A DNA stretch of 64,000 nucleotides, taken from Candidatus Moraniibacteriota bacterium (GTDB taxonomy: Bacteria; Patescibacteriota; Minisyncoccia; Moranbacterales; UBA2206). Position numbers and translations under genes: made by a program. The stretch covers positions 5,584 through 69,583 of the forward strand of contig JBAQNP010000020.1 in NCBI GenBank assembly GCA_049303905.1, in the 5' to 3' direction. Shown here piece after piece: positions 1-64,000 of this stretch (positions within the stretch are counted from its first letter, which is position 1; each line of letters starts with the position of its first letter). The notes beneath the pieces are model-generated. The model was not told where the DNA came from. It was given only the letters and a program-made list of their open reading frames with translations, and did no database searches.

Positions 1-146
1 AAAAAAAGCCCCAAATAAAAGCGATGTGTATGTCCGGTTTTAATAAAGAAGCTGAAAGTGGTTTTGATGAATTTATTTCAAAGCCGTTTACTTTCAAAGA
101 ATTTAAAGCGAAGGTGGATAAATTATTTCCACCACTGTTGAAATAA
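1..146 (+). CDS. Partial CDS, 3' end only: C-terminus of a response-regulator receiver (REC) domain protein
   Basis: Open frame from position 3 to TAA at 144-146. Translation ...KPQIKAMCMSGFNKEAESGFDEFISKPFTFKEFKAKVDKLF resembles the C-terminal helix region of CheY-like receivers (DDYISKPF-type motif). Confidence 0.4.
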   Translation, partial: KKPQIKAMCMSGFNKEAESGFDEFISKPFTFKEFKAKVDKLFPPLLK

Positions 147-162
147 AAAAATCTTGAAAAAG

Positions 163-210
163 AGAGGCGTCTCGTTGCAGATTCATTGCGACGGGCGCCT
201 TTTTGTTTTT
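163..210 (+). terminator. Rho-independent terminator after the partial upstream gene
   Basis: GC-containing inverted repeat gaggcgtctcgttgc...gcgacgggcgcct followed by tttttgttttt. Confidence 0.6.
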
Positions 211-234
211 GGGGAAAGATAGTAGAATGGATAT

Positions 235-960
235 ATGGAATATAAATATAATGCGATTGTGCTAAATAAGATTGATACTGGCGAAACTGACCGAGTATAT
301 GTGGTGTATACCAAGGAAGCTGGGCGGATTTTGGCGCGAGCGATTGGGGTCAAAAAGCCCAATGCGAAATTGGCAGGCAATTTGGAATCAATAACGCAGT
401 GTGAGATTTTCTTGGCGAAAGGTAAAGGGCGAGGCAATGTGACGGGTGTGATCGGGGTGGAAAATTTCTTGGCAATCAAAGAAGACATTGATGCTCTGGA
501 AAAAGTTTTTGGGGCGTTGAAAATTTTCAATCGTTTGATGACGCAAGAGGAAAAAGACGAAAAAACTTTCCAACTACTGTTGGATTATTTATCCGCGATG
601 AACGAGGGGGCTGGAAAAACCGAGGGGGATTTTTTTAAATTCGATATTTATACTCTAGGATTTATTTTTAAGCTTTTGCAAAATTTAGGCTACAAGCAAG
701 AAGTCAAAAAATGCTCTGCTTGCGCAGGCAAATTGGTTTCAGGAGAAAATTATTTTAGCGCCCAGAGAGGCGGGATAATTTGTCCAAATTGTGCCAAGCT
801 TGAAATGAGAAAAATAAGAGTAATGGATGAGGCGGTAAAATTCATTCGAATTGTGCTGGATAATAAGATTGAAAATCTTGGCAAGATAAAGTTGGGAAAA
901 AAGAGTTTGAATAATTTGAAGATTGTCGCACAGGAGGCGGTGAGGTGGATAACGGGGTAG
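235..960 (+). CDS. recO: DNA repair protein RecO
   Basis: 241 aa. N-terminal OB-fold-like region and C-terminal C4 zinc motif CSACAGKL...CPNC typical of RecO. Confidence 0.8.
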   Translation: MEYKYNAIVLNKIDTGETDRVYVVYTKEAGRILARAIGVKKPNAKLAGNLESITQCEIFLAKGKGRGNVTGVIGVENFLAIKEDIDALEKVFGALKIFNRLMTQEEKDEKTFQLLLDYLSAMNEGAGKTEGDFFKFDIYTLGFIFKLLQNLGYKQEVKKCSACAGKLVSGENYFSAQRGGIICPNCAKLEMRKIRVMDEAVKFIRIVLDNKIENLGKIKLGKKSLNNLKIVAQEAVRWITG

Positions 961-966
961 CTCTTC

Positions 967-998
967 GCCACTTTCTTTTTGCCCAAAAAGAAAGTGGC
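967..998 (+). terminator. Perfect 14-bp stem hairpin directly after recO stop (gccactttcttttt / aaaaagaaagtggc)
   Basis: Inverted repeat seen directly. No clean T-run follows, so terminator function is uncertain. Confidence 0.4.
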
Positions 999-1255
999 AG
1001 AAAGAAAAAAGGCCACCCTAATAAAATAAAGAAATAAATTTTCGATTTTATCGCTAAATTTACTAACTCCCCTTAGGCACAGAATGAGTAAATTCTTAAC
1101 GCTCTAAAATCTCAATTTATAATTCTTTATTTTATGGGGTGGATTTAAAAGACAAAAAACAATATTGAAAAACTCAATGTTAGGGAAATGTTATCCTTAT
1201 TGTTAAAAATCAAAAAATCTAGTATTATAGTAGTATAAAAAACAAAGATAATCCT

Positions 1256-3154
1256 ATGTCATTACGAGATATTAAGAATAATTTATACAAGAAAGATGCG
1301 CCGGAGAATTTGTCGGAGCATGAGATTAGCAAATACGATCCAGCTGTTGCTAAAGACACCGGAGAGATGAATAAGGGTGAGAGCGATCTTTGGGCAAAAA
1401 AAACAGGACTGGATCAAACCGAAAAAAAAGCCATCAAAAAAGGCGTGATTGCTTTTGCAATTGTTATCGGGATAATTATCGCTTTGGCTATTTTTGCGAT
1501 AGTTCGACAAATTATTTTTCAATCGGGCAATGCCACTATTGAAATTTCTGGCCCTATGCAAGTAAACAGCGGGAAACTTTTGACTTATGAGATAAATTAT
1601 AAAAATGACAATCGACTCACGATAAAAAATGCAGTTTTGCGTATCAATTATCCGGAAAATTTCAAACCGGAAAACAATCCAAATTTCAAGTCTGATAACC
1701 TTACTTCAGGAAGTTTCAATATCGGAACGATCAAGGGTAAAACTCAGGGAAAAATTATTCTAAATGGAAAAGCTTATAGTCCTAAGGGCGCGCTAATTTA
1801 CCTTAAAGCTTCAATGTCGTATAATCCTTCGGGCTATTCCAGTCAATTTCAAACCAATGGACAGTTAGGTGTGAATATTAATTCTGCGCCAATTATTTTG
1901 GAAGTATTGGCTCCTCAAAACGCTTCAAATGGTGATGCAGTTGACTATCAGATAAACTATAAAAACGATGGAGCAGAGGTAATAGAAAATTTGTCAGTTA
2001 AGATAAAATATCCTGATGGGTTCACTTTTTCTTCCGCTAGCCCCAAGACTTCGACGGATAATAATATTTGGAATATTGGAAATATCCCCGCTGGGCATAG
2101 CGGAAAAATAGTTGTGAGTGGAAAACTGGAGGGAGAAAGGGAGAATGTCAAGATGGTTGAGGCAGAAATTGGCGTAATGGAACAAAATGAATTCGTGGCC
2201 TATAACAGTGAAAGCGCTGAAACTAAAATTATTTTTTCTCCATTGACAATTATACAGAGAGTTAACAAAAAAGATAATCTTGTTGTGAATGCGGGAGAGA
2301 CATTGGAATTTGAAGTTGCTTATAAAAACAATGGTAGTGTGGGACTACGCGATGTTATTATCACGGAAAAAATAGATAGCGCACTATTGGATTATTCATC
2401 ACTAAGATTGAAAAATGGAAGTTTTGATACTGACAACAAGACGATTACCTGGAAAGCTTCAGATATAAAAGAGTTAGCCAATTTGGGGGCTAATCAAAGT
2501 GGGATGTTAAATTTTACTATTAAAGTCTCAAATACTTTTCCAGTAGGAGAAGAAAAAGACAAAAATTTTATCATAAAAAGTGTGGCTAAAATTGACAGTC
2601 CAGATGTGCCAACGCCAATTTCTATGAACAAGATAATTTCAAGCAATGAGATTAATATGAAAGTTAACTCAAAAGTGGCGGTGAGTGTCAAGGGATATTA
2701 TGCCGATAAGAGTATTCCAAACTCTGGTCCAATCCCGCCAAAAGTCGGTCAAGAAACAACCTATACAATTCATTGGAAAGCATTGAATATTTCTAATGAT
2801 GTTTCTGGTGCTAAGGTTGTTGCGACTTTGCCAACTAATGCGCAAATGACTGGAAAATTTTTCCCAGAGGGCGCAAATTTGAATTATAATTCCAGAACCA
2901 ATGAAATGGTTTGGACAATTGGGAATATGAAATCTGGCACAGGACTACTTTTTGATTCGCCAGAAGTATCTTTCCAAGTGAAAATAAAACCATCGCCGGA
3001 TCAAGTCGGCAGAGAGGTGGGGCTTCTGGAAAAAACAAACATATTTGCCAAAGATCTTTTTACCGGAGAGGATATCAAAGGAGAATATGAGGCAAAAAAT
3101 ACCAACCTCACAGAAGATAGTTCAATCGTAGGCGGAAATCGGGTAGAGGGTTAG
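1256..3154 (+). CDS. Membrane-anchored surface protein with tandem DUF11/CARDB-like beta-sandwich repeats
   Basis: 632 aa with an N-terminal TM helix (IAFAIVIGIIIALAIFAIV). Repeated blocks (INYKNDN..L.I, INYKNDGAEVIENLSVKIKYPDGF, EFEVAYKNNGSVGLRDVII) match the conserved-repeat-domain pattern. Confidence 0.7.
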   Translation: MSLRDIKNNLYKKDAPENLSEHEISKYDPAVAKDTGEMNKGESDLWAKKTGLDQTEKKAIKKGVIAFAIVIGIIIALAIFAIVRQIIFQSGNATIEISGPMQVNSGKLLTYEINYKNDNRLTIKNAVLRINYPENFKPENNPNFKSDNLTSGSFNIGTIKGKTQGKIILNGKAYSPKGALIYLKASMSYNPSGYSSQFQTNGQLGVNINSAPIILEVLAPQNASNGDAVDYQINYKNDGAEVIENLSVKIKYPDGFTFSSASPKTSTDNNIWNIGNIPAGHSGKIVVSGKLEGERENVKMVEAEIGVMEQNEFVAYNSESAETKIIFSPLTIIQRVNKKDNLVVNAGETLEFEVAYKNNGSVGLRDVIITEKIDSALLDYSSLRLKNGSFDTDNKTITWKASDIKELANLGANQSGMLNFTIKVSNTFPVGEEKDKNFIIKSVAKIDSPDVPTPISMNKIISSNEINMKVNSKVAVSVKGYYADKSIPNSGPIPPKVGQETTYTIHWKALNISNDVSGAKVVATLPTNAQMTGKFFPEGANLNYNSRTNEMVWTIGNMKSGTGLLFDSPEVSFQVKIKPSPDQVGREVGLLEKTNIFAKDLFTGEDIKGEYEAKNTNLTEDSSIVGGNRVEG

Positions 3155-3180
3155 GATGATTTAGTTTCTTTATTTTTCTA

Positions 3181-3245
3181 AATTAACTCACGGTCTAATT
3201 TTCTGGCTAAAAATTTTCCTCAATCGACGGCTGGAGGAAGGGACT
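3181..3245 (+). repeat. Copy 1 of a recurrent hairpin motif (loop core CTCAATCGACGGCTGG) in the tgt 5' region
   Basis: Shares aattaactc...ttctggctaaaaattttcctcaatcgacggctgg with copies at 3297, 4596, 14690 and 60375. Confidence 0.5.
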
Positions 3246-3296
3246 GAAGATTGTTATTAAAAATTAAAAAATAACTCGAAAGCGTATTTTAATAAT

Positions 3297-3340
3297 CAGA
3301 AATTTTCCCTCAATCGACGGCGGATAAGGAAAATTTCTGA
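3297..3340 (+). repeat. Copy 2 of the hairpin motif: 11-bp stem agaaattttcc/ggaaaatttct with 19-nt loop ctcaatcgacggcggataa
   Basis: Perfect inverted repeat around the conserved loop. Itself enclosed by a 19-bp long-range inverted repeat (3246-3265 / 3373-3391). Confidence 0.55.
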
Positions 3341-3414
3341 ATAAAATACACTTTCTCAAACAGGATTTTTTAAATTTTAATAACAATCTTCTTGTAAGTA
3401 TAGATAGAAAAAGT

Positions 3415-4590
3415 ATGTTTGAGATAATTTCAAAAAATCCCGCCTCGACTCGCGGAGACGGTCACTCGTCGATGCGAGGCGGGAGCAATAGTCGAGTTGG
3501 AAAAATTAGACTTAAAAACGGAGAAGTTAACACTCCGTTTTTTATGCCTGATGCGACGCGTGGTTTTGTGCGATCAATTGACAATGAAATTTTAAATTCC
3601 ATAGGTCTCGAAGCGATTCTCATTAACACCTATCATTTGTTTTTAAATCCTGGAATGAAAATAATCAAAGAAGCGGGTGATGCTCATGGCTTTATGAATT
3701 GGTCGCGTCCACTGCTTTCTGATTCGGGTGGATATCAGGTTTTTTCGCTTATTCATAAAAATCCGCGTCTTGGGAAGATTACTGATAATGAGGTGATTTT
3801 TAAATCTCCCCATAGTGGAGAAAAACATATTTTAACACCAGAAATTGCCATTCAAATTCAGTTTGATTTGGGGGTGGACATGATGGTTTGTTTGGATGAT
3901 CCACCACCGAATGATTATTCAAAAGATAAAATTGAAAAAGCAGTTTTGCGGACTATTCGTTGGGCAAAGAGGTGTAAAGATGAATATGAAAAACAAATTC
4001 AAGAAAGAAAAATATCTGAAAAAAATCGACCGTTAATTTTTGGGGTTATTCAGGGCGGGGAATATTTAGATCTTAGAAAACATTGTACCGAGGAACTAGT
4101 GAAAATCGGGTTCGATGGTTATGGTTTTGGAGCGAGACATATCGATGTTGATGGAAATTTCATGGAAGAAGTGGTGCGAGAAACCGCTGGCTTTATCCCA
4201 GAAAATTCATTGCGTTTTGCTTTGGGAGTTGGTACACCGGAGGATATTGTGAAATGTTTTTCATATGGCTGGGATATGTTTGATTGTGTGATTCCTACTA
4301 GAGAAGGGCGACATGGGCGTTTGTTTTTGCGAAAAGGAAAGAGTCTCACTGAATATGAAACAATTAATATTAATAACGGAAAATATAAAAATGATTTTTC
4401 GCGAATTGACGAGAATTGTGATTGTATGTTATGTAAGAATCACACTCGAGCCTATTTGCACCATCTTTTTTCTTCCAAAGAAATGCTTGGGATGAGACTC
4501 TCTGCAATTCATAATTTGAAGTTTTATGTGGATTTACTGGCGTCACTCCGAAATGGCGTAAATTCAAAAAAAATTGAACTCAAACCTTAA
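3415..4590 (+). CDS. tgt: Queuine tRNA-ribosyltransferase
   Basis: 391 aa with the DSGGYQ motif and a C-terminal CDCMLC zinc site. The N-terminus carries a 15-aa insertion encoded by a GC-rich palindrome. Confidence 0.9.
   Translation: MFEIISKNPASTRGDGHSSMRGGSNSRVGKIRLKNGEVNTPFFMPDATRGFVRSIDNEILNSIGLEAILINTYHLFLNPGMKIIKEAGDAHGFMNWSRPLLSDSGGYQVFSLIHKNPRLGKITDNEVIFKSPHSGEKHILTPEIAIQIQFDLGVDMMVCLDDPPPNDYSKDKIEKAVLRTIRWAKRCKDEYEKQIQERKISEKNRPLIFGVIQGGEYLDLRKHCTEELVKIGFDGYGFGARHIDVDGNFMEEVVRETAGFIPENSLRFALGVGTPEDIVKCFSYGWDMFDCVIPTREGRHGRLFLRKGKSLTEYETININNGKYKNDFSRIDENCDCMLCKNHTRAYLHHLFSSKEMLGMRLSAIHNLKFYVDLLASLRNGVNSKKIELKP
3439..3483 (+). repeat. GC-rich palindromic element family 1, 45 nt, in-frame inside tgt (encodes PASTRGDGHSSMRGG)
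   Basis: cccgcctcgactcgcggagacggtcactcgtcgatgcgaggcggg has terminal inverted repeats cccgcctcg/cgaggcggg. It is the reverse-orientation match of the copies at 37026, 29539 and 62138. Confidence 0.75.
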
Positions 4591-4595
4591 ATTTT

Positions 4596-4650
4596 CTTGC
4601 CAAAATTTTTTTGACAAGCAACGGCGGAACAAAATAATTTTGGAGAAAAT
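4596..4650 (+). repeat. Copy 4 of the hairpin motif (ttgccaaaatttttttgacaagcaacggcggaacaaaataattttgg) between tgt and the U32 peptidase gene
   Basis: Conserved ACGGCGG core between inverted AAAATTTT arms. Also reads as TTGACA-17-ATAATT, a sigma70-like promoter. Confidence 0.5.
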
Positions 4651-4712
4651 TTAGGTTTTCAAACAGTAATTTTTCTCGAATTTACGCCATTTCTCCGTTT
4701 TATAAAAAAATA

Positions 4713-6080
4713 ATGAAAAATTCAATTAATAATAAAAAAATAGAATTACTGGCTCCAGCTGGCTTGCCTCGCCAAAGCAAAAAAAAGACAAAAGTCGAAT
4801 TGCTTGCGCCGGCGGGCAGTATTGAAAAAATGAAATATGCCTTTGCCTATGGCGCGGACGCGGTTTATTTTGGTGTGCCGGATTTTTCTCTTCGTGTAAG
4901 GATTAATAAATTTAGCGAAAAAGATATTTTGGAAGCTGTCTCCTATGCTCATAAGTTAGGCAAAAAAATATATGTGACACTTAATATTTATGCGCATAAT
5001 CAACATTTGGAAAAAGTAGAAAAACATTTGAAGTTTCTTAGGAATATAAAAATCGACGGAATTATCGCTAGTGATCCGGGGATAATAAATTTGGTCAAAA
5101 AATATTTGCCGAAAGTGGACATCCATCTTTCCACTCAAGCTAATGCGACCAATTTTGAGGCGGTGAAATTTTGGAAAAGTTTGGGAGTGAAAAGAATAAT
5201 TTTGGCGCGCGAAGTGACGCTCAAGGAAATTGAAGAAATCGGAAAAAAAGTGAAAGGTATTGAGCTGGAGTATTTTGTTCACGGGGCAATGTGTATGAGT
5301 TATTCCGGTAGGTGTATTCTTTCTAAATGGATAAATGACAAGAGTGCAAACCTTGGAGATTGTACTCAGCCTTGCAGGTGGAAATATCATGAAGCATGTA
5401 GCATGAAACATGAAACAAAAGAAATATCTTTGATAGACAATCAAAAAAGATTCGAGATGGATATTGAAGAGGATCAGCACGGGACATATTTTTTTAATAG
5501 TTACGATATGAATCTGATTTCTCACATGGAAGAATTGGTGAAGGCCGGAATAAGTTCAATGAAAATTGAAGGACGAGCCAAAAGCGTCTATTATGTTGCG
5601 GTAGTGACACGGGCATATAGAAAAGTTTTGGACGCAATTTTGAATAAAAAAAATAGCTCAAAGGAAATTAGGAAAATAATTTCAGAACAAAAGAAAGAGT
5701 TGGATAATTTGGTTCATCGCGGTTATTCCACAGGTTTTCTTTTAGGCAACGAGCCGGCGCATAATTTTGAAGGAAAAATACAAAAGGGAAATTGGGAATT
5801 TGTTGGAGAGGTCATGGGCGTAAATGCAGGGACAGGTTTAAAACCTGTCCGTACTAATATTATGAAAATTCATAATGCAGTTTTGAGGCAGGATAAAATC
5901 GAAGCTATTACGCCGGAGAAAAATATTACACTCAAAATTAAAAAGATATTTAACGATCAGAAAAAAGAAATTTCTGAGGCTCACGGTGGGCATGAAAAAT
6001 TATATTACTTTGAGTTTGATAAGGTTTTGCCGGAGGGGAGTTTGATTAGGAAAAAAATAATTCTACAAAATACAAATTAA
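4713..6080 (+). CDS. Peptidase U32 family protein (PrtC/RlhA-like)
   Basis: 455 aa with ELLAPAG...AVYFG and EYFVHGAMCMSYSGRC motifs typical of U32. The ELLAPAG motif is duplicated at the N-terminus, and the CDS holds an MKHET element at 5388-5421. Confidence 0.8.
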   Translation: MKNSINNKKIELLAPAGLPRQSKKKTKVELLAPAGSIEKMKYAFAYGADAVYFGVPDFSLRVRINKFSEKDILEAVSYAHKLGKKIYVTLNIYAHNQHLEKVEKHLKFLRNIKIDGIIASDPGIINLVKKYLPKVDIHLSTQANATNFEAVKFWKSLGVKRIILAREVTLKEIEEIGKKVKGIELEYFVHGAMCMSYSGRCILSKWINDKSANLGDCTQPCRWKYHEACSMKHETKEISLIDNQKRFEMDIEEDQHGTYFFNSYDMNLISHMEELVKAGISSMKIEGRAKSVYYVAVVTRAYRKVLDAILNKKNSSKEIRKIISEQKKELDNLVHRGYSTGFLLGNEPAHNFEGKIQKGNWEFVGEVMGVNAGTGLKPVRTNIMKIHNAVLRQDKIEAITPEKNITLKIKKIFNDQKKEISEAHGGHEKLYYFEFDKVLPEGSLIRKKIILQNTN

Positions 6081-6108
6081 TTACAAATTTACAAATATAC
6101 AAAACTCT

Positions 6109-6492
6109 ATGAATAATGATGGGGTAATTTATAAAGAATTGAGTTATAAAATAATGGGTGCTATATTTGAAGTATATAATGAGTTGGGGTATGGCTTTAA
6201 AGAAAGATATTATGAAGATGCTATTGCAAAGGAGTTTGATAGGATAAAGTTGGTTTATAAAAGACAATTACCATATAAATTAAAATATAAAAATGAAATA
6301 ATTGGTATTTATAGATTTGATTTTTTGGTTGACGATAAAATTATTATAGAATTAAAACAAGGCGATTTTTATTCAAAGCAAAATTTCACGCAAGCTTTGC
6401 AATATCTGAAGGCAACAAAATTAAAATTAGCAATTTTGATAAATATAACACAAAAAGGAGTAAAATTTAAAAGAATATTAAACATTAAATAG
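6109..6492 (+). CDS. GxxExxY family protein (PD-(D/E)xK nuclease superfamily)
   Basis: 127 aa. The start YKELSYKIMGAIFEVYNELGYGFKERYYEDA and FDFLVDDKIIIELK match the GxxExxY family pattern. Flanked by inverted tacaaat/atttgta word arrays. Confidence 0.75.
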   Translation: MNNDGVIYKELSYKIMGAIFEVYNELGYGFKERYYEDAIAKEFDRIKLVYKRQLPYKLKYKNEIIGIYRFDFLVDDKIIIELKQGDFYSKQNFTQALQYLKATKLKLAILINITQKGVKFKRILNIK

Positions 6493-6549
6493 AATTGCAA
6501 AAATTTGTACATTGGTAAATTTGTATAAATTTGTAATTTGTAGGAAAGT

Positions 6550-7947
6550 ATGGAAAAAGAACAATCGATGATGGAAAAAATAGTGTCGCTTGCCAAGCGC
6601 CGAGGTTTCGTTTACCCAAGCTCGGAAATTTATGGGGGTATGAGTGCGATTTATGATTATGGGCATTATGGAACACTTTTGAAAAATAATATTCGCGACG
6701 CTTGGTGGAAAGAGATGGTGCAAAAACGAATGGATGTTGTTGGGCTTGATAGCGCAATTTTCATGCATCCAAAAACCTGGGTGGCCTCAGGACACGTGAG
6801 TGGTTTTAATGATCCACAAGTCGATTGCAAAAAATGCAAATCTCGTTATCGAGCCGATCATTTACTAGAAGAATTCGGAATTATTATTGATGACAAAACT
6901 CCGATTGAGGAGATAAACAAGAATCTGGATAAATTGCGAGAAGAAAAGAAACTAAAATGTCCTAACTGTGGCTCGATTGAATTGACCGAAGCGAAAGTTT
7001 TTTCTTTGATGGCGAAATCTAATATAGGTTCGCCAACTGACGAACTTAGCGAGGAAAATGTGGTGTATCTTCGGCCGGAAACTTGCGGAGGAATTTATTT
7101 GGAATATAAAAATACGCTTGATTCTCTTCATCCGAAATTGCCGTTTGGCATTGCGCAAGTTGGCAAAGCTTTTAGAAACGAAATTGTGGCGCGTCAATTT
7201 GTTTTCCGCACGCGAGAATTTGAACAAATGGAAATGCAATATTTTTTGCGTCCCGAAATGATGAAGGAAAAATATGAAATGTGGAAAGGGGAACGTTGGA
7301 AATGGTATTTGGAATATGGAATTTCCGAGGAAAATATTCAATGGCACAAACATGAGAAACTAGCGCATTATGCTTCAGAAGCTTATGACATTGAATTTAA
7401 TTTCAAAAGCCTTGGTGGATTTCGTGAAGTGGAAGGAATTCATGCGCGGGGCGATTGGGATTTGTCTCAGCACTCCAAATTTTCTGGCGCTGATCTAACT
7501 TATTTTGATCAAGAAAAAAATGAAAGATTAATCCCACATATCATGGAAACTTCAGTTGGATTGGGTCGGTTATTTTTAATGTTTTTGGATAACGCGTACA
7601 CAGAAGAAGAAGTGAATGGAGAACTGCGAACAGTTTTGAAAATTGACAAGAGACTTGCTCCAATTAAGGTTGCAATTTTGCCCCTATCCAAAAAAGAAGA
7701 ATTGACCATGCCAGCCAAAGAAATTTGGGAAACACTCAAAGAAAATTTTATGGTTGAATATGACGAAACACAATCAATCGGCAAGCGCTATCGTCGACAA
7801 GATGAAATTGGTACGCCCTATTGTGTGACGGTAGATTTCGAAACATTAAATGATCAAGCTGTCACAGTTCGTGATCGTGATACGATGACGCAAGAAAGAA
7901 TTACTATCTCGGAACTTTCAAAGTATTTTGAGGAAAAGTTAAAATAG
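6550..7947 (+). CDS. glyQS: Glycine--tRNA ligase, alpha2 dimeric type
   Basis: 465 aa. N-terminal VSLAKRRGFVYPSSEIYGG and class II core motifs. The true start may be the internal MMEKIV. Confidence 0.9.
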   Translation: MEKEQSMMEKIVSLAKRRGFVYPSSEIYGGMSAIYDYGHYGTLLKNNIRDAWWKEMVQKRMDVVGLDSAIFMHPKTWVASGHVSGFNDPQVDCKKCKSRYRADHLLEEFGIIIDDKTPIEEINKNLDKLREEKKLKCPNCGSIELTEAKVFSLMAKSNIGSPTDELSEENVVYLRPETCGGIYLEYKNTLDSLHPKLPFGIAQVGKAFRNEIVARQFVFRTREFEQMEMQYFLRPEMMKEKYEMWKGERWKWYLEYGISEENIQWHKHEKLAHYASEAYDIEFNFKSLGGFREVEGIHARGDWDLSQHSKFSGADLTYFDQEKNERLIPHIMETSVGLGRLFLMFLDNAYTEEEVNGELRTVLKIDKRLAPIKVAILPLSKKEELTMPAKEIWETLKENFMVEYDETQSIGKRYRRQDEIGTPYCVTVDFETLNDQAVTVRDRDTMTQERITISELSKYFEEKLK

Positions 7948-7972
7948 TTGATAAGGCTAAAAAGTTCATAAA

Positions 7973-8002
7973 AAGCAAGGAATCAATCCTTGCTTTTTTC
8001 TT
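7973..8002 (+). terminator. Rho-independent terminator after glyQS
   Basis: Hairpin gcaagga-tcaat-tccttgc followed by ttttttc. Confidence 0.7.
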
Positions 8003-8239
8003 GCAAAATTTATCCCCCACCACTTTATTTAGTTTATTTAATCAAGCATTATATTTATTTTTAACACCCTCAAAGCAAAGCGAAAAGTGGTGAGGGAGTT
8101 ATCCACAACTACCAAGATTTTTTCTTGAATTTGTGATATAATAAAAACGTGAAAAGACAGTATGGGAAATCAAAAGCAAAATCTTAAAACAAAGATAATA
8201 TTTTATCTTAATTTTTAGTGTTGAAGTAAAAACAATAAA

Positions 8240-8863
8240 ATGAAAAATAAAAAAACTATACCAAAACAAAAATCACTTTCAATTATTCCGGACGAAAGAA
8301 TTGTAGGAAAAATATATCTGATTCGAGGAGAAAAGGTGATGTTTGATCGTGATTTAGCGGAGCTTTATGAAGTGGAAACAAAAGCATTGAACAGAGCGGT
8401 TAAAAGAAATATAAAAAGATTCCCAGCTGATTTTATGTTTCAGTTGGATAAAAATGAATCTGAAATATTTTCAAGGTACCATTCTGGCACCTTGAAAGAG
8501 GATGCTAACTTGAAGTCACAAATTGTGACTTCAAGAGATGACAAAAACTTGAGGTACCAAATTGGCACTTCAAGGTCACAAATTGTGACCTTGAAGAAAG
8601 GGCAGAATATAAAGTATCGCCCTTATGTTTTTACCGAACAAGGTGTAGCCATGCTGTCAGCTGTTTTGAAGAGTGAGAGAGCAATTGAAGTAAGCATCCA
8701 AATTGTTCGAGTTTTTATAAAAATGAAAAAATTATTGACTACTCATAAAGAACTGCGAGAAAAAATTGAGAAAATGGAAAAATCGAACAAAGAAAATTTC
8801 ACCCCGTTAGAAATTTTTAAAAATAAATATTATGAAATGGTGGTACATTTATGTTTTGCTTAG
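8240..8863 (+). CDS. ORF6N (KilA-N-like) domain protein
   Basis: 207 aa. N-terminus IRGEKVMFDRDLAELYEVETKALNRAVKRNIKRFPADFMFQL is the canonical ORF6N signature, and the C-terminal YVFTEQGVAMLSAVLKSERAIEVSIQIVRVF is conserved. Has an internal duplicated SQIVT segment. Confidence 0.75.
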   Translation: MKNKKTIPKQKSLSIIPDERIVGKIYLIRGEKVMFDRDLAELYEVETKALNRAVKRNIKRFPADFMFQLDKNESEIFSRYHSGTLKEDANLKSQIVTSRDDKNLRYQIGTSRSQIVTLKKGQNIKYRPYVFTEQGVAMLSAVLKSERAIEVSIQIVRVFIKMKKLLTTHKELREKIEKMEKSNKENFTPLEIFKNKYYEMVVHLCFA

Positions 8864-9098
8864 TCTAAAGGATAATAAATGGTATACTGGATATACTGGT
8901 AATCTAAAAAATAGAATTGCAAAACATAATTCTGGAGAAGTATTTTCTACAAAAAACAGGAAGCCATTTAAACTGATATATTCAGAAGCTTGTTTAAATA
9001 AATTAGACGCCCAAGCTCGAGAAAGATATTTAAAATCAGGAATGGGCAAAAGATATCTTAGGAATAGATTAAGATGTTATTTTGATAAAAATGATTAA
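8832..9098 (+). CDS. GIY-YIG nuclease domain protein, small stand-alone
   Basis: 88 aa. YIYVLLS...KWYTGYTGNLKNRIAKHN matches the GIY-YIG motif. Overlaps the 3' end of the ORF6N gene by 32 nt. Confidence 0.7.
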   Translation: MKWWYIYVLLSLKDNKWYTGYTGNLKNRIAKHNSGEVFSTKNRKPFKLIYSEACLNKLDAQARERYLKSGMGKRYLRNRLRCYFDKND

Positions 9099-9162
9099 AA
9101 TTTCTAACGGGGTCCAATCATATTTAAGGTTATTGCGAAATTTATGACAACTAACCCGAAGA

Positions 9163-12100
9163 ATGAAAAAGAAACTGAACGCATTGGGTTTAGAGATAAA
9201 GATTAAAATTAAAAATTACTCCAGAATGTTTCTAAAATCAAAAATAAAATTACTAATATTTTTCTTCTCAATAACTGTGTTATTGGTTTTGACGTCGAAT
9301 GATGCAAGTGCTTATACCTGTACTTGGACCGGAACAACTTCTACTGCTTGGGCGATAGCCACCAACTGGTCTGGGTGTAATTCAACTATTCCACAAACGA
9401 CGGATGATGTGGTGATTAATGTTGCTTCAGCCAATCAACCAATCCTTGATCTCATAGGAGGGAAAACAATAAATTCTCTTTCGATCGGATCGACACTAGC
9501 TTCAACCCTTACTCTTTCCAATGGTTTAGTAGATGTTAATGTTAATAAATTAACCATCACTAATAATCTAACTATTGGAGGTTCTGGCACAATTACCAGC
9601 ACCGCCAACACCACCGCCCAAACTCACAGTGTGAATATGTCGGTGGGAGGGAATGTGGGTATTGAGAGTGGGGGGAAGATTGATGTGACGGGGAAGGGGT
9701 TGAGTGGAGGAGCGGGGGGGGCTGTATATACTAGTGGTTCACCCGGTTACCTTATTAATGGTGGCGGTGGCAGCGGTGGCGGTTATGGCGGTTATGGTGG
9801 CAGTTGCGGTGGCGGTGGCGGTTATGGAGGGGCAGGAGGAGGTGGCACTGGCGGAGCAGGCGGAATAGTACATGATCAAGTTGATAATTCTCACCCAACT
9901 GTTCTTGGCTCTGGAGGTGGTGGTGGGTCAGGAGATGGAGCTGGTCATGCTGGGAGTGCAGGTGGCAAAGGGGGTGGATCAATAAAATTAAATGTGCTAG
10001 GAATACTAACTTTGAATTCCGGTAGTGGGATATACTCCAATGGAAGCAATGGAATCAACGGAGGAGCTAGTGGCGGAGGCGGAGGAGGCGCTGGCTCTGG
10101 TGGTTCAATTTGGATCCAAGCCGGAACAATTACTGGCACAGGAACGGTTCGGGCTAATGGAGGAACAGGAGGAACTGTCACTGCTTTTAGTATAACAGCA
10201 ATAGGTGGTGGTGGAGGAGCAGGTGGAAGAATTGCAATTTCAAGCACGAGAGGATTAACAATAACAGCTGCTGGTGGTCTCGGATACGATAGTCTATATG
10301 GCGGAACCGGCACAATATACTACAACGCTTCCGGAATATACACTTCCGAAGTTTTGGATTTTTCTGGAGCTAGAGATTTTACTACATCTGACATTACTAA
10401 ATCAGAACCTGGGACTTCTACAGTAGTAGTTTCACTTCACGGTGGTGACACCGATAATCCAAATGACTGGGCAGACAATTGGACAGTTATAAATGACAAC
10501 GACGACATCTCAGTTTTTGATAATTTCAGATATTTGCAATACAAAGTAGAATTTTCCTTTACTGGTTTGTCGACTGAAGATAAACCTAGTTTGCAAGATA
10601 TTTCAATAAACTATAACGCTTATCTTGACAAAACCCTCACCTCCTCAGTATACAATTCCAATTCCGACGCTAACTTAATCGGAGGAATATCTTGGGATGA
10701 AACTCTAAGCTCAAACACTAACATTAAATTCCAAATCCAAACTTCCGCCGACGGAGTCACTAATTGGTCAGGATGGTTTGGACCAGACGAAACTGACACT
10801 ACATATTTTGACGAAACTGATTCCCCTGACTTTTGCACAAAAACTGATTCAATTGTCACTTGCACAGTAGACGCTATCCCCTCAGCTTTCAAAGACGGAG
10901 CCAATGATCAATACTACCAATACAAAGCCTATCTAGATACTACCGATGGACTGGCTACTCCAACTCTAAATTCTGTCACCGTCACCTACGTAGTCAACGC
11001 CAACCCGGAAATTGAAGCCAGTCAAACTACCGCTGTCCCGGATGCCAATCAAAGAGTTAATGTTTCATATAACGTCCGAGACACCGACTCAGTTTCCGGC
11101 ACCATCACTCCAAGTTTTGAATATTCCCTAGATGGCGGATCTAGTTGGGTATCCATAACTTCCGGTTGTCTTGGTGCTACTGACTTAGCTGCTAAAACAG
11201 TCAATACCACCGAAGAAACTAAAAACAATTATATAACTTACACTGCCGTTTGGACTCCTGCTTGTGAAGCTGGTATCTCCACCACTACTTATGAAATCGA
11301 CGTTCAAATCCGAGTGAGAGCTGATGATGGTCAAGCCGCTAATCGCTATGGGTATGGAACAACAGAAAATTTCACCCTCGACACCAAAGCACCAATTCCC
11401 GACACCAAATCCATTATTATCTCCGCCAGAAAAACTACTGACAACCTCGCTCTCAATGCTGTCGATGATTCAACCAAACAAATGCGAGTAGGATTAGAAT
11501 CAGATCTATCTGACGGAACTTGGATAGACTACAACACTCTAGCTACAATTGATATTACCGACAACCCTGAAACTGCCTATGTTCAATTTCGAGATATCTT
11601 TGGCAACACTTCCGAAATTGAGAGTGTCACTGCTCCTGTTGCTCCTCAAAGCCTGATGATTCAAGACACTTCCAACACTCTTCTTGCCGAACCCGAATAC
11701 CGACTCTTCATAGCTTGGCAAGTACTCGACAATGACCAATACGGAGCATTATTTGATAAATATGTCATCTACCGCAGTGCCGACAATGGGGCTACCTATA
11801 CAGAAGTTCACACTATTTCCGACATCAGCACCAACTATTGGGCTGACAATACTGTAGTAGGAGAAGCCACTTACTATTATCGCGTCACTCACAAAAACGA
11901 CTACGGCATTGAAAGTTTTGGCAATGAATCCGCCTACAGCGACCCAGTCTATGGCAATGCCAACGGAGTTGAAGATGCCGGCGAAGGTGGAGGAGGAACA
12001 TCATCTGTTCCACCGGTTATTTCCAATGTTGCTATTCCCGAAGATTCCATCTATTCCACCCAAGCCACTATCACTTGGGACACTGACACTCTCTCTGACT

Positions 12101-14652
12101 CAACAGTCAAATACAGCGCTGATGCCGGAGTCTTTACTACCGGTAAAGTGATAACCACTTTACGAAACAACGGCACTCCCTACGGACCGCACACGGTTAC
12201 TCTTACCAATCTCAGTCCTAATACTACCTACTATTTCCAAGTTCAATCGGCTGATCAAAATGACAACGAAGCTACTAAACCCCAATCTGGTGATGATGAG
12301 TATCCAGACGGCTACAGTTTCACTACCGATCCTGGGCCACCAATTCATAGTGCTTGGACCACTCGAGTGACCAATCATAGCGCCACCATTGCTTGGAGCA
12401 CTGCCGGCACTCCTCCGGAAACATCCGTACCTTCTAATTCTGTGGTCACTTATTCCAAAAACTTTGACTTAGGCGAACCAACCACCATTGGAGGTTCTGA
12501 TGACTTAGTGACTTATCACGAAGTAACTATTAATGATCTTGATCAAGGAACTCTCTATTATTACCAAGTTCAATCCAGTGACGGCAACTATACTTCAATT
12601 GGAAAAAATGGTGACAGCTATTTCAGTTTCACCACCGACATTGACAACGTCGCCCCAACAATTACTTTCGATCCCGACACCGATATTACTAAAACTGACA
12701 CTACCGCCAGAGTTTCTTGGACAACCTCTAGTGAATCAGCTAGATCAACTCTGGAATATGGTACTGATACTGATTATGATTTAGGTACGCTCACCAATGC
12801 TAATTACAATACTAATCACATTTTTGATTTAGAAGATCTTACTCCAGAAACTACTTACTATATCCGACTTACCTCGACTGATATTAATGACAATGCGACT
12901 GTAGTAAGTGGAAATAGTTTTACTACTTTGGCGATAGCTGATGAGAGTGGGCCGACTATTTCAGACGTGGTAGTGAGTGATCTTAAGTATAATGAAGCGA
13001 CAGTTAGTTGGGAGACAGACACAGCCAGTGATTCTCGAGTGGAATATATTACAGCTACAGGCGGGGATTTTAGTGAGGCACCCTTTGCGGGAATAGCTAC
13101 ATCAAAAAACAACGCATCCGATCTTGGTCTTCACTCTGTAATTCTCTCTGGCCTCAACTCCATCACCACCTACTATTTCCAAGTTAAATCCACTGATCAA
13201 GATGGTAACACTTCTACATTAAAAGAAGGAACCAATGGCTACACCTTCACCACCACCTCCCCAACCACCGACTCTGACTCCAACGGCGAAGGAGATCAAC
13301 TCACCGACATCATGTCTCAAATCCAAGATATGATCGACAACTACTATTTCACCGAAGCCGAAATCCAAGACGCTCTCTCCGGACTCTATTCCATCTCCAT
13401 AACCAGTAGTGGCCCATCTGTAGATATCACTGACACCACCGCTACTTTCACCTGGACCACTAACCGACCAGCTATCGGCAAGATTTACTATTGGCAAGAC
13501 ACTGACAACGAGGACACGGCCGTAAGCCAAGCCGAAAACATCACTGCGGCTAGAACTGACCATGAAATCATAATTAAAAACCTCAACGCTAACACCAAGT
13601 ATAATTTCTACGCTTACTCCGAAGGACTCCTAGGTACCACCACCCAATCAGAAAACAAATCTTTCTCCACGGAAGACACCGCCAGTCTCTCTGGCATCTC
13701 CATTTCCAACCTTACTCTTAACTCCGCCGATATCTCTTGGACCACCACTGGCTCCATTGACTCTTCCCAACTTGAATACGGCGAATCAATTAAATATGGC
13801 AACGAAAACAAAGGTAAAACAGACGGCAATCTCCATACTGTCAATTTAACCAACCTCAAAGAAAACACCACTTACCACCTAAGAGTCACTGCTACCGACT
13901 CTGACGGTCAAACCCTCACCAGTGACGACTACTCCTTCACCACCACTTCTCTCCCCGTAATCTCCAACGTTACCATCAAAGATATCCAAATCGAATCCGC
14001 CACCATTAATTGGCAAACTAACGTCAAAACAGACTCCCGAGTAGAATTCAAAAAAGAAAACCAAGACCAAGGGACTACCACCGGTAAACTCGAAGCAGTG
14101 ACTGACCACTCCTTCACTCTTACCAACCTTTTCCCTGGAACTAGATATACTTTCAAAGTCTCTTCCAAAGACACCTTCAACAATGAATCTAGTAGTGAAG
14201 AACAATCTTTCACTACCAACGAAGATCTCAACGCTCCCCAAATCACCAACGTTAAATCTGACACCACCGTCTTTCCTGGTAAAGAAGCTCAAATCCAAAC
14301 CATCATTAGTTGGAATACTGACAAAGATTCTAATTCTATCCTGGCTTACCGCGAAGGAGTCGAAAAAGACCCTAACCTAATTGACCAACTTAAAAACCCT
14401 GACATAACTAAAATTGATAACTGGAAACTAATCAAAAAACAAGATCTCACCAAAAACCATCTCTTTGTCCTGACTGATCTAAAACCTGCCAGTGTCTATC
14501 AATTCAGAACTGCTTCATATGACAAACACAACAATGTCTCAGTCTCAGAAAACTATTCCTTACTCACCCCCACTAAACAACAATCCGTCCTAGATCTCAT
14601 CATCCAAAACTTTGAATCTACCTTTGGATGGGTGAAGAGGATTGGGAATTAA
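9163..14652 (+). CDS. Giant cell-surface protein (1829 aa) with N-terminal TM/signal, a glycine-rich (GGxGG)n module and about 10 tandem Fn3-like domains
   Basis: N-terminal hydrophobic segment. Residues about 190-330 are Gly repeats (GGGGSGGGYGGYGG...). Repeated units of about 90 aa follow the pattern ATITW.T...S.V.YG......LT.L.P.T.YYFQV.S.D..N. C3-rich codon usage is unlike neighbouring genes. Reverse-strand Pro-rich ORFs here are artefacts. Confidence 0.8.
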   Translation: MKKKLNALGLEIKIKIKNYSRMFLKSKIKLLIFFFSITVLLVLTSNDASAYTCTWTGTTSTAWAIATNWSGCNSTIPQTTDDVVINVASANQPILDLIGGKTINSLSIGSTLASTLTLSNGLVDVNVNKLTITNNLTIGGSGTITSTANTTAQTHSVNMSVGGNVGIESGGKIDVTGKGLSGGAGGAVYTSGSPGYLINGGGGSGGGYGGYGGSCGGGGGYGGAGGGGTGGAGGIVHDQVDNSHPTVLGSGGGGGSGDGAGHAGSAGGKGGGSIKLNVLGILTLNSGSGIYSNGSNGINGGASGGGGGGAGSGGSIWIQAGTITGTGTVRANGGTGGTVTAFSITAIGGGGGAGGRIAISSTRGLTITAAGGLGYDSLYGGTGTIYYNASGIYTSEVLDFSGARDFTTSDITKSEPGTSTVVVSLHGGDTDNPNDWADNWTVINDNDDISVFDNFRYLQYKVEFSFTGLSTEDKPSLQDISINYNAYLDKTLTSSVYNSNSDANLIGGISWDETLSSNTNIKFQIQTSADGVTNWSGWFGPDETDTTYFDETDSPDFCTKTDSIVTCTVDAIPSAFKDGANDQYYQYKAYLDTTDGLATPTLNSVTVTYVVNANPEIEASQTTAVPDANQRVNVSYNVRDTDSVSGTITPSFEYSLDGGSSWVSITSGCLGATDLAAKTVNTTEETKNNYITYTAVWTPACEAGISTTTYEIDVQIRVRADDGQAANRYGYGTTENFTLDTKAPIPDTKSIIISARKTTDNLALNAVDDSTKQMRVGLESDLSDGTWIDYNTLATIDITDNPETAYVQFRDIFGNTSEIESVTAPVAPQSLMIQDTSNTLLAEPEYRLFIAWQVLDNDQYGALFDKYVIYRSADNGATYTEVHTISDISTNYWADNTVVGEATYYYRVTHKNDYGIESFGNESAYSDPVYGNANGVEDAGEGGGGTSSVPPVISNVAIPEDSIYSTQATITWDTDTLSDSTVKYSADAGVFTTGKVITTLRNNGTPYGPHTVTLTNLSPNTTYYFQVQSADQNDNEATKPQSGDDEYPDGYSFTTDPGPPIHSAWTTRVTNHSATIAWSTAGTPPETSVPSNSVVTYSKNFDLGEPTTIGGSDDLVTYHEVTINDLDQGTLYYYQVQSSDGNYTSIGKNGDSYFSFTTDIDNVAPTITFDPDTDITKTDTTARVSWTTSSESARSTLEYGTDTDYDLGTLTNANYNTNHIFDLEDLTPETTYYIRLTSTDINDNATVVSGNSFTTLAIADESGPTISDVVVSDLKYNEATVSWETDTASDSRVEYITATGGDFSEAPFAGIATSKNNASDLGLHSVILSGLNSITTYYFQVKSTDQDGNTSTLKEGTNGYTFTTTSPTTDSDSNGEGDQLTDIMSQIQDMIDNYYFTEAEIQDALSGLYSISITSSGPSVDITDTTATFTWTTNRPAIGKIYYWQDTDNEDTAVSQAENITAARTDHEIIIKNLNANTKYNFYAYSEGLLGTTTQSENKSFSTEDTASLSGISISNLTLNSADISWTTTGSIDSSQLEYGESIKYGNENKGKTDGNLHTVNLTNLKENTTYHLRVTATDSDGQTLTSDDYSFTTTSLPVISNVTIKDIQIESATINWQTNVKTDSRVEFKKENQDQGTTTGKLEAVTDHSFTLTNLFPGTRYTFKVSSKDTFNNESSSEEQSFTTNEDLNAPQITNVKSDTTVFPGKEAQIQTIISWNTDKDSNSILAYREGVEKDPNLIDQLKNPDITKIDNWKLIKKQDLTKNHLFVLTDLKPASVYQFRTASYDKHNNVSVSENYSLLTPTKQQSVLDLIIQNFESTFGWVKRIGN

Positions 14653-14689
14653 GGAGAGAACTAAAAACAAAAAAATATTCTTGAAATTA

Positions 14690-14755
14690 ACTCGCCCTTG
14701 ATTTTTATAGCTAAAAATATCCCTCAATCAACGGCGGGAAAGGATATTTTAAGAT
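14690..14755 (+). repeat. Copy 3 of the hairpin motif (aattaactcgcccttgatttttatagctaaaaatatccctcaatcaacggcgggaaaggatatttt)
   Basis: 9-bp stem aaaatatcc/ggatatttt around the 19-nt loop ctcaatcaacggcgggaaa. The upstream arm aattaactc...gctaaaaat is shared with copy 1. Confidence 0.55.
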
Positions 14756-15027
14756 AAAAATCTAGGGCTCAAACAAGAATTTCGGCGAATATTTTTTGTT
14801 TTTAGTGGAGAGGAGGGAGAGAGGCGAGATATGAAGCATGAAAAAAGAGGGGTTCAATTTTATCGATAAAATTACAAAAAGGCTTATATAAAGCAAAATA
14901 GAATAACGGCTATTGCGTAAAAAACTGCCACATGGTAGGATATTTAGGTCGTTTTGAAAACTGGGTGGCAGGGAGGTTTAGCAAAAGCTTAGGCTAAAAA
15001 GGGGACATTCCAGACAAACTGAAAATA

Positions 15028-15711
15028 ATGAGCGGACAACTTCGGCTCGGGGGGATAAGGAGGATAAAAAAACATAATATTCTAGTACTAATAATTCTCG
15101 CGGTAGTCGTGAGGTTGTTTTTTTCTATCTTTTTAGGCGATAATGCTTTGGCAAAAAAGCCAGAAGACATTTCTAATAGTCAAAAATTCAGTTCAATTGA
15201 TCCATTAAAAAACATTAATCCTGAAAATCTTTTTGAAAAAAGTGATGTAAAAGCTAGCTATAATAAATCAACCCTTAAAAAAGATAAAGAATCTAATAAT
15301 AAACAAGAAGAGATCTATGATGAGCTAGTAAAAGGCTATCCTTTGGCTGTTATGACTTTGGAAATTTCTAAACAGGACAAATCAGTAGCAGCCTTTCTCA
15401 TCGCCATCGCCAAAAAAGAAAGTGATTGGGGGAAACATTCTCCAAAAAAGAATGGTGAAGATTGTTATAATTATTGGGGGTATCGTGGAGGTTATAATGC
15501 CACTGAATCAGGATATAGTTGTTTTGACAGTCCAAGTCAAGCTATTGCAGTCGTGGGAGGAAGAATTGAAAATTTAATTGATCAAGGAATTAATACGCCA
15601 GAGAGAATGATTGTTTGGAAATGCGGGCGGGATTGTTCTTGGGATAATCCAGTAGCCGTCAAAAAATGGGTGAGTGATGTGAGTGCCTATTATCATAAAT
15701 TGAATTCATAG
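15028..15711 (+). CDS. Secreted or membrane-anchored protein, possibly GH73-like N-acetylglucosaminidase domain
   Basis: 227 aa with an N-terminal TM. KESDWGKH...NYWGYRGG loosely resembles the ESGWG...NNLFGI motif of FlgJ/LytD glucosaminidases. Cys-rich C-terminus. The family call is weak. Confidence 0.45.
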   Translation: MSGQLRLGGIRRIKKHNILVLIILAVVVRLFFSIFLGDNALAKKPEDISNSQKFSSIDPLKNINPENLFEKSDVKASYNKSTLKKDKESNNKQEEIYDELVKGYPLAVMTLEISKQDKSVAAFLIAIAKKESDWGKHSPKKNGEDCYNYWGYRGGYNATESGYSCFDSPSQAIAVVGGRIENLIDQGINTPERMIVWKCGRDCSWDNPVAVKKWVSDVSAYYHKLNS

Positions 15712-15720
15712 TGGGTGAAA

Positions 15721-15861
15721 CTTATTCAATTAAATATGCCGAACGCGCTTCGGCGCGGAAGCATTCTAGTGATAAAAAGTCTCGACATGCTTGTAATAAA
15801 TAATCTATGTGAATAATTTTTAAGCGCCTCCGTAAGCTCTCGACATATTTAATTGAATAAG
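15721..15861 (+). repeat. MITE-like element A: 141 bp bounded by perfect 17-bp terminal inverted repeats CTTATTCAATTAAATAT/ATATTTAATTGAATAAG
   Basis: Interior carries the hairpin cgcgcttcggcgcg and the block ttaagcgcctccgtaagctctcgacat, shared with element B at 32655-32807. Confidence 0.7.
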
Positions 15862-15920
15862 TTCCAGATAAAAAATAAACCTCAGTGGTTTATTTTTTAA
15901 TTTTAGTGTAAAATAATAGT

Positions 15921-16862
15921 ATGAATTGGATAGGTATTGCTATTATTGCATATTTTCTTTTGGCACTGGAAATTGTTCTGGACAAATTTTTGCTTTCTTC
16001 CAAGCGCGTTTCTCATCCTGCTATCTATGCTTTCTATTCTGGAACGATGGGGATGTTTGTAATTCTTCTAATTCCTTTTGGTTTTCATTGGATAGGTTTA
16101 TCCAAAATTATCTTGAGTTTTATCGCAGGAATCGTTTTCATTTACGGGATGCTTTCCCTTTTTTGGGCAATTAAAAGAGGAGAGGCGAGTCGAGTACTCC
16201 CTATTGTGGGCGCGGTTGTGCCGATTGTATCCTTTTTTCTAGCTATAATTTTTCTGGGAGAAAATTTAGGTCTCAGAGGTATTCTTGGTATCAGTGCTTT
16301 GATTTTTGGTGGAATATTAATTTCTTTTAATTTAGCTAAGAATAGAGCAAGAATATTTTTTGAGGGTTTTCGTGCTTCAATTTTAGCTGGATTTCTTTTA
16401 GCTGTTTCAACAATTATTATCAAAGCACTTTATAATGAAGACAGTTTTATAAATGTTTTTGTCTGGACAAGAACAGGCGCATTTTTGGGAGTATTGAGTT
16501 TTTTCTTGATTCCTATTTGGCGAAAACCAATTTTAGAGTCGCTATTAAAATTTAAAAAATCTGAAAAAGAAGAAAAAAAATCTGGCGCTTCTTTTGTTCT
16601 AGCTAAAACACTCGGCGGAAGCGGATCATTTCTCAAAGAAAATGCAGTGTCAACATCCTTGGCAAGTGTGACCGTAGTGAATGCCTTGGTCTCAGTAGAG
16701 TATGTTTTTATTTTTATTTTGAGTATTATCTTCTCTGCCTGGATGCCAAAAATAATGCGAGAAGAAAAAGATTTTAAGATAATAGTTCAAAAAATTATAG
16801 CTATTGCTATTATTACTCTCGGATTAATTTTAGTTTCTTCACCCTATGGAGTACGGGCATAG
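15921..16862 (+). CDS. Integral membrane protein, DMT/EamA-like transporter fold
   Basis: 313 aa, about 10 predicted TM helices, two-half organisation. Confidence 0.6.
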   Translation: MNWIGIAIIAYFLLALEIVLDKFLLSSKRVSHPAIYAFYSGTMGMFVILLIPFGFHWIGLSKIILSFIAGIVFIYGMLSLFWAIKRGEASRVLPIVGAVVPIVSFFLAIIFLGENLGLRGILGISALIFGGILISFNLAKNRARIFFEGFRASILAGFLLAVSTIIIKALYNEDSFINVFVWTRTGAFLGVLSFFLIPIWRKPILESLLKFKKSEKEEKKSGASFVLAKTLGGSGSFLKENAVSTSLASVTVVNALVSVEYVFIFILSIIFSAWMPKIMREEKDFKIIVQKIIAIAIITLGLILVSSPYGVRA

Positions 16863-16917
16863 TGATAAATAAGAATTTAAATTAGATTTATTTTTTTAAC
16901 ATTAACTGTGGTTTATC

Positions 16918-17967
16918 GTGAAATTACTCCATGGGGTAAAGTCCTTAAATATGAAATATATAAAAAAATTTTTAAGAATTCTTGGTAAAACAGTCGTGAT
17001 TATTTTTGTTGTGATTCTAGGTTTTTTTGTTTATTTTAATATTCCTGTGAGCGATCAAAATGATCGGGCGAAATTGGGCGTAACTTTTTCTAGTCGTTAT
17101 GCGACAAATATTGGGTTGGATTGGAAAGAAGCCTATCTGGCAATGTTGGATGATCTGGAAGTGAGAAGTGTGCGGTTGCCGGTTTATTGGGATTTAGTGG
17201 AAAAAAAGGAAGGTAATTTTGATTTTTCTGAAGTGGACTGGCAACTGGAGGAAGCGCAAAAAAGAAATGTAGATGTTATTTTGACAATTGGACAAAAAGT
17301 TCCGCGTTGGCCAGAATGTGCTATTCCGGATTGGGCGATGACCAGTGATCAAAAAAGAAAAGACTCTCTTTTGAATTTTATTTCAGTGGTGATGGAGCGG
17401 TATAAAAATAATCCGGAGATAAAATATTGGCAAATTGAAAATGAACCATTTTTGCTTTTTGGCATTTGTCCGGCGCCGGATGCAGATTTGCTTGACAGCG
17501 AAATTTCACTGGCTCGAAAAATTGATGATAGTCGGAAAATAATTGTTTCAGATAGTGGAGAATTGAGTTTGTGGGTGCGAGCAGCCAGAAGAGCGGATGT
17601 TTTTGGCACGACGATGTATCGCAATGTTTATAAAGAAGGTTGGGGTTATTATTCCTATCCAATCGGACCACGCTTCTTTCGTTTCAAATACGGTCTTATT
17701 AGTCTTTTCGCGGAACAAAAAAATGCCATTGTGGCGGAACTGCAAGCTGAACCGTGGATTGCCGGTTGGACAGTGGATGCAACACTCGAAGAACAATTCA
17801 AATCAATGAATGAGGAAAAATTGAGAGGGAATGTGACTTATGCTCGGCAAGTTGGTTTTCCGGAAATTTATCTGTGGGGTGTGGAATGGTGGTATTGGCT
17901 GAAAGTAGAAAAAAATTATCCGGCAGTTTGGGATACCGCTAGAGAATTATTCAATGAAGTTAAATAA
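16918..17967 (+). CDS. Membrane-anchored glycoside hydrolase, TIM-barrel, GH5-like clan
   Basis: N-terminal TM. WQIENEP catalytic-acid motif and RLPVYW region. The ATG at 16951 (MKYIKK) is a more likely start than the GTG at 16918. Confidence 0.65.
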   Translation: MKLLHGVKSLNMKYIKKFLRILGKTVVIIFVVILGFFVYFNIPVSDQNDRAKLGVTFSSRYATNIGLDWKEAYLAMLDDLEVRSVRLPVYWDLVEKKEGNFDFSEVDWQLEEAQKRNVDVILTIGQKVPRWPECAIPDWAMTSDQKRKDSLLNFISVVMERYKNNPEIKYWQIENEPFLLFGICPAPDADLLDSEISLARKIDDSRKIIVSDSGELSLWVRAARRADVFGTTMYRNVYKEGWGYYSYPIGPRFFRFKYGLISLFAEQKNAIVAELQAEPWIAGWTVDATLEEQFKSMNEEKLRGNVTYARQVGFPEIYLWGVEWWYWLKVEKNYPAVWDTARELFNEVK

Positions 17968-17982
17968 ATTTGAGGATAATAA

Positions 17983-19140
17983 ATGATAAGACATCACATC
18001 GGTGTGCATCATATTAACACGCCACAAAAATTCATTCTAATTTTAGCAGTTATAACGCTGGGAGTTTTTGGTATTGTTTTTAGCATAAGAGCTTACCCGG
18101 AAGTTTTTAAAACTAGTGTGACCTTGGGAAATTCCAAAGAGATTCGTCCTGAGGAATCGATCGTGATTAATTTTTCTTTTCCAGTATTTACCGAAGATTA
18201 TAGTTCGAAAATTAGGATTAGTCCGAGTGTGGGGTATAAGGTCCAGTGGAAAGATTCCAATAAAAAATTGGAAATAATCCCACAAAAATTTTGGCAACCA
18301 GGGACACAATACGAAATAATTTTGCCAATAGGAGAGAATATAATGTTTTCTGATGTGGAAAAACAAACACTAAGTTTTTCCACCGAAAAATATCCGCAAG
18401 TTAGAAAAATAATTCCGGAAAATGGAACACAAAATGTGGCCATTGATATTGAGGATCCGATAATAGTAAATTTTTCCAAATCCACCGCAGATTTTTCTTT
18501 GAAATTTATGCTAAATCATGCGGGTGAAACTTTTTTTGAAACCAATTTCAATCGAGACGAATTTAAATTAATGCCCAAAGATGGCATGAAATACGGTGAA
18601 GAATATATTTTGGAAATTTATGCTAAATATAAAAATGCTAAAGATGAGGAGTATAAGAAAATTTTTGCAAGTTCTTTCGAGACAATTATGCCACCAAAAA
18701 TTGTTTGGGATAAGGATAAAAATATCAGATTAGAACAAGCTAAAAGATATACGACGGCTAAAATAAAAACCGGAAAATATATCGATATAAATTTGTCCGC
18801 TCAAGTTATGAGTATTTTTCAAGATGGAAAAATTCTAGATTCCTTTATGGTTTCCAGTGGGAAAAAAGGAATGGATACGCCCAAAATGGAAACAAAAATT
18901 TATAACAAATTTCCTCGACCATTTTCCAAAGCCTATGGACTGTTTATGCCCAATTGGATGGCATTGGTATCGGATGGAAAATACGGCATTCACGAGCTTC
19001 CTGAGTGGCCGGGAGGTTACAAGGAAGGGGCGAATCATCTTGGAATTCCGGTTTCTCACGGTTGCGTGAGACTTGGCGTGGGTTCAGCTAAGCGAGTTTA
19101 TGATTTTGCCGAAGTTGGTACGCCGGTGGTGATATATTAA
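17983..19140 (+). CDS. L,D-transpeptidase (YkuD catalytic domain) with N-terminal TM and Ig-like domains
   Basis: C-terminal GIHELPEWPGGYKEGANHLGIPVSHGCVRLGV contains the HGC(V)R catalytic motif. Confidence 0.8.
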   Translation: MIRHHIGVHHINTPQKFILILAVITLGVFGIVFSIRAYPEVFKTSVTLGNSKEIRPEESIVINFSFPVFTEDYSSKIRISPSVGYKVQWKDSNKKLEIIPQKFWQPGTQYEIILPIGENIMFSDVEKQTLSFSTEKYPQVRKIIPENGTQNVAIDIEDPIIVNFSKSTADFSLKFMLNHAGETFFETNFNRDEFKLMPKDGMKYGEEYILEIYAKYKNAKDEEYKKIFASSFETIMPPKIVWDKDKNIRLEQAKRYTTAKIKTGKYIDINLSAQVMSIFQDGKILDSFMVSSGKKGMDTPKMETKIYNKFPRPFSKAYGLFMPNWMALVSDGKYGIHELPEWPGGYKEGANHLGIPVSHGCVRLGVGSAKRVYDFAEVGTPVVIY

Positions 19141-19283
19141 GATTTAAGAAATCAGTAAAAAGGAAAAAAGAGATTGGTTTAAGAAAGTGGAAAATAGAAA
19201 AAGGTTATTAATATTAAACTCTACTTTCTGATTTCAAATTTCCTGAACTATTTTCTAATTTCCAATAATTATTCTCCAAAAAC

Positions 19284-20522
19284 TTGCGGTTTATAAATCA
19301 TATTCTTCATCTTTTTTCTATTATGTTTAAAAAATTTATAAAATATTATCTGCCAGCAATAATTTGGGCTGGCATTATTTTCTATCTTTCTTCTATCCCT
19401 GGGCTCAGGTATTCCAAAAGTGCAACCGAAGAGATAATTTTGCGCAAAGGCGCGCATTTTATGGAATTCTCTATTCTGGTTATTCTTTTGTGGAGAATCG
19501 TCTATTTGGCGCATAATATAAAAATAAAAAAAGCGTATTGGCTAGCATTACTTTTGGCGATAGTCTATAGCATTAGCGACGAATTCCATCAATCTTTAGT
19601 TTTAGGAAGAGCAGGGAAGATAATCGATGTTATTTTTGATAGTTTTAGTGTAATTTTTAGTGCAGAGATAATTTTAATTTCAAATCTGAAAAAGATAAAA
19701 ATAAAAAATATTTTAATTTTATTTTTATCTGCGCTGGCTTTGATTGGCCTTGGAACAAAAATGATTCATGATGGAAAAAGTGAAGATAAAAAATCGGTGA
19801 GTGTTATCTTGGAAAATGAGGCAAAAAAGGTGAAAGAAGATTTGGAAAATAGAATCGGTACCTCGAAAAAAGAAATTATTTTAAATAATGATAAAACAGA
19901 AGATGAGGCAGTAGTGAAGTCGGAAGAAATAGTGGAGGAAATTCCTGAAAAAATTCTCATGGAAGTTCCATTTACAACTCAAGCGCCTTTTGCTAAGTGG
20001 GACGAAATTCATGAGGAGGCTTGCGAGGAAGCCTCAATAATCATGCTTCGATATTATTTTTCCAAAGAAAAGTTGACGCCGGAAATTGCTGAAGCTGAAA
20101 TTCAAGCTTTGGTGAAATTTCAAAATAAAAATTCTGGGGATTATAAGGATACGACGGCAGAACAAACCGCGGATTTATTTTTAGATTTTTATGGGGAGCT
20201 TCCTGAGGGAAAAAAACTCAAGGTGGTTTATGATTTTGATAAAGCAGACTTAAGAAAATATTTAGCAAAAGGCAGTCCTATTATTATTCCAGCTGCTGGC
20301 AGAGAATTAGACAATCCAAATTTCACCGCTCCGGGGCCACTCTATCACAATTTAGTTTTAACTGGTTATGACGGCGACACAATTATCACTAACGATCCTG
20401 GAACGCGAAAAGGGGAAGGATATAGATATAATATTGACGTTTTGTATAGCGCCATTCATGATTTCCCTGGGACACTAGAAAAAATAAAACAAGGCAGAAG
20501 ATCGATGATTGTGGTGGAGTAA
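19284..20522 (+). CDS. VanZ-like membrane domain fused to a C39-like (papain-fold) peptidase domain
   Basis: N-terminal VanZ signatures (KGAHFMEFSIL, SDEFHQSLVLGR). C-terminal PFTTQAPFAKW...EACEEASIIMLRYYF and HNLVLTGYDGD resemble Peptidase_C39_2 Cys/His regions. Confidence 0.65.
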   Translation: MRFINHILHLFSIMFKKFIKYYLPAIIWAGIIFYLSSIPGLRYSKSATEEIILRKGAHFMEFSILVILLWRIVYLAHNIKIKKAYWLALLLAIVYSISDEFHQSLVLGRAGKIIDVIFDSFSVIFSAEIILISNLKKIKIKNILILFLSALALIGLGTKMIHDGKSEDKKSVSVILENEAKKVKEDLENRIGTSKKEIILNNDKTEDEAVVKSEEIVEEIPEKILMEVPFTTQAPFAKWDEIHEEACEEASIIMLRYYFSKEKLTPEIAEAEIQALVKFQNKNSGDYKDTTAEQTADLFLDFYGELPEGKKLKVVYDFDKADLRKYLAKGSPIIIPAAGRELDNPNFTAPGPLYHNLVLTGYDGDTIITNDPGTRKGEGYRYNIDVLYSAIHDFPGTLEKIKQGRRSMIVVE

Positions 20523-20578
20523 AATTTGTTATAAGGCATAAAACGTGATATTATAAAAATGTTAAAAAGTATAAAATT

Positions 20579-20983
20579 ATGCGTATAACGAAAGAACAAA
20601 AAGCGAATACGGCTAAAATTGCCAAAAAGCATAAACTAAAATTGGTCGTCATTTTTGGTTCTTTTGCCAGTGGAAAAAACAGAAAAGACAGTGATTTGGA
20701 TATGGGCGTGATTGGGGAAAAAGAAATTTCTTTTGAAAAGCAAATTGTCTTGACAAATGAATTATCTCAAATTTTCAAAAAGGATATCGATCTTTCAGTT
20801 TTAAATAGAGCTAATCCGCTATTACTTTTTGAGGCCAGTAGAAATGCTGTTTTAGTCTATGGCGAGAATAGTGAATTGGCCAAATTCAAGTTGTATGCTT
20901 TTCGAGTATACAATGACTATGCACCATATTTCAAAATTGAAAATGAATTGAATAAAAGATTAATAAAATCTTATGCCAGTTGA
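20579..20983 (+). CDS. Nucleotidyltransferase (MNT) antitoxin component of a HepT/MNT toxin-antitoxin pair
   Basis: 134 aa. GSFASGKNRKDSDLDMGV is the minimal nucleotidyltransferase GS...D.D motif. Confidence 0.8.
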   Translation: MRITKEQKANTAKIAKKHKLKLVVIFGSFASGKNRKDSDLDMGVIGEKEISFEKQIVLTNELSQIFKKDIDLSVLNRANPLLLFEASRNAVLVYGENSELAKFKLYAFRVYNDYAPYFKIENELNKRLIKSYAS

Positions 20984-21395
20984 TAAAAATATTATCATTA
21001 GAAAAATAACTTTGATAAACAAGGATTTAAAAAGTTTGGAAAAACTTAGTAAGCTTTCATTGAAAACTTATCTGAGCAAATCGGAATACGAAGCAATGGC
21101 GGAAAGATATCTGGAGAGAATAATTGGTCGGATGATTGATATTAATTATCATATTTTGTCAGAAAAAGAGAATAAAACTGCGGTAGATTTCTATAATTCC
21201 TTTATTGAAATGGGTAAGAAAAAATATTTGCCATCAAAGCTAGCACTTGTTATGGCTAATTCAGCAGGACTTAGGAATAGGTTAGCTCATGAATATGATG
21301 AAATTGATGAGAAAAAAGTTTTTGAAGCGATAGCTTCATGCTTGCGAGATGTTCCGAAATATTTAAAAAGTATTATGAAAGTTTTGAATTTGTAA
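20973..21395 (+). CDS. HepT-like (DUF86) toxin component
   Basis: 140 aa. The RNRLAHEYDEID sequence carries the R(x)4HxY motif. Overlaps the MNT gene by 11 nt, the usual toxin-antitoxin operon arrangement. Confidence 0.8.
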   Translation: MPVDKNIIIRKITLINKDLKSLEKLSKLSLKTYLSKSEYEAMAERYLERIIGRMIDINYHILSEKENKTAVDFYNSFIEMGKKKYLPSKLALVMANSAGLRNRLAHEYDEIDEKKVFEAIASCLRDVPKYLKSIMKVLNL

Positions 21396-21432
21396 GGAGA
21401 TAAAAAAATAAAAATAGATTGGAGGTGTTAAT

Positions 21433-21606
21433 ATGATGAAAAATTATAGTGATATTTTGGTGGGGCTTTCAGTTTTAGCAGTATTGATTTCTGGTTATGA
21501 TTCTCTTTACCAAACAAATGTTTTGAATTTGGCGGGAACACAATGGATGTTGATTGCTTTGGTTTTGGGCGTGTATGGAATTTACGCTAAAATGCGAATG
21601 AACTAA
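21433..21606 (+). CDS. Small hydrophobic protein (57 aa), not in the ORF track
   Basis: ATG 11 nt downstream of ggaggtg. MMKNYSDILVGLSVLAVLISGYDSLYQTNVLNLAGTQWMLIALVLGVYGIYAKMRMN has two predicted TM segments. Confidence 0.45.
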   Translation: MMKNYSDILVGLSVLAVLISGYDSLYQTNVLNLAGTQWMLIALVLGVYGIYAKMRMN

Positions 21607-21659
21607 CGCGATGCGAATTTTGCGAACTGACATGCGAATCTACGAATAAAATAAATACA

Positions 21660-22370
21660 ATGCATATGAAAAATAAGATTGCTGTTTTTGATATTGACGG
21701 AACAATCTTTAGAAAAAACTTAGCTTTTGAACTGATCAATGAATTAGCTTGGATGAAAGTTTTTAGGCGTGAAGTGCGCAATGAGTTGGTGCAACTTTAT
21801 ACAAAATGGCTAGATCATCATGGCACATATGAAGAATATAGAAAGGCTTTGGTCAAGCTTTATGTAGAAAACATTAAAGGTTGTACGCGAGAGCAGATAA
21901 TAGAAGCTAGCAAAATTGTGGTGCCTTTTTTCAAGGATCGTACCTATATTTTTGCCAATAATTTAATAACAGAACTAAAAAAGAAAGGTTATCATCTCAT
22001 TGCCGTTTCTGGTTCGCCAATTGAAATTGTGGAAGAATATAACAAACACTTGAAGTTTGACGCAGTTTTCGGCACGGTTTATGAGCTTGATGACAAGGGT
22101 CTCTATACAGGCAAAGAAGCTTTTGCGCCAACAGCGCATAAGGGTCATGTTGTTCGTCAATATGCAACTGAAAATAAACTTACCCTAGAAGATTCCTATG
22201 GCGTGGGCGATACAGAATCAGATGCGAAATTTTTGGAAATAGTGGATAACCCCATTGCATTTAATCCTAATTTGAATTTGAAAAATATCGCAGAGGAACA
22301 TGGTTGGCGAATCGTGGTTGAGAAAAAAGATGTGATTTATGATATTACCAGTTGCGCAAAAATAATTTAA
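21660..22370 (+). CDS. HAD-IB family hydrolase (SerB-like fold)
   Basis: 236 aa with AVFDIDGTI motif I, the GDTESD motif and a capping domain. Confidence 0.8.
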   Translation: MHMKNKIAVFDIDGTIFRKNLAFELINELAWMKVFRREVRNELVQLYTKWLDHHGTYEEYRKALVKLYVENIKGCTREQIIEASKIVVPFFKDRTYIFANNLITELKKKGYHLIAVSGSPIEIVEEYNKHLKFDAVFGTVYELDDKGLYTGKEAFAPTAHKGHVVRQYATENKLTLEDSYGVGDTESDAKFLEIVDNPIAFNPNLNLKNIAEEHGWRIVVEKKDVIYDITSCAKII

Positions 22371-22388
22371 TATCTTAATATAAAAAAT

Positions 22389-22580
22389 ATGGAAGCGTAT
22401 ATAATTATTGGAGCGATTGCATTTATCTTTTTCTTTGTCATTTATTTGCTTTTGGATTTTGCAATGATAAAAGGAGGCGCTAATGCTTTTTGGGATAAGT
22501 GGGTAAGAAAAACTCTTTGGATCTGGTTGCCATTTTATGCGCTTCAAAGACTGATTAAAGAGGTGATACTAAAGAAGTAG
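22389..22580 (+). CDS. Small membrane protein (63 aa)
   Basis: A single long hydrophobic helix. No family recognised. Confidence 0.4.
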   Translation: MEAYIIIGAIAFIFFFVIYLLLDFAMIKGGANAFWDKWVRKTLWIWLPFYALQRLIKEVILKK

Positions 22581-22639
22581 AAAGCTTGCCTGCCGATGAG
22601 GCATGGTAGAAATTAGAAAGCGATAAATAGTAAGCGAAT

Positions 22640-22670
22640 ATAAAAAAATCCTCTTACGAGGATTTTTTGC
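22640..22670. terminator. Bidirectional rho-independent terminator between convergent genes
   Basis: aaaaaaatcctcttacgaggattttttg: hairpin aatcctc/gaggatt with an A-run and a T-run on either side. Confidence 0.75.
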
Positions 22671-22702
22671 TTTCTACTTACTACATAATACTTTCTACTT
22701 TT

Positions 22703-23047
22703 TTATTTAGCGCTTTCGACGAATTTCTTGAATACTTCAGGATTTTCCATAGCCATTTGTGAGAGAACCTTTCGGTCCACTTCAATTTTTTTGTCAGTTA
22801 GAATTTTGATAAACGAGCTGTATTTTTGGCCAACTTCACGAAGAGCGATGTTGAGGCGGGTGATCCAAAGCGCTCGCATAGTTCTTTTTTTCACTCGACG
22901 GTCGCGATAAGCATAAGCGCCAGCCTTAATCACAGCTTGTTTAGCTGCAGCGTAGTGAGATTTTCTTTTCCAGCGATAACCCTTGGCGTCTTCTAATAGA
23001 TTCTTTCTCCTTTTTGAGGCGGAAACTCCGCGTTTTACTCGTGTCAT
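22703..23047 (-). CDS. rplT: 50S ribosomal protein L20
   Basis: 114 aa, MTRVKRGVSASKRRKNLL... Confidence 0.95.
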   Translation of the reverse strand: MTRVKRGVSASKRRKNLLEDAKGYRWKRKSHYAAAKQAVIKAGAYAYRDRRVKKRTMRALWITRLNIALREVGQKYSSFIKILTDKKIEVDRKVLSQMAMENPEVFKKFVESAK

Positions 23048-23058
23048 TTTTTTTGTGA

Positions 23059-23259
23059 TTAGTGATTATAAGGTAAACCTTTCAAAATATTATGTTCATC
23101 AGCTTTAAACAATCTTGTGTCACCCTTTTTCGCTCGACCAACTTTGCCATTTTCTTTGGAATTATAATGGTTTTGTCCAGTTTTTCGACGAGTGACTTTC
23201 TTGTTCTTGGTAATTTTGATTTTCTTAATCAAAGCTTTCTTGGTTTTTAGTTTAGGCAT
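23059..23259 (-). CDS. rpmI: 50S ribosomal protein L35
   Basis: 66 aa, MPKLKTKKALIKKIKITKNKKVTRRK... Confidence 0.9.
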   Translation of the reverse strand: MPKLKTKKALIKKIKITKNKKVTRRKTGQNHYNSKENGKVGRAKKGDTRLFKADEHNILKGLPYNH

Positions 23260-23260
23260 A

Positions 23261-23818
23261 TTATTGTGATGTTATTATTATATTAAATCCTCCAGGAAAT
23301 CTTTTTATTTCTTGTTCTATTTTATTAGGTACGGAAATGCTTTTTACAAATTCAATCAGATTTTGTCTAGCTAGATCACCATGGGCTTTTTCCCGACCCT
23401 TTAGAATTATTTCAATTTTTACTTTATTGCCTTTGGTGAGAAATTTTTCCGTTTGATCTTTCTTGAAATTCAAATCATGTTCATCAGTTCTAACGCTCAA
23501 GCGAATGCCTTTAGTTTCAAATTTTTTCTGTTTGGATTTATTCTGTCTTTCTTCTTTGGATTTTTGGTATTGAAATTTTCCAAAATCCATAATCTTGCAA
23601 ACAGGTGGTACGGCCTTGGGGGATATTTCAACCAAATCAAGCATTTTTTCTTTTGAAAGAATCAAAGCTTCCGGCACAGTCATTACTCCAAGCAACCCTC
23701 CATCCTCGTCAATGACGCGAATTTCTTTAGCCCAGATACCTTCATTTATTCTTGTTTTTGATGCCTTTTGTACAAAAGGCTTGCGATATATTCTTCTAAT
23801 GGTTTTTTTGTTAATAAT
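23261..23818 (-). CDS. infC: Translation initiation factor IF-3, probably with a non-AUG (AUU/AUA) start
   Basis: The ORF-track fragment starts at TTG 23695. The frame stays open upstream to a TAA at 23825-23827 and encodes ...TRINEGIWAKEIRVIDEDGG, homologous to the IF-3 N-domain (RINGEIRAQEVRL in E. coli). The only in-frame candidates are ATT/ATA codons at 23813-23824, consistent with the known infC AUU autoregulatory start. Confidence 0.8.
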   Translation of the reverse strand: MINKKTIRRIYRKPFVQKASKTRINEGIWAKEIRVIDEDGGLLGVMTVPEALILSKEKMLDLVEISPKAVPPVCKIMDFGKFQYQKSKEERQNKSKQKKFETKGIRLSVRTDEHDLNFKKDQTEKFLTKGNKVKIEIILKGREKAHGDLARQNLIEFVKSISVPNKIEQEIKRFPGGFNIIITSQ

Positions 23819-23906
23819 TATTATTTACGAAAATACGAATTTAGCGAAAGTACGAATAAAATTCAAAAAGGATTAGTAATTTCGTTCGATTCGTATTTTC
23901 GTAAAT

Positions 23907-24295
23907 TTGTGGAGATGATGGGAATTGAACCCATGTCCAAAGCTATTCATCTAAAATCCTCTACAAGCTTAGTTAGTTTGTTTAGGTTGGAAGTTATGAA
24001 CTAACAAAATATTCCAACCTTTTTTCTAGTTTAATTTTACTAAATTTGCCTAGAAAATGCAATTTTAGCTATCCTAATGTATAACACCGAGCTCTATCTA
24101 TTAGGAGTGGATAGTTCGATGGCCTCGGCAATTAAGCCAAAGCGTAGGCAAAGTTAGCTGAGAAAGCTTGCGCAATCGCAGTTTTTGCTTTTGAAAATAA
24201 GTTTGCACTTATTGATTTGGTAAAATTTTAACGAGTGATTACCATTCTCGGCTTGCATATTTTAAACGTACAACTTGTCGAAACCAAACATCCCC
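23907..24295 (-). ncRNA. ssrA: tmRNA (SsrA), one-piece
   Basis: The 5' end GGGGATGTTTGGTTTCGACAAG (reverse complement of 24274-24295) matches the tmRNA 5' consensus. The 3' end has T-arm atggg-ttcaatt-cccat and acceptor strand catctcc pairing with ggggatg, including a G3:U wobble. An internal frame reads GCA AAA ACT GCG ATT GCG CAA GCT TTC TCA GCT AAC TTT GCC TAC GCT TTG GCT TAA (tag ending ...ANFAYALA). Sits directly downstream of smpB. Confidence 0.8.
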
Positions 24296-24297
24296 AT

Positions 24298-24744
24298 TTA
24301 TAAATTTTTGAGGATTCGTCTCATTCCTCTCTCGTCTTCTCTTTTCTTGATTTTATCTCGTTTGTCGTATTCCTTTTTGCCTTTTCCGAGACCAAATTCC
24401 AGCTTGATGAGACGTCTTTTAGTATATAATTTAATTGGCACTAATGTCAAGCCTTGGGTGCGAGCTTTGCCAATTAAATGCTTTATTTCTGATTTCTTGA
24501 GCAGAAGCTTTCTTGGGCGAGTCGGATTATGATTGTCGAGCTTGCCAGCGTGAATATAGGGCGGAACATGGGCATTAGTTAAATACAATTCATTGCCATG
24601 GATTGTCACAAAAGACTCTTTGAGGCTCACATGCTTGGTTTTTATCGATTTTACCTCATGACCAAAAAGCTCAATCCCGGCTTCATAGTTTTCCAGAATC
24701 GCATAATCGAAATTCGCGCGCTTGTTTATAGCTAAAATACTCAT
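24298..24744 (-). CDS. smpB: SsrA-binding protein SmpB
   Basis: 148 aa, ...NKRANFDYAILENYEAGIEL.G.EVKS... is typical of SmpB. Confidence 0.9.
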   Translation of the reverse strand: MSILAINKRANFDYAILENYEAGIELFGHEVKSIKTKHVSLKESFVTIHGNELYLTNAHVPPYIHAGKLDNHNPTRPRKLLLKKSEIKHLIGKARTQGLTLVPIKLYTKRRLIKLEFGLGKGKKEYDKRDKIKKREDERGMRRILKNL

Positions 24745-24811
24745 GTGTATAGTCTAGCATTTCCTGTTTATTTTTGCTAGAATTAATGTACTAAGTCTTA
24801 AGTTAATATTT

Positions 24812-25423
24812 ATGGAACAAACAGGACAACAAATTTTTCAATTTCTTTCACATTATGGTTATGCTATAATGTTGCCTTTGATGATTATTGAAGGACCGGT
24901 AGTGACAATTATCTCGGCTATGTTGGCGAGCCTCGGAGCGTTCAATGTTTTTGTGGTTTTGATTTTGTCGATAATTGGCGATATGGGTGGGGATATAATT
25001 TTTTATGGGTTAGGTTATAAATATGGAATGGGGTTTGTGCGACGAGTGGGAAAATATATGGGCATCACAGAAAGTTTGGTTCTTCGGATGGAGAAATATT
25101 TTTTGAGTCATGGAGGAAAAACAATTTTTGCCGTCAAATCTACTACGGGACTTTGCTGGGCAACATTTACGGCAGCGGGAATTGTGAAAATGGATTTCAA
25201 GAAATTTGTGAAATATTCTTTTCTTGGCGGAATAATTTGGAGCGGATTTTTGGTGGCGATGGGATATTTTTATGGTTATCTTTGGCGGGAAATTCAAGTC
25301 TATATCAAATGGATCGGCTGGATTATTTTTACTCTAGCTATTGGTTCTTTTATTTTTATGAATATTTATAAGGGCTATCAAGCAAAAAAACTTTTAGAAA
25401 AAAACGGTAATAATGGAAAATAA
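24812..25423 (+). CDS. DedA/TVP38 (SNARE-associated) family membrane protein
   Basis: 203 aa, multiple TM helices, GYAIMLPLMIIEG..V and the GYKYG region. Confidence 0.7.
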   Translation: MEQTGQQIFQFLSHYGYAIMLPLMIIEGPVVTIISAMLASLGAFNVFVVLILSIIGDMGGDIIFYGLGYKYGMGFVRRVGKYMGITESLVLRMEKYFLSHGGKTIFAVKSTTGLCWATFTAAGIVKMDFKKFVKYSFLGGIIWSGFLVAMGYFYGYLWREIQVYIKWIGWIIFTLAIGSFIFMNIYKGYQAKKLLEKNGNNGK

Positions 25424-25495
25424 AAATAATATATTAAGGACCTTGTGTTTATAAATGGATTGATTTTGTGTGAAATATGTAGTAAGATATGATAT

Positions 25496-26317
25496 ATGGT
25501 AAATAAGATATATCATAAGGTTAAAAGCGTTCTATTTTCAGACCCTAAAGAATTATACAAAGAAGAGCATGGTTTATTAAAAGAACCTTTTTATTTTCCT
25601 GGCACTAATGGCAAGGCGGTTTTGCTTATCCATGGCTGGACATCTGTGCCATATGAGCTTCGACGACTTGGAAAATATCTCAACGAAAATGGCTATACTG
25701 TTTTTGGGCCGATGCTTCGTGGACACGGGACAACTTCAAAAGATTTGGAAAATGTTTACTGGGAAGATTGGATGTGCGATGCCAATAAGGCCTATGAAGA
25801 GTTGGCTAAAAATCACAAAGATATTTATGTGTCAGGAACTTCCATCGGAGCTAATCTCACAGTGATGTTGGCAAAAAATAAGCCAAAAATTTCAGGGATT
25901 ATCCTTATGGCGATGCCGTATAAAGTTAGGCTTGAGAAATTGGGAGAAATTATTTTGAAATTTTTTAATATTTTTATAAAATATGGACGGAAATTTTATC
26001 CACCTTTCTTTGGAAGTCCGCGTCTAATTACTAGAAGAATTTCCTATCGAACATATCCGATTAAGAGCGTCTTGGAAGTCGCTAAGCTTATAAAAATTTC
26101 TCGGCAGGAAATTCCCAAAATTACACAGCCTTGTTTCGTGATGCAATCAAGCAGTGATAGTGTTGTTTCGGGAAATAGTTTAGAAAAAATTTATGAAAAA
26201 ATAAGTTCTAAAGTCAAAGAAAAAAAATATATTCACAAAGCTTACCATACTTTTATTTCTGACATTAGAAACGAGCATATTTTTCAAGATATCCTTGATT
26301 TTATAAACAATAACTAG
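25496..26317 (+). CDS. Alpha/beta hydrolase (esterase/lysophospholipase-like)
   Basis: VLLIHGW...GHG and the nucleophile elbow GTSIGA. Confidence 0.7.
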   Translation: MVNKIYHKVKSVLFSDPKELYKEEHGLLKEPFYFPGTNGKAVLLIHGWTSVPYELRRLGKYLNENGYTVFGPMLRGHGTTSKDLENVYWEDWMCDANKAYEELAKNHKDIYVSGTSIGANLTVMLAKNKPKISGIILMAMPYKVRLEKLGEIILKFFNIFIKYGRKFYPPFFGSPRLITRRISYRTYPIKSVLEVAKLIKISRQEIPKITQPCFVMQSSSDSVVSGNSLEKIYEKISSKVKEKKYIHKAYHTFISDIRNEHIFQDILDFINNN

Positions 26318-26371
26318 CGATGCCAATCTACGAATGCATGCGAATGCCACGAATAATTTCGCATCATTCGC

Positions 26372-27724
26372 ATGAAATTCGCATTGTTCGTATCGCTTAT
26401 GCGTATTGCAATTTTTACTAATAACTATTTACCTAATCCCTATGGCGTGACGCGGTCGATTGAAACATTTCGACGCGAGATGGAAAAACAGGGGAATGAG
26501 GTCTTTATTTTTGCTCCGTACTGGAAAAATTATAAGGATGTCAATAAAAATGTTTTTCGTTTTCCTTCATTTGATATTGAAATTAAATTTCGCTTTCCTT
26601 TGGCGATTCCATATTCCTGGAAAATTGATAAGATAATAAAGAATCTTGATCTGGATGTGATTCATGCTCAGCATCCCAATCTTCTTGGAAGCGTGGCAAT
26701 GAAATGGGCGAAGAGGAAAAAGATTCCCTTGATTTTTACTTGGCACACTCTTTATGATCAATATACTAATTTTGTGCCGTTTGTCCCAGCAAAAATTTCG
26801 GCCGGATATATTATCAAAAAAGCGGTTAAATTTGCTAACTTGGCGGACGCCGTAATTGTGCCGACAGATTCAATCATTCCAATTATTCGAAAATGGGGGG
26901 TGAAAAATTGTCATCCTGAATTTACCTTGCCTACCGGCAGGCAGGTTTCAGGATCTAAAAAAGAGATGCTGAAACAAGTTCAGCATGACAGAATATATGC
27001 TATCCCGACAGGAGTTCTTGAGGAAGAATTTGAAAATCCTGATAGAAATAAAATAAGAAAAAAATATAATATAAAAGATGATGAAACTGTTCTGTTTATG
27101 GTTTCCCGATTAACTGCGGAAAAAAATGTTGAATTTATTTTTCGATCAATTAAGAATATTCTAGCGGACAGTCCGCTAGAGGGCGGACTGTCCGCGCTTA
27201 ATGTTAAATTTCTAGTTGTAGGAGATGGGTATCTCAGGAATAATTTAGAAGAATATTGCCGACGGGAAAATATTTCAGAAAAAATAATTTTTTGCGGAGA
27301 AGTAGAAAGGCAAGAAATTAAAAATTATTTTGCTTCTGCGGATATTTTTGTCTATGGCTCAAAATCAGAAACGCAAGGAATGATAATCACCGAGGCGATG
27401 TATATGGGGCTCCCAATCGTGGCAGTTTCGGCGACCGGGATAAATAGTTTAGTTTTGAATAATGGCAATGGATTTTTAGTAGAAGAAAATTCACCCTGTG
27501 GAATACCGCTACGCGGTAGCGACAAAGTCGCTATTCCACAGGGCGAGAAAGAATTTGAAAAAGCAGTTTTTAAATTGATTAACGACAAAGATTTACGAAA
27601 AAAATTTGGCGAAACTTCCGCGCGTATCGCTAGAATTAATTTCACCTCTTCGATTTGCGCCGAGAAAATTTTGAAAGTTTATAATAACCTTATTGAAAGT
27701 AAAAAAAGACATTATTCTAGATGA
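26372..27724 (+). CDS. Glycosyltransferase family 4 (GT-B, group 1)
   Basis: The C-terminal domain has GSKSETQGMIITEAMYMGLPIVA (the EX7E region). The true start is probably MRIAIF at 26399, because the first 9 codons lie inside a gcgaat-repeat array. The CDS holds three different palindromic insertions (26909-26990, 27160-27196, 27493-27545). Confidence 0.8.
   Translation: MKFALFVSLMRIAIFTNNYLPNPYGVTRSIETFRREMEKQGNEVFIFAPYWKNYKDVNKNVFRFPSFDIEIKFRFPLAIPYSWKIDKIIKNLDLDVIHAQHPNLLGSVAMKWAKRKKIPLIFTWHTLYDQYTNFVPFVPAKISAGYIIKKAVKFANLADAVIVPTDSIIPIIRKWGVKNCHPEFTLPTGRQVSGSKKEMLKQVQHDRIYAIPTGVLEEEFENPDRNKIRKKYNIKDDETVLFMVSRLTAEKNVEFIFRSIKNILADSPLEGGLSALNVKFLVVGDGYLRNNLEEYCRRENISEKIIFCGEVERQEIKNYFASADIFVYGSKSETQGMIITEAMYMGLPIVAVSATGINSLVLNNGNGFLVEENSPCGIPLRGSDKVAIPQGEKEFEKAVFKLINDKDLRKKFGETSARIARINFTSSICAEKILKVYNNLIESKKRHYSR
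26909..26990 (+). repeat. Double-hairpin element family 2 copy, in-frame inside the GT4 gene (encodes CHPEFTLPTGRQVSGSKKEMLKQVQHD)
   Basis: tgtcatcctgaattt...ttcaggatc...gagatgctgaaacaagttcagcatgaca. The same element is intergenic at 31308, 40896 and 53703. This copy also carries an inner ccggcaggcagg palindrome. Confidence 0.7.
27160..27196 (+). repeat. GC-rich perfect 13-bp hairpin (gcggacagtccgc-tagagg-gcggactgtccgc) in-frame in the GT4 gene
   Basis: Seen directly. Encodes LADSPLEGGLSAL. Confidence 0.6.
27493..27545 (+). repeat. Composite palindrome ccctgtggaata...tattccacaggg (family 5) in-frame in the GT4 gene
   Basis: 12-bp terminal inverted repeats enclose two inner palindromes (gctacgcggtagc, agcgacaaagtcgct). 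The same terminal repeat bounds a 94-nt region upstream of glmS. Confidence 0.6.
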
Positions 27725-29976
27725 ATTTTTTCTGAAAACTTTTTAAGGGAATCAGCTATTAGCGGATGCTCTTTTAACTTGGGATCGTTTTCTAATAAAT
27801 ATGCGGCTTCGGCACGGGCGAATTTAATGAGTTTTGTATTGCCTAAATTTTCCATAGCAATATCAGGCAAGCCTGATTGAATGGTGCCAAAGAATTGTCC
27901 TGGACCACGTAATTTCAAATCATGCTCAGAAATTTCAAAACCATCATTGGTTTTTTCCATTATTCTTAAACGCGTAGGGACTAAGCCCCCAATTGGGGAC
28001 TTAGTCCCTGAATTGGCAAACAAAAAACAATAAGATTGCTCTTTTCCTCGTCCAACTCGTCCGCGAAACTGATGCAATTGGGTGAGACCAAATCTCTCGG
28101 CGTTTTCAATGACTATTACAGTTGCATTGGGAATATCGATGCCAACTTCTACTACAGATGTAGAAACTAAAATATCAAAATTTTTATTTTTAAAATCTTC
28201 CATCACTTCTTCTTTTTCTTTAGCTTTCATTTTCCCATGAAGAAGCCCAAGCTTAAATTCAGAAAATATAACTTGGGATAATCTCTCGTGTTCCTCTTTG
28301 ACGGCTTTGACATCGATCATACTTTCAGAAAGTGATTCCTCGACTAATGGCAAAATAACAAAAGCTTGTCGACCTTTTTTTATTTCACTGCGAATGAAAT
28401 CATAGACTTTTTCTCGATCATTCGGGGTAATTATTTTAGTAATAATATTTTTTCTATTTTTAGGCATTTCATCTAAAATTGACAAATCTAAACTGCCAAA
28501 ATAGGCGATGGCCAGCGTTCGTGGAATTGGCGTAGCGGTCATAGTTAAAAGATGGGGGATAACTTTTTTATTCCCATCATCGATATTCATAGTTTCACTT
28601 TGGAGTGTTGCGCGTTGATTGACGCCAAAACGATGCTGTTCATCGATAATCACCAGTGCTAGATTTTTAAATCGAACATCTTTTTGAATTAGCGCGTGAG
28701 TGCCGATAACTAACTGCACTTCATCTGTTTGGATAGATGATAGCAACTCAGAGCGAGTTGTGTTTTTTATAGTTCGAGTATAATTTTTAATTTTCAATTT
28801 GCAATTTTCAATCAATTTTAAATTTTCAATTTTCAAATCTTGATTTACTTTTGGTTCTGAAATTAATTTATATGAGCTAGTTAACAAAGCTATTTTTATA
28901 TTGTAATTTTTAAAAATATCACAAAAACTTTCAAAATGTTGGCGAGCCAAGACTTCTGTTGGCGCCATAAGAGCCGTTTGATATCCGGCGGAAATTGTTT
29001 GTAGTGCGGAAATGGCGGAAACAATTGTTTTTCCAGAACCAACATCACCATTAAGCAGTCGATTCATGGGGCATGGTCTTTCTAAATCTTTCAAAATTTC
29101 GAAAGTTGCCTTTCTTTGAACGTCAGTGAGCTTGAAGGGTAATTCGAGCGTGAATTTCTTAATTAATTTTTCATCAAATTTTATTTTGTTAGAATCTTTT
29201 TCTTTCCAGTTTTTTCTAATTTCCAAAGTTCTGATTTGCACTAGAAACATTTCTTGAAAGGCCATTCTTTTTTGGGCGCGAATAAGCTTTTCCATATCAT
29301 CAGGGAAATGAATTTGCGAGAGGGTAGTATAGATATCGGATAGATTATATTTTTTTCGAATTTCAATAGACAAAATATCAGGTATATTTTTAGCTAAAGG
29401 CAAGAGGGTTTTTATCTGCCAGCGAATCCATTTGGAAGTTATGCCGGAAGTTTCACTGTAGATTGGGACGAGTCTTCCAGTGTTAGTGGCATCGCGAGTG
29501 GATTTTTCAAAGGCAGGATTACTCATAGAAAAATATTTCCCGCCTCGCGCCTGCCTCGCCGAGTCAAGGCGGGTCGACGAGCAGTTGTCTCCGCGAGTCG
29601 AGGCGGGCCCACTCATTCCAAGTTTTCCAGAAAATCTTGCGGTGGAGCCAATGGGAAAATTTTCTAATATATAAGGCTGATTAAACCATACAGCCTTGAG
29701 AAGATTTCCATTTTGATCCTCGAGGACGATTTCCGTGATGGTCATTTTTCGACGAAAGAGTCGATTGTTTTTGGCTTTGATAATTTTGCCTTCGACTGTA
29801 ATAGCTTGCCCAACGAAATCATTTGAAAGCGAAACGGTTTTGGAAAAATCATCATAACGAAAAGGAAGATATAATAAAAGATCTTTGATTGTAAGAAGTC
29901 CGAGTTTTTCCAAAACACGGATATATTTAGGTGTAATGCGGGGGACAGATTTTAGTGAAGTGTTTATGTCTAGCAT
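27712..29976 (-). CDS. recG: ATP-dependent DNA helicase RecG
   Basis: 754 aa with the wedge domain and helicase motifs (DVGSGKT, DEQHRFGV). Contains in-frame insertions: a nested family 1 GC palindrome (29539-29608) and an AT-rich attttcaa repeat block (28783-28838). Confidence 0.9.
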   Translation of the reverse strand: MLDINTSLKSVPRITPKYIRVLEKLGLLTIKDLLLYLPFRYDDFSKTVSLSNDFVGQAITVEGKIIKAKNNRLFRRKMTITEIVLEDQNGNLLKAVWFNQPYILENFPIGSTARFSGKLGMSGPASTRGDNCSSTRLDSARQARGGKYFSMSNPAFEKSTRDATNTGRLVPIYSETSGITSKWIRWQIKTLLPLAKNIPDILSIEIRKKYNLSDIYTTLSQIHFPDDMEKLIRAQKRMAFQEMFLVQIRTLEIRKNWKEKDSNKIKFDEKLIKKFTLELPFKLTDVQRKATFEILKDLERPCPMNRLLNGDVGSGKTIVSAISALQTISAGYQTALMAPTEVLARQHFESFCDIFKNYNIKIALLTSSYKLISEPKVNQDLKIENLKLIENCKLKIKNYTRTIKNTTRSELLSSIQTDEVQLVIGTHALIQKDVRFKNLALVIIDEQHRFGVNQRATLQSETMNIDDGNKKVIPHLLTMTATPIPRTLAIAYFGSLDLSILDEMPKNRKNIITKIITPNDREKVYDFIRSEIKKGRQAFVILPLVEESLSESMIDVKAVKEEHERLSQVIFSEFKLGLLHGKMKAKEKEEVMEDFKNKNFDILVSTSVVEVGIDIPNATVIVIENAERFGLTQLHQFRGRVGRGKEQSYCFLFANSGTKSPIGGLVPTRLRIMEKTNDGFEISEHDLKLRGPGQFFGTIQSGLPDIAMENLGNTKLIKFARAEAAYLLENDPKLKEHPLIADSLKKFSEKIHLE
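29539..29608 (+). repeat. Family 1 GC-rich palindromic element, nested/duplicated copy, in-frame in recG
   Basis: cccgcctcgcg + cctgcctcgccgagtcaaggcggg + tcgacgagcagttgtctccgcgagtcgaggcggg. On the - strand it encodes PASTRGDNCSSTRLDSARQARGG. Confidence 0.75.
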
Positions 29977-30063
29977 AAACTAAGTATAAGATAAAAAGGG
30001 AAAAGGAGAAAGTTTGAATAGAATAGTTGTAAAAAAACATTATTTATAGTAGTGTAAATCTAT

Positions 30064-30136
30064 GTCCTTATAGCTCAGTGGATAGAGCGTCTGGTTGCGG
30101 TCCAGAAGGTCGCAGGTTCGATTCCTGCTAAGGACA
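30064..30136 (+). tRNA. tRNA-Arg, anticodon read as GCG
   Basis: 73-nt cloverleaf: acceptor gtcctta/taaggac, D-arm gctc-agtggata-gagc, anticodon stem tctgg/ccaga with loop ttGCGgt, T-arm gcagg-ttcgatt-cctgc. CCA is not encoded. Confidence 0.8.
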
Positions 30137-30309
30137 CATTTATTATATAAAAATACGTAATTAATCACGTATTCTTTTTTATTAAAAACGCGAAACAGCG
30201 ATCAGGATAATCGCCGATAAAATCAAAAGTATAATTGTGAAAGCATATCTTTTCATAAAACATAATACAATCAGAACCGGCTTTTGTTTCTTGAAAAATA
30301 CTAGGGGGC

Positions 30310-31299
30310 GTGATAGACTCGAATTATAAGCAATCTAAATTAAAAATTATGAAAATTCAAGAAATATTTAATGAAGCGGTTAAAATAGGAATTGAAAATG
30401 ATTTTCGTAACCAAGAGGAGATCCAAAACTATTTAAAAAGACAAAAAGAGCTATATGAAAAAATGCCCAAAGAGGAAAAGGACTATTTTGACAAGGAAAA
30501 ACTGACCAATCCCTATTCTGATACCAGAATTCATAATGATAATGGAGTAAAAAATATCAAAAAAGCAATAGTCGGAATTGACCTTTCAATGGGCGGATTG
30601 CTTTTGGCCAAAGAATTGGGCGTGGATTTGGTTATCAATCATCATCCAATCGGGCTGGCTTTGACAGGCCTAGATGATGTGATGAATTATCAAATTGATT
30701 TTTTGGAAAAATTCGGCATTCCAGTTAACATCGCGGAAAAATTATTGCACAAAAGAATTTCTGAAGTAGCGCGTGGGATAAATCCGGCTAATCATTATGT
30801 GACGGTGGACGCAGCCAGGCTTTTGAAAATAAATTTGATGAATATACATACTCCGGGGGATAATTGTGGGGCGATGTACCTGACAAAACTTATTGAAAAA
30901 AATAACCCGCGTTATGTGAGTGATATTTTGGAAATTCTTATGAAAATTCCAGAATACCAAGAAGCCAAAAGACAAGGCGCAGGGCCAATGCTTTTTGCTG
31001 GTACGCCTAATAATCGGGCGGGAAAAGTTGTAGTTTCTGAATTTACCGGCGGGACAGAAGGCTCCAAAGAAATATATCAAGCCATGGCTAATGTTGGCAT
31101 TGGAACAATAATTGCCATGCATCTGAGCGAAGATCACAAGAAAGAAGCCGAAAAAGCTAATATCAATGTGGTAGTGGCTGGGCATATCTCCAGTGATTCA
31201 TTGGGAATGAATATTATTTTGGATAAATTAGAAAAGAAAGGACTTGAGATAATTCCATTTAGTGGACTAATCAGAATAAAACGCAATAAGAAAAAATGA
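30310..31299 (+). CDS. Nif3 (YqfO/YbgI) family metal-binding protein
   Basis: INHHPIG near the N-terminus and VAGHISSDSLGMN near the C-terminus, the conserved His clusters of Nif3. Confidence 0.65.
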   Translation: MIDSNYKQSKLKIMKIQEIFNEAVKIGIENDFRNQEEIQNYLKRQKELYEKMPKEEKDYFDKEKLTNPYSDTRIHNDNGVKNIKKAIVGIDLSMGGLLLAKELGVDLVINHHPIGLALTGLDDVMNYQIDFLEKFGIPVNIAEKLLHKRISEVARGINPANHYVTVDAARLLKINLMNIHTPGDNCGAMYLTKLIEKNNPRYVSDILEILMKIPEYQEAKRQGAGPMLFAGTPNNRAGKVVVSEFTGGTEGSKEIYQAMANVGIGTIIAMHLSEDHKKEAEKANINVVVAGHISSDSLGMNIILDKLEKKGLEIIPFSGLIRIKRNKKK

Positions 31300-31307
31300 C
31301 ACGCAAG

Positions 31308-31371
31308 TGTCATCCTGAATTTATTTCAGGATCTAAACAATAGAGATGCTGAAAGCAAGTTCAGCATGACA
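31308..31371 (+). repeat. Double-hairpin element family 2 copy (intergenic, between the nif3-like and M16 genes)
   Basis: tgtcatcctgaatttatttcaggatc...gagatgctgaaagcaagttcagcatgaca. Confidence 0.7.
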
Positions 31372-31376
31372 ATATT

Positions 31377-32651
31377 ATGAAACATAAAAAAACTACTCTC
31401 AAAAATGGTCTCAAGATAATCACGGCCCCAATGCGGGAAACTCAAACAGTGACAGTAATGGTGATGATTGGTGTGGGGTCGCGCTACGAAAGTGAAAAAG
31501 AAGCGGGACTTTCGCATTTTATCGAACATATGTTTTTTAAGGGTACCAAAAAAAGACCAACGACTCTTATGATTTCAGAAGAGTTGGAATCAATCGGTGG
31601 AGAATTCAACGCTTTTACTGCCAAAGACAAAACAATGTATTATGTCAAAGTTGATGCTAAGCACATTGAAACGGCAATGGATGTGTTGAGTGATATGTAT
31701 CTAAATTCCAAATTAGAAACGGTGGAAATTGAAAAAGAAAAAGGCACAATTGTTCAGGAGCTCAATATGTATGAGGATTTGCCGATGAGAAAAGTAGAAG
31801 AAGTTTTTGAAGAGATGCTTTATCCAAAAAACAGCTTAGGGCGAGAAATTGTAGGTAGTAAAAAAACAATCAATTCATTCAAGCGTCAAGATTTTGTTGG
31901 ATTTATGAAAAAGTTCTATGTGGCTAATGATACGGCTGTATCAGTAGCCGGAAATTTTAATGAAAAGAAAATAGTTGAAAGGATTGGAAAATATTTTTCC
32001 AAAATGCCAAAAGGAAAGAAGATAAAAATTTCTAGCGTTAAGGAGGAACAAAAAAAACCAGAAGTGAAAATTAAATTTAAAAAAACCGACCAGACGCATT
32101 TGGTTTTGGGAGTGCGAGCTTACAAAAGAAATCACAAGGATCGATATGCTTTGGCGTTAATGTCAATTATTCTTGGCGGTGGAATGTCTAGTCGACTTTT
32201 CATTGAAGTACGAGAAAAAAGAGGTTTGACCTATTATGTGCGAACAGGCATTGAAACTTATGAAGATGCGGGTTATGTTTCAACTAGCGCTGGAGTGGAA
32301 CACAAAAATTTAGAAGAAGCTGTTCGAGTTATTCTTACTGAATATAAAAAAATCGCCGAGGAGAAGGTGAGCGAAAAAGAATTGCAAAAAGCCAAGGATT
32401 TTGTCAAAGGCCGAGCGGTTATGGGCATGGAATCATCGGACGAAGTGGCAATGTTTTTTGTTGATCAAGAAGTTTCTAATGGAAAGATTTCCACCCTGGA
32501 AGAGAAATTCAAGCTTATTGATAAAGTCAGTATAGATGATATACTAAGAGTAGCAAAAGATGTTTTTCGCCAAAATAGGCTTAATTTAGCAGTTATTGGA
32601 CCGCACAAAAATAGTGAAAAGTTGAAAAAGGAATTAGAGAAATTGGTCTGA
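31377..32651 (+). CDS. Peptidase M16 family (pitrilysin-like) zinc protease
   Basis: HFIEH inverted zincin motif (HxxEH) and the downstream E. Confidence 0.8.
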   Translation: MKHKKTTLKNGLKIITAPMRETQTVTVMVMIGVGSRYESEKEAGLSHFIEHMFFKGTKKRPTTLMISEELESIGGEFNAFTAKDKTMYYVKVDAKHIETAMDVLSDMYLNSKLETVEIEKEKGTIVQELNMYEDLPMRKVEEVFEEMLYPKNSLGREIVGSKKTINSFKRQDFVGFMKKFYVANDTAVSVAGNFNEKKIVERIGKYFSKMPKGKKIKISSVKEEQKKPEVKIKFKKTDQTHLVLGVRAYKRNHKDRYALALMSIILGGGMSSRLFIEVREKRGLTYYVRTGIETYEDAGYVSTSAGVEHKNLEEAVRVILTEYKKIAEEKVSEKELQKAKDFVKGRAVMGMESSDEVAMFFVDQEVSNGKISTLEEKFKLIDKVSIDDILRVAKDVFRQNRLNLAVIGPHKNSEKLKKELEKLV

Positions 32652-32654
32652 GAT

Positions 32655-32807
32655 GAGGACTTGCATATTTAAAAATACTGAACGCGCTACGGCGCGAAAA
32701 ATATTTTTAAAAATAAAGTCCCGACATATTCGTAAAGATTAAATTAATGCTAGAATTTCTTAAGCGCCTCCGTAAGCTCTCAATATTTTTAAATATACAA
32801 GTCCTAA
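32655..32807 (+). repeat. MITE-like element B, about 153 bp, terminal inverted repeats AGGACTTGcATATTTAAAAATA / TATTTTTAAATATACAAGTCCT
   Basis: Interior matches element A (gaacgcgctacggcgcg..., aaagtcccgacat, ttaagcgcctccgtaagctctcaat). Confidence 0.7.
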
Positions 32808-32827
32808 AAGAAAGGAAATAAAATTTC

Positions 32828-33835
32828 ATGGAAACACAATCAAAAAAAGTAGAAATTTCAACTAGTATTGTGCTCAAAACTATAGTGATTCTTTTGGGTC
32901 TGTGGTTTTTGTTTTTGGTGCGGGATATTATAATCTTGGTTTTTATCGCGGTTATTATCGCAGCCTCAATTGATCCGGGGGTGGATCTTCTTCAAAGAAA
33001 AAAAATTCCGCGTTCGGCTGGAGCAATGCTCATTTATGTGCTTTTGTTTTCCGTTCTAGCACTTATCGTGTCTTTTATGGTGCCGTCTATCGTCAGTCAA
33101 TTTAATGATTTTTCTCATAATTCTTCACAATATTTTGGAGACTTTGGAAGTATCATTAATTCTTCACAAAATTCTGGTATCAATAGAATCATCCAAGGTC
33201 TGGCTAATAATATTGAAAGTAGTTTTACTAACATTTCAACAAATATTTTTTCCAAAACCCTCGGAGTATTTTCTGGTTTGCTTTCGGTAGTGGTAGTTTT
33301 TTCAATGGCTTTCTATATGGTGATGGAAGAAAGCGGGATCAAAAAATTTATCGTTTCGATTATGCCGGAAAAAAACAAAACTTACGCCGCTAGTCTCACT
33401 GATAGAATTGAAGGTAAGATTGGAAAGTGGATGCTCGGGCAACTTTTTTTGATGCTCGTAATTTTTGTTTTGGATTTTATCGGGCTATATTTAGTTGGCG
33501 TGCCCTATCCTTTGCTTTTGGCGCTTTTTGCTGGAATTTTAGAAGTGGTGCCATATGTCGGACCGATAATCTCTGCCGTTCCGGGGATAATTTTGGGATT
33601 TTTGGTTTCTCCAACTGTGGGAATGATGGCTTTTGTGGTCTATCTTATTGCACAACAATTCGAGAGTCATGTGGTTATTCCGCTTACGATGAAAAAAGCA
33701 GTCGGACTCAATCCTGTGGTGACAATTGTCGCAATTCTAATCGGTTTCAAATTGGCGGGAGTGCTCGGCGCCATTATCTCTGTGCCGGCGGCTACAGCAG
33801 TCAGCTTGGTAGTTTCTGATTTAATGGAAAAATAG
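32828..33835 (+). CDS. AI-2E family transporter (PerM/UPF0118)
   Basis: 335 aa, 7-8 TM helices and the conserved PY.GPII region. Confidence 0.7.
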   Translation: METQSKKVEISTSIVLKTIVILLGLWFLFLVRDIIILVFIAVIIAASIDPGVDLLQRKKIPRSAGAMLIYVLLFSVLALIVSFMVPSIVSQFNDFSHNSSQYFGDFGSIINSSQNSGINRIIQGLANNIESSFTNISTNIFSKTLGVFSGLLSVVVVFSMAFYMVMEESGIKKFIVSIMPEKNKTYAASLTDRIEGKIGKWMLGQLFLMLVIFVLDFIGLYLVGVPYPLLLALFAGILEVVPYVGPIISAVPGIILGFLVSPTVGMMAFVVYLIAQQFESHVVIPLTMKKAVGLNPVVTIVAILIGFKLAGVLGAIISVPAATAVSLVVSDLMEK

Positions 33836-33855
33836 ATTATAAATAAATTTAATTT

Positions 33856-34569
33856 ATGGATAAAAATGCTCTGTATATAGTGGCAACTCCAATTGGGAAT
33901 TTAGCGGATATGACTTTTCGCGCTGTTGAGGTTTTGAAAAAAGTTGATTTGATTGTGTGTGAGGATACGCGAAACTCCAGAAAACTTCTAGATCACTACG
34001 AAATCAAAACTCCAACAATGTCATTCTATCAGAATATCAGGAAAGGTGGCGCGACCAAGCCAGTGCCAAAGTTAGATTTGATAATTCATGAGTTGAAAAA
34101 TGGGAAAAATGTGGCGCTCATAACTGACGCTGGAACCCCCGGAATTTCTGATCCAGGCAATCAACTGGTGGCAAGTGCTGTGGAAAATGATATTGTAATT
34201 GTGCCAATTCCAGGAGCGTCTACTATTTCTGCTATGATAAGTGTAGCCGGAATTGATTTGACGCAATTTGTTTTTTTAGGTTTTCCGCCCCACAAAAAAG
34301 GCCGAGAAACTTTTTTCAAAAAAGTTGTGGCTTTTGAGATGCCAGTTATTTATTTTGAATCTCCTCATCGCGTGATTAAGAATTTAAAGCTTTTAACAAG
34401 CTTATCAGGAGCTTGCCTGTCGATGAGGCAGGAAAAGAAAATTATTCTCGGCAGAGAACTCACAAAAATATTTGAAGAAATTGTGCGAGGAAGTTCGCAA
34501 GAAGTTTTGGAATATTTTCAAAACAATCAGGATAAGGTTAGAGGGGAATTTGTTGTAATAGTGCATTAA
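33856..34569 (+). CDS. rsmI: 16S rRNA (cytidine1402-2'-O)-methyltransferase RsmI
   Basis: LYIVATPIGNLADMTFRAVEVLKKVDLIVCEDTR is the RsmI N-terminus (tetrapyrrole methylase fold). Confidence 0.85.
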   Translation: MDKNALYIVATPIGNLADMTFRAVEVLKKVDLIVCEDTRNSRKLLDHYEIKTPTMSFYQNIRKGGATKPVPKLDLIIHELKNGKNVALITDAGTPGISDPGNQLVASAVENDIVIVPIPGASTISAMISVAGIDLTQFVFLGFPPHKKGRETFFKKVVAFEMPVIYFESPHRVIKNLKLLTSLSGACLSMRQEKKIILGRELTKIFEEIVRGSSQEVLEYFQNNQDKVRGEFVVIVH

Positions 34570-34601
34570 GAATCTTAAGTTACTTAAGTATCTTAGAAAA
34601 T

Positions 34602-35168
34602 ATGCAACCGTATAAAAAACTTTTTACATATTGGTTTTCAGTTGTTATTTATGATCATACTGTGGAATTTTGCAATCGGTGGATAAAAAGCTATAAATTA
34701 AAAGAGCAAATGAATGGTGCAGCTAGGAGCGGAAAACAAAACATCGTCGAAGGATCTGATGATATGGGAACCTCACTTAAAATTGCTATAAAACTTTCTG
34801 GCACATCTAAAGGTTCCTTAGAGGAATTAACTGGCGATTTAGAGGATTTTTTAAGGCAAAATAATCTTCGAAAATGGGATAAAAATAATCCAGGGACGCA
34901 AAAATTTCGCCAAGAAAGTTCAAAGTTGATAAAATATTTAGCAGAAACAAGAAATGAGGAAATTTTGAAAACGGTCAAATTACCGAAAGATCAGGAGAGA
35001 GCTACTAATTGGCTTTTGACTCTCTGTCATCAAGCAACATATCTTTTGAGTCGACAGATAAAAGCTCTTGAAGAAAAACATATGAAAGAAGGTGGCTTTA
35101 CGGAGAAATTATATAGCAAGAGAATAGAATATCGTGAAAAGCAAAGAAATAATTATTTAGAAGCTTAA
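34602..35168 (+). CDS. Four-helix-bundle protein (23S rRNA IVS / Avd-like family) with C-terminal extension
   Basis: ...AARSGKQNIVEGS...KGSLEELTGDLEDF matches the TIGR02436 pattern (S.P.NIAEG...GSL.EL.T). Confidence 0.55.
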   Translation: MQPYKKLFTYWFSVVIYDHTVEFCNRWIKSYKLKEQMNGAARSGKQNIVEGSDDMGTSLKIAIKLSGTSKGSLEELTGDLEDFLRQNNLRKWDKNNPGTQKFRQESSKLIKYLAETRNEEILKTVKLPKDQERATNWLLTLCHQATYLLSRQIKALEEKHMKEGGFTEKLYSKRIEYREKQRNNYLEA

Positions 35169-35184
35169 AATACTTAAGAAACCT

Positions 35185-36603
35185 ATGAAACAGAATAAAT
35201 TTTATATTACAACTCCTATATATTACGCTAATGCATCGCCTCACATTGGGCATGCTTATACCACAATTGCGGCGGATGTTTTGGCTCGATGGCATAGATT
35301 ACAGGGCGATGAAACTTTTCTCCTGACTGGAATGGATGAGCATGGAGCAAAAATTCAAAAAAAAGCGGCAGAAGTTAAAAAAGATCCTCAAAAATTTGTG
35401 GATGAAATTTCCGTGGAATTTGAAGATATCTGGAAAAAATTAAATGTTCAATACAATGGTTTTATCAGAACTACTAGTGAAAAACACAAAAAAGCCGTGC
35501 AAAAAGTTTTGCAAACGCTATATGATAAAGGTGCAATTTATAAAGGTGAATATGAAGGATTGTATTGCGTTGGCTGCGAGCAATTTCTAAATGAAAGCGA
35601 TTTGGTGGATGGAAAATGCCCTGATCACAATACAGTTCCGGAAAAAATGAAAGAAGAATGCTACCTTTTGAAAATGACCGAAATGCAAGAAAAGCTTATT
35701 GAAAAAATAAAAAAAGATGAGATGAAAATTTCTCCGGAAAGATATAAGAATGAAATTTTGTCTTTCTTGGAGAATCAAGAATTAAAAGATATTTCAATTT
35801 CTAGAAAAAATGTTTCTTGGGGAATATCATTGCCATTTGATGATCAGCATACAACCTATGTTTGGGTGGATGCTTTCTTAAATTATCTTACCGGTCTTGG
35901 CTGGGATGGAGATGAAAAAAATATTCCGAAGGAGTGGCCAGTCGACATAAATTTAATTGGCAAAGATATTTTGCGAGTGCATGCCACAATTTGGCCAGCA
36001 ATCTTACTTCATCTCGGCATAGAATTGCCAAAAATGATTTTTACTCATGGACATATTCTTTCGGGTGGAAAGAAAATGAGCAAAACTTTGGGTAATGTAA
36101 TTTCTCCTCAAGAAATGATAGAAAAATTTGGCACAGACGGAACGCGATATTTGCTTTTAAGCGCTGGAACTTTTGGTGAAGATGTTGATATGACGATGGA
36201 AAGAATGGTTGAAAAATATAATGCGGATTTAGCGAATGGATTGGGAAATTTAGTTTCAAGAGTTTTGAAACTTAGTGAAAAATCTGAAATTTCTTACAAT
36301 AAATTTGAATATAAGATTGATCCTGATATAGCCCACAGAATAAACAAAATGGGATTAGGAGTGGAATTAAATAAAATTATAAAAATGGTTTCAGATGCTA
36401 ATAAATATATGGGAGACACAAAACCATGGGAATTAGTAAAGGATAATCAAGAATCTTTTAATGAAGTAATGAAAAAACTTTTTATTGATTTATTTTCTAT
36501 AGCTTTTCAGTTGGAGTATTTTATGCCAGAAACTTCAGAAAAAATTAAAAAAGCAATAGATTCAAAAAAACTAGAAGAAGTTTTATTTCAAAGGATAAAA
36601 TAA
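35185..36603 (+). CDS. metG: Methionine--tRNA ligase, short form
   Basis: HIGH-type motif (ASPHIGHAYT), KMSKT motif (KMSKTLGNV) and Zn-knuckle cysteines. Confidence 0.9.
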   Translation: MKQNKFYITTPIYYANASPHIGHAYTTIAADVLARWHRLQGDETFLLTGMDEHGAKIQKKAAEVKKDPQKFVDEISVEFEDIWKKLNVQYNGFIRTTSEKHKKAVQKVLQTLYDKGAIYKGEYEGLYCVGCEQFLNESDLVDGKCPDHNTVPEKMKEECYLLKMTEMQEKLIEKIKKDEMKISPERYKNEILSFLENQELKDISISRKNVSWGISLPFDDQHTTYVWVDAFLNYLTGLGWDGDEKNIPKEWPVDINLIGKDILRVHATIWPAILLHLGIELPKMIFTHGHILSGGKKMSKTLGNVISPQEMIEKFGTDGTRYLLLSAGTFGEDVDMTMERMVEKYNADLANGLGNLVSRVLKLSEKSEISYNKFEYKIDPDIAHRINKMGLGVELNKIIKMVSDANKYMGDTKPWELVKDNQESFNEVMKKLFIDLFSIAFQLEYFMPETSEKIKKAIDSKKLEEVLFQRIK

Positions 36604-36620
36604 ATTTCATATAATCTATA

Positions 36621-36674
36621 GCATGTAGCATAAAACATATTTTGTTTCATGCTTCATGTTTCATGCTTCATGTT
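36621..36674 (+). repeat. MKHET-type AT-rich element (catgaaacatg word array), palindromic arrangement in the tatD 5' leader
   Basis: gcatgtagcataaaacat...tttcatgcttcatgtttcatgcttcatg shares gcatgtagcat and catgaaacatg words with the in-CDS copies at 5388, 54003, 54747 and 59741. Confidence 0.6.
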
Positions 36675-37539
36675 GATCGATACCCATGCTCATCTAAATT
36701 TCTCTGCATATAAAAATGATGCGGAAGAAGTAATTGGAAAAACTCTCGCGGAGGGTGTTTTTGTGATTAATGTGGGGTCGCAATATTCGACTAGTGTGCG
36801 GGCGGTGAAGTATGCCAAGAAGTATAATGGGCTATATGCGGCAATTGGAATTCATCCGCTTCATCTTCAGGCGCAAAAATTTTCCTATCATGACCCAGAT
36901 GAAATTGAAGAGGTGGAAATTGAAACAGCTGGAGAAATTTTTGAAAAAGAAAAATATTTGGAATTGGCTAAGAATTCAAAGGTGGTGGCGATTGGAGAAG
37001 TTGGTTTAGATTATCATCATTTCGACCCGCCTCGCGTCGACGAAGCGTCTCCACGAGTCGAGGCGGGTGCCGAGGATAACATTGAAAAATTAAAAGAAAA
37101 GCAGAAAGAAATATTTTTAGAATTTATCAAACTGGCGAATGCTGTGGAAAAACCGATCATGATTCATTGTTGGGACGCCTATGACGATCTATATGAAATG
37201 CTGGAAAAAAATCCAGTAGAGAAAAGAGGTGTGATTCATAGTTTTGTAGGAAGCTATAAAACTGCTAAGAAATTTATCGAGCTTGGCTATTTAATTGGAC
37301 TTAACGGTATAGTGACTTATGGGATAAGTTATGATAAGCTTATTCGCGAAGTTGATTTACGAAATATCATTTTAGAAACGGACTGCCCCTATCTTACTCC
37401 TGTGCCAAAAAAAGGTGAGAGGAATGAGCCGATGTATGTGAAATATGTTGCAATGAAGATAGCGGAAGTTAAGGGAATTCCATTAGAAGAAGTGGAGAAA
37501 ATAACAACAGAAAATGCTAAAAAATTATTTGGAATATAA
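36649..37539 (+). CDS. tatD: TatD family metal-dependent hydrolase
   Basis: IDTHAHL at the N-terminus (likely start ATG 36670), GEVGLDYH motif. Carries a 14-aa in-frame insertion, PPRVDEASPRVEAG, from a GC palindrome. Confidence 0.85.
   Translation: MLHVSCFMLIDTHAHLNFSAYKNDAEEVIGKTLAEGVFVINVGSQYSTSVRAVKYAKKYNGLYAAIGIHPLHLQAQKFSYHDPDEIEEVEIETAGEIFEKEKYLELAKNSKVVAIGEVGLDYHHFDPPRVDEASPRVEAGAEDNIEKLKEKQKEIFLEFIKLANAVEKPIMIHCWDAYDDLYEMLEKNPVEKRGVIHSFVGSYKTAKKFIELGYLIGLNGIVTYGISYDKLIREVDLRNIILETDCPYLTPVPKKGERNEPMYVKYVAMKIAEVKGIPLEEVEKITTENAKKLFGI
37026..37067 (+). repeat. Family 1 GC-rich palindromic element (42 nt) in-frame in tatD
   Basis: cccgcctcgcgtcgacgaagcgtctccacgagtcgaggcggg, 14 codons exactly. 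Confidence 0.75.
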
Positions 37540-37558
37540 AAATATGGAGGAATACCCT

Positions 37559-38251
37559 ATGCGAATAAATAAATATCTGGCGCTAAAAAACATTTGCTCT
37601 CGGCGAGAAGCGGATGGGCTGATTGAGGCCGGAAAAATCAAGATAAACAACAAGCGAGCAGTTTTGGGCGACAAAGTTCAGGAAAATGATGTGGTTAAAG
37701 TAGCGCAAAATTGTCAAAAAAAACTTTTCTACTATGCCTATAACAAGCCGATGGGGATAATCACACATAGTCCCCAAGGCGAGAAGGAAAAAAGTATTAT
37801 GGATATAGTGAAAATCCCTCAAAAAGTTTATCCGATTGGAAGACTCGACAAAGATTCTTGGGGACTCATAATTCTCACAAATGATGGTCGGATAACTGAC
37901 AAAGTTTTGAATCCGGAAAAGAAGCATGAAAAAGAATATGCTGTGAGAGTTAACAAAATTATGAAAGACAGCTTTATTGATAAAATGGCGCGCGGAGTAA
38001 GATTGGATGATGGGTATAAAACCAAGGAATGCAAAGTGCAAAAAATCAATGAAGGGATGTTTTCTATCATCCTTACGGAAGGAAAAAAGCGACAAATTAG
38101 GCGGATGTGTTCCGCTTTGGGATATAATGTGGTTGATCTAAAAAGAGTGAGAATTATGAGTATTAAAATTAAAGGCCTAAAACCGGGTGAATTTCGGGAA
38201 ATTAAGGGTGATGAACTCAAGAATTTCCTACTGGAATTGGGGTTAAGTTAA
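37559..38251 (+). CDS. Pseudouridine synthase, RsuA/RluB family
   Basis: The S4 domain starts at MRINKYLA. The motif YAYNKPMGIITH and the catalytic Asp (GRLDKDSWGLII) are present. The ORF track's upstream start at 37514 would overlap tatD. Confidence 0.8.
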   Translation: MRINKYLALKNICSRREADGLIEAGKIKINNKRAVLGDKVQENDVVKVAQNCQKKLFYYAYNKPMGIITHSPQGEKEKSIMDIVKIPQKVYPIGRLDKDSWGLIILTNDGRITDKVLNPEKKHEKEYAVRVNKIMKDSFIDKMARGVRLDDGYKTKECKVQKINEGMFSIILTEGKKRQIRRMCSALGYNVVDLKRVRIMSIKIKGLKPGEFREIKGDELKNFLLELGLS

Positions 38252-38301
38252 TCAAAATTTCCAACTCTTGACTTTTTTTCAAAAACACATAAGAATATAT
38301 A

Positions 38302-38616
38302 GTGGCTCCTAAAAAGAAAGTTTTTTATTTAAATATGGAAAAAGAAAAAAACAATTCGAAGGCGCCTTGGTGGCAGCCGGGTTTATTGCTTTTTTATCGG
38401 CTTTCTGGTTGGATTGCGGGACCGATAATTCTGGCAATTTTTGTCGGCAGATGGCTAGATAAGAAATATCAAACTGAACCTTGGCTTTTTCTTCTCTCTG
38501 TTGGCATTGCCTTTATCATTTCAACAATAGGCATAACTAAAGATGCAATGCGTGAACTAAAAAGAATAGAAAACGAAGATAAAAAAGAAGCGCAGGATAA
38601 AATAGCAAAAAAATAG
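38302..38616 (+). CDS. Small membrane protein directly upstream of atpB (AtpI/AtpZ-like)
   Basis: 104 aa with two TM helices. The position is conserved in F-ATPase operons. Confidence 0.5.
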   Translation: MAPKKKVFYLNMEKEKNNSKAPWWQPGLLLFYRLSGWIAGPIILAIFVGRWLDKKYQTEPWLFLLSVGIAFIISTIGITKDAMRELKRIENEDKKEAQDKIAKK

Positions 38617-38619
38617 CAT

Positions 38620-39471
38620 ATGGCAGAACACGAAATACAAACGAATAGTCATGAGTCTAATCAGGAATTTTCCCACGAAGCAACTTTGTTTGCTGAGCCG
38701 ATTTTTCATTTCGGTAGTTTTACTGTCACCAACTCTTTGATTATGAGTTGGATAACAGTTCTAATTCTGGTCGCTTTTTTTGTTATGACTGGAAAGAAAA
38801 TTAAAAAAATTCCAAAAGGTTTGCAGAATGTTTTTGAAATTTTACTCGAGAAGGCTTTGGAATTGGGCGACAGTATCACGGGAGAAAGAAAAAGAACAGA
38901 AAAGTTCCTGCCAATCTCAATGGCTCTTTTTTTGTTTATACTGGTGAATAATTGGCTCGGGCTTTTGCCGGGTGTGGGAACAATCGGATTTAATGAAGTT
39001 GACGGCGCGCATAGAGTTTTTGTGCCGATTCTTCGTGGTGGAACAGCTGACATCAACACCACCTTGGCACTGGCACTTTTTGCAGTAGTGGCTTCACATG
39101 TTATGGGAGTACTTGCGATTGGTGTTTGGAGTCATTTGAATAAATTTATAAATATAGAAGCATTTTTGGAAATTCCGAGTAAGATAAAAAAAGATGTAAC
39201 CATTGTCTTAGTCAATCCAATCAAAGCCTTTGTGGGAATAGTGGAAGTGATTGGAGAAATTGCCAAGGTAGCCTCGCTCACCTTCCGGCTTTTTGGGAAT
39301 ATTTTTGCTGGGGAAGTGCTGTTGGCTTCGATGATGGCGCTGTTTGCCTATTTTCTGCCACTACCATTTATGTTTTTGGAAATGATTGTAGGGATAATTC
39401 AGGCGCTCATATTTGCAATACTCACCATGGTTTTTATGACAATAGCTACCGAAAAACATGCTGAGCATTAA
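38620..39471 (+). CDS. atpB: ATP synthase F0 subunit a
   Basis: LTFRLFGNIFAGEVLL (the essential Arg region). Confidence 0.9.
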   Translation: MAEHEIQTNSHESNQEFSHEATLFAEPIFHFGSFTVTNSLIMSWITVLILVAFFVMTGKKIKKIPKGLQNVFEILLEKALELGDSITGERKRTEKFLPISMALFLFILVNNWLGLLPGVGTIGFNEVDGAHRVFVPILRGGTADINTTLALALFAVVASHVMGVLAIGVWSHLNKFINIEAFLEIPSKIKKDVTIVLVNPIKAFVGIVEVIGEIAKVASLTFRLFGNIFAGEVLLASMMALFAYFLPLPFMFLEMIVGIIQALIFAILTMVFMTIATEKHAEH

Positions 39472-39549
39472 TTTATAGTTAATTAATTTTTTAAATTTTA
39501 TTTTTCAAGCGACTTTAAAAACATAAAAACAAGTCGACTTCAAAAGTAG

Positions 39550-39774
<225 letters not shown>

Positions 39775-39932
39775 TTTCAGATGCTCCATCTAACGAGGTG
39801 GGGCAAAATGAGATTGTTAAAAATTCCAAGATACAAGAAACAAGAAACAAACAAATCACAATTTTAAAAATTCAATAATCAAACAGTGTTAATTTGTAAG
39901 TTGATTATTGAAAATTATTTGTATCTTGTAGC

Positions 39933-40445
39933 TTGTTTCTTGATTATTATAATTTTATGGATGAACTAATAAAAACATTTCACATTGAAGTTAACTTACT
40001 CTTAGCGCAGATGGTCAATTTTGTCATCGTGCTTTTGGTGCTGTATAAATTTGCCTACAAACCGATTTTGAAAACATTAAATGACAGGACGAAAAAAATT
40101 GAAAAAGGTTTGAAAGATAGTGCTGATGCTTCACAAAAATTGGAGGAAATAACTGAAAAAGAAAAAGAAGTTTTACTAAACGCCAAAAAAGAAGCCCAAG
40201 AAATTATCAAAAAATCTGAAAATGAAGCTAGGAAAAATGCTGAAAACATCACGACCGAAATGAAAGAAAAAAATGCCAAAATGCTTGAAGACGCCAAGGC
40301 AATGATTGAAGAAGAGAAAAAGAAAATGCTTTCTGAGATAAAATCAGAAGTGGCTGATCTTGTGGTGATGGCGACGGAAAAAGTGATTGCGGAGAAATTA
40401 GATTTAAATAAGGACAAAGAAATAATTGAAAAAGCGATAAAATAA
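39933..40445 (+). CDS. atpF: ATP synthase F0 subunit b
   Basis: N-terminal TM followed by a long charged coiled-coil. Confidence 0.8.
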   Translation: MFLDYYNFMDELIKTFHIEVNLLLAQMVNFVIVLLVLYKFAYKPILKTLNDRTKKIEKGLKDSADASQKLEEITEKEKEVLLNAKKEAQEIIKKSENEARKNAENITTEMKEKNAKMLEDAKAMIEEEKKKMLSEIKSEVADLVVMATEKVIAEKLDLNKDKEIIEKAIK

Positions 40446-40847
40446 ATGAAAATCACAGCCACGCAATACGCGAAAAGTTTATATGAAGTGACACGGGAAA
40501 AATCTCAAAACGAGATTGGTGTTGTGATAGAAAATTTTGTGAAAATTTTGACGAAAAATAGGCAAACTAAATTGGTTGTGAAAATTATCAAGAAATTTGA
40601 AGAGTTATATAACAGAGAAAGTGGTATTGCGGAAGTGGAAATAATAACAAGATACAAGATACAAGATACAAGATACAAACAAATTGAGGAATTTATTAAG
40701 AAGAAATACGGGGCGAAAGAAGTTGTGATTGAAAATAAAATTGACGAAAGCATCAAGGGTGGAATAATTTTGAAAATCGGCGATGAAATTTTGGACGCGA
40801 GCGTGGAGAGACAGTTAGTAGAGTTGAAGAAAAGTCTGAACCACTGA
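40446..40847 (+). CDS. atpH: ATP synthase F1 subunit delta (OSCP)
   Basis: Position and size fit. Start overlaps the atpF stop. Contains an (AAGATAC)x4 tandem heptamer encoding TRYKIQDTRYK. Confidence 0.7.
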   Translation: MKITATQYAKSLYEVTREKSQNEIGVVIENFVKILTKNRQTKLVVKIIKKFEELYNRESGIAEVEIITRYKIQDTRYKQIEEFIKKKYGAKEVVIENKIDESIKGGIILKIGDEILDASVERQLVELKKSLNH

Positions 40848-40895
40848 TTATCACGTGAGCTCACATGATTTCACTGAATTAAAAATAGAAAAAAT

Positions 40896-40964
40896 TGTCA
40901 TCCTGAACTTGTTTCAGGATCTCCGAAACTAAGTACGAGATTCCGAAACAAGTTCGGAATGACA
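40896..40964 (+). repeat. Double-hairpin element family 2 copy (variant) downstream of atpH
   Basis: tgtcatcctgaacttgtttcaggatc...gattccgaaacaagttcggaatgaca. Hairpin B arms have changed (ccgaa instead of gctgaa) but the inverted repeat is preserved. Confidence 0.65.
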
Positions 40965-41063
40965 TAATAGAGATAGAAGTTCTTTGGAAAATTAAAAATA
41001 AAAAAGCCACGTCATCCTAATAATACAGGAATCAGTGGCTTTCGGCTGGCGAGGCGACGATAA

Positions 41064-41279
41064 TTAAGGGGCTGTCTTGATGGCTTGGGCAAGTTCCTCG
41101 TATGTTTTGTACATACTTGGCACCATATTAACCAAGGTCATTGCCCAGCCACCATCAGATATGCAGTTCTCAAGAGAGTGTCCATTGGTTTTCACGAAAT
41201 TTATTTTCTCTTTGGGCGTGCAACCCGCTTCTTTCATTGCCTTTTCGTATGCTTGCAATTTTTCTGCTAAACTGTCCAT
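41064..41279 (-). CDS. Small protein (71 aa) encoded antisense within the atpH-atpA spacer
   Basis: Strong SD aaggaggtg 7 nt upstream of the ATG (MDSLAEKLQAYEKAMKEAGCTPKE...). Its own rho-independent terminator lies downstream (hairpin gccacgtcatcct...aggaatcagtggc + T-run at 41000-41050 on -). No family recognised. Confidence 0.55.
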   Translation of the reverse strand: MDSLAEKLQAYEKAMKEAGCTPKEKINFVKTNGHSLENCISDGGWAMTLVNMVPSMYKTYEELAQAIKTAP

Positions 41280-41475
41280 ATTCTTCACCTCCTTTATAAA
41301 AAAGTTTTAAGGTTATTGAGATGATTACATTGAATCAAATCGTATAAATATAGTATGAAATTAATAAAAAGTCAAATTTTTACTAACATACGAATCTTTC
41401 TAAAATACTAATTCGTACTTTCGCTAGATTCGTACTTTCGTAAATTATAATCTAACTAAAATTTATAAAAACATT

Positions 41476-43014
41476 ATGAGCAAAGACTACATCATCGAAC
41501 AACTAAAAAAGCAAATTGAAAATTTTGAGACTAAAACTCAGACTGAAAAAGTCGGAACCGTATTGGAAGTTGGGGACGGCGTGGCGAAAGTTTCCAGCCT
41601 CTCTGACGTGATGGCTTCGGAGATGTTGGAATTCTTGCCTCGCCAAAGTGAAGCGAAGGCGGGTTCTAATGGAATTTATGGCGTGGCGCTCAACTTGGAA
41701 GAAGGCCAAATCGGAGCCATGATTTTGGGTGAATTTTCTGGTATCAAAGAAGGTGATCAAGTCAAATCAACGGGAAAAATTTTGTCGATTCCAGTGGGGG
41801 AGAATATGATTGGCCGAGTAATCAATCCGCTTGGACAAGCGATTGATGGCAAAGGCGAAATCGTCTCCGAAAAATTCTATCCAATTGAAAAAATTGCTCC
41901 GGGAGTTATCACTCGTCAATCCGTCAATCAACCGGTGCAAACAGGAATTAAAGCGATTGATGCAATGATCCCAGTGGGGCGAGGTCAAAGAGAGCTTATC
42001 ATTGGCGACCGCCAAACTGGAAAAACTGCCATTGCGATTGATGCCATCATCAATCAGAAAGGTCAAAACATGAAATGCATCTATGTCGCCATTGGACAAA
42101 AAGAATCCAAGATTGCTCGAATTGTAGCAGAACTTGAAAAGAAAGGGGCGATGGAATATACCACGATTGTTTTGGCGGGTGCATCTGATCCAGCTGCTTT
42201 TTCTTTTATCGCTCCCTATTCTGGTTGCGCGCTGGGAGAATATTTTATGGATAAAGGTGAAGATGTTTTGGTGATTTACGATGATCTTTCCAAACACGCT
42301 TGGGCTTATCGCCAAATTTCTTTAATTCTCAAGCGTCCACCAGGGCGTGAAGCTTATCCGGGAGATGTTTTCTATTTGCATTCTCGACTTTTGGAGAGAA
42401 GTGCAAAACTTAACAAGGATTTCGGTAGTGGATCAATCACAGCCTTGCCGATCATTGAAACGCAAGCAGGTGATGTGTCAGCTTACATTCCAACTAATGT
42501 TATCTCAATTACTGACGGACAAATTTATTTGGAATCGGATCTTTTCTACAAAGGAATTCGTCCAGCCTTGAACGTGGGACTTTCTGTGTCTCGCGTGGGA
42601 TCAGCAGCGCAAACTAAGGCGATGAAAAAAGTGGCCGGAAAACTTCGTTTGGACTTGGCTCAATTTCGAGAATTGGAAGCTTTTGCACAATTTGGATCTG
42701 ATTTGGATGAAAACACTCGTCGTCAAATCGAACGGGGACGAAGAACAGTGGAAATTTTAAAACAAGATCAATACGCACCGATGCTAATGGAAAACCAAGT
42801 CGCGATTCTTTATGCTCTCACTAATGGATTCATAGATGATGTAGCAGTAGAAAAAATTCGAACATGGGAAACTGATTTTCAAAAATATCTAAATTCTAGC
42901 GCGAAAGAAGTGTTGACTCTGATTGCCGAAAAGAAAGAATTGACGGAAGACGTGATTGAAAAATTAGAAAAAGCGATCAAAGATTTTAAGGATATATATC
43001 AAAACGGGGTATAA
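41476..43014 (+). CDS. atpA: ATP synthase F1 subunit alpha
   Basis: GDRQTGKT Walker A, 512 aa. Confidence 0.95.
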
Positions 43015-43108
43015 TCTTTACTAATTACGAATCAAGTACGAACATAACTAATAAAAAAATTCGTAATTCGTATATTAGTAAATAATTAGTAATTCGTAAA
43101 GAAAAGCT

Positions 43109-44068
43109 ATGGCTTCAGGTAAAGAAATTAAAAGACGAATAAAATCCATTCAGAACACCGGAAAAATTACTCGGGCAATGGAAATGGTGAGTGCGGCTAA
43201 AATGCGCCGAGCTATTTCAAGTGTGCTCGCAATCAGACCATATGCTCATAGCGCTTGGAGTGTGCTTACGAATTTAGCGCGTTCATTTAGGGAGAAGCAA
43301 GACGGTTTATTAGCTGTGCGTGAAGTGAGGAGTGTTTTGGCAATCGCAATCACATCGAACCGCGGACTTTGCGGATCATTCAATTCTCAATTGACAAAAA
43401 AAATCAGAGAGGAATTGGCGAGTCCGAAAAATTTGAAAATAAATCGAATCGGTAACAAAAAAATAGAATCAAAAATCACTGATGAAGAATTGAAAATCGA
43501 TTTTATTACTGTCGGTAGAAAAGGTGAGAATGTTGTGAAGAGAACCGGCAAGGAAATCATCGCCTCATTTAATGATTTGACCTATTTGCCAAAATTTGAA
43601 GCCGTGCGAGCAGTAGGAAAGGTCGTAATTGATGATTATTTGGGCAAAAAATATGACAAGGTAGTTATTTTCTATACTGATTATGTTTCCGCTATCAAGC
43701 AAGAAACAAAAGTGCGCCAAATTTTGCCACTTTCAAAGATTGATTTGGAAAAACAATTAGCTGAAATGGATGTTTTGGCGGAAGAATACGGACTTAAAAA
43801 GCCAAAATCTGAATATAAAGTTGAGCCGAGTCCGGAGGAAGTTTTGGATCATATTATCCCGCGTCTCATTGAAATGCAGATCTATCATGCAATTTTGGAA
43901 TCGAATGCTTCCAAAGAATCCGCCCGAATGGTTGCTATGAGAAATGCCACCGATGCTGCCAAAGAAATGGCCGATGATTTCACTCTGGCCTATAATCAAA
44001 TTAGACAGATGAAAATTACTCAAGAGATAGCGGAGATTAGTGCGGGGATGGCGGCATTAGAACAATGA
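43109..44068 (+). CDS. atpG: ATP synthase F1 subunit gamma
   Basis: IKRRIKSIQNTGKITRAMEMVSAAKMRRA N-terminus and C-terminal helix. Confidence 0.9.
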   Translation: MASGKEIKRRIKSIQNTGKITRAMEMVSAAKMRRAISSVLAIRPYAHSAWSVLTNLARSFREKQDGLLAVREVRSVLAIAITSNRGLCGSFNSQLTKKIREELASPKNLKINRIGNKKIESKITDEELKIDFITVGRKGENVVKRTGKEIIASFNDLTYLPKFEAVRAVGKVVIDDYLGKKYDKVVIFYTDYVSAIKQETKVRQILPLSKIDLEKQLAEMDVLAEEYGLKKPKSEYKVEPSPEEVLDHIIPRLIEMQIYHAILESNASKESARMVAMRNATDAAKEMADDFTLAYNQIRQMKITQEIAEISAGMAALEQ

Positions 44069-44244
44069 CCAATAACCAAGATACAATAACCAAAAAAATT
44101 CCAATACTCAAAATCCAAATTGGTAATTGTATCTTGTGTCCTTGGTGATTGCGAAGACTGTTCTTTGGAAAATTTAAAATAAAAAAGCCATCAAATCTAG
44201 AAGTAGATGATGACTTTAAGTTTAAATTACCGCCTTTTGGTGAT

Positions 44245-44397
44245 TTAGTGGGATGAGTTATTAATGACTGCGCCCGCAATATAACTTACAGCTATGATAA
44301 TAGGCGCTGCTATACCCACAACATAGTAGCCTATCCAGCCAACAACGCAGGATAGAATAACGAAGACTAGTCGTTCCCCAGGTCTCAATGTTTGCAT
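44245..44397 (-). CDS. Small hydrophobic protein (50 aa) antisense within the atpG-atpD spacer
   Basis: SD ggaggta 6 nt upstream of ATG. MQTLRPGERLVFVILSCVVGWIGYYVVGIAAPIIIAVSYIAGAVINNSSH, checked codon by codon. Not in the ORF track. Preferred over the overlapping low-complexity 44037-44279 ORF. Confidence 0.5.
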   Translation of the reverse strand: MQTLRPGERLVFVILSCVVGWIGYYVVGIAAPIIIAVSYIAGAVINNSSH

Positions 44398-44640
44398 ATG
44401 TACCTCCTTTTAAGGTTAAAAAATACGTTGATTTTCACTAACCTAATATTATACTCCAAATCAACTAAAAAGTCAACCCTTAAATCCTAATCAGTGAATA
44501 ATTGGCTAAAATAAAGCAAAGAATAACTTTTTTACGAATTACGAATTTTATACGAATATACTAATAATATTTTTTTAAAGATTAGTATATTAGTAAAGAG
44601 ATTAGTAATTAGTAAAGACATAACTTAAAATTAATTCTAA

Positions 44641-46080
<1,440 letters not shown>

Positions 46081-46093
46081 TTTTTTAACTTCA

Positions 46094-46135
46094 GAATTTC
46101 TAATTTCTAATTTCTAATTTCTAATTTCTAATTTC
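46094..46135 (+). repeat. Tandem heptamer (AATTTCT)x6 ending 3 nt before the atpC start codon
   Basis: gaatttctaatttctaatttctaatttctaatttctaatttctaaATGG. No Shine-Dalgarno sequence in this spacer. Confidence 0.8.
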
Positions 46136-46138
46136 TAA

Positions 46139-46579
46139 ATGGAGAATTTACAAATAAAATTTAAGATAGTCACTCCCGAAAAAACTGTCTTCGAAGATAT
46201 CGTCGATCAGGCGACTTTGCCGACCACGGATGGGGAAATAACAATCCTGCCAAATCATCGTAGTTATATTTCCAGTTTGAAAGCTGGAGAATTGATGCTT
46301 CGAAAAGGTGAGGAAGAAATTTTGCTTTCTATTTCTGGTGGATTTATTGAATTTCATGAAAATGAATTGATTATTTTGGCAGATACAGCGGAACGAGCCG
46401 AGGAAATTGATCTAGCTCGCGCCGAAGAAGGCCGAAAGAAGGCTGAGGAGCTGAAAACTCAAAGAGTTTCGATGGATGAAAATGAATATGCTCGCGTAGC
46501 GGCTGCCATTCAAAAAGAATCCGCCCGAATTCGCGTAGCGAGAAAGCATTATACAAAAAGAGGAATGAAGATTGATTAG
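46139..46579 (+). CDS. atpC: ATP synthase F1 subunit epsilon
   Basis: Beta-sandwich N-domain (KIVTPEKTVFEDIVDQATLPTTDGEITILPNH) and helical C-terminus. Confidence 0.85.
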   Translation: MENLQIKFKIVTPEKTVFEDIVDQATLPTTDGEITILPNHRSYISSLKAGELMLRKGEEEILLSISGGFIEFHENELIILADTAERAEEIDLARAEEGRKKAEELKTQRVSMDENEYARVAAAIQKESARIRVARKHYTKRGMKID

Positions 46580-46612
46580 ATTTATTTTTACTAATTATTA
46601 ATTTATTTTTTT

Positions 46613-47044
46613 ATGGAATTTATGGAAACAAAAATACAAACAACCACCGTTGGGGAAGGAGAAAAAGAAAAAATGATTATTGAAAAAGCTCACGAAATTT
46701 TTGCCAACTGGAATGAATCTTTACAAACTAAAGATCCGCAAAAAGTTGCGGCACTTTATTCCAAAGATTGCACATTTTTGCCAACAGTTTCACCTGAATT
46801 TAAAAGGGGTCAGGATGGAGCGGAAGAATACTTTCATCATTTTCTTGAAAAAGATCCCAATGGGACAATTGTAGAAGATGCAGTTCAAGTTATCCCCGCA
46901 GGATCAATTCTTCATTCTGGACGATATGATTTTGAAGTTGGCCCAGAAAATGAAAGACAAATCGTAGAGGCCAGATTTTCTTTCGTATATAAACCAGATG
47001 GTGAAATTATGCATCATCATTCATCAAAAAAACCAGTAGCCTAA
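46613..47044 (+). CDS. NTF2-like (SnoaL/DUF4440, SgcJ/EcaC-type) protein
   Basis: 143 aa, LYSKDCTFLPT...G...RFSFVYKP.DG...HHHSS pattern. Confidence 0.55.
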   Translation: MEFMETKIQTTTVGEGEKEKMIIEKAHEIFANWNESLQTKDPQKVAALYSKDCTFLPTVSPEFKRGQDGAEEYFHHFLEKDPNGTIVEDAVQVIPAGSILHSGRYDFEVGPENERQIVEARFSFVYKPDGEIMHHHSSKKPVA

Positions 47045-47071
47045 GGGTCGCTGGATTACACTTTCTAAGAC

Positions 47072-47116
47072 GGCGTTTTTCGGGTATCATTCCGGAAAAC
47101 GCTGTTTTTGTTTTTC
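47072..47116 (+). terminator. Rho-independent terminator
   Basis: ggcgtttttcggg-tatcatt-ccggaaaacgctg followed by tttttgtttttc. Confidence 0.7.
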
Positions 47117-47169
47117 TTGAAATAAATGAAAAAATAGGATAGAATAGGAAAGTATTAAAACTTTACTTT

Positions 47170-49608
47170 ATGGAAAAATACGAACCTAAAGAAATCGAGC
47201 CTAAATGGCAAAAAAAGTGGGCAGAAAACCCGGATAATTTTAGCGCTAAAAATGACTCTGACAAGGAAAAAGCCTTTATATTAGACATGTTTCCCTATCC
47301 GTCAGGGGCGGGGCTACACGTGGGGCATGTGGAAAGCTATACGGCGACGGACATATATTCTCGCTATCTTCGAATGAATGGGAAAAATGTGCTTCATCCG
47401 CAGGGTTTTGACGCTTTTGGTCTTCCAGCGGAAAATTATGCGATAAAGACGGGAATTCATCCAAAAGAAACAATTTCCAACGCGGTAGAAGTTTTCAAGC
47501 GTCAAATTGATTCACTTGGTTTTTCTTATGATTGGTCGCGCGAAGTTAATTCATCAGTACCTGAATATTATAAATGGACACAGTGGTTGTTTCTTTTGTT
47601 TTATAAAAATGGTTTGGCGTACAAGAAAAAAGCCAAGGTGAATTGGTGTCCAAAATGTCAAACGGTTCTGGCAAATGAGCAGGCGGAAAATGGCAAATGC
47701 GAAAGATGCGAATCGGAAGTTATTCAAAAAGATCTCGAGCAATGGTTTTTCAAAATTACTGATTTCATTGAAGACAAAGGAAAAACTTCTGGGCTATTAA
47801 ACGGCTTAGAAAAAATTGATTGGCCAAATTCAACAAAGCTTTTGCAAAAAAATTGGATTGGAAAATCAGAGGGCGCAGAAGTTTATTTTAAATTTGAGAA
47901 TAGCGATGAAGTGGTTTCTGTTTATACTACTCGAGTGGACACTATTTTTTCTTGTACTTATATAATTCTAGCTCCTGAGCTTGAGCTAGTTGAAAAAATA
48001 ACAACAAAAGAACAAAAAGAGGAAGTTGATGCATATATTAAACAAGCTAATTCCAAAACTGATTTAGAGCGAACTGGAACACAAAAAAATAAAACTGGAG
48101 TTTTCACGGGAGCCTTTGTTATTAATCCAGCTACAAATGAAAAAATTCCTGTTTGGATTTCTGATTTTGTTTTGGCTGGATATGGAACTGGTTCTGTTTT
48201 TGCTGATGCTCATGATGAAAGAGATTTCGAAATGGCAAAAAAATATAATATTCCACTTAAAGTTTCTATTAAGCCAGCGGACGAAAGTTTATGGGAAAAA
48301 GTAAAAAATCTTGAAGAGTGTTATCCGGATGATGGCGTCCTAGTAAATTCCGAGCAATTTGATGGCTTGACTTCATCTGAAGCAAGAGCCGAAATTACAA
48401 AATGGCTAGAAGAAAATAATTCAGGTAAAAGAGCGATAAAATATAAACTTCGAGATTGGCTAGTTAGCCGACAAAGATATTGGGGCGCGCCTATTCCAAT
48501 TATATATTGTGAAAAATGCGGTGAGGTGCCAGTGCCAGAAATTGATTTGCCAGTTGAATTGCCGGATGATGTGGATTTCAAACCGACCGGGGAATCTCCT
48601 CTAAAATATTCCAAAAAATTTCAAGAAGTGAAATGTCCAAAATGTGGAGGGGAAGCAAGAAGAGAATCGGACACGATGGACACTTTTGTTTGCTCTAGCT
48701 GGTACTATTTACGCTACGCTGACCCAAAAAATGAAAAAGAATTTGCTTCCAAAGAAAAACTGGAAAAATGGCTTCCGGTGGATCTTTATGTCGGCGGAGC
48801 GGAGCACAGTGTGCTTCATCTTCTTTACGCCCGATTTTTCACGAAAGTTTTGCATAATTTGGGGTACCTAAATTTCGATGAACCATTTTTGAAACTGCGT
48901 CACCAAGGAACAATTCTGGCGGAAGACGGAACGAAAATGTCAAAATCAAAAGGCAATGTGGTCAATCCGGATGATGTTGTGAAAGAATTTGGCGCGGATG
49001 CTCTTCGATTTTTTGAAATGTTTATGGGGCCTTTGGAAGATATGAAGCCGTGGCAGACAAAAGGTATTGTGGGAGTGAGGAGATTTTTGGAAAAAATATG
49101 GAAAATTCAGTATAAAGTATCAAGTATAAAGTATCAGGTATCAAATAAAAAGCTAGAATCCCTGATGCATAAAACAATTAAAAAGGTTAGTGGGGATATT
49201 GAAGAAATGAAATTTAATACTGCAATAAGTCAATTAATGATTTTGGCTAATGTTTTTGATAAAGAAGATGAAATAAACTTAATACATTATACTTTATACT
49301 TACTACTGCTTAGTCCTTTCGCACCGCATCTAGCTGAAGAACTCTGGGAAAAATTAGGGCACAATGAGTCGATATTTTTGCAAAAATGGCCTGTGTATGA
49401 TCCGGAAATGATTAAGGACGAAGAAATAGAACTTATTATTCAAATCAATGGAAAAGTGCGCGATAAGATAACTGTGAATGCAGATATTTCAGAAGACGAA
49501 GCAAAAATGATTGTGCTTGAAAGAGAAAAAGTTAAGATTCATATCGCAGAAAAAGAGATAAAAAAAATTATATTTGTTAAGGGGAGATTAATAAACATAG
49601 TAGTTTGA
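47170..49608 (+). CDS. leuS: Leucine--tRNA ligase
   Basis: HVGHVESYTATD (HIGH motif), KMSKSKGN motif, 812 aa. Contains an in-frame heptamer repeat block (agtataa/agtatca) at about 49100-49140. Confidence 0.95.
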   Translation: MEKYEPKEIEPKWQKKWAENPDNFSAKNDSDKEKAFILDMFPYPSGAGLHVGHVESYTATDIYSRYLRMNGKNVLHPQGFDAFGLPAENYAIKTGIHPKETISNAVEVFKRQIDSLGFSYDWSREVNSSVPEYYKWTQWLFLLFYKNGLAYKKKAKVNWCPKCQTVLANEQAENGKCERCESEVIQKDLEQWFFKITDFIEDKGKTSGLLNGLEKIDWPNSTKLLQKNWIGKSEGAEVYFKFENSDEVVSVYTTRVDTIFSCTYIILAPELELVEKITTKEQKEEVDAYIKQANSKTDLERTGTQKNKTGVFTGAFVINPATNEKIPVWISDFVLAGYGTGSVFADAHDERDFEMAKKYNIPLKVSIKPADESLWEKVKNLEECYPDDGVLVNSEQFDGLTSSEARAEITKWLEENNSGKRAIKYKLRDWLVSRQRYWGAPIPIIYCEKCGEVPVPEIDLPVELPDDVDFKPTGESPLKYSKKFQEVKCPKCGGEARRESDTMDTFVCSSWYYLRYADPKNEKEFASKEKLEKWLPVDLYVGGAEHSVLHLLYARFFTKVLHNLGYLNFDEPFLKLRHQGTILAEDGTKMSKSKGNVVNPDDVVKEFGADALRFFEMFMGPLEDMKPWQTKGIVGVRRFLEKIWKIQYKVSSIKYQVSNKKLESLMHKTIKKVSGDIEEMKFNTAISQLMILANVFDKEDEINLIHYTLYLLLLSPFAPHLAEELWEKLGHNESIFLQKWPVYDPEMIKDEEIELIIQINGKVRDKITVNADISEDEAKMIVLEREKVKIHIAEKEIKKIIFVKGRLINIVV

Positions 49609-49719
49609 ATCATTTTAACATCCTAGCATTTTAACATATTAGCATCGCTAAAGTAGCATTATTTGATAAAATGCTAAAATGTTAATATGTTAATATGTTA
49701 ATATGTTAAATGAACTTTT

Positions 49720-50400
49720 ATGCAAGCAGTCATACTCGCGGCGGGTCGGGGGAAGAGAATGGGAAATTTGACAACGGCAACAACCAAGCCAATGCTTAAA
49801 ATCAAAGGCAAACCGATCTTGGAACATAAAATAAATGCTTTGCCAAAAAAAATCAAAGAGATTATTTTTATCGTGGGTTATCGAAGCGAGGATATAATTC
49901 GTCACTTCAAAAGATATTACAATGGTCGAAAAATTATTTATGTTTTTCAAACTAATCTAAATGGTACTGGTGGCGCGATTCATTTGGCGAAAAGTATTTT
50001 GCGGGATAAATTCTTAGTAATGATGGGCGATGATTTATACACTAAAAAAGATTTGAACAATCTCCTGAAACATGATTTGGCAATTTTGGGTTTTGAAGTT
50101 GACAATCCGAGTGCTTTTGGAGTGATTAAGGTTAATAAAAATAAACATATGATAGACGTGGTTGAAAAACCTAAGAATATGAAAAAAGCCTTAGCTAACA
50201 CTGGAGTATATGTTTTGAATCGTAATTTTTTTGATTATGAATTAGTTTCTGTGGGTAATGGAGAATTTGGACTGCCACAAACTATGGCTAAAATGGCGAA
50301 GGATCATAAAATAAAAGTGGAAAAAGCGACATATTGGCATGCGATTGGTAATCCTGAAAACCTAAAAGAAGCCGAAAAAGTTTTGAATAAATTTATTTAA
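49720..50400 (+). CDS. Sugar-phosphate nucleotidyltransferase (NTP_transferase fold)
   Basis: AVILAAGRGKRMG and GTGGAI motifs. Confidence 0.75.
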   Translation: MQAVILAAGRGKRMGNLTTATTKPMLKIKGKPILEHKINALPKKIKEIIFIVGYRSEDIIRHFKRYYNGRKIIYVFQTNLNGTGGAIHLAKSILRDKFLVMMGDDLYTKKDLNNLLKHDLAILGFEVDNPSAFGVIKVNKNKHMIDVVEKPKNMKKALANTGVYVLNRNFFDYELVSVGNGEFGLPQTMAKMAKDHKIKVEKATYWHAIGNPENLKEAEKVLNKFI

Positions 50401-50404
50401 TTTT

Positions 50405-51745
50405 ATGAAATTATTTGGTACTGATGGAATTCGAGCTTTGGTAAATGAAGAAATGATGAGTCCGGAAATGGGAGTTAAAATGGGAATAGCTCTGGTTTCA
50501 TATTGTCAAAAAAGAAATGCGCCATTGAAAATTGTCATTGGGCGAGACACACGAGAGTCGGGCGTGATGTTGGAAGAAGCGATTGTTTGTGGAATAATTT
50601 CTATGGGTGGGACGGCGGTTTTGGCTGGAATAATTCCAACTCCTGGTGTGGCATATTTAGTCGGCGAACAAAAAGCTGGGGCGGGGATAGTAATTTCTGC
50701 TTCACATAATTCTTTTGAATATAATGGACTAAAGCCTTTCAATGCTGACGGCACAAAACTTAATGATGAACAAGAATTGGAGTTGCAAAAATATATCCTA
50801 GAAGGAGTGACAAAAAAAACAGGAAAGGATTTTGTTTTGGGGCAAAAAACAGTTTTGCCTGATGCTAAAGAAAAATATACTAATTTTCTCCTAAACAAAG
50901 TTTCTAATTTAGAATTGGTAAGCTTAAAAATAGTTTTGGATTGCGCTAATGGAGCGACTTTTGAAACGGCTCCGATGGTATTTGAAAAAAAAGCCAGTGA
51001 AGTGGAAATTTTTTTTGCCAGTCCAAATGGGAAAAATATTAACAGTGATTGCGGTTCTCAGCACGTTGAAGCGCTCAAGAAAAAAGTTTTGGAAAAAAAA
51101 GCTGATCTTGGATTGGCTTTCGATGGTGATGGAGACAGACTAATTGTAGTTGACGAAAAAGGTAATGTGCTAAATGGCGATCAGATAATTTATATTATCG
51201 CTAAGATGATGCATGAAAAAGGAGAATTGAAAAATGAGGCCGTTGTTACGACAGTTATGAGTAATATTGGGTTTATTAGTAGTTTGAAAAAAATTGGAAT
51301 CAAACATTTTGTGGTTGGCGTGGGCGATCGGCAAGTGTCTCAGGAGATGAAAAAAAGAGAGATTGTTCTTGGCGGGGAAGAATCTGGCCATATTATTATG
51401 TCTAATTTTCAACCAACAGGCGACGGAATGGCTTCGGGATTGATGTTGATTTCGGCTATTAATTATTTCAAGAAAAATTTGTCAGAATTAGTTCGTGAGA
51501 TAACACTGTTTCCAAAAATTTTGGTCAATGTTTCGGTGAAAAAAAAGCCAGAATTAGAAACCATTCCAGAAATTATGGAGATTATAAAAAAAATTGAAAA
51601 TATCTTAGGAGAGAACGGACGCGTGCTTGTGAGATATTCTGGTACGGAAAGTTTGTGTCGAGTTATGATTGAAGGCAGAGACAAAGAAGAAATTAAAAAT
51701 TATGCCGATCAAATAGTGGAAATTATAAATAATTATTTGGGCTGA
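50405..51745 (+). CDS. glmM: Phosphoglucosamine mutase
   Basis: MKLFGTDGIRALVNEEM and the SASHNSFEYNGLK active-site Ser loop. Confidence 0.9.
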   Translation: MKLFGTDGIRALVNEEMMSPEMGVKMGIALVSYCQKRNAPLKIVIGRDTRESGVMLEEAIVCGIISMGGTAVLAGIIPTPGVAYLVGEQKAGAGIVISASHNSFEYNGLKPFNADGTKLNDEQELELQKYILEGVTKKTGKDFVLGQKTVLPDAKEKYTNFLLNKVSNLELVSLKIVLDCANGATFETAPMVFEKKASEVEIFFASPNGKNINSDCGSQHVEALKKKVLEKKADLGLAFDGDGDRLIVVDEKGNVLNGDQIIYIIAKMMHEKGELKNEAVVTTVMSNIGFISSLKKIGIKHFVVGVGDRQVSQEMKKREIVLGGEESGHIIMSNFQPTGDGMASGLMLISAINYFKKNLSELVREITLFPKILVNVSVKKKPELETIPEIMEIIKKIENILGENGRVLVRYSGTESLCRVMIEGRDKEEIKNYADQIVEIINNYLG

Positions 51746-51856
51746 AAATTCACCCCAGTGGAATACGGACTTATAAAATAATCAAAATTAAATTAAATTT
51801 ATTTTTTAATATCGCTTCGGGTTTAATATATTATTATTCCACGGGGTAAAAATATT

Positions 51857-53695
51857 ATGTGTGGAATAATTGCTTATATTGGAAAACAAAAAGCGGTGCC
51901 AATTCTTCTGGAAGGACTAAAGCAACTTGAATATCGAGGCTATGATAGCGCTGGAATTTCTGTTATTCAAAATGAGAAAATAACTACCATAAAAGCGGTA
52001 GGAAAAGTGGTGGAATTGCAAAATAAAATTGGTAGCCTAGAATTTATTGGAAATATTGGTATTGCTCATACGCGGTGGGCAACACATGGGAAGCCAAGCG
52101 ATGTGAATTCTCATCCGCATGGAGATTGTCAGGGAAATATTTTTTTGGTGCATAATGGGATAATTGAAAATTATCAAGAACTTAAAAAATTGCTTCAAAA
52201 GAAAAAACATAAATTTGTTTCAGAAACCGACTCGGAAGTTTTGGCGCATCTCATTGAAGAATTTAATAAGAAGTTTGATTTTAAAAAATCTGTTTTGGAA
52301 GCTTTGAAACTTATTCGTGGAACTTATGGTTTAGCGATAATTTCTGCGCGAGAGCCGGACAAAATAATTATCGCTAGAAATGGTTCACCCTTGATACTTG
52401 GAATTGGCAAAGATGAATTTATTGTAGCATCCGACGCCAGCGCCATTGTGCGCCACACTGACAAAGTGATTTATTTGGATGATGGAGAAATGGCCGAGAT
52501 TAGTGCGGATGATTTTGAAATTAGCAATATTAAAAACAAGGTCGTGAGCAAGGAAATTTCTAAATTAAATTGGACATTAGAGGAGTCAAAAAAAGGTGGA
52601 TTCTCGCACTTTATGCTCAAAGAAATTTTCGAACAACCAGAGGTGATTGCAAACGGTCTGCGTGGCAGAGTAGAGCATTTCTTGTCGGAAGATAATTTTC
52701 CGATTCTTGGTGGACTTCGTCCGATAGAAAAAAGACTTCGGCGTATCAAAAAAATTATCATCGTCGCTTGTGGTACTTCATATTATTCCGGATTAGTCGG
52801 AGAATATATGCTCGAAGAATATGCCGGAATTCCAACGGAAGTGGAATATGCCTCTGAGTTTCGCTATCGGAAACCAATTTTAGATTCTTCAACAGCTGTT
52901 GTGGCAATTTCTCAATCAGGTGAAACAGCCGATACATTGGCGGCCATTCGTGAAGCTAAAAACAAAGGAGCGCTGACACTGGGAATTGTGAATGTGGTTG
53001 GTTCAACCATTGCACGCGAAACAGATGCAGGAACTCACACACTATCTGGTCCGGAAATTGGGGTAGCTTCAACCAAGGCTTTCACTACGCAACTTGTAGT
53101 TTTGGCGCTGTGGACAATGATGCTTGGGCGACAAAGAGACATGTCAAATGTGATGAATAAACGAATTGCAATGGAGCTAAAAAATATGCCAAAAATCATT
53201 GAAGGAATTTTAAAAAAATCTAAGGAGATAAAAAAGATTGCTAAAAAATATTCGAGCGCTAAAGATTTTTTGTATCTAGGTAGAAAATATAATTTTCCGA
53301 TTGCACTTGAAGGAGCGCTAAAGATAAAAGAAATTTCCTATGTGCACGCTGAAGGCTATGCGACAGGAGAAATGAAACACGGTCCAATTGCACTAATTGA
53401 CGAAAACTTCCCTTCAATTTTCATTTGCCCGAAAGACAGTGTCTATGAAAAAAATATTTCTGGCATGCAAGAAATCAAAGCGCGTGGTGGAAAAATAATT
53501 GCCATTGCTACGATGGGCGACAAAGAAATTGCGCGCATTGCCGACGACGTAATTTATATTCCAAAAACTTTGGAAATGCTTACGCCCTTTATTTCAGTTA
53601 TTCCTTTGCAACTCTTTGCCTATTATTTTGGCGTGGCCAAAGGTTATGATGTGGACAAGCCAAGGAATTTAGCTAAGAGTGTGACGGTAGAATAA
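51857..53695 (+). CDS. glmS: Glutamine--fructose-6-phosphate aminotransferase
   Basis: MCGIIAYIG Ntn start and two SIS domains. Confidence 0.95.
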   Translation: MCGIIAYIGKQKAVPILLEGLKQLEYRGYDSAGISVIQNEKITTIKAVGKVVELQNKIGSLEFIGNIGIAHTRWATHGKPSDVNSHPHGDCQGNIFLVHNGIIENYQELKKLLQKKKHKFVSETDSEVLAHLIEEFNKKFDFKKSVLEALKLIRGTYGLAIISAREPDKIIIARNGSPLILGIGKDEFIVASDASAIVRHTDKVIYLDDGEMAEISADDFEISNIKNKVVSKEISKLNWTLEESKKGGFSHFMLKEIFEQPEVIANGLRGRVEHFLSEDNFPILGGLRPIEKRLRRIKKIIIVACGTSYYSGLVGEYMLEEYAGIPTEVEYASEFRYRKPILDSSTAVVAISQSGETADTLAAIREAKNKGALTLGIVNVVGSTIARETDAGTHTLSGPEIGVASTKAFTTQLVVLALWTMMLGRQRDMSNVMNKRIAMELKNMPKIIEGILKKSKEIKKIAKKYSSAKDFLYLGRKYNFPIALEGALKIKEISYVHAEGYATGEMKHGPIALIDENFPSIFICPKDSVYEKNISGMQEIKARGGKIIAIATMGDKEIARIADDVIYIPKTLEMLTPFISVIPLQLFAYYFGVAKGYDVDKPRNLAKSVTVE

Positions 53696-53702
53696 ATATT
53701 CT

Positions 53703-53775
53703 TGTCATCCTGAATTTATTTCAGGATCTTCTAAGGGCGCTTAATTGAGATGCTGAAAACAAGTTCAGTATGACA
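53703..53775 (+). repeat. Double-hairpin element family 2 copy, immediately downstream of glmS
   Basis: tgtcatcctgaatttatttcaggatc...gagatgctgaaaacaagttcagtatgaca. Confidence 0.7.
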
Positions 53776-53789
53776 GACCTTTTAATTTT

Positions 53790-54170
53790 ATGGATATTAG
53801 CTCAATCAAAAACACCCGAGAATTTTTTTGGACGAATCATTCTAAAATGAAACTTCTTCAGTATGGCTTGAGTCCGAGTTCTGTCAAAAGTGTGATCAGG
53901 CGACCTGATCGAACTGAAACTGGCATCGCGCCCAAAACTACGGCGGTGATGAAAAGAAAAGATTCGAAGAAAACTAAAAAAGAGGTTTGGGTGATGATAC
54001 AGAAACATAAAGCATATAACATGAAACATGAAACAAATAAAAAAGAAAAAATGCTTCATGGAGTTAGTTCAAAAACAAAAATAATTTCTGCGTGGATTTA
54101 TCCGGGGGTGAGTCCGAAAGGGAAGGATATTTATGTGCCGGAGGATGTGTGGGGTGCTTTGAATGAATAG
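53790..54170 (+). CDS. Hypothetical protein carrying an MKHET element insertion
   Basis: 126-aa ORF with no recognised family. The internal segment KAYNMKHETNKKEK is encoded by the AT-rich repeat at 54003-54060. Confidence 0.4.
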   Translation: MDISSIKNTREFFWTNHSKMKLLQYGLSPSSVKSVIRRPDRTETGIAPKTTAVMKRKDSKKTKKEVWVMIQKHKAYNMKHETNKKEKMLHGVSSKTKIISAWIYPGVSPKGKDIYVPEDVWGALNE

Positions 54171-54332
54171 AAAAGTTGTTTGGCTTTTTTCCTTACGAAT
54201 TACGAATTTATTACAAATATACGAATGTACGAATAATTAAAAGAATGGGAATGGGTTATTATTTTAAGGTCAAAACTTTATCGATAAAATTGAAATAGGC
54301 TTTATTTAAGGCAAAAAATATATAGAATAATT

Positions 54333-55430
54333 ATGAATATTGAGAAAATCGAACAAATATTAAAAGATCAAAAACAGCCGAAATTTCGCTTGGGGCAGAT
54401 TAAAAAAGCCGTCTATCAAGACGGGATTTCGAGTTTTTCTGAAATTTCGACGATTCCGAAAGAGTTGAGAAGTGTTTTGGAAAAAGAAAGAATACTTTCT
54501 TTTGAAGTGGAAAAAGTTTTAGTTTCAAAGGATGGAAATTCAGCCAAGGCGCTTTTGAAACTAGATGATGGAAACAAAATTGAAACAGTTTTGATTTCTC
54601 CGAAAGCGGATATCTGGTCAGTCTGCATTTCTTGTCAGGTTGGCTGTCCGATGAATTGCGCTTTTTGCGCGACGGGGCAGACGGGATTTAAAAGAAATCT
54701 AACAGCAGAAGAAATAACGGATCAGGTTTTGTTTTGGAAACAATACCTCATGAAGCATGAAACATATAACATGAAACAAAAAACAAATTCAAAATTAAAA
54801 TTATCCAATGTTGTCTATATGGGGATGGGGGAACCATTTTTGAATTGGGGGGAAGTTTTGGAAAGCTTGAAAATTTTGTCAGATCCTAAAGGTATGGCTT
54901 TTGGTTCGCGTTCAATTTCGATTTCGACCGTGGGAATTCCTGGTGGAATAGAAAAATTAACCGAAGATTTCCCACAAGTGAATTTGGCAGTGTCACTTCA
55001 TTTTTCCCAAGATAAAAACAGAAATGAATTTATGCCGGCGAACAAAAATCTAAATTTAGAAAAACTGAAAGTTGAGTTGGAAAAATATTTCGAAAAATCT
55101 AGTCGAAAAATTTTTTTGGAATATATTATGTTTTCCGGGCTCAATGACAGCGAGAAAGATGCAAAAAATCTATTAGAATATATTAAATCTTTCAAAAAAC
55201 CGCAACTCTTGCATGTGAATTTGATTCGATACAACTCTTCGAGCAATAATCAAGAAACAAGAGCCAAGAAACAAAAAATAACAAAAGCAGATAAATTCGT
55301 TTCTTCTAGTGCAGAGCAAGCAGTGAAATTTAGAAATTATCTTCTAGAGAACAAAATTAACTGCACAATCAGAAGAAGTCTTGGTACGGACATCGAAGGA
55401 GCTTGTGGACAGTTGGCAGGAAAAAAATAA
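54333..55430 (+). CDS. rlmN: 23S rRNA (adenine2503-C2)-methyltransferase RlmN (radical SAM)
   Basis: CISCQVGCPMNCAFC cluster and the C-terminal GTDIEGACGQL. Contains an MKHET insertion at 54747-54786. Confidence 0.9.
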   Translation: MNIEKIEQILKDQKQPKFRLGQIKKAVYQDGISSFSEISTIPKELRSVLEKERILSFEVEKVLVSKDGNSAKALLKLDDGNKIETVLISPKADIWSVCISCQVGCPMNCAFCATGQTGFKRNLTAEEITDQVLFWKQYLMKHETYNMKQKTNSKLKLSNVVYMGMGEPFLNWGEVLESLKILSDPKGMAFGSRSISISTVGIPGGIEKLTEDFPQVNLAVSLHFSQDKNRNEFMPANKNLNLEKLKVELEKYFEKSSRKIFLEYIMFSGLNDSEKDAKNLLEYIKSFKKPQLLHVNLIRYNSSSNNQETRAKKQKITKADKFVSSSAEQAVKFRNYLLENKINCTIRRSLGTDIEGACGQLAGKK

Positions 55431-55555
55431 TTTTTCATACTACCGTATTCTAGTATACGGTAGTGTTCTTGAGACTCTAAGGGTTTATAAATTCTTGACC
55501 CTTAGGGTCTGAAAAATTGGATTGCCTAATTCCCTTTTTTGACGTAGAATAAAGA

Positions 55556-57424
55556 TTGCAAAATATGGAAGAAAAAAAGGCTAAAAAAATATTAGATGAT
55601 ATTAACTTTCCGGCGGATTTGAAAAAAATTCCAGCTGAGAAATTACCGGAACTTTGCGACGAAGTCCGCAGTTTTTTGATTGAGAGCGTTTCAAAGTCTG
55701 GTGGACATTTTGGTTCAAATCTTGGGGTGGTGGAGCTCACAGTGGCTTTGCATTATATTTTCGATACCCCGAGAGATATTTTAATTTGGGATGTGGGTCA
55801 TCAAGCTTATCCTCATAAAATTTTAACTGGACGAAAAGATAGGTTGCATACGATCAGAAAAAAGGGAGGACTAGCACCTTTTCCAAAAAAAACTGAAAGT
55901 GAATACGATGCTTGTAGCGTTGGGCATACTAGCACCTCAATATCTTCAGCAGTTGGTATGGCAATTGCTAATCGAAACAAGAAAAATGCTCCGCAAATTG
56001 TGGCGGTGATTGGCGATGGGGCACTGGCGGGAGGAATGGCATTTGAAGCTTTGAATCACGCAGGAGATGTTGGCGCTGATATGTTAGTAGTTTTGAATGA
56101 TAATAAGATGTCGATTTCGCCTAATGTGGGAGGCTTGGAAAAATATCTCACAAAAATAATTTCCTCTTCTTCTTTTGTGAGGGTGCGCGAAAAAGGGCGG
56201 AAATTTTTTAGTCGGGTGCCCATTTTGGAAAAATTTTTGCGTCGAGCAGAAAAACAAGCTAAGGGAATGTTGGTGCCTTCCACGCTTTTTGAACAATTAG
56301 GTTTTGAATATTATGGTCCAATTGATGGGCATGATGTGAAAAATTTGGTGGAGGTTTTATCTAATCTAAAAAAGATTAAAGGTCCAAAATTTTTGCATGT
56401 AGTGACGACAAAAGGCAAGGGATATACGCACGCGGAAAAGGATGAATTTTCTTTGCATGCAGTGGCGCCTTTTGATTTGGAGACTGGCAAAAAAAATGGT
56501 GCTAGTGCCAAAAAAATAACTTTCTCGGATGTTTTTTCTGATTGGATTTGTGAGAAAGCCAGAAAAGATGAAAAGCTTCAGGCGATCACGCCGGCAATGT
56601 GCGAAGGTTCCGGTCTTTCGCAATTTCGCAAAATTTTTCCCAAGCGTTTTCATGATGTGGGAATTGCCGAACAACACGCTGTCACTTTTTCTGCGGGGCT
56701 TTCTGCTCAGGGCGCCAAACCAGTAGTTTCAATTTATTCTTCGTTTTTACAAAGAGCCTATGATCAAATCATTCATGACGTGGCTTTGGAAAATCTGGAT
56801 GTGCTTTTTGCCATTGACAGAGCGGGCGTTGTCGGACCAGATGGCGCCACACACAATGGAAGTTTCGATCTTTCCTTTCTTCGCGCGGTTCCAAATTTGG
56901 TCCTTATGACGCCATCCTGCGAAAATGAATGTTTTGCCATGCTCAGTGCCGGATACAAACATAAGGGGCCAGCCGTGGTGCGTTATCCAAGAGGGGGTGG
57001 AAGCGGAAAATATAATCAAGAAAAATATAATGCTCTTGAAATTGGCAAAGCAAAAATTGTTCGCGCTGGAAAAGACATTGCAATTTTGTCTTTTGGAATA
57101 CTCTTAGAAAATTGCAAAAAAACTGCAGAAGTTTTGGATGCGACTTTGGTGGATATGCGATTTGTGAAGCCACTAGATGAAGAAACGCTGAAAAATTTAT
57201 CCGAGACGCATAAATATTTTGTCACTATTGAAGACAATGTAATTGCCGGCGGAGCAGGTAGTGCGGTCAATGAATTTATCTTAAAAGAAAATTTGCAAGT
57301 TTCAGTTAGAAATTTAGGACTGCCCGACAAATTCCTAGAACACGGAACCCGCGAAGAGCTTCTCAAAGAAATTGGGCTCGACGAAGAGGGGATTTTAGAA
57401 GCGGTTAGAATTTTTATTTTATAA
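55556..57424 (+). CDS. dxs: 1-deoxy-D-xylulose-5-phosphate synthase
   Basis: GHFGSNLGVVELTVALHYIF and DVGHQAYPHKILTGR signatures, 622 aa. Confidence 0.85.
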   Translation: MQNMEEKKAKKILDDINFPADLKKIPAEKLPELCDEVRSFLIESVSKSGGHFGSNLGVVELTVALHYIFDTPRDILIWDVGHQAYPHKILTGRKDRLHTIRKKGGLAPFPKKTESEYDACSVGHTSTSISSAVGMAIANRNKKNAPQIVAVIGDGALAGGMAFEALNHAGDVGADMLVVLNDNKMSISPNVGGLEKYLTKIISSSSFVRVREKGRKFFSRVPILEKFLRRAEKQAKGMLVPSTLFEQLGFEYYGPIDGHDVKNLVEVLSNLKKIKGPKFLHVVTTKGKGYTHAEKDEFSLHAVAPFDLETGKKNGASAKKITFSDVFSDWICEKARKDEKLQAITPAMCEGSGLSQFRKIFPKRFHDVGIAEQHAVTFSAGLSAQGAKPVVSIYSSFLQRAYDQIIHDVALENLDVLFAIDRAGVVGPDGATHNGSFDLSFLRAVPNLVLMTPSCENECFAMLSAGYKHKGPAVVRYPRGGGSGKYNQEKYNALEIGKAKIVRAGKDIAILSFGILLENCKKTAEVLDATLVDMRFVKPLDEETLKNLSETHKYFVTIEDNVIAGGAGSAVNEFILKENLQVSVRNLGLPDKFLEHGTREELLKEIGLDEEGILEAVRIFIL

Positions 57425-57809
57425 ACCCAAAATGTTTTAGGGCTGGTAAGATATTTGGTGCAAGGTCTTGGGGAAGATTTTCAATATCTAAATAATCCCA
57501 TTTTCGAATGTCCTCTCCTGGTGTTATTTCTCCAATTCTCTTGGCTAAAAAGTGAACTAGAATGACATCAAGATTTCCTTCCAGAGTTTCTTTTTTTGTA
57601 TGGAGCAAGAATGGTTTTTCATCCAAAATTTCAATATCAATTCCCATTTCTTCTTTAACTTCGCGTCTGGCATTTTCAATTAAATCAGTTTCAAAATTTT
57701 CTACTTTTCCCCCGCAAAATTTCCAGAAAGTCGTGTCGCCGTGTTGATTGAGAAGTACTTTATTATTTTCCACGATTACTGGACCGGAAGCGATAATTAT
57801 TTTTTGCAT
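57414..57809 (-). CDS. NUDIX hydrolase
   Basis: Nudix box GGKVENFETDLIENARREVKEEMGI. Confidence 0.75.
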   Translation of the reverse strand: MQKIIIASGPVIVENNKVLLNQHGDTTFWKFCGGKVENFETDLIENARREVKEEMGIDIEILDEKPFLLHTKKETLEGNLDVILVHFLAKRIGEITPGEDIRKWDYLDIENLPQDLAPNILPALKHFGFIK

Positions 57810-57823
57810 ATTGTTTTTGTTAA

Positions 57824-58453
57824 TTATTTTTTAAAATATAATTCTCTAATAGATTCTTCAATTGCCTCTCTGATTATTTTTTCTAATTTTAAATAATTAT
57901 GATCATCCGCGAGTTGCAAGGCCTTGATATAATTATTTCTTCCAGAAATTGTTTCGACTTTCAACTCAACTGGTGGTAAATTTAGATTAAGCAAAATGAC
58001 ATTGTTTAGCAATCTGCCGAGTCTGCCATTGTAATCTTGAAATGGATGAATCCAAGAAAATCTATGATGTGCCCAAGCGATCAAAAAAATCAGTTCATCG
58101 AAAAATTTATTGTCATCAATTTTTGGTAGATGTTTTATCCTTATTTGCAGGTCTTGAGTAAATTCAAGCATGAGTTGCGGTACTAAATAAAATTTCGGCG
58201 GAATATGTTTTGAAACCTTGACCTCAATGTTCCGATATCGGCCACCCATTTTTGGGAAAATCCAACCGAAGCCAATTTTGTGAATTTGTTTTATAAATTC
58301 CGGTGTGAGGGGCAAATTGCCTTTCTCGTTTTTTTGCAAAACAAAATCCCACGCCTTTTTTATCCCTTCAATTTCTAAAGGAATTAATTTAGAGCGCGGG
58401 ATGATGCCGAAGGCTGTTTCTTTGTAACTAGTTTCGCCTCTGCGTTTTTTCAT
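57824..58453 (-). CDS. Fic/Doc family protein
   Basis: Fic motif HPFQDYNGRLGRLL (HPFx[DE]GNGR). Confidence 0.85.
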   Translation of the reverse strand: MKKRRGETSYKETAFGIIPRSKLIPLEIEGIKKAWDFVLQKNEKGNLPLTPEFIKQIHKIGFGWIFPKMGGRYRNIEVKVSKHIPPKFYLVPQLMLEFTQDLQIRIKHLPKIDDNKFFDELIFLIAWAHHRFSWIHPFQDYNGRLGRLLNNVILLNLNLPPVELKVETISGRNNYIKALQLADDHNYLKLEKIIREAIEESIRELYFKK

Positions 58454-58463
58454 TATATTTAAG

Positions 58464-58640
58464 TTAGGCTTTTTGCAGAACTTTTTTTACCATTTTTTGC
58501 GTTACTTCTGGATTCTCGCTTTTAGTTGTTCGATAAACCATTTTATTTATAAACATACCAAAATAATCCTGACGCATCTTGCTTTTCGCCGGTGATTTTT
58601 GAAAACTTTTTAAAATTTGAATCATTTGTTGTTTTGACAT
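58464..58640 (-). CDS. Small basic protein (58 aa) 10 nt upstream of the Fic gene on the same strand; candidate FicA-like partner
   Basis: ORF MSKQQMIQILKSFQKSPAKSKMRQDYFGMFINKMVYRTTKSENPEV.... Contains TTKSEN, which fits the (S/T)xxxE(G/N) inhibitory-helix motif. Not in the ORF track. Confidence 0.35.
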   Translation of the reverse strand: MSKQQMIQILKSFQKSPAKSKMRQDYFGMFINKMVYRTTKSENPEVTQKMVKKVLQKA

Positions 58641-58686
58641 ATTCTAAGATTAGCATAATTAGCTTGTTTTGTCCACTTTCGGGAGG

Positions 58687-60369
58687 TCATAAATTTTTCA
58701 CCATATAGCTATCTTTCAACTTATATCCTAATTTTCGATAATATCCACGCACGCCGACGCCTGAAATTACTACAATTTTATCAAGACGGAATTCTTTTTT
58801 GGCTATTTTTTCAGCCTCTAGGATTAGTTTTTTTCCAAGGCCGATGTGTTGAGGAGAGAGCGTATCTTTTTGATTGATCTGATTCATTTTGCCATAAGTA
58901 TGTACTTCCCTTATTATGGCAGAATTTTTCAGAACATTCGGGACTATACTTTTTTCGTTATTTATTCTTAGGCGTAAAAGCGCAAAAAGTTTAGACCTCA
59001 CCCCAGCCCTCTCCTTATTAAGGAGAGGGAGCGTTGAATACTCCAGGAATATTTCTTGGCCATCGCTAGCAGGATAATCAATACGATTTAGAATTATTTT
59101 TTCTTTGAGATTATAATCCGAACGAACTTCGCGACAACGAATGCAAGGACAGGTGGATTTTTTGGCAATTAGTTGGCGAAGATTAGAAATCTTTGGTCCG
59201 GCGATGATGGAACTTTCTGGCACATCGCGCACTAGGCGAGAGATGCGAACATAAGGTGGAATGATTTCATTTTTGACACGCAGGATAAATTTTTCAAAAC
59301 TTTTGTCGGTGAGGGCTTTATATTTTCCAGCTTTCCATATTTTATACAGTGGACTTTGACGGATAACGACAGTCGGATAAATCTTGAGCATATCTGGTTG
59401 GAAAGAGGAACTACTAAAAAGTTCTTGAAACATTTGAAAATCTTTTTTGATGCTAGAGCCAAGTAGCCCTGGCATAATATGATAGTTAATTTTGAAACCA
59501 AAATCTTTGAGCAGTTTTGTAGCTGTGACAGTTTTTTGAACGTTGTGTCCGCGTTTATTTTTTTCTAATACATCATTAAAAATACTTTGCACGCCAAGTT
59601 CAACTCGAGTGCATCCAAGATTTCTAAAATTAATTAGTTCCTCTACATTGATATAATCCGGTCGCGTTTCTAGTGTTAGCCCAACTATTCTATGCTTAGC
59701 CGTCTCATTCTTCCTTTGCTCTGTTTTTAAATTTTTTTCGGTTTTGTTATATGTTTCATGTTTCATGTTGCATGACTTAGGGTAGTCATTGCAAGCCCGA
59801 AAACAGTCTAAGATAAATTTATTCTGGTAGGCTTTTGGCAAATAGGAAAAGGTTCCGCCCATTACGATTAATTCAATCTTGTCAGTTTTGTGACCATTAA
59901 GTTCGAGAGCGTGAATTCTTCTTTGTACTTGAAGATAGGGATCAAACTTTGCGGAAATGGCGCGCATCACAGCTGGTTCATTTGAAAGATAGCTTTTAGG
60001 CATTTCTTTTTCGGTGGGGCAATAGATGCATTTTCCTGGACAAGGATAACTTTTAGTAAGCACTGCCACCACGGCTACACCAGAATCAGTGCGAATTTTT
60101 TTGCTAAAAAGACAATTTTCTAAATCCGGATTACGTTTGATTTTTTTCTCGAGAATCATTTTTTCATAAAGTTCGCGAATATCAGCATTGGTTGGAAGGG
60201 GTAATCCCAGCTCCTTGCAAATCTCTTTTTTCCGTTTCAAAAAAAGCGCAGGACTGGAAATCTTGGTTTGGGTTGCTAGTTTTATGAAATTGTCATAGGA
60301 TTTAAGCATGGGGGTGGGGTGGGTGAATTTAATTTTTGTAATTTGGAAAAAATAAACTTGAACGCGCAT
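58687..60369 (-). CDS. Elp3-like radical SAM + GNAT protein (tRNA wobble-uridine modification family)
   Basis: CPGKCIYCPTEKEM radical-SAM cluster region and a C-terminal GNAT domain. The likely true start is the internal MLKSYDNF at 60309. Contains an MKHET insertion (59741-59777). Confidence 0.8.
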   Translation of the reverse strand: MRVQVYFFQITKIKFTHPTPMLKSYDNFIKLATQTKISSPALFLKRKKEICKELGLPLPTNADIRELYEKMILEKKIKRNPDLENCLFSKKIRTDSGVAVVAVLTKSYPCPGKCIYCPTEKEMPKSYLSNEPAVMRAISAKFDPYLQVQRRIHALELNGHKTDKIELIVMGGTFSYLPKAYQNKFILDCFRACNDYPKSCNMKHETYNKTEKNLKTEQRKNETAKHRIVGLTLETRPDYINVEELINFRNLGCTRVELGVQSIFNDVLEKNKRGHNVQKTVTATKLLKDFGFKINYHIMPGLLGSSIKKDFQMFQELFSSSSFQPDMLKIYPTVVIRQSPLYKIWKAGKYKALTDKSFEKFILRVKNEIIPPYVRISRLVRDVPESSIIAGPKISNLRQLIAKKSTCPCIRCREVRSDYNLKEKIILNRIDYPASDGQEIFLEYSTLPLLNKERAGVRSKLFALLRLRINNEKSIVPNVLKNSAIIREVHTYGKMNQINQKDTLSPQHIGLGKKLILEAEKIAKKEFRLDKIVVISGVGVRGYYRKLGYKLKDSYMVKNL

Positions 60370-60374
60370 TTTTT

Positions 60375-60415
60375 TGCTAAAATTTTTCTAAGTCAACGGC
60401 TGGTACGAAAAATTT
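60375..60415 (+). repeat. Copy 5 of the hairpin motif (gctaaaatttttctaagtcaacggctggtacgaaaaattttag) in the divergent promoter region
   Basis: 11-bp stem ctaaaattttt/aaaaattttag around a loop containing TCAACGGCTGG. Confidence 0.55.
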
Positions 60416-60521
60416 TAGAAAAAATCCGCATTCTTCGAACAACAATTTTTTCCAAATTACAAAAATTAAATTAACAATAGAGAGGGAGAGGAGAAAATTT
60501 TAATCATTCAATTTATTTATT

Positions 60522-61187
60522 ATGGAAATGGAAGATAAAATTTTAAAAGATATTGAGAATGGCTATAATATGATGGCGGATAAATTTTCCGGTACTCGGA
60601 AGCATTTTTGGCCGGGTTTTGATTTTATTTTAGAAAATATTAAAAATGGGGATAAAATTTTGGATTTTGGCTGTGGCAACGGACGTTTTTTGGAAATGAT
60701 TAAAGATAGTAATCTTGAATATTTTGGCGTGGATGTTTCACAAAAACTGATTGATATCGCCAAGGAGAAATATGCAAAAAATGGGGTCAGTTTTCAAAAA
60801 ATATCCAGTTCGGACAGTCTACCATTTCCTGACAATTTTTTCAACAGTGTCGTGTCTATTTCAGTTTTTCATCATTTTCCTTCTGGGCACGCGCAAAAGA
60901 TGGCCAAAGAAATTTATCGCGTGACGGCGCCGGGAGGAATAATCATAATCAGCGTTTGGAATTTATGGCAAAATAAATATTGGAAATATTGGATAAGTCT
61001 AAAAGCCATTTGGAAAAAAGATATTATTATCCCTTTTAGAAACAATCAAGGCGAAATTTTCAATCGCTTTCATCATATGTTTAGAAAAAAAGAACTGGAA
61101 AAGCTTTTTGGGCAAGTCGGTTTCCAAATTGAAAAATCTCTTGTGCTTAACAAGAAGAACATTATTATAATAGGTAAGAAAATATAA
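60522..61187 (+). CDS. Class I SAM-dependent methyltransferase
   Basis: The ILDFGCGNGRF motif I. Confidence 0.8.
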   Translation: MEMEDKILKDIENGYNMMADKFSGTRKHFWPGFDFILENIKNGDKILDFGCGNGRFLEMIKDSNLEYFGVDVSQKLIDIAKEKYAKNGVSFQKISSSDSLPFPDNFFNSVVSISVFHHFPSGHAQKMAKEIYRVTAPGGIIIISVWNLWQNKYWKYWISLKAIWKKDIIIPFRNNQGEIFNRFHHMFRKKELEKLFGQVGFQIEKSLVLNKKNIIIIGKKI

Positions 61188-61193
61188 CTTTTG

Positions 61194-61277
61194 TGCCTCG
61201 AGAGAGACTCGAACTCTCAAGGGATTGCTCCCACGCGATTTTGAGTCGCGCGCGTATACCAATTCCGCCATCGAGGC
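61194..61277 (-). tRNA. tRNA-Leu (anticodon CAA), type II with long variable arm
   Basis: Reverse complement gives acceptor gcctcga/tcgaggc, anticodon stem cgcga/tcgcg with loop ctCAAaa, variable hairpin ggga-gcaa-tccc, T-arm gagag-ttcgagt-ctctc. Confidence 0.85.
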
Positions 61278-61333
61278 TTATTTATATTATTTTGTATTTG
61301 TCTACCTTTTATAGTATAATAGACCTATAGATT

Positions 61334-62125
61334 ATGGCAAAGATTATTTCATTAGTCAACCAAAAAGGCGGAGTGGGTAAAACCACCTCAGCCATCAACC
61401 TTGCGACCTATTTGGCGGAGCTGGGTAAGTTTGTTTTGCTTGTGGATCTTGACCCGCAAGGCAATGCTTCTTCGGGGTTAGGATTGAATGTCAGAGAAAT
61501 TGAAAAAAGTCTCTATCATTCAATGATACTTGGAGAGCATCCGTCGAAAATAATTATGCGTACTGAAACTTTCGGCCATGATTTGATTCCTGCTTCACAA
61601 GATTTGGCCGGAGCGGGAATTGAGTTGGTTCATTTGGATAATAGAGAATTTCGACTGTATAATGTTCTGCGAGAAATTAGAACTAATTATGACTACATTA
61701 TAATTGATTCTCCACCTAGTCTTGGACTTCTCACAATTAATGGTCTAGTAGCGAGCGACGAAATAATTATTCCTGTGCAAACTGAATATTTTGCTCTCGA
61801 GGGACTTAGTCAACTTTTAAACACAATTAATCTAATCAGAGAAAATCTTCAACCGCAACTCAAAATCATGGGAGCGCTTCTCACTATGTATGACAAGAGA
61901 AATCGTTTAGCGCGCCAAGTAGTCAAAGAAGTGCAAGATCATTTTCCGGGACATGTTTTTGATAGTGTTATTCCTCGTTCAATTCGTTTAGCAGAAGCAC
62001 CAGGATTCGGAAAATCAATTCTTAGTTTTGATTCGCTTTCCAAAGGTGCGCGGGCTTACAAGAATTTAGCCAGAGAAATTATTGAATTGGATAAAAATAA
62101 TAATAAAAAAGATTTTTCAGTTTAA
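61334..62125 (+). CDS. parA: ParA/Soj chromosome partitioning ATPase
   Basis: KGGVGKTT deviant Walker A. Confidence 0.9.
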   Translation: MAKIISLVNQKGGVGKTTSAINLATYLAELGKFVLLVDLDPQGNASSGLGLNVREIEKSLYHSMILGEHPSKIIMRTETFGHDLIPASQDLAGAGIELVHLDNREFRLYNVLREIRTNYDYIIIDSPPSLGLLTINGLVASDEIIIPVQTEYFALEGLSQLLNTINLIRENLQPQLKIMGALLTMYDKRNRLARQVVKEVQDHFPGHVFDSVIPRSIRLAEAPGFGKSILSFDSLSKGARAYKNLAREIIELDKNNNKKDFSV

Positions 62126-62137
62126 GCTTTACGAATT

Positions 62138-62178
62138 ACCCGCCTCGCGTCGACGAGCGTCTCCGCGAGTTGAGGCGG
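62138..62178 (+). repeat. Family 1 GC-rich palindromic element, intergenic copy between parA and parB
   Basis: cccgcctcgcgtcgacgagcgtctccgcgagttgaggcggg. Confidence 0.75.
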
Positions 62179-62236
62179 GCGAATTTATACGAATTTACAA
62201 ATAATTTGGTAATTAAAATATTTTAAAATAAAAATT

Positions 62237-63139
62237 ATGGTTCAGAATTATGGCTTAGGTCGAGGATTGTCATCACTCATTCCTCAAAAATCAAAAAAAA
62301 TCGATAAGCCAGCGGAAGATTTCAATTATTTTGGCGCTTCTGGCAAACCAATTTCAAATGTTTCGCAGGAGAAAAATGAAATCTCCGAAATTGAAATTTC
62401 AAAAATTGTGCCCAATCCCTACCAACCGCGAACGGTTTTTGATGAAATAAAACTTCAAGAATTAGCTGATTCAATAAAAGAGCATGGAATCATCCAACCG
62501 ATTGTGGTGAGTAAATCTGGTGGACAATACCAAATTATCGCTGGAGAAAGACGATTTCAAGCGGCTAAAATTGCCGGGCTTAATGTTGTGCCGGTAATTT
62601 TTCGAGAAACAAATGATCAACAAAAATTGGAATTAGCAATTATCGAAAATATTCAACGTCAAGATCTAAATTCAATTGAAGAAGCAAAGTCATACTTGAA
62701 ACTTACCAATGAATTTAGTCTCACTCAAGAAGAGGTTGCCAAAAAATTAGGAAAAAATCGAAGTTCAGTAGCCAATAAAGTTCGACTTTTGAATTTGCCA
62801 ATTGAAATTCAAAAAGCTCTAATAGAGGGAAAAATTACGGAAGGGCATTGTAAGTTGCTCTTGGCTATTCCTAATCCAGAAAAACAAAGAGCTTTTTATG
62901 AGCTCATAATTAAAAATGGTTTGACTGTGCGTCAAACGGAAGACAAGACCAAAGAAGTGACCGTTCACTCTCACAAAAGGAATATTATTGTTGATCCGGA
63001 AACCAAGAGTCTGGAAGATGAGCTCATTGGAATTCTTGGCACTAAGGTAAAAATCAAAAAATCCGGTGGCGGTGGGCAGATTGTGATTGAATATTATTCC
63101 AAAGAAGAATTGAATAATATTTTAGGGAAGATAAAATAA
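62237..63139 (+). CDS. parB: ParB/Spo0J partitioning protein
   Basis: The IIAGERRFQAAKIAGL ParB box and an HTH. Confidence 0.9.
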   Translation: MVQNYGLGRGLSSLIPQKSKKIDKPAEDFNYFGASGKPISNVSQEKNEISEIEISKIVPNPYQPRTVFDEIKLQELADSIKEHGIIQPIVVSKSGGQYQIIAGERRFQAAKIAGLNVVPVIFRETNDQQKLELAIIENIQRQDLNSIEEAKSYLKLTNEFSLTQEEVAKKLGKNRSSVANKVRLLNLPIEIQKALIEGKITEGHCKLLLAIPNPEKQRAFYELIIKNGLTVRQTEDKTKEVTVHSHKRNIIVDPETKSLEDELIGILGTKVKIKKSGGGGQIVIEYYSKEELNNILGKIK

Positions 63140-63143
63140 TTTG

Positions 63144-63332
63144 ATGTTTGAAAAAATTATTCAAGTAGGTGTTGAATTTTATGAAAAAGTTATTGGTGTA
63201 TATTGGCCGGCTTATTTTTCGTGGCTGACAAAAAAATTAAGTGGAGTAGAACCATTTTTTGTGCTTTCCGTTTCAATTTTTTTGATTTTCGCTCTAGTAA
63301 TTTATGCTTGGTTTCGCAATCGCGACGCTTGA
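63144..63332 (+). CDS. Small membrane protein
   Basis: About 62 aa, one TM helix. The ATG at 63144 is preferred over the TTG at 63141. Confidence 0.4.
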   Translation: MFEKIIQVGVEFYEKVIGVYWPAYFSWLTKKLSGVEPFFVLSVSIFLIFALVIYAWFRNRDA

Positions 63333-63433
63333 ATTTTTAATTACATATTTAATTACGTAATTAAATGATAATTATAAAATCCGCTTTGGGGCGGATTTTT
63401 TTGAAAATTGAAAATTAGAAATTGAAAATTTTT

Positions 63434-63955
63434 CTAAATCATCCCTTCTTTCTTCATGAACTTCTTAATATGTGATTTAGCGGCGGAGGTTTTGACGAAG
63501 GTGAGCCAACCTCGGCTGGGATTTTTGTGATCTTTAGTGGTAATTATTTCTATAACCTCGCCATTTCTAACTTTATAATCCAAAGGAACCATTTTACCAT
63601 TGACTTTGGCGCTTATGGCGCGATCGCCAATTTCACTGTGAACTCGATAGGCAAAATCAATAGGAGTGGATTCTTCAGGTAGATCAATCACATCGCCTTT
63701 TGGCGTGAAGGCAAAAATATGATTTTTAAAAAAATCAATTTTAAGACTTTCTATAAATTCTTTATCATCCTTGCCAAGCTCATTTTGCCATTCGCGTAGT
63801 TGCTTTACCCAAGCAATTTCTTTTTCCGGAATTTTTGCTTTTTCACGAAAAAAGAAATTTCTAAATCCTTTTTTCTTTTCCGAATATATCCAATGGGCGG
63901 CAATTCCAAATTCAGCTTCGTCGTGCATTTTTTTGGTACGAATTTGAATTTCCAA
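63434..63955 (-). CDS. RelA/SpoT family protein, partial (C-terminal synthetase end and TGS domain). The N-terminus probably lies beyond the window edge.
   Basis: EIQIRTKKMHDEAEFGIAAHWIYSEKK is the RelA/SpoT signature. A TGS-like region follows (DVIDLPEESTPIDFAYRVHSEIG). Confidence 0.75.
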   Translation of the reverse strand: MEIQIRTKKMHDEAEFGIAAHWIYSEKKKGFRNFFFREKAKIPEKEIAWVKQLREWQNELGKDDKEFIESLKIDFFKNHIFAFTPKGDVIDLPEESTPIDFAYRVHSEIGDRAISAKVNGKMVPLDYKVRNGEVIEIITTKDHKNPSRGWLTFVKTSAAKSHIKKFMKKEGMI

Positions 63956-64000
63956 AAAATTTCTCTCTGGTCCAAAAATTGTAGTATGAATGGATTGGTA

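Follow-up and report, generated by a model that had tools for sequence, protein, structure and literature searches.

The 64,000-nucleotide stretch of DNA from Candidatus Moraniibacteriota bacterium analysed here (the window) carries members of a family of dispersed, rod-like hairpins, which is confined to one clade of Moranbacteria. The complete unit is a rod of about 145 nt (144-153 nt in the window) and thus about three times as long as the element first described for this DNA. In its general nature, the family belongs among the dispersed intergenic palindromic repeats; as far as the searched libraries and the literature show, its organisation is new, combining conserved loops, co-varying stems, an outer stem private to each locus, and folding of the bottom strand. 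Selection maintains a single-stranded fold, most likely that of the bottom strand, which is complementary to the mRNA of the flanking genes.

A first-pass annotation of the window had reported five copies of an intergenic hairpin with a conserved loop, and this claim was borne out. The core CRACGGCKG occurs at positions 3225, 3315, 4619, 14729, and 60394, in all five cases on the + strand and between genes; only 0.50 matches are expected in the 64-kb window, and none of 100 shuffled sequences reached five. An unfiltered covariance-model scan of the window found no further, more diverged copies. In the following, E+ designates the strand on which AACTC, the loop, and TCRAACAR succeed each other (the orientation of the first-pass annotation), and E- its reverse complement. 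The copies and their parts are:

3180..3236, + strand: copy 1, a truncated half comprising an A-rich remnant of the 5' arm, AACTC, the inner 5' arm, and the apical loop ending CGACGGCTGG
3246..3391, + strand: copy 2, complete, with its outer stem at 3246-3272 / 3365-3391
3273-3277 and 3356-3364, + strand: internal loop of copy 2, AACTC and TCAAACAGG, respectively
3278-3308 / 3328-3355, + strand: inner stem of copy 2, with the apical loop at 3309-3327
4550..4693, + strand: copy 3, complete, with AACTC at 4577-4581, the core CAACGGCGG at 4619-4627, and TCAAACAG at 4659-4666
14660..14806, + strand: copy 4, complete, with AACTC at 14689-14693, the core at 14729-14737, and TCAAACAA at 14769-14776
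60323..60475, + strand: copy 5, complete, with AACTT at 60355-60359, the core CAACGGCTG at 60394-60402, and TCGAACAA at 60435-60442

Aligning the copies together with their flanks revealed AACTC (AACTT in copy 5) about 35 nt 5' of the core and TCRAACAR about 32 nt 3' of it, and folding showed that the stretch between these two motifs forms one long imperfect hairpin. AACTC and TCRAACAR constitute the two sides of a conserved asymmetric internal loop, with 5 nt on one side and 8-9 nt on the other. The outer stem of about 21-27 bp is present in every complete copy, each locus having its own sequence; the inner stem of about 29 bp is AT-rich, contains a small internal loop as well as a fixed 2-nt bulge, and carries a conserved apical loop of 16-19 nt. 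Read on the bottom strand, the internal loop (CTGTTTGAG) and the apical loop (TTGATTGAG) finish in an identical 9-nt motif where loop meets helix. The 19-bp long-range inverted repeat which had been noted around copy 2 is genuine and grows to 27 bp with one mismatch (3246-3272 / 3365-3391), and the 145-nt unit considered possible there is found, at 144-153 nt, in every complete copy.

Copies 2 to 5 have covariance-model scores of 100.9, 104.9, 104.5, and 89.8 bits, respectively; for copy 2 the fold has a z-score of -5.9. Copy 3 has orthologues in the related loci L001, L053, and L060, and copy 4, which begins 8 nt past the stop codon of a 1829-aa surface protein with fn3 repeats, has one in L104. 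Copy 5 takes up most of the divergent spacer between a radical-SAM gene (- strand) and a methyltransferase gene (+ strand). The earlier statement that the arms differ from copy to copy while staying complementary is correct for these complete copies and wrong for copy 1, which lacks the 3' arm and is not a hairpin: its fold is non-significant (z-score -0.8), its model score is only 17 bits for a partial match at 3208-3256, and it is absent from the orthologous spacer in L002 and L060. About 35 nt of common upstream sequence do exist and do follow surface-protein genes, as had been described; they had been assigned to the wrong pair, the owners being the copies at 3181 and 14690. Likewise, distances of 60-280 nt to the + strand genes have to be replaced by about 21, 20, 220, and 47 nt, when start codons are measured from the base of the full hairpin.

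Covariation was assessed with 27-37 copies from a dozen genomes. In an alignment of 27 sequences, 22 of the 32 modelled pairs of the inner stem have changed on both sides (133 cells), and none of 500 shuffles gave a value as high. Standard pairs account for 91.9% of the cells, compared with 76.4% after shuffling (again reached by 0 of 500 shuffles), and pairing falls to 61-71% when the partners are slid by one column. As the outer stems are unalignable between loci, they were tested by comparing the pairing energy of a copy's own arms with that of arms taken from other copies: own arms pair at -14.9 ± 6.4 kcal/mol, arms of other copies at -4.7 ± 3.0 kcal/mol, and in 22 of 38 copies no foreign arm pairs better than the copy's own. 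The interpretation of compensatory variation as the mark of a selected hairpin is therefore strongly supported; it holds with the enlarged set of copies, and the elements are not spread equally over both strands but are almost always co-oriented with the flanking genes. In addition, the central 8 bp of the inner stem always read AAAA(T/A)TTT, without any G-C pair, and invariant pairs exist (A-U in 27 of 27, U-A in 37 of 37 sequences). Pairs that never change, together with the fixed central 8 bp, indicate a constraint on sequence beyond pairing.

The architecture recurs in all of the 38 distinct copies gathered. The covariance-model scan proposed by the first-pass annotation was performed with a model built from 27 copies and added a few diverged members in related loci. 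All 38 copies reside in low-GC assemblies of the CPR type, mostly labelled Moranbacteria or Parcubacteria group. Among contigs representing one genome per species, a three-part pattern identified 24 true elements in 12 assemblies with a GC content of 0.32-0.44 and up to five copies apiece; nine of these assemblies are labelled Moranbacteria, Parcubacteria group, or 'bacterium', and three 'Bdellovibrionales'. The same pattern gave about 20 elements, many of them duplicates, in metagenome contigs. Its 30 matches in viral contigs were all due to chance and comprised no hairpin, and ten matches in high-GC proteobacterial and other contigs were discarded, as they do not fold. The median identity between copies is 65%, and no near-identical paralogues occur inside one genome. 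With Rfam 15, only the tmRNA and two tRNAs of the window reached the gathering threshold and the element was unmatched; nothing was found in four related loci, and at permissive E-values merely long plant microRNA precursors appeared far below threshold (e.g. 30.8 bits versus a threshold of 195). No paper describing the rod element was found in the literature searched.

With respect to its neighbours, the element occupies the space from one gene's stop codon to the start codon of the next. In most cases, the end of the upstream ORF falls in a range from 44 nt inside the unit to 27 nt ahead of it (in a dozen copies this ORF terminates inside the 5' arm), and the next start codon follows 4-50 nt beyond it. 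The downstream genes are unrelated to each other and belong to the core set: tgt, U32 peptidase, rpoC, trigger factor (tig), glyA, fhs, folD, lgt, rlmN, and others. Both tgt and folD have an element on either side, and one copy sits between rpoB and rpoC. In about 31 of the 32 cases that could be scored, the downstream gene points the same way as E+, and the upstream gene does so in 31 of 36. L062 departs clearly from this rule: a copy that is intact (114.6 bits) lies there just upstream of gyrA, inverted relative to gyrA and to the gene before it. In 34 of 38 loci, the G-rich strand is the one that carries E+; the orientation in L062 fits replication, whereas L058, whose element follows genes located on the C-rich strand, contradicts a link to replication. 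Where the spacer is divergent (copy 5 and L058), nearly all of the non-coding DNA belongs to the element.

Several further features of these surroundings were recorded. Purine-rich tracts (GGAGAGGAGGGAGAGAGG and AGAGAGGGAGAGGAG) follow copies 4 and 5 at 14808-14826 and 60480-60494, and G runs ending in TC (GGGGGTC) are located 5' of many copies, just past the upstream stop codon (L059, L074, L002, L060, and 60311-60322 in the window). The genes parA and parB at the end of the window (61334-63136) suggest an origin-proximal region; the tmRNA lies beside smpB on the - strand (23907-24295 and 24301-24744). The gene of the 1829-aa surface protein, which is built of fn3 / purple-acid-phosphatase-N repeats (9163-14652), shows a GC skew of -0.61 at third codon positions, the values of all other + strand genes being +0.08 to +0.51. 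Small genes of selfish appearance, encoding a PD-(D/E)XK nuclease (PDDEXK_3), an ORF6N-domain protein, and a GIY-YIG nuclease, stand among the housekeeping genes at 6109-6489, 8240-8860, and 8832-9095; none of them adjoins a rod element.

Orthologous sites allow one to follow the fate of individual units. The L002 orthologue of copy 2 differs from it at 2 positions in about 150 nt, both belonging to one compensatory change from G-C to A-T in the outer stem, although the flanking genes are only 81% identical. At the same site upstream of tgt, L060 has kept the outer stem almost unchanged, and its inner stem differs at many positions which are still paired. The inner hairpin of L060 (5114-5223, compared with 3262-3374 in the window) is instead similar to those found elsewhere (GAATaCG/CGCATTC, shared with L051 and copy 5), which hints at an exchange of inner modules between copies. 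In L001 and L003, the element is absent and only 2 nt separate the stop codon of the surface-protein gene from the start codon of tgt. In the spacer between tgt and the U32 peptidase gene, copy 3 is kept in L001, L053, and L060; L003 has a different small hairpin repeat there, and L002 a GIY-YIG gene flanked by that repeat. The unit is gained or lost as a whole; the idea that the inner hairpin was inserted into an older outer one was rejected, since at the two orthologous sites checked the entire unit is either present or absent. Once present, it is more strongly constrained than the neighbouring proteins. The occupation of whole spacers by an element next to core genes, its conservation above that of coding neighbours, and more than 20 co-varying pairs together show that it is under real selection.

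Copy 3 also contributes to a protein: the final 11 residues of tgt, along with its stop codon (4588-4590), are specified by the 5' outer arm and the first part of the inner stem, and in relatives without copy 3, tgt ends earlier. The C-terminal tail of tgt (..NSKKIELKP; 4555-4590) resembles the N-terminus of the U32 peptidase, MKNSINNKKIELLAP (4713-4760), and the corresponding DNA reads AAAAAAATTGAACT and AAAAAAATAGAATT, respectively; a coincidence is possible. KKIEL was considered as a target duplication and dismissed, because the similar stretches do not adjoin the ends of the element.

The two strands of the element are not equivalent. E- folds better in 33 of 38 copies, with a mean gain of 5.7 kcal/mol; when the sequences are clustered at 85% identity, its advantage holds in 28 of 31 groups (Wilcoxon 3e-6). 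Among the isolated transition mismatches of the stems, 24 read A·C on E+ and so correspond to G·U on E-, and only 6 read G·U on E+; counted per group, the ratio is 15 to 1 (sign test 5e-4). As the copies are related, these statistics are not fully independent. In L039 and L041, one-base bulges of the sense strand vanish as G·U pairs on the other strand, and the energies improve from -36.2 to -49.8 kcal/mol and from -42.2 to -60.6 kcal/mol, respectively. The TGTCATCCTGAA hairpin family, which was intended as a control for the wobble asymmetry, provided only 10 copies. Mutation bias does not explain the asymmetry: third codon positions of the + strand of the window are rich in G and T regardless of gene orientation, which is the usual signature of a leading strand, and this bias should produce G·T on E+, the opposite of the A·C mismatches seen. 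A repair bias of unknown kind acting on hairpins could mimic it. The type of mismatch and the better folding of E- argue against a riboregulator in the 5'-UTR and contradict the earlier proposal that the downstream gene's transcript contains it as an RNA element.

We tentatively favour the reading that the element is a folded bottom-strand site, made of DNA or of antisense RNA, which is bound through its two conserved loops; we regard this as quite possible without calling it probable. Taken separately, template-strand DNA is a rather unlikely identity for the folded molecule and an antisense transcript a distinctly unlikely one. On this account, the element would act as a folded single strand, and the two 9-nt junction motifs would be the docking sites for one sequence-specific protein or a dimer. 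Such a putative partner was not found among the 59 ORFs of the window by means of Pfam scans. At a guess, the role might be a strand-specific DNA transaction, or the element might serve antisense transcription as a polar barrier or mark. By analogy, the geometry would be that of attC sites, REP elements, and plasmid single-strand origins and would be unlike that of a leader riboswitch. The earlier alternative of a protein-bound inverted repeat in DNA is compatible with this reading as a folded single strand and fails as a duplex operator, since one such operator cannot have arms which differ between copies. We know of no process that routinely exposes the template strand of transcription (the leading-strand template) as single-stranded DNA, and no conserved promoter directed antisense, in particular no conserved -10 box, was detected in the flanks of the copies.

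The most serious rival, although doubtful, is a sense hairpin in intercistronic mRNA. A duplex of more than 50 bp could be a processing or stability signal, e.g. an RNase III site uncoupling the cistrons in the manner of phage T7 early mRNA, and an RNA-binding protein would recognise the conserved loops. Transcription of the element in sense orientation is certain, because most downstream start codons are only 4-50 nt away and one copy is situated between rpoB and rpoC; hence a sense RNA hairpin exists and could be what matters. Co-orientation with both neighbours, the position inside operons, squeezed in after one cistron's stop codon and before the start codon of the next (rpoB-rpoC, around tgt, around folD), and the L058 element, which tracks its genes even on the C-rich strand, all agree with this explanation, and the sense RNA folds well, too (-31 to -57 kcal/mol, with z-scores down to -9). 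However, the imperfect pairs are of the wrong kind for a sense RNA, and in the dozen copies where the upstream ORF ends within the 5' arm, ribosomes would open the structure. Moreover, the L062 element is intact despite its inverted orientation, and pairing of RNA alone does not require a central 8-bp segment free of G-C pairs.

A selfish miniature transposable element without any single-strand function, whose palindrome represents terminal inverted repeats and whose copies are decaying relics, is highly improbable. It would agree with the presence and absence of the unit at orthologous sites (2 nt in L001 and L003 where the window and L002 are filled), with the truncated copies (copy 1, and 4147-4252 in L053), with the tail supplied to tgt, and with the occurrence of other small palindromic repeats in the same genomes. 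But the outer arms are not common to the copies, so that terminal repeats shared by the whole family do not exist, and a comparison of filled (window, L002, L060) and empty (L001, L003) sites upstream of tgt, this site alone, showed no target-site duplication. A median identity of 65% without near-identical paralogues in a genome, orthologues which are far better conserved than the flanking genes and change in a compensatory manner, and the lack of a transposase gene in the window are also at variance with this scenario.

A promoter or operator in duplex DNA, with the motifs serving as -35/-10-like boxes or as a repressor site and the palindrome as a dimer site, is very unlikely. A TTGACA-spacer-ATAATT arrangement had been noted in the first-pass annotation; it is present, albeit in the copy at 4596-4650 (copy 3) and not in copy 4, and our scan reads it as TTGACA-16-AATAAT on the + strand, confined to that loop class. 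Further matches on the - strand are TTGAGG-16-TAAAAT in copy 2 and TTGACT-17-AAAAAT in copy 5, and in two loop classes the bottom strand has TTGAYT and, 17-18 nt further on, nAWWWT, whose A is invariant; where copy 5 and L058 occupy divergent spacers, a promoter must overlap the element, as there is little other non-coding DNA. However, the spacing fails in the TGACAA loop class (15 or 19 nt). Half of all copies have TCG instead of TTG, and a consensus scan found no promoter-like site in L058. The sigma-70-like matches are copy-specific and lie on different strands; the idea of a promoter-embedded operator derives from a single copy-specific TTGACA, and no sigma-70 arrangement of constant spacing exists across the loop classes. 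Arms that differ and yet are complementary cannot be the duplex site of one protein, a duplex site predicts no strand asymmetry, and most copies lie inside operons, where a promoter is unnecessary.

Comparison with known systems helps to delimit the family, which is not a member of attC, REP, ERIC/Correia, TIGR arrays, or intrinsic terminators. The functional form of integron attC sites is the folded bottom strand. The rod element shares with attC the imperfect palindrome of similar length, the conservation of structure over stem sequence, the position immediately behind a stop codon and close ahead of the following ORF in uniform orientation with the genes, and the favoured bottom strand. In contrast to attC, the complementary R'' (RYYYAAC) and R' (GTTRRRY) boxes are missing at its base: the AAC of AACTC is present and unpaired, TCRAACAR on the 3' side is followed by AATTT, and GTTRRRY occurs on neither strand. 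Further differences are that the conserved parts of the rod are unpaired loops and that its flanks are syntenic housekeeping genes (tgt, rpoC, gyrA, tig, folD) instead of cassettes, the copies being dispersed and forming no array. No integrase or recombinase domain was detected in the 59 ORFs of the window.

The ERIC/IRU and Correia (NEMIS) elements of proteobacteria are likewise imperfect palindromes of 100-150 bp in transcribed intergenic regions, are variably present at orthologous sites, and can outdo neighbouring genes in conservation. They are conserved along the whole stem or in terminal repeats, whereas the rod element is so only in its loops and the A4T4 core; its stems co-vary, each locus has a private outer stem, and no target duplication was seen. 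The ssoA-type single-strand origins of rolling-circle plasmids and Frpo, the single-stranded DNA promoter of F, are long, strand- and orientation-specific DNA hairpins with variable stems, and only a motif in the terminal loop and a single unpaired region in the interior are conserved. In Frpo, the strand that folds serves as template for the genes downstream. Unlike the rod element, which is chromosomal and located beside housekeeping genes, they occur once or a few times per plasmid and act on DNA that is truly single-stranded during transfer or rolling-circle replication; moreover, their loop motifs (e.g. TAGCGT) are absent from it. The early-gene RNase III hairpins of T7 are repeated, intercistronic, equipped with an internal loop, and co-oriented with genes, too; however, they are shorter and act as sense RNA, whereas the wobble pattern of the rod element points to the other strand. 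REP sequences are palindromes of 20-40 nt, in contrast to about 145 nt for the rod, which lacks their conserved 5' GTAG; no Y1 transposase (RAYT) is encoded by the window ORFs.

An intrinsic terminator was rejected: consensus scans recognise no copy as one, the stems are rich in A and T, the loop measures 16-19 nt, and the outer stem has no T run behind it. In the bottom-strand reading, GAGTT and then a T-rich arm come after the inner stem, which is at best a weak terminator; L052 and L075 lack the arm. The loops recall the K-turn, box C/D, parS half-site, and RfaH ops motifs, but none of these similarities holds across the loop classes, and they were dismissed as well. The tigRNAs of TIGR-Tas systems consist of variable 9-nt spacers framed by box C and box D, arranged in arrays beside a tas gene (PMC12045711; bioRxiv 10.64898/2026.09.09.750476). 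Common features are the occurrence in Patescibacteria and a hairpin with divergent stems and unpaired segments on both sides, and in one CPR clade the loop contains an extended hairpin (PMC12045711; bioRxiv 10.64898/2026.09.09.750476). In contrast, the unpaired segments of the rod are short (5 and 8-9 nt) and conserved, and its copies are solitary. The 14-nt box intervals of TIGR were found on neither strand in either side of the internal loop; in the apical loop, they occur in 6 of 38 copies, which is the chance level, and on one strand only. A Nop-domain protein (tas) is not encoded in the window.

Other repeats and leaders were observed in the same DNA. A second family consists of a G+C-rich palindromic unit of 45-48 nt (CCCGCCTCGCrTCGACGAGy..GTCTCCGCGAGTCGAGGCGGG), which is also found behind the rod element in L037, L056, and L066. 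The unit in tgt is an in-frame insertion absent from tgt of L002 and L060, and the family recalls the Rickettsia palindromic elements, which insert into coding sequence. A third family is composite (TGTCATCCTGAAyTTrTTTCAGGATC ... GATCCyGAAACAAGTTCrGGATGACA) and located right after stop codons; it fills the tgt-U32 peptidase spacer of L003, where the window has copy 3, and two of its members flank the GIY-YIG endonuclease gene of L002. The members are:

3439-3486: second family, inside tgt
29540-29607: second family, two units in tandem inside recG
37023-37067: second family, inside tatD
62135-62179: second family, in the parA-parB spacer
31308-31395, 40896-40985, and 53703-53790, + strand: third family
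23037 and 37011, - strand: third family
11178-11245 in L003; 11168 and 11529 in L002: third family

Two leaders, at 15712-15925 and 32652-32832, upstream of genes for an EamA transporter and an AI-2E transporter, respectively, have about 150 nt in common at 77% identity. Both carry a CGCGCTTCGGCGCG hairpin and the block TTAAGCGCCTCCGTAAGCTCTC, and neither has a match in Rfam; the pair is possibly a cis-regulatory RNA.

A chromosomal promoter formed by a hairpin of the template strand is a long shot among the conceivable functions. The AT-rich palindrome would extrude, and the template strand would then offer the -35-like TTGAYT in the apical loop, the -10-like nAWWWT just beyond the fixed 2-nt bulge, and, about 7 bp further, the internal loop as a pre-opened bubble, such that RNA polymerase would begin sense transcription of the downstream gene at UCAAACAG. 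The underlying motif pair exists in the two loop classes mentioned above and not in the TGACAA class. This would be the logic of F-plasmid Frpo or of the early promoters of phage N4, here applied genome-wide in a CPR bacterium. If true, it would account for co-orientation, proximity to start codons, bottom-strand folding, the AT-only core, and the conserved unpaired motifs.

Genomes of CPR bacteria (Patescibacteria) are tiny and tightly packed. The element occupies whole spacers beside rpoC, gyrA, tig, tgt, folD, and glyA. To our knowledge, almost nothing is known about the non-coding DNA of CPR bacteria and about the expression and upkeep of their long co-directional gene arrays. The element is oriented with the genes and folds on the strand against them, which raises the question of whether it is a folded-DNA site, an antisense RNA, or a sense RNA subject to an unexplained substitution bias. 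In any case, it is a ready marker for a subclade of Moranbacteria and a handle for finding the protein that binds it.

Follow-up and report, generated by a model that had tools for sequence, protein, structure and literature searches.

As cited in later studies (PMC4679880, PMC4692102), Mrazek 2007 identified heptanucleotide repeats as the class of long simple repeats with the strongest over-representation in many prokaryotes and proposed slippage as their origin; their over-representation, known since 2007, is still unexplained. The described cases closest to the locus presented here are the cyanobacterial STRR and the TAACTGA repeats of Beggiatoaceae. Like the 7-nt long simple repeats as portrayed in those citations (Mrazek et al. 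2007; cyanobacterial STRR, Mazel et al. 1990), the arrays considered below consist of head-to-tail tandem 7-nt units with period 7 over-represented, and they resemble the GGGAATC and GGGGA(T/C)T repeats of Xanthomonas and Nostoc (Rehm et al. 2015, PMC4692102), which belong to the same LSSR/STRR-type class. As with those heptamers, a given unit recurs at many separate loci, most arrays are intergenic, some of them paired in inverted orientation, and close relatives differ in array length and sequence, the differences in length being seen here in non-coding arrays. They differ in their CPR host, in their AT-rich units, which are incapable of forming G-quadruplexes, and in that several families lie in frame in conserved housekeeping genes and switch units in register between relatives. 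Full-text literature searches turned up no publication on such heptamer repeats in CPR bacteria.

The TAACTGA repeats of marine Beggiatoaceae, cyanobacteria and Bacteroidetes (MacGregor 2015, PMC4679880) are similar in that the forward unit gives a stop in every frame, in that arrays commonly lie a few bases from start codons, as several do here, and in their scattered taxonomy, arrays of ATGAAAC likewise being found in Bacteroidota and cyanobacteria. In contrast, forward TAACTGA repeats occur only at ORF ends and only reverse ones internally, whereas here the orientation that contains the stop is found inside ORFs, its stop unit being mutated; further, many unit families coexist here, none of them TAACTGA, while in that genome related heptamers rarely form repeats. 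The Rickettsia palindromic elements (RPE; Ogata et al. 2000, as described via PMC10969869) also place repeat DNA of non-coding type in frame in many unrelated housekeeping genes at fold-compatible positions. In that description, however, they are palindromic, ~150 bp long and of defined consensus, unlike the tandem arrays found here, which lack fixed ends and a significant coding-copy hairpin. Borg tandem repeats (Schoelmerich et al. 2023, PMC9879509) are comparably fast-evolving, add disordered hydrophilic segments to proteins and have slippage discussed as their origin. Yet Borg in-ORF units are always divisible by three and nearly all unique, whereas here a 7-nt unit recurs at many loci, with a 7-residue peptide period arising from 21 nt.

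We analyzed a 64-kb stretch of a Moranbacteria genome (hereafter the window) with an array pattern search scored against expectation and shuffled sequence. CATGAAA-type heptamer arrays (the unit is equivalent to ATGAAAC) were found at five loci, namely a TrhP-like U32 gene, a hypothetical gene, rlmN, elp3 and the tatD leader. An earlier note had described copies of a coding mini-element (MKHET) in these four genes, in frame, and in this leader, and all five were recovered, some displaced by a few bases:

5388-5417, + strand: array in frame in the TrhP-like U32 gene (4713-6080), CATGAAG CATGTAG CATGAAA CATGAAA CA
36620-36638, + strand: left arm of the tatD-leader hairpin, AGCATGTAGCATAAAACAT, with CATGTAG and CATAAAA units
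36645-36673, - strand: tatD-leader array, (CATGAAG CATGAAA)x2, four alternating units
54000-54035, + strand: array in frame in the hypothetical gene (53790-54170, 126 aa), CAGAAAC ATAAAGC ATATAAC ATGAAAC ATGAAAC A, encoding QKHKAYNMKHETN
54051-54060, + strand: inverted unit ATGCTTCATG in the hypothetical gene
54749-54783, + strand: array in frame in rlmN (54333-55430), CATGAAG CATGAAA CATATAA CATGAAA CAAAAAA, encoding MKHETYNMKQK
59746-59774, - strand: array in frame in elp3 (58687-60309, - strand), CATGCAA CATGAAA CATGAAA CATATAA C, encoding SCNMKHETYN

Allowing up to two mismatches, CATGAAACATGAAAC has 15 matches in the window against 0.35 expected, a number reached in none of 100 shuffles. 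TRF reports period 7 at 5388-5414, 36646-36672, 53994-54035, 54749-54778 and 59751-59774, in agreement with our own repeat scans, and for the tatD-leader array also a period of 14 with a 100% match. Four of the five arrays are internal to coding sequences, and in every coding copy the A-rich strand is the sense strand; the translations given earlier (HEACSMKHETKE, KAYNMKHETNKKEK, LMKHETYNMKQKTNSK, CNMKHETYNKTEKN) agree with ours. Unit number, order and flanks differ among all five, and array length ranges from 28 to 36 nt. Thus, having neither fixed ends nor fixed length, the copies do not constitute a discrete mini-element but belong to one of the roughly ten heptanucleotide tandem-repeat families of the window.

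These families include CATGAAA, AAGAAAC, AAGATAC, TTGAAAA, AATTTCT, TTACGAA and others. The window holds five perfect period-7 arrays versus 0.05 expected, compared to 0–1 for the other periods scanned (4–15); imperfect period-7 arrays number seven versus none expected, and a relaxed scan yields 13 versus 0.4. The enrichment of period 7 extends to the relatives L002-L006 and L205-L208. The following arrays of other families bear on the argument:

28779-28838, - strand: TTGAAAA-family array in frame in recG, encoding DLKIENLKLIENCKLKIKNY, with L, C and Y codons at the TGA positions
39827-39850, + strand: intergenic AAGATAC/AAGAAAC array upstream of atpF, the left arm of a pair whose right arm is the inverted array 39919-39942
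40645-40680, + strand: perfect (ACAAGAT)x4.6 array in frame in atpH (OSCP), encoding ITRYKIQDTRYKQ
46095-46138, + strand: perfect (AATTTCT)x6.3 array stopping one base 5' of the atpC start codon
49109-49143, + strand: AGTATCA/AGTATAA array in frame in leuS, encoding QYKVSSIKYQVS
55250-55277, + strand: sister-family array in frame in rlmN, CAAGAAA CAAGAGC CAAGAAA CAAAAAA, encoding QETRAKKQK

An assembly artefact was rejected as a source of these arrays, since L001-L004 and the NCBI contig that encodes P0121 and P0241, all assembled independently, contain them too. Perfect threefold ATGAAAC arrays also occur in Bacteroidota, cyanobacteria, other CPR lineages and Proteus, so the unit is not clade-specific. 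This wide spread might be read as the trace of a horizontally moving element; we rejected this because composition-matched control heptamers, as threefold arrays, are at least as frequent in viral contigs. Together, the taxonomic spread and the control heptamers support a generic genesis of repeats, though this does not explain the dominance of one unit here.

With moderate confidence, we favor the explanation that the five loci carry a CATGAAA heptanucleotide tandem-repeat family in a Moranbacteria (Patescibacteria/CPR) genome rich in 7-nt array families. Replication slippage would give rise to the arrays and alter them, and mismatch correction of out-of-register pairing within an array would lead to their concerted evolution. 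The CATGAAA type may also spread between loci through short-patch ectopic gene conversion or templated repair. In proteins, the arrays would be tolerated as disordered, hydrophilic loop filler rather than serving as functional motifs.

Evidence on copying between loci comes from the words that the arrays have in common. Among those proposed earlier as signs of common descent, GCATGTAGCAT does recur, at 5394 in the U32 array and at 36621 in the left arm of the tatD leader, whereas the 23-mer CATATAACATGAAACATGAAACA has a single occurrence at 54013. Its 15-mer parts do recur, in one order at 54013 and again at 54763, in the opposite order at 54756 and, on the - strand, at 59746, and CATGAAGCATG is found four times, at 5388, 54749 and, on the - strand, 36648 and 36662. 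The claim that derived variants are common to several loci thus holds, GCATGTAGCAT being one example. CATGAAG is the first unit of the U32, rlmN and tatD arrays of the window and is absent from the U32 of other lineages, and the hypothetical-gene array of the window is alike in 26 of 27 nt to the elp3 array of L295. Derived variants common to distant loci would follow from inter-locus conversion or templated repair, and such copying is probably part of the concerted evolution. Ectopic conversion between arrays is plausible, although at only 28–35 nt they are near the lower limit for homologous pairing, and the argument from shared variants is weakened by the fact that the stop-purged TGT and TAT could recur by convergence under AT-biased mutation.

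Since 7 and 3 share no factor, every frame of a CATGAAA array reads M-K-H-E-T-stop-N. The emphasis previously laid on the in-frame position of the copies is accordingly uninformative, the same cyclic peptide MKHET*N resulting in all three frames. In the coding copies, the TGA is always replaced, by TGT, TGC, TGG, CGA or TAT, which shows that they survive only with the TGA unit changed. In the U32 orthologues, the codon at this position is TGT, TGC, TGT, TGG or CGA, each one step from TGA, and the residue encoded there across homologues is C in seven, Y in four, K in two, and R and H in one each. The TTGAAAA family shows a like pattern in RlmN, where KIEN is followed by Y, C, S or L. A genetic code in which TGA is read as sense was considered and rejected, TGA being consistently avoided within coding arrays.

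At the U32 locus, the array encodes HEACSMKHET, immediately 3' of a C-x6-C-x15-C-x3-C cysteine motif, and the insertion amounts to 12 aa: the spacer is 28 aa in the window versus 16 aa in distant U32 proteins and in the Moranbacteria proteins P0135, P0136 and P0138. Scanning metagenomes with the U32 alignment retrieved for the most part distant homologues, which fixed the ancestral spacer at 16 aa, and none of the matches was an orthologue with HETCNMKHET. The NCBIfam TrhP match to the protein falls into two stretches, the better of which stops at residue 235, the insertion point. Orthologues of 66–88% identity keep the array with no synonymous and four non-synonymous single-base changes, the opposite of what purifying selection at the protein level would produce. 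Among identical-residue degenerate columns, codons vary in 157 of 199 (79%) outside the array compared to 0 of 4 inside (Fisher p = 0.0024). Judged from these codons, the array is kept across species at the DNA level and not by selection on the protein, which bears out the contention of the earlier note that the similarity is a property of the DNA, not convergence on a protein motif. MKHET-like segments do occur at the same positions in Moranbacteria U32 and Elp3 proteins of only 62–76% identity, a pattern that the note would formally have counted against its own proposal; the codon evidence shows DNA-level persistence or recurrence rather than a conserved protein motif.

It is therefore very improbable that HETCNMKHET is a convergent or conserved functional peptide, a segment containing His and Cys that would be under selection in Fe-S enzymes of RNA modification. 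Of the four host proteins, three are indeed enzymes of this kind (the TrhP-like U32, RlmN and Elp3), the U32 segment follows the cluster-binding cysteines, and a motif of this type recurs in 17 of 121 U32 and 9 of 121 Elp3 sequences, each set counting the window query, with P0121 and P0241 identical to it. Against such a peptide stand not only the substitutions in the U32 array but also the position of the Cys, which is occupied by C, W, R, Y, H or K. Its presence is patchy, many orthologues having no segment or unrelated repeats there, and like DNA is found in the non-coding tatD leader and the hypothetical gene. Nor is the link to radical-SAM RNA modification raised earlier specific, given that other heptamer families lie in frame in recG, atpH and leuS. 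On the structural side, a phmmer search of U32 against PDB sequences gave no match, and the AF2 model of U32 has pLDDT <50 over residues 195–264, Fe-S motif and insertion alike, such that the loop cannot be placed.

That the MKHET segments are insertions, as had been suggested, is borne out at all three enzyme loci: besides the shorter U32 spacers, there is a gap of 11–15 aa against solved RlmN/Cfr and one of 13 aa against archaeal Elp3. Downstream of the array in rlmN, remnants of an AAATTNA-type array extend to ~54805, and the second segment, encoded at 55250-55277, corresponds to a 12-aa gap against Cfr. In the AF2 model of RlmN (mean pLDDT 85), values drop below 50 only at residues 144–153 and 304–318, both heptamer-derived; the MKHET-containing segment is thus predicted to be disordered, which further argues against a functional peptide. 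Repeat arrays account for many odd low-complexity loops of CPR proteins (e.g., KIENCKLKIENY, NQKLKTTNQKL and HETCNMKHET), and annotators and structure predictors should be cautioned that such segments are read-through repeat DNA, not functional motifs. The hypothetical protein has no Pfam or NCBIfam match over its whole length.

CPR genomes are small and almost entirely housekeeping; the repeats here are pushed into conserved enzymes, where ortholog comparison exposes their dynamics, namely repeated stop purging, nucleotide-conserved arrays amid saturated flanks, and in-register unit change between close relatives. The last is seen in the elp3, hypothetical-gene and rlmN loops, which in close relatives are made of AAGAAAC, AAGGAAC or AAGTCGA arrays with the register kept. 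At elp3, the window, L003 and L005 have the ATG-type, L209 AAGAAAC and L210 AAGGAAC, the loop being of equal length in these five lineages despite the switch. At the hypothetical gene, the window and L002 have the ATG-type, L005 and L209 AAGGAAC/AAGAAAC and L210 AAGTCGA, again in register, and the pattern of switching is incongruent between the two loci. Among the close relatives compared, the coding CATGAAA arrays showed no variation in copy number; slippage in these arrays is accordingly something we infer rather than observe. The arrays offer a tractable natural system for distinguishing slippage alone from slippage combined with exchange between loci. A bolder possibility, to which we assign a low probability, is that Moranbacteria, and perhaps other heptamer-rich lineages, actively rewrite 7-nt arrays at many loci in a sequence-templated, in-register manner; this could be a dedicated short-patch conversion or repeat synthesis. 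It would explain the AAGAAAC/ATGAAAC switching without length change, the nucleotide identity kept across deep divergence and the variants common to unlinked loci, and, if true, would make the arrays a built-in engine diversifying the loops of essential enzymes.

The same comparisons bear on whether the copies are instead a discrete tiny mobile element (MITE, REP or RPE-like), inserted by a transposase or recombinase, with heptamer arrays as its terminal repeats, a reading that we regard as improbable. It would account for the words common to distant loci and for the intergenic copies that form inverted pairs flanking a spacer. Moreover, L002 has a composite of ~130 nt, (AATTTCT)n-core-(TTGAAAA)n, at two loci and absent from the orthologous spacers of the window, and genes for a Y1 transposase-like protein and an ISL3 transposase are present in the relatives L004 and L206, respectively. 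However, tblastn with these two proteins gave no match in the 64-kb window, the five copies share neither a length nor defined ends, no duplication of a target site is seen by eye, and the elp3 arrays replace sister arrays in register with length unchanged. The coding copies are also without hairpin potential, their folds not being significant against shuffles (z = -1.4 to -1.8). The inverted unit ATGCTTCATG of the hypothetical gene, part of an 18-nt segment specific to the window and the L002 lineage, pairs weakly with the array there (-6.4 kcal/mol, z = -3.0). Where the window has an array, its relatives show another array or element in that place and not an empty site, while insertion-free U32 proteins do exist (P0135, P0136, P0138).

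Outside of genes, arrays in short spacers are often inverted pairs able to fold into hairpins and often adjoin start codons. Arrays a few nucleotides upstream of a start codon lie at 46095-46138 (atpC), 36645-36673 (tatD), 49667-49710 and 43058-43099. The pair 39827-39850/39919-39942 forms a hairpin of -31.9 kcal/mol (z = -5.3), and that of the tatD leader one of -16.6 kcal/mol (z = -2.2). The latter array is downstream of a promoter-like TTCAAA-17-TATAAT site (36587-36615), and the tatD ATG (36670) is inside the last unit of its - strand array. On our preferred account of a repeat family shaped by slippage and conversion, such hairpin-forming leader arrays may have an effect on mRNA stability or translation initiation. 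A rival explanation, which we think unlikely, holds that the arrays (CAUGAAA and others) are cis-acting DNA or RNA motifs under selection—binding platforms for a nucleic-acid-binding protein, e.g., a post-transcriptional regulator—and that the coding copies are retained for this function. The many intergenic arrays that abut start codons or form leader hairpins (atpC, tatD) point in this direction, such a role was proposed by MacGregor 2015 for the TAACTGA repeats (PMC4679880), and the nucleotide-level conservation of the U32 array between saturated flanks would also fit selection on DNA or RNA function. In contrast, what occupies the same loop in close relatives is another heptamer family or a GC-rich palindrome, or the insertion is missing altogether. 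Some ten unit sequences that are unrelated to one another show the same behavior, and the lack of a significant fold in the coding copies likewise speaks against it. No candidate binding protein was found. Rfam at gathering thresholds detected only a tmRNA and two tRNAs in the window, with nothing at the arrays.

Finally, non-coding arrays do vary in copy number between relatives, which speaks for our preferred explanation. The AATTTCT array before atpC has six copies in the window versus four in L002. The tatD-leader array has four units in the window versus three, (ATGAAAC)3, in the relative UBA4824 (L065), where the partner arm differs, (TTATAGG)3 standing at the left-arm position in place of the CATGTAG/CATAAAA units.

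We found all five copies of the MKHET-encoding sequence claimed in the earlier note, and its translations agree with our retranslation. The underlying CATGAAA arrays are:

CATGAAA arrays in the window (coordinates, strand, location, sequence)
5388-5417, +, U32 gene: CATGAAG CATGTAG CATGAAA CATGAAA CA
54000-54035, +, gene for a 126-aa hypothetical protein: CAGAAAC ATAAAGC ATATAAC ATGAAAC ATGAAAC A
54749-54783, +, rlmN: CATGAAG CATGAAA CATATAA CATGAAA CAAAAAA
59746-59774, -, elp3: CATGCAA CATGAAA CATGAAA CATATAA C
36620-36638, +, tatD-leader arm: AGCATGTAGCATAAAACAT
36645-36673, -, tatD-leader array opposite the + arm: (CATGAAG CATGAAA)x2, its final unit holding the tatD ATG

The pattern CATGAAACATGAAAC, allowing up to 2 mismatches, matches the window 15 times against 0.35 expected. 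Among the words said to be shared, GCATGTAGCAT (5394 and 36621) and CATGAAGCATG (four sites) indeed recur, while the 23-mer occurs just once. As 7 and 3 have no common factor, (ATGAAAC)n reads M-K-H-E-T-stop-N in all frames; thus, the same peptide in different proteins requires no frame-specific insertion.

Tandem Repeats Finder and our own scans revealed a general excess of period 7: a scan of the window gave five perfect arrays (0.05 expected) compared to 0–1 for other periods, and two further scans gave 7 (0 expected) and 13 (0.4 expected) imperfect ones. The unit varies from array to array:

Other period-7 arrays in the window
46095-46138: AATTTCT x6.3
40645-40680, +: ACAAGAT x4.6, perfect, in frame in atpH, peptide ITRYKIQDTRYKQ
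49109-49143, +: AGTATCA, in frame in leuS, peptide QYKVSSIKYQVS
28779-28838, -: TTGAAAA, in frame in recG, peptide DLKIENLKLIENCKLKIKNY
63401-63430: TTGAAAA
43018-43099, 44532 and 54193: TTACGAA
39827-39850: AAGAAAC
55250-55277: AAGAAAC-type, the second in-frame heptamer array of rlmN, peptide QETRAKKQK

Thus, what had been described as a mini-element is one of several families of heptanucleotide simple repeats, and its being a discrete element is not supported. By the names of its homologs, the organism falls within Candidatus Moranbacteria/Moraniibacteriota. In all seven coding arrays of the window the sense strand is the A-rich one, resulting in hydrophilic residues. The proposed link to radical-SAM enzymes likewise finds no support, with other families lying in recG, atpH and leuS and the U32 protein being TrhP-like. 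This 'peptidase' (4713-6080) best resembles TrhP (E = 1.7e-121, under the curated cut-off), which hydroxylates tRNA U34 in a prephenate-dependent manner; the match falls into two stretches, the better of them ending where the insertion lies, at residue 235. Of the four host genes, three therefore code for Fe-S RNA-modification enzymes, which the gene content of CPR probably explains.

The coding arrays of rlmN, elp3 and the U32 gene correspond to loop insertions in their host proteins. Homologs show gaps of 11–15 aa at the RlmN array (Cfr, 9p0p; RlmN, 6fz6), 12 aa at the 55250-55277 segment (Cfr) and 13 aa at the Elp3 array (archaeal Elp3, 6ia8). The QPCRW-to-EEDxHG spacer of the window U32 protein has 28 residues, as against 16 in distant U32 proteins and in the Moranbacteria homologs P0135, P0136 and P0138. 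In the AF2 model of RlmN (mean pLDDT 85.3), pLDDT falls below 50 only at residues 144-153 (CATGAAA-derived) and 304-318 (AAGAAAC-derived), each between well-predicted secondary-structure elements; the U32 model was uninformative. Across 120 homologs each of RlmN, U32 and Elp3, these loops are hypervariable in the clade: some hold peptides with a seven-residue period (NLKFKISNLKL, NQKLKTTNQKL, KIENCKLKIENY, KKQETRN, STNYELSTNVRI) matching various heptamer families, others GC-rich-palindrome peptides such as ARRDALQCVST, and still others are empty. Counting the window query, MKHET-type peptides occur in 17/121 U32, 9/121 Elp3 and 2/121 RlmN proteins, certain of them just 62–76% identical to the window protein. 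GC-rich palindromic mini-elements, for example GGGGACTAAGTCCCC-AATT-GGGGACTTAGTCCCC, fill the same loops in relatives (L005 10400-10450, rlmN of L209 and L210, and many Elp3 homologs), with peptides including TPRRGVST; the RlmN and Elp3 loops therefore show read-through of repeat DNA of a second class.

The earlier reading of common DNA origin rather than protein-motif convergence proved right. In a codon alignment of the U32 genes from the window, L208 (87% aa identity) and L205, L206 and L207 (67–69%), the codon varies outside the array in 157 of the 199 columns that share one degenerate residue, against none of the four columns inside it whose residue is identical across the five sequences (Fisher p = 0.0024) and none of the eight with the same residue in four or more of them. 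The only departures, GCA, AGC, GTA and ATA, are single-base and non-synonymous, the opposite of protein-level purifying selection. The would-be TGA codon is TGT, TGC, TGT, TGG and CGA in the five orthologs, each one step from TGA, and over the homolog sets the residue at this position is C (7), Y (4), K (2), R (1) or H (1). The TTGAAAA family (LKIEN-stop-K) displays the same purging, the residue after KIEN being Y, C, S or L in RlmN homologs and L, C and Y in the window RecG.

Codon-by-codon comparison with five syntenic relatives uncovered in-register switching between ATG-type (CATGAAA) units and their sisters AAGAAAC, AAGGAAC and AAGTCGA. The elp3 loop, of equal length in all five compared, reads TCA TGC AAC ATG AAA CAT GAA ACA TAT AAC in the window and L003, a near variant (TGT AGC ATG AAG) in L005, TCA AGA AAC AAG AAT CAA GAA ACA AGA AAC in L209 (91% aa) and TCA AAA AAC AAG GAA CAA GGA ACA AGG AAC in L210 (83%). 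The hypothetical gene is ATG-type in the window and L002, AAGGAAC/AAGAAAC in L005 and L209, and AAGTCGA in L210. The rlmN loop is ATG-type in the window and L002, GGGGACTAAGTCCCC-AATT-GGGGACTTAGTCCCC in L005 and a GC-rich element in L209 and L210; in P0007 (76%) it is KKQETRNKEQE, matched by eye to MKHETYNMKQK of the window. These patterns disagree between loci, L005 being AAG-type in the hypothetical gene and ATG-type in elp3. Unit position 2 (A or T) differs in every unit of an array between the two types, with T creating TGA, present as TGC, TGT or TAT. This rules out independent point mutations as the cause and indicates concerted evolution of the arrays.

The arrays would also exchange sequence between loci. 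First, the 11-mer GCATGTAGCAT, with three derived positions, recurs 31 kb apart, in the U32 array and in the arm of the tatD leader; at the tatD leader of the relative UBA4824 the arm is (TTATAGG)3 and the neighboring array (ATGAAAC)3. Second, CATGAAG is the first unit of the window U32, rlmN and tatD arrays and is missing from U32 of other lineages. Third, the window array in the hypothetical gene matches at 26 of 27 nt the array GTAGCATATAACATGAAGCATGAAACAAA in elp3 of L295 (3001-4704), a 69%-identical (aa) Moranbacterium. Convergence on the few stop-free, AT-rich variants may explain such likeness between loci; the L295 case reflects either this or a shared variant pool.

Many intergenic arrays form inverted pairs with long predicted hairpins (z = -5.3 and -31.9 kcal/mol at 39824-39950; z = -6.1 at 49608-49722; z = -2.2 at the tatD leader); the same test gave no significant fold for coding copies. 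The tatD hairpin, which starts a few bases 3' of a TTCAAA-17-TATAAT site, takes in the start codon. Four inverted pairs, the first two above among them, occupy spacers within or just downstream of the atp operon (39824-39950, 43018-43099, 44532-44618 and 49608-49722); their hairpins, predicted for the two that were folded (39824-39950 and 49608-49722), may be processing, stability or attenuation signals. AATTTCT has 6 copies in the window versus 4 in L002, a 91%-identical relative. Two L002 spacers (520-700 and 3830-3975) carry a composite element of ~130 nt, (AATTTCT)n - AAACAATTTCCAATGYTTYAATGATTAAATTTTCT - (TTGAAAA)n, which the orthologous window spacers lack; by its sequence, it looks like a MITE with heptamer arrays as inverted terminal arms.

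Species-representative genomes contain perfect (ATGAAAC)3 in at least 118 stretches, among them several Moranbacteria, other CPR, many Bacteroidota, Nostoc, Halotia and Proteus. Viral contigs contain it 6 times, compared with 63 and 15 times for two control heptamers of matched composition. Thus, the unit is not special globally. According to the passages on Mrazek 2007 in PMC4679880 and PMC4692102, in many prokaryotes the long simple repeats in greatest excess are those with heptanucleotide units, with polymerase slippage as the proposed cause. Like the window unit, the TAACTGA repeats of Beggiatoaceae have stops in all forward frames; they adjoin start codons, as some window arrays do, but their forward copies are confined to ORF ends, unlike the ORF-internal copies here. 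RPEs, too, sit in frame within numerous unrelated genes, yet they are palindromic elements of ~150 bp, and Borg repeats within ORFs have units divisible by three, unlike the 7-nt unit. Full-text literature searches turned up no publication describing heptamer repeats in CPR.

The gene directly 3' of the U32 gene, behind TACAAAT-type repeats (6064-6103), belongs to the GxxExxY / PDDEXK_3 nuclease family (6109-6492, +; TIGR04256, E = 1e-31), a second member of which lies in L210 (2573-2992). LeuRS has 812 aa in the window, 864 in L002 and 989 in L005 (2412-5381), the last with a NUDIX domain match mid-protein. A 1829-aa ORF (9163-14652) with internal GGTGGC-type repeats (9760-9827), in a region with a GC of 0.44 versus about 0.36 and negative GC skew, may be foreign or code for a surface protein.

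Follow-up and report, generated by a model that had tools for sequence, protein, structure and literature searches.

A giant Fn3-repeat protein gene of Moranbacteria with a gene-specific codon dialect and alleles shared between species

Introduction

Why should a single gene in a patescibacterial genome be written in codons that its neighbours avoid? The question is raised by an open reading frame for a giant predicted surface protein in a stretch of 64,000 nucleotides from a Candidatus Moraniibacteriota contig, which we refer to as the window. The initial annotation described the gene as a mosaic of C-biased and host-like stretches, and suggested either that its repeats were of different origin, through recombination or horizontal acquisition, or that translational selection was strong.

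Cells of the Patescibacteria/CPR depend on cell contact, the molecules that mediate this contact and their evolution are largely unknown, and a giant Fn3 filament is a concrete candidate. The class of protein is already known; it is the codon dialect that is unusual. In PMC13059738, membrane proteins of more than 1,500 amino acids are described for the Absconditicoccaceae, and giant Fn3 surface proteins are presented as candidate host adhesins in Patescibacteria.

Domain Architecture of the Giant Protein

The ORF spans positions 9163..14652 on the + strand, as annotated, and encodes 1829 amino acids, with a calculated mass of about 189 kDa and a pI of 4.2 for the mature protein. Thr, Ser, Gly, Asn and Asp account for 50% of the residues, and the protein is poor in Cys and Met. 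The acidic pI, this composition and the strong codon bias are compatible with a functional S-layer protein, although they are not diagnostic of one.

The N-terminal leader (9163..9315, + strand) contains a basic stretch and the hydrophobic core LLIFFFSITVLLVL, followed by ...DASA|Y, and by inspection it is a predicted Sec-type signal peptide. A segment of 41 nt across the hydrophobic core (9260-9300) is 97.6% identical to L003, and Met22 (nt 9226) may be the true start. The leader is followed by a conserved β domain (9316..9690, + strand; aa 52-176) with a Cys53/Cys72 pair and pLDDT values of 85-97. This domain matched no Pfam family, but is common to other giant Moranbacteria proteins of different build, with 52-65% identity to P0007, P0015 and P0006. 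The glycine-rich block noted at about 9700-10300 was borne out by the sequence. This module (9700..10302, + strand) contains GGxGG runs and, in its later part, invariant Gly/Arg positions; its first ~50 residues are predicted to be disordered and the remainder to form β structure.

In the AlphaFold model, which has a mean pLDDT of 78, the next segment (10240..11652, + strand; aa ~360-830) is predicted to fold into about 4 unclassified β-sandwich (Fn3/Ig-like) domains. Foldseek matches for the model were the tandem-Fn3 strings of the ROS1 leg, contactins, phage tail tips and Aureispira GhpA. Like the GhpA grappling-hook filament and the Fn3 strings of phage tail tips, the modeled protein would form an extended extracellular filament of long Fn3/Ig-like strings, but sequence identity in these matches is only 8-12% and the TM-scores are low, a generic likeness that implies neither homology nor shared function.

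The assignment of the remaining repeats to the Fn3/PF16656 type was correct. The Pfam profile Pur_ac_phosph_N (PF16656) matched 8 stretches (E=7e-53, 177.6 bits, cut-off 30) and fn3 (PF00041) matched 7 (E=4e-31, 107.5 bits, cut-off 25). The repeats are in tandem, as described, but their number is 9 rather than about 10: a self-built HMM identified 8 clear repeats of 90-117 aa each (aa 942-1796), preceded by a divergent unit (11650..11937, + strand; aa ~830-925) with a weak self-HMM match, the pattern ...YYYRV...D and the most conserved motif of the family, EYRLF.AW. Repeats R1-R4 (11986-12282, 12310-12609, 12619-12909 and 12910-13224, + strand; self-HMM E=1e-27 to 1e-33) are 30-44% identical to each other in amino acid sequence. 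An acidic non-Fn3 linker of 53 aa (13225..13383, + strand; aa 1355-1407) fills the gap between the self-HMM matches after R4, and is followed by R5-R8 (13384-13653, 13654-13926, 13927-14199 and 14200-14550, + strand), also Fn3/Pur_ac_phosph_N repeats by the self-HMM, which are 84-98% identical in amino acid sequence to the L003 and L026 alleles. The conserved C-terminal tail (14551..14649, + strand) ends with ...LLTPTKQQSVLDLIIQNFESTFGWVKRIGN; over its final 29 residues, the identity is 100% with L001 and 97% with L026.

Across all repeats, the identity was only 16-44% at the amino acid level and 38-56% at the nucleotide level, and the repeats are therefore old. Recent duplication or slippage was rejected on the basis of this low identity; beyond short GGTGGC runs, the sequence has neither long direct repeats nor tandem arrays. 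Given the divergence of the repeats, polymorphism in repeat number by slippage seems unlikely.

The whole protein had no match in NCBIfam, and no SLH domains were identified with Pfam or NCBIfam. There was no LPXTG-like sorting signal: the C-terminus is without a clearly hydrophobic segment, and the tail contains no recognised sorting motif and had no Pfam or NCBIfam match. No RTX or haemolysin-type repeats were found with Pfam, and with a Sec-type leader by inspection the protein does not resemble an RTX/T1SS adhesin. All Pfam matches at E<=0.1 were to Fn3-type families. The protein shares the Fn3-like N-terminal fold and profile of purple acid phosphatases, with eight repeats matching PF16656, but unlike these enzymes it has no metallophosphatase catalytic domain, and the PAP-N unit serves as a structural repeat only.

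The architecture is thus a signal peptide, an N-terminal domain, a glycine module, about 4 β-sandwich domains, 9 Fn3/PAP-N repeats and a C-terminal tail. We infer that the product is a secreted, very acidic, all-β "beads-on-a-string" envelope filament or adhesin, located at the surface. With the Absconditicoccaceae proteins (PMC13059738), it shares the patescibacterial origin, the size of more than 1,500 aa, an N-terminal signal or TM segment, tandem Fn3 domains and a presumed role in contact with the host cell. It differs from them in belonging to the Moranbacteria/Parcubacteria and in having PF16656 (PAP-N) repeats preceded by a glycine-rich module; neither a gene-specific codon dialect nor an allele pool like those seen here is described for the Absconditicoccaceae proteins in the cited portion of that paper.

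A Codon Dialect Confined to One Gene

At synonymous sites with pyrimidine-ending codons, the C/(C+T) ratio was 0.46 in the giant gene, as compared to 0.10-0.37 in the 50 other ORFs of the window, and it varied from 0.15 to 0.80 along the gene in segments of 50 codons. When synonymous codons were permuted with the protein sequence held fixed, the variance was significantly elevated for C/(C+T) (z=9.5), G/(G+A) (z=6.1) and GC3 (z=4.6), all with p<=0.001. GC3 is not uniform after correction for amino acid composition, so the mosaic is real. Its boundaries were close to those first described, with host-like codons at 9163-10662 and 12763-13062, moderately C-rich codons at 10663-12762 and strongly C-rich codons from ~13150. 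The main C/T change-point was placed at aa 1329/1330 (nt 13150), and R5-R8 is the most C3-biased part, with C/(C+T) of 0.63-0.80 over 13213-14112. The segment from the end of R3 through most of R4 (12763..13149, + strand) combines host-like codons with the lowest identity among alleles, and we refer to it as the hypervariable patch; here, C/(C+T) was 0.15-0.21 and G-ending codons were present.

The strongest feature of the pattern, which the initial annotation had overlooked, is the avoidance of G-ending codons, which are nearly absent from nt ~9720 onward (G3=0.05, as compared to 0.20 in typical genes). In the biased stretches, TTG was used at 0/66 sites (34% in background genes), CAG at 0/45 and GCG at 1/71, and the third-position composition was 0.05 for G and 0.33-0.50 for C. 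The dialect consists of an increase in C-ending codons, a near exclusion of G-ending codons, pyrimidines at four-fold sites (Y3 0.76 versus 0.46-0.50), a shift from TTR to CTY for Leu and avoidance of ATA. The preference for pyrimidines spans all degenerate families and extends to the first codon position where Leu, Arg and Ser offer a choice. The GC content is 0.43-0.46 in the giant gene versus ~0.35 for the window, and the GC skew is inverted; a composition that departs from that of the host genome in this way is as expected for a horizontally acquired island. The window carries a gene for tRNA-Leu(CAA) (61193-61277), so that the avoidance of TTG is not explained by a missing tRNA. It was also noted that the choice between NAC and NAU codons depends on queuosine, and that a tgt gene is located at 3415-4590 of the window.

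By region, the preference for C tracked conservation (Spearman rho=0.64, p=3e-5). Selection for accuracy at individual sites, of the type described by Akashi, was rejected, as the Mantel-Haenszel association of conserved residues with C-ending codons vanished within regions. A link that is regional rather than site-level is in line with selection that differs in efficacy from region to region.

The Dialect Recurs in Divergent Alleles

The dialect was identified in four alleles from at least 3 genomes, including the host-like dip at R3/R4 (aa ~1200-1350), which was present in 4/4 alleles. The paired codon values were 0.46/0.19 for the L001 allele and 0.46/0.16 for the L003 allele versus ~0.25/0.32 for their flanks, and 0.48/0.17 for the L026 allele; in L023, the dialect starts at the homologous position. 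Codon usage in the window gene and the L001 homolog was strongly correlated over 59 codons (r=0.84, p=9e-17), and the neighbouring genes do not have the dialect. It is not a trait of the whole family, since most homologs with 30-35% identity use the codons of their own flanking genes. The idea that the mosaic reflects repeats of different origin did not hold up: the repeats are uniformly old, and both the dialect and the dip recur in all close alleles.

Recombination and Exchange between Genomes

For the gene as a whole, the suggestion of recombination or horizontal acquisition was supported by a nearest relative that switches block by block, by divergence that is decoupled from the genome and by a different neighbourhood. 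The block switching gave a maximum chi2 of 90.3, whereas permutations reached 19 at most. Segmentation by dynamic programming, based on 413 informative sites, placed one approximate breakpoint at 11380..11400 (aa ~738-748), where the sequence changes from L003-type to L001-type, and a second at 13100..13115 (aa ~1314-1317), where it changes back to L003-type, about 15 codons from the main codon change-point. In one population, two very divergent alleles were joined to contig ends by exact junctions of 113 nt and 122 nt, and a related population contained alleles differing by ~315 codons. An insertion of ~354 codons was found in the hypervariable patch of allele B.

The comparison of the window with L026 gave a dS of 0.90 and 87% amino acid identity for the giant gene, versus a dS of ~2.5 and 76% amino acid identity for LeuRS. 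Between L001 and L026, the relation was reversed, with a dS of 0.9-1.6 for the giant gene versus 0.38 for TyrRS and 0.68 for FtsA. Alleles that share the dialect differ by a dS of ~0.7-1.1. The similarity of alleles is independent of genome relatedness, and the allele lineages cross species. L022 was used as the LeuRS yardstick, with the SO_2017 lineage assigned solely from shared sample, organism label and synteny. Raw pS values had indicated that the conserved blocks were clearly younger than the genomes, but after bias correction their divergence was only ~0.6x the synonymous divergence of LeuRS, and codon selection itself lowers dS. The L026 comparison is stronger evidence for exchange than the divergence of the conserved blocks. 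Together with the unrelated flanks, this discordance is of the kind expected for an island.

No copy of any part of the gene was found elsewhere in the window with blastn or tblastn, and silent cassettes or a DGR template in the remaining window were rejected for this reason. The reverse transcriptase that would be expected next to a DGR target was not found among the annotated genes of the window. Carriage by phage was rejected, as a collection of 2.9 million viral contigs contained no relative, and no donor with this dialect was identified among the relatives or the viral contigs.

Recombining surface cassettes are known from the switching of the slpA cassette in Clostridioides difficile and from the "metaparalogues" of cell-surface genes in flexible islands. 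Like the slpA-type cassettes, the giant gene has divergent allele classes at one locus, is exchanged independently of the backbone and has alleles that are older than the split of close strains. Unlike them, its product lacks SLH domains and other known domains for S-layer anchoring, and the exchange, known here from few genomes, spans lineages in which LeuRS is only 76% identical.

Flanking Genes and Conserved Non-coding Elements

The flanks of the giant gene are unrelated to those at L001, L003, L023 and L026. A conserved non-coding element was identified upstream of the gene (7994..8215, + strand), with a 14-bp perfect inverted repeat (ATCCCCCACCACTTT / AAAGTGGTGGGGGA), a DnaA-box sequence (TTATCCACA), a small hairpin (CAAGATTTTTTCTTG) and an extended -10 (TGTGATATAAT) that is conserved but a consensus match only. 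The element is 82% identical to L003 8739-8961 and 80% identical to L023 9751-9897, unlike the synonymous sites between these genomes, which are saturated. In L023, it is located ~100 nt 5' of the giant gene, and it is probably the promoter/operator of this gene. In the window, a gene for an ORF6N (KilA-N-like) DNA-binding protein (8240..8863, + strand; Pfam ORF6N 9e-32) sits between the element and the giant gene, as does an overlapping small ORF of the GIY-YIG nuclease family (8832..9098, + strand; 88 aa; Pfam GIY-YIG 6.4e-16); the spot equivalent to ORF6N holds a Bro-N gene in L003 and no gene in L023. A search of Rfam with 7900-9300 returned nothing at E<=1 except for a chance snoRNA match, and neither the upstream element nor the 3' hairpin described below matched a known RNA family at gathering scores.

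Downstream of the gene, a structured element (14668..14800, + strand) forms a predicted three-tier hairpin with the conserved loops AACUC, CUCAAACA and the apical CCUCAAUCRACGGC, preceded by an A-run and followed by a U-run as in terminators (MFE z=-4.0). The consensus from six copies in four genomes has 26 pairs, 11 of which show compensatory changes. The 3' motif had been described as shared with the gene for a DUF11-repeat protein, and its loop sequence indeed occurs three times in the window, once after the giant gene and twice after the DUF11 gene, where two copies are arranged in tandem (3165..3395, + strand), one partial (3165-3262) and one intact (3255-3395; z=-6.7). The motif is not restricted to surface-protein genes, as it follows MnmA and a 60-aa ORF in relatives.

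Proposed Origin and Maintenance of the Dialect

The explanation that we put forward, and to which we would give an even chance, is that the gene encodes a hypervariable, exchangeable surface filament or adhesin, the conserved core of which is shaped by synonymous selection specific to this gene and probably tied to its expression. The locus holds very divergent alleles that coexist, are built as block mosaics and are shared across species, and in this genome the gene, together with its putative promoter element and its 3' hairpin, lies in a neighbourhood that differs from that in relatives. The dialect would be kept by synonymous selection peculiar to the giant gene. The likeliest cause would be very high expression, acting through the efficiency or accuracy with which G34/U34-matched codons are translated; in addition, selection may favour the cheaper pyrimidines in a long mRNA that is abundant. 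The host-like patches, which comprise the N-terminal leader modules and R3/R4, are those with the fastest amino acid turnover, indels and replacement, and weak synonymous selection may be ineffective or repeatedly reset there because the turnover is fastest.

Translational selection is the leading candidate for the cause of the dialect. As in highly expressed bacterial genes and under selection for cheap U and C, C is preferred over T at two-fold sites, pyrimidines at four-fold sites and A over G, and the GC content is raised; the use of U and C at four-fold sites has been shown to be favoured increasingly with expression (Chen et al. 2016, PMC4844684). Unlike the bias of highly expressed genes, the dialect is confined to one gene, is broken by a host-like patch that is conserved across alleles, and is missing from the ribosomal-protein genes of a relative. 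In the ribosomal-protein genes beside the L001 allele, G-ending codons were less frequent, in weak agreement with the dialect, but the values for four-fold Y3 (0.46 vs 0.46) and two-fold C/(C+T) (0.24 vs 0.22) were close to those of other genes, and the shift was not significantly correlated with the dialect (r=0.12). In the ATP-synthase genes of the window, C-ending codons were weakly increased, and TTG, GTG and GCG, which the dialect excludes, were preferred; the dialect is far stronger than this shift and partly opposite to it, with a Spearman correlation of 0.38 (p=0.003) and a Pearson correlation of 0.17 that was not significant. If high expression does underlie the dialect, it does not extend to the family as a whole: most members with 30-35% identity use host codons.

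An alternative that we consider unlikely is that the C-rich, G-poor core is a relic from a donor lineage, plasmid or phage, now drifting towards host usage, to which resident or older sequence, now the host-like patches, was joined by recombination. The movement of allele lineages between species, the different neighbourhood with adjoining small genes of mobile type (ORF6N, GIY-YIG and PDDEXK_3), and the distance of only ~15 codons between the codon change-point at nt 13150 and a breakpoint are in line with such an origin. A relative with 46% identity on a contig with 52% GC (L007) has a C/(C+T) of 0.75, but it shows no avoidance of G (0.34), and we know of no genome-wide codon usage that would be expected to violate strand parity to the extreme of combining C3 of 0.33-0.50 with G3 of 0.05. 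Moreover, the same dialect and dip are found in ordinary AT-rich host genomes despite the high dS between alleles, and the viral contigs contained no relative.

Whether a relic would still be decaying was addressed with 7 likelihood tests on the biased blocks outside of the hypervariable patch, which overlap in data and have modest power. Stationarity was rejected in 0/7 tests. Decay to a host equilibrium of 0.25 was rejected in 5/7 of these overlapping tests (p=0.007-0.048) but not in the other 2 (p=0.105 and 0.218), and the decay model needs an ancestral C frequency of ~0.8. The estimated equilibrium C frequency was 0.45-0.69 for the core and 0.27-0.35 for the hypervariable patch, for which an equilibrium of 0.60 was rejected (p=0.02-0.04). 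These results favour, with modest evidence, a bias that is maintained rather than decaying, and the dialect appears to be at equilibrium in the conserved core of every close allele.

A more far-reaching version of selection, which we regard as quite unlikely, is that the dialect is a portable selected trait that travels with a circulating surface-filament gene among CPR species and is tuned to something beyond the general translation apparatus. Candidate targets would be the state of tRNAs and tRNA modification, the nucleotide pool scavenged from the host, or a Rho-type coupling of transcription and translation.

Less probable again, and in our view highly unlikely, is a function at the level of the nucleic acid, where selection acts on the long C-rich, G-poor transcript or strand as such, for example for rut-like Rho loading that aborts an untranslated 5.5-kb mRNA (which presupposes Rho), for avoidance of R-loops or for avoidance of internal Shine-Dalgarno-like sequences. 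The rule does look nucleotide-level, with pyrimidines preferred across all degenerate families; C exceeds G in 72% of the 78-nt segments of the gene, where the longest unbroken run is ~1.1 kb, as compared to 20% of those in the rest of the window, and the C/G ratio is 1.64 versus 0.76 for the window. However, predicted mRNA folding was only ~10% below that of host-style recodings (z=1.6-1.7), a marginal difference for which selection for unstructured mRNA was rejected, the real sequence had at least as much structure as shuffled versions with its own codons, and the exemption of the hypervariable patch in every allele is left unexplained.

Strand-specific mutation bias without selection, through an inversion that recently changed the orientation of the gene relative to replication, or through damage and repair linked to transcription, is very improbable: the GC skew is negative only across the giant gene on an otherwise G-rich + strand, and minus-strand genes have C3>=G3, but the third-position skew is ~-0.8 versus ~-0.16 in those genes, the purine-to-pyrimidine shift at four-fold sites is not one that transition-type deamination can yield, enrichment of C on the non-template strand is the opposite of the effect of deamination, all alleles share the skew although they are co-oriented with their neighbours, and the hypervariable patch in the same transcript is exempt.

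Implications for Candidate Contact Structures in CPR Bacteria

Returning to the proposed hypervariable, exchangeable filament under gene-specific synonymous selection, divergent alleles in one population, sharing across species and variability confined to R3/R4 are expected for a structure on which hosts or phages exert frequency-dependent pressure. A dialect that reflects expression would provide a flag, readable from sequence, for the envelope protein that dominates in uncultured ultra-small bacteria; a dialect with another basis would point to an unrecognised constraint on long mRNAs. Should the dialect be a portable trait, the synthesis of the main contact structure would be conditional on the physiological state. 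In a simpler form, it would mark the protein that an ultra-small cell, with its very few ribosomes, contains in far greater amounts than any other, and a search by codon usage could then detect the genes for envelope or S-layer proteins in genomes throughout the CPR. It was also noted that the giant gene breaks assemblies in almost every MAG examined, and it is therefore probably under-reported.

Domain Structure of the Giant Protein

The giant gene was located on the plus strand at positions 9163 to 14652 and encoded 1,829 amino acids, as in the initial annotation. The guess made there of Fn3 or purple acid phosphatase N-terminal domains was right, with Pfam matches to Pur_ac_phosph_N (E = 7e-53, 8 stretches) and fn3 (E = 4e-31, 7 stretches), and a search against NCBIfam gave no name. 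With an HMM that was refined over several rounds on the repeat units of the protein itself, we delimited 8 clear units, with a linker of 53 amino acids after the fourth. Repeats R1 to R4 covered amino acids 942 to 1040, 1050 to 1149, 1153 to 1249, and 1250 to 1354, and R5 to R8 covered amino acids 1408 to 1497, 1498 to 1588, 1589 to 1679, and 1680 to 1796; a ninth, divergent Fn3-like unit was found at amino acids ~830 to 925. Pairwise identities between the units were 16% to 44% for the protein and 38% to 56% for the DNA, and apart from short runs of GGTGGC in the glycine-rich block, the gene had neither long direct repeats nor tandem repeats at the DNA level. The repeats are thus ancient, which makes slippage-type changes in copy number unlikely in the allele of the window.

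The mature protein is ~189 kDa with a pI of 4.2; T, S, G, N, and D make up 50% of the residues, and there is hardly any Met or Cys. A Sec-type leader was recognized by inspection at the N-terminus, and searches of Pfam and NCBIfam identified no SLH, LPXTG, RTX, or catalytic domains. The N-terminal domain (amino acids ~22 to 175) was shared with other giant Moranbacteria proteins of different build, at 52% to 65% identity. An AlphaFold model of amino acids 23 to 830 was all-beta (mean pLDDT 78): an N-terminal domain modeled with confidence, a glycine-rich stretch that was disordered in part, and about 4 more beta-sandwich domains. Foldseek matched the model to proteins or protein parts built as chains of Fn3/Ig domains, namely the "leg" of ROS1, contactins, the tail tips of phages, and the grappling-hook filament of Aureispira. 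The most fitting description is that of a predicted extracellular filament of extended shape. As such, the protein joins the giant surface proteins with Fn3 domains that are already known from CPR bacteria and that in patescibacterial epibionts are candidate host adhesins (PMC13059738).

It was also noted that the hydrophobic core of the signal peptide (9260 to 9300) was 97.6% identical over 41 nucleotides to positions 10059 to 10099 of L003, a contig of a relative, in an otherwise poorly conserved N-terminus (27% to 56% amino acid identity). The segment may serve to anchor recombination or may belong to a leader under constraint.

A Gene-Specific Codon Dialect

The observation made on this gene in the initial annotation was confirmed and extended. 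What is unusual is a codon dialect particular to this gene, which is kept across alleles and species, is broken by a hypervariable patch with host-like codons, and is not common to the ribosomal protein genes of a relative (locus L001). At synonymous pyrimidine-ending sites, C/(C+T) was 0.46 in the giant gene compared with 0.10 to 0.37 in the 50 other ORFs of the window, and third-position G was 0.07 compared with ~0.20 elsewhere. Calculated per 50 codons, C/(C+T) was 0.20 to 0.44 at positions 9163 to 10662, 0.31 to 0.59 at 10663 to 12762, only 0.15 to 0.21 at 12763 to 13062, and 0.63 to 0.80 at 13213 to 14112. When synonymous codons were shuffled among positions of the same amino acid, keeping the protein and the overall codon usage fixed, none of 2,000 permutations reached the observed heterogeneity (variance of C/(C+T), z = 9.5; G/(G+A), z = 6.1; GC3, z = 4.6). 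The mosaic is thus real, and GC3 is not uniform with the amino acid sequence fixed.

The strongest feature, absent from the initial annotation, was the near absence of G-ending codons. In the biased stretches, the counts were 0 of 66 for TTG, which reached 34% in background genes and 41% in ATP-synthase genes, 0 of 45 for CAG, 1 of 71 for GCG, and 3 of 176 for ACG, and third positions had frequencies of 0.05 for G and 0.33 to 0.50 for C. Pyrimidines occupied 76% of the four-fold sites compared with 46% to 50% elsewhere, Leu had moved from TTR to CTY (0.84 vs. ~0.5), and ATA was avoided. A gene for tRNA-Leu(CAA) is encoded within the window, so the avoidance of TTG is not explained by a missing tRNA.

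The most biased part also contained 3 minus-strand antisense ORFs of 112 to 139 amino acids (13219 to 13563, 13879 to 14298, and 13929 to 14267). These are most likely a by-product of the RNY-type sense codons (AAC, GAC, ATC, ACC, GGC, and others), because the reverse complements of RNY codons are again RNY and never stop codons. ARAGORN identified a tRNA-Arg with the anticodon GCG at 30064 to 30137. In most bacteria, CGY codons are decoded by an ACG (inosine) tRNA, and this unusual tRNA may bear on the decoding rules of the lineage.

The Dialect in Homologous Alleles

The closest homologs of the giant protein came from Parcubacteria and Moranbacteria MAGs, and the codon usage of each allele was set against its own flanking genes. 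C/(C+T) and G/(G+A) were 0.46 and 0.19 in L001 and 0.46 and 0.16 in L003, compared with flanks of ~0.25 and 0.32 in both, and 0.48 and 0.17 in L026, with flanks of 0.27 to 0.44 and 0.33 to 0.45. In L023, the bias began at the position homologous to the post-glycine core of the window. Codon log-ratios in the biased segments of the window and in the L001 homolog, each on its own background, were strongly correlated (r = 0.84, p = 9e-17), and the dip at amino acids ~1200 to 1350 was host-like in 4 of 4 alleles. Judged from these sequences, the dialect is not a quirk of the genome in the window but is kept across alleles and species. Since both dialect and dip recur across alleles, and the repeats are uniformly ancient, the different origin of the repeats proposed in the initial annotation does not account for the codon pattern. 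Most of the distant family members (30% to 35% identical; 18 loci from species-representative genomes) used the ordinary codons of their hosts, so the dialect belongs to the core of the clade and not to the whole family. Homolog contigs L009, L010, L012 to L015, and L017 to L019 were labeled as Bdellovibrionales, Gammaproteobacteria, Bathyarchaeia, Thermoplasmata, or Bipolaricaulota, which points either to a very broad distribution of the family or to unreliable MAG labels or bins.

Recombination and Probable Coexisting Alleles

The identity of the giant gene to its relatives was a mosaic of 3 blocks on 413 informative sites: amino acids 358 to 738 were L003-like, 748 to 1314 were L001-like (91% of informative sites), and 1317 to 1650 were again L003-like. 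The maximum chi2 was 90.3 compared with a permutation maximum of 19, and 81 runs were observed compared with 193±10 expected. Some 15 codons separated the second breakpoint (~nt 13106) from the main change-point in C/T usage (nt 13150), and the boundary initially placed at 13100 is close to both.

L001 and L003 are contigs of one MAG (GCA_041662285.1) and overlap exactly at their ends: L001 1 to 113 equals L003 10703 to 10815 (113 nt), and L003 14801 to 14922 equals L001 5044 to 5165 (122 nt). Between these junctions, they were 66% to 82% identical or unalignable and differed in length by ~315 codons, forming an assembly-graph bubble with 1 upstream flank, 1 downstream flank, and 2 internal paths. 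The simplest reading would be 2 very divergent alleles of one locus in one population, which also differ in repeat number. Almost all retrieved homologs, including "partial" entries, were broken off by contig ends, which fits population heterogeneity, and the family is therefore probably under-represented in annotations. Neither silent cassettes nor template repeats were found within the window, and no reverse transcriptase. In L001, the stop codon of the allele is directly followed, at 5572 to 5620, by a heptamer repeat (CATGAAG)n with variants; of the 3' hairpin element described below, the 3' half alone is kept, and the repeat stands in place of the 5' half.

In the closely related genomes of L001 and L026, housekeeping proteins were similar (TyrRS, 94% amino acid identity, dS 0.38; FtsA, 97%, dS 0.68), whereas the giant genes had 56% to 89% amino acid identity and a dS of 0.9 to 1.6. 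Between the window and the distant SO_2017-type lineage, to which L022, the yardstick for LeuRS, was assigned by sample, label, and synteny only, LeuRS was 76% identical with a saturated dS of ~2.5 and the NTP-transferase 69% identical, whereas the giant genes of the window and L026 were 87% identical with a dS of 0.90. Codon selection slows synonymous change, and after correction for the bias, the divergence of the conserved blocks was only ~0.6 times that of LeuRS. The L026 allele had the same block structure as that of the window, including a similar hypervariable patch (72% to 90% identity). No counterparts of the window's flanking genes were found beside the giant gene in L001, L003, L023, or L026, which share an AlaRS-like gene upstream and TyrRS-AdoMetDC-FtsA downstream; nothing travels with the gene except the 3' hairpin and an upstream non-coding element of 224 nt. 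These comparisons argue that allele lineages are older than the splits between close genomes and have been exchanged between distant ones. Recombination or horizontal exchange, as put forward in the initial annotation, is thus well supported for the giant gene by the maximum chi2, the divergence of alleles vs. genomes, and the context.

The window itself is ordinary chromosome (RecO, TGT, aminoacyl-tRNA synthetases, an F-ATP synthase operon, RecG, SmpB and tmRNA, ParAB), and the LeuRS encoded there matched a protein of a Candidatus Moraniibacteriota MAG at 100% identity. It also contains an MNT/HepT-like toxin-antitoxin pair (20579 to 21395), a Fic-domain gene (57824 to 58453), and parA-parB (61334 to 63139), and the cumulative GC skew climbs across its entire length except in the giant gene.

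Probable Maintenance and Possible Causes of the Dialect

To the synonymous sites of three-allele alignments, we fitted a two-state (C/T) non-stationary model. For the biased blocks, stationarity was rejected in none of 7 overlapping tests, and decay toward the host equilibrium of 0.25 was rejected in 5 of them (p = 0.007 to 0.048) and not in the other 2 (p = 0.105 and 0.218), with estimated equilibrium C frequencies of 0.45 to 0.69. For the hypervariable patch, the estimate was 0.27 to 0.35, and 0.60 was rejected (p = 0.02 to 0.04). The core and the patch thus seem to be under different forces at present and not to differ in age alone, in tests of modest power that point in the same direction. 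The C preference followed conservation by region (rho = 0.64, p = 3e-5) and not by site within regions, and dN was 0.16 to 0.40 in the patch vs. 0.06 to 0.10 in the blocks. Weak synonymous selection would fail where amino acid turnover, indels, and replacement are frequent, and the regional pattern is as expected from this.

The most economical candidate cause is selection linked to expression. In form, the dialect matches a classical optimal codon set, in which two-fold families prefer NNC, four-fold families prefer pyrimidines, and A is preferred to G. It is also in line with a report that selection at four-fold sites favors U and C, which are cheaper, and does so more strongly as expression increases (PMC4844684). 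However, the evidence for ordinary translational selection was weak. The L001 locus carries genes for S13, S11, S4, L17, L13, and IF1, and this set was indistinguishable in codon usage from the other genes there (four-fold Y3, 0.46 vs. 0.46; two-fold C/(C+T), 0.24 vs. 0.22; G/(G+A), 0.21 vs. 0.21), whereas the giant homolog beside it had values of 0.73, 0.42, and 0.08. The ATP-synthase genes of the window preferred C-ending codons weakly (+0.22 log units vs. +0.92 in the biased segments) and favored TTG, GTG, and GCG, and the overall correlation of their codon shift with the dialect was 0.38 by Spearman and 0.17 by Pearson. Expression as the cause would thus require the giant gene to be expressed far above the ribosomal proteins, a level that could be imagined if it encodes the principal envelope protein of an ultra-small cell, in which ribosomes are few.

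A role of the C-rich RNA at the level of the transcript, such as Rho loading, would fit the long C>G tracts in the gene but found no other support. Nor is the dialect readily explained by a foreign donor with similar codon usage: strand parity argues against a C3 of 0.33 to 0.50 together with a G3 of 0.05 as a genome-wide average, and no donor or phage relative was found in a viral contig collection or among the family homologs. Selection for unstructured mRNA was unsupported by folding analysis. Strand-specific mutation fails, since the effect is too large, the shift from purines to pyrimidines is left unexplained, and C is enriched on the non-template strand.

Flanking Elements and Small Genes

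The 3' hairpin is a three-tier structure of ~120 nt, flanked by an A-run and a U-run and not included in Rfam. It was present in the window at 14668 to 14800, 3165 to 3262, and 3255 to 3395, and in relatives at 4790 to 4915 and 5999 to 6135 in L003, ~6029 to 6142 in L023, and ~4372 to 4485 in L010. Across 6 copies from 4 genomes, 11 of the 26 consensus pairs had compensatory changes, and the loops AACUC, CUCAAACA, and CCUCAAUCRACGGC were invariant. The genes that precede it in relatives are unrelated (MnmA, a 60-amino-acid ORF), so it is a lineage-wide intergenic element that is not limited to surface-protein genes and may act as an elaborate terminator in both directions or bind a protein.

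The upstream element (window 7994 to 8215; L003 8739 to 8961; L023 9751 to 9897) was 80% to 82% conserved between genomes that are saturated at synonymous sites. It contains a 14-bp perfect inverted repeat with an AT-rich loop of ~50 nt between the arms, a perfect DnaA-box sequence TTATCCACA, a small hairpin, and an extended -10 TGTGATATAAT. In L023, it lies immediately before the giant gene, and an ORF6N or Bro-N gene is located in between in the window and L003. A plus-strand ORF of 88 amino acids from the GIY-YIG nuclease family (8832 to 9098; Pfam, 6.4e-16) overlaps the 3' end of the ORF6N gene in a different reading frame. Further small, selfish-looking genes in the window were a PDDEXK_3 gene (6109 to 6492) and a gene for a 23S-rRNA-IVS-type protein (34602 to 35168).

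Follow-up and report, generated by a model that had tools for sequence, protein, structure and literature searches.

The 64-kb window analysed here, by which we mean the whole stretch of DNA at its full length (G+C content 36.6%), contains two unrelated genes preceded by a similar sequence. The first, at 15028..15711 (+), encodes a 227-aa protein anchored by an N-terminal hydrophobic segment and weakly similar to peptidoglycan hydrolases of the glucosaminidase/FlgJ kind (Pfam PF01832, E = 0.037, below the cutoff); in all relatives, envelope-related genes come after it. A database-called N-terminal extension of this protein was rejected, because it requires a change of frame and runs into a stop in the window. 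The second gene, at 54333..55430 (+), is rlmN, for a radical-SAM 23S rRNA/tRNA adenine C2 methyltransferase that passes the TIGR00048 cutoff. Neither gene is preceded by an SD, and an SD-like sequence occurs in only five of the 54 window genes. At the gene starts of the window, TAnnAT hexamers pile up 0–7 nt upstream of the start codons and are absent at 8–12 nt, a pattern that suggests leaderless or very short-leader mRNAs for many of the genes. The host is Moranbacteria-like, a member of the Patescibacteria: the closest relatives of both RlmN and the 227-aa protein are found in MAGs named Candidatus Moranbacteria, Parcubacteria or Patescibacteria. Patescibacteria (candidate phyla radiation) are tiny-genome, mostly uncultivated bacteria.

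The two sequences were found where an earlier note on this DNA had placed them, one (copy A, 14856–14906, +) in the intergenic gap 5′ of the 15028 gene and the other (copy B, 54274–54332, +) directly 5′ of rlmN, running into its ATG at 54333 as had been described. Comparison of orthologous loci resolved them as a module of ~45–50 bp with three parts, an AT-rich palindrome, a variable linker and a conserved block, always oriented toward the downstream gene. The perfect 10-bp palindrome reported earlier widens in copy A to a perfect AT-rich 18-mer (AATTTTATCGATAAAATT, 14856..14873, +), with a −10-like TAAAAT in its right arm (14867–14872). After the linker ACAAAA (14874..14879, +), conserved in length and not in sequence, comes the block (AGGCTTATATAAAGCAAAA, 14880..14898, +; PWM score 25.4), an imperfect dyad GCTT..AAGC followed by an A-run, and then a −10-like TAGAAT (14899..14904, +) 4 nt ahead of a conserved leader. 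The palindrome of copy B (AACTTTATCGATAAAATT, 54274..54291, +) is symmetric at 17 of its 18 positions, with one arm mismatch, and carries TAAAAT at 54285–54290; its last TT and the linker GAAAT (54292..54296, +) together read TTGAAA (54290–54295). The block of copy B (AGGCTTTATTTAAGGCAAAAAAT, 54297..54319, +; PWM score 34.4) is followed by TAGAAT (54323..54328, +), 4 nt ahead of the rlmN ATG. Over all instances the block has the consensus (A/T)GGCTT(T)ATTTAAGGCAAAA(A)T, and its dyad is at its best in the relative L071 (GGCTTA-TT-TAAGCC). The linker, free in sequence, is 5–6 nt long, or 14 nt in two lineages (L063 and L067/L078/L082) that have acquired independent and different 9-nt insertions, an increment of approximately one helical turn. 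Dyad symmetry of the palindrome holds in 86% of cells over nine instances, compared to 37–64% with the partner columns slid, and a search across instances for compensatory evolution gave covariation not above the shuffle control.

The only two sites of the core TTATCGATAA in the 64-kb window are at 14860 and 54278. Local alignment of the two copies yielded 45 identities over the 51 bases of A, with indels of 1 and 6 nt, so that the resemblance, previously put at about 40 of 50 positions, was borne out and is far above chance. The alignment score of 50 compares with 32 for the next best real match in the window and with ≤38 for the best of 60 shuffled A queries, and the likeness is therefore real. 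When 278 kb (the window and clade relatives) were scanned with the PWM, module copies scored 25–34 and all other sites ≤16.3. An nhmmer profile of 11 instances, run against a 1.27-Mb set of which ~0.3 Mb is from this clade, gave E ≤ 7e-7 at the two locus types only and ≥4e-3 for all others, these weaker matches being chance sites preselected with the exact pattern. That exact pattern, TTATCGATAAAATTN{5,8}GGCTT, had 59 single matches, in unrelated phyla, among 185,579 species genomes (the source species apparently not among them). We rejected these matches as true copies and ascribe them to chance, since their flanks do not continue the motif. In the sequence covered, none but these two gene families is preceded by it (two genes in the 64-kb window and no others in ~0.3 Mb of clade sequence), and a regulon, the possibility raised in the earlier note, is conjectural. 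Presence at only two locus types in these scans means that the module is not the general promoter consensus of the organism, a reading rejected also because the leuS, dxs and parA promoters differ from it. A literature search gave no mention of TTATCGATAA as an operator and no usable information on promoters of Patescibacteria.

Other short sequences recur in this genome. A second shared upstream sequence, AAGCGCCTCCGTAAGCTC, at 15822–15839 and 32762–32779 with ~72 nt of flanking similarity, precedes an EamA-type transporter gene (15921) and an unrelated gene at 32828, and is kept in a relative (L073:1059). Small hairpin repeats of the type GTCATCCTGAAyttrtttcAGGATC are intergenic at 26910, 31309, 40897 and 53704 and are found also in L063 and L065; in relatives they occur inside a leuS insertion as well, and one L065 copy adjoins the rlmN module. 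Simple intergenic repeats (CATGAAACA, CAAGAAACA, TACGAAT and TTCTAAT types) appear also in frame within genes, namely in rlmN (54738–54800 and ~55260–55300), in a 126-aa ORF (54002–54050) and at 5384–5432. RlmN has variable inserts (MKHETYNMKQKTNS; NNQETRAKKQKITKA), which some close orthologues carry and others lack.

Orthologous loci were gathered by exact-protein look-up and by a metagenome scan with RlmN. The B-type module is kept 5′ of rlmN in eight related lineages (L063, L065, L067, L075, L077, L078 and L082 among them), whose RlmN proteins are 73–91% identical and whose DNA further upstream is unalignable. The block AGGCTTTATTTAAGGCAAAAAAT is identical or nearly so in L063, L065, L067, L075, L078 and L082, and the L077 copy consists of the block only. 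No module is present 5′ of rlmN in L068/L076, where dapB lies upstream, or in rlmN relatives at ≤62% protein identity. The A-type module is kept 5′ of orthologues of the 227-aa gene in L071 (87% protein identity), L072 (71%) and L133 (62%), and L137 (59%) retains it in degenerate form; L070 (82%) has lost it by deletion and L073 (84%) has another sequence in its place, the gene itself being retained in both. The A-type palindrome of L133 is base-for-base the AACTTTATCGATAAAATT of copy B in the window. Nonetheless, the two types are distinguished by one T, absent from all A-type copies and present in all B-type copies (GGCTT-AT versus GGCTTTAT), and this locus-specific difference indicates that the duplication predates these lineages and that the copies have been maintained separately. 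L070 and L067 belong to the same MAG (GCA_030654225.1), in which B is present and A missing, so the copies are not obligatorily paired and either can be lost alone. At L070:672–690 (versus window 14652) the whole intergenic region including module A is gone, apparently by a deletion between GGAAT and AGAAT, and the stop of the giant upstream gene (GGGAATAA) is fused directly to the leader; the 227-aa orthologue is then probably co-transcribed with its upstream neighbour. Taken across genomes, the comparisons show purifying selection on both copies at two unlinked loci. The earlier note had held that only two occurrences genome-wide, with unrelated flanks, would speak for a chance or duplicated fragment, which is too strict a criterion: conservation across genomes excludes chance, although duplication of a promoter cassette long ago is still a live explanation for there being two copies.

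The DNA upstream of the 15028 gene had been described as a single 270-nt leader, which proved wrong as a unit: the intergenic gap measures 375 nt (14653–15027) and is a mosaic of a repeat hairpin, the module and a leader of ~120 nt. The long hairpin (14677–14790; −29.9 kcal/mol, z −4.6) lies downstream of a giant gene with fn3 repeats, and its tip is a member of a repeat family. This family has a conserved loop, CAAKCRACGGCKG, and stems that vary from copy to copy yet stay complementary (covarying); its members, found also at 3221, 3311, 4615 and L071:4093, follow several genes, and the family may be a terminator-like or protein-binding element. Across seven orthologous loci, whose proteins are as little as 59% identical, the leader (14907..15027, +) hardly varies; it is better conserved than the protein and was found only before the 15028 gene family. 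It holds the inverted repeat previously pointed out, CTGCCAC (14925–14931) and GTGGCAG (14965–14971). In three relatives the CTGCCAC arm is replaced by a CCUCCCU-type sequence that can pair with the neighbouring AGGGAGG instead, the alternative pairings thus being of an upstream pyrimidine stretch with GUGGCAG or with AGGGAGG. A further leader hairpin, UUUAGC...GCUAAA, has a conserved stem and a variable loop of 8–10 nt. The leader fold is no more stable than shuffles, and consensus folding of the seven sequences gave no convincing covariation. In Rfam searches only tmRNA and two tRNAs of the window reached the gathering score, and nothing credible emerged for 14650–15100 at E up to 10. A small leader ORF (ATG 14932, 21 codons) was rejected, having a stop at codon 4 in L133 and L137. 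The leader may be a new cis-regulatory RNA, for which it is a candidate.

Scanning ten instances with a sigma-70 matrix revealed three recurring −35/−10 pairings, none of them the best in all instances. One uses the TAAAAT of the palindrome right arm as −10; another joins a TTGAAA-type hexamer at the palindrome/linker junction to the A-run plus T at the block end; the third, in rlmN only, joins TTTATT within the block to the TAGAAT 4 nt before the ATG. Among rlmN orthologues with the module, a TAnnAT-like hexamer (CGAAAT in L077) stays at this distance of 4 nt from the ATG despite 2–24 nt inserted after the block. Just ahead of the leader the corresponding hexamer is TAGAAT in the window, TAAAAT in L133 and GATGAT in L073, which has no module. 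Because conservation of the leader starts sharply at ~14907–14909 with a −10-like hexamer just upstream, we argue that the leader transcript would begin just after the block, the TAGAAT of copy A (14899–14904) likely being its −10. The same hexamer serves as −10 in the well-formed promoters of leuS (TTGAAA-17-TAGAAT) and dxs (TTGCCT-17-TAGAAT), and is therefore an ordinary −10 in this genome; that of parA reads TTGTCA-16-TATAAT. The TAGAATAA common to A and B is probably just such an ordinary TAGAAT −10. For dxs, relatives show an ATG start, corresponding to ATG 55566 and not to the TTG 55556 of the ORF list, together with a leader of 15 nt and the conserved promoter. Measured from the block, the strong downstream −10 is 14, 18, 22 or 25 nt away, with 2–24 nt more in some rlmN orthologues; this variation implies that the module is not a rigid part of one core promoter, and it sits awkwardly with an activator of rigid geometry.

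Several observations bear on the level at which the module might be recognized. As RNA, the palindrome has a minimum free energy of 0 kcal/mol and forms no stem-loop, for which reason its reading as an RNA hairpin was rejected. With its symmetry retained and no RNA fold, recognition at the DNA level is favoured. Moreover, conservation of a ~45-nt sequence at two unlinked loci, with a CG core identical in distant genomes, fits protein binding better than a UP element, and the +9 spacing class, near one helical turn, fits sequence-specific binding of a protein. Known boxes and geometries were tried and rejected. Neither the CodY box AATTTTCWGAAAATT (not enriched in the window, with 31 found versus 25 expected) nor the Fur/PerR 7-1-7 box TGATAATNATTATCA (not enriched in the window) has a match at A or B with ≤3 mismatches; sigma-H-like, sigma-28-like and MerR-type geometries each fit one copy at best and fail the others; and a promoter or terminator on the minus strand would have no gene to serve, and the G–U pairs turn into mismatches on that strand. 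No classical regulator was identified among the 17 window proteins scanned, in which the sole DNA-binding-type domain is that of an ORF6N/Rha-like protein (8240–8863), encoded with an overlapping GIY-YIG gene (8240–9098). The window also carries a nucleotidyltransferase/HepT-like toxin–antitoxin pair of the MNT/HEPN type (20579–21395) and a Fic-domain protein (57824–58453).

The operator-like or promoter motif common to two unrelated genes that the earlier note proposed thus stands, being kept at both loci across related genomes, positioned directly upstream of the rlmN start codon or the 15028-gene leader, and endowed with dyad symmetry and −10-like hexamers. Its constant location upstream of and orientation to the gene, its conservation as an island and its promoter-like hexamers point to a promoter-proximal control cassette. 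With moderate confidence, we interpret A and B as paralogous copies of one such clade-specific cassette carrying operator-like dyads. It would overlap or adjoin the core promoter of rlmN and that of the 227-aa membrane protein gene, the rlmN mRNA being predicted to be leaderless or nearly so and that of the 227-aa gene to have the conserved 120-nt leader. The palindrome and the block would most likely be binding sites for a putative sequence-specific DNA-binding protein, more likely a repressor, given that the sites overlap the −10/−35/start region. Both genes would then be controlled together, and there is no evident functional link between them. A clade-restricted promoter/operator motif before two genes is in itself an ordinary type of finding. 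To our knowledge, essentially no transcriptional regulation has been described in Patescibacteria and almost nothing is known of their promoters and regulators, and a sequence-defined, footprinted module provides a handle for metatranscriptome start-site mapping, for DNA-affinity capture of a regulator and for expression tools. A more far-reaching version, in which the module would be the operator set of a Patescibacteria-specific regulator coupling RlmN to an envelope gene and the leader would represent a cis-regulatory RNA of a new class, either riboswitch-like or protein-binding, we regard as doubtful; if true, it would amount to a two-layer control circuit of operators and leader RNA.

The alternative that survives best, possible in our view if somewhat unlikely, is that of a plain sigma-70-type housekeeping promoter, with no dedicated regulator, that was duplicated by being copied once to a second gene. 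Its parts would be a UP-like T-tract and A-tract, a −35-like TTGAAA/TTACAA at the palindrome–linker junction, the block as spacer and the A-run plus T as −10, and the copies would stay alike because whole promoters evolve very slowly in the clade. Consistent with this, the top matrix matches in the window copies are TTGAAA-18-AAAAAT (B) and ATTACA-17-CAAAAT (A), L133 has TTTATT-17-TAAAAT, and a separate promoter scan of the window returned TTGAAA-18-AAAAAT in B only. UP subsites are located at about −50 and −40, which is where the T-tract and A-tract arms fall in that geometry, and the arms could be mere UP-element-like contacts for the RNA polymerase alpha subunit. The genome has other short intergenic sequences common to unrelated genes. 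Moreover, even where protein identity is down to 74%, relatives conserve the leuS, dxs and parA promoters in full, from the −35 through the spacer as far as the start codon, with the DNA further upstream unalignable; since ordinary promoters of the clade are equally conserved, conservation alone does not demand a dedicated regulator. The details of the module fit less well. The putative −35 lies in its least conserved part, the linker; the putative −10 is weak and its final T is lost in L063, L067 and L071; in the 14-nt spacing class the spacer would grow to 20 nt; and the exact TTATCGATAA core, the same in copy B of the window and the A-type copy of L133, exceeds what A/T tracts need.

An element acting in RNA is a further alternative to the control cassette, one that we find improbable. 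The block would here be a 5′-terminal RNA element, with transcription starting from the palindrome-arm TAAAAT, 6–8 nt upstream of (A/T)GGCTT, so that both mRNAs would open with the same ~22-nt hairpin and A-run, affecting stability or SD-independent translation. In 10 of the 11 instances a −10-like hexamer does end 6–8 nt ahead of the block, including new ones within the 9-nt insertions (GATTAT in L063, GAAATT in L067/78/82), and L133 has at that place a strong TTGAGG-16-TAAAAT, the best matrix score overall. The linker would be discriminator-like, fixed in length and free in sequence, and the block-to-start-codon distance is free (4 to ~130 nt), as expected of a UTR element. The rarity of SD sequences likewise agrees with this reading, as do stem substitutions that are wobble-compatible; by our own estimate, however, three compatible substitutions are expected by chance about once in five times. 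The block hairpins are only marginal (−0.9 to −6.6 kcal/mol, z about −1.4), most copies have no −35, and a TG extension is present in some only. Finally, the leader boundary and the −10 preceding it are kept even in L073, where the module is replaced, which suggests a start downstream of the block.

It is very unlikely that the module is a promoter for an alternative sigma factor, whose −35 and −10 would be the block and a downstream hexamer. The Bacillus sigma-H pattern is RNAGGAWWW-N11-12-RNNGAATWW, and copy A fits it as AAAGGcTTA-N11-ATAGAATAA. All B-type copies separate the two elements by 18–19 nt, L071, L072 and L133 lack GAAT, no spacing from the block to any downstream hexamer is constant, and neither the sigma-28 nor the sigma-54 consensus fits. 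Least probable of all is a non-functional relic, a fragment of a small intergenic repeat element lying by chance before two genes: the window is full of short repeat families and the gene persists where the A copy has been deleted (L070) or replaced (L073), but this reading is largely refuted by cross-genome conservation, the copies being islands in unalignable intergenic DNA down to 62–73% protein identity, always placed and oriented alike with respect to the gene, and confined to two locus types and not a dispersed family.

Compared with known systems, the module shares with CodY and Fur/PerR boxes the form of AT-rich palindromes with AATTTT/AAAATT or GATAA/TTATC arms, but differs in arm spacing. 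MerR-type promoters have a dyad operator centred in an over-long spacer of 19–20 bp; similarly, the block dyad lies between −35-like and −10-like hexamers, and the spacers to TAGAAT would be over-long, 21–22 nt in A and 27 nt in B. Unlike in those promoters, the spacers of the module (16–18 nt to the weak −10 or 21–27 nt to TAGAAT) differ between copies, and that of L133 is 17 nt. In the UP elements of strong sigma-70 promoters, A/T tracts at about −40 to −60 are contacted by the alpha C-terminal domain, and the AT-rich module resembles these elements in having a T-tract and then an A-tract directly upstream of a −35-like hexamer, but it departs from them in its non-A/T core (ATCGAT/ATCAAT) and near-perfect symmetry, and the other promoters of the window do not have it. 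As with propagated (‘mobile’) promoters, the same ~50-bp segment stands before two unrelated genes in a genome that has other shared upstream segments; in contrast to them, there are two copies only, which are old, bear locus-specific signatures shared across genomes and are not recently spreading. Relative to the promoter–operator regions bound by HTH dimers, the module has two known targets only, a geometry to the −10 that is not constant and no match to an operator consensus tested, but it resembles them in placing an 18-bp dyad and a second, imperfect dyad within ~50 bp upstream of the start codon or leader, in overlapping −10/−35-like hexamers, and in being phylogenetically footprinted and common to more than one gene.
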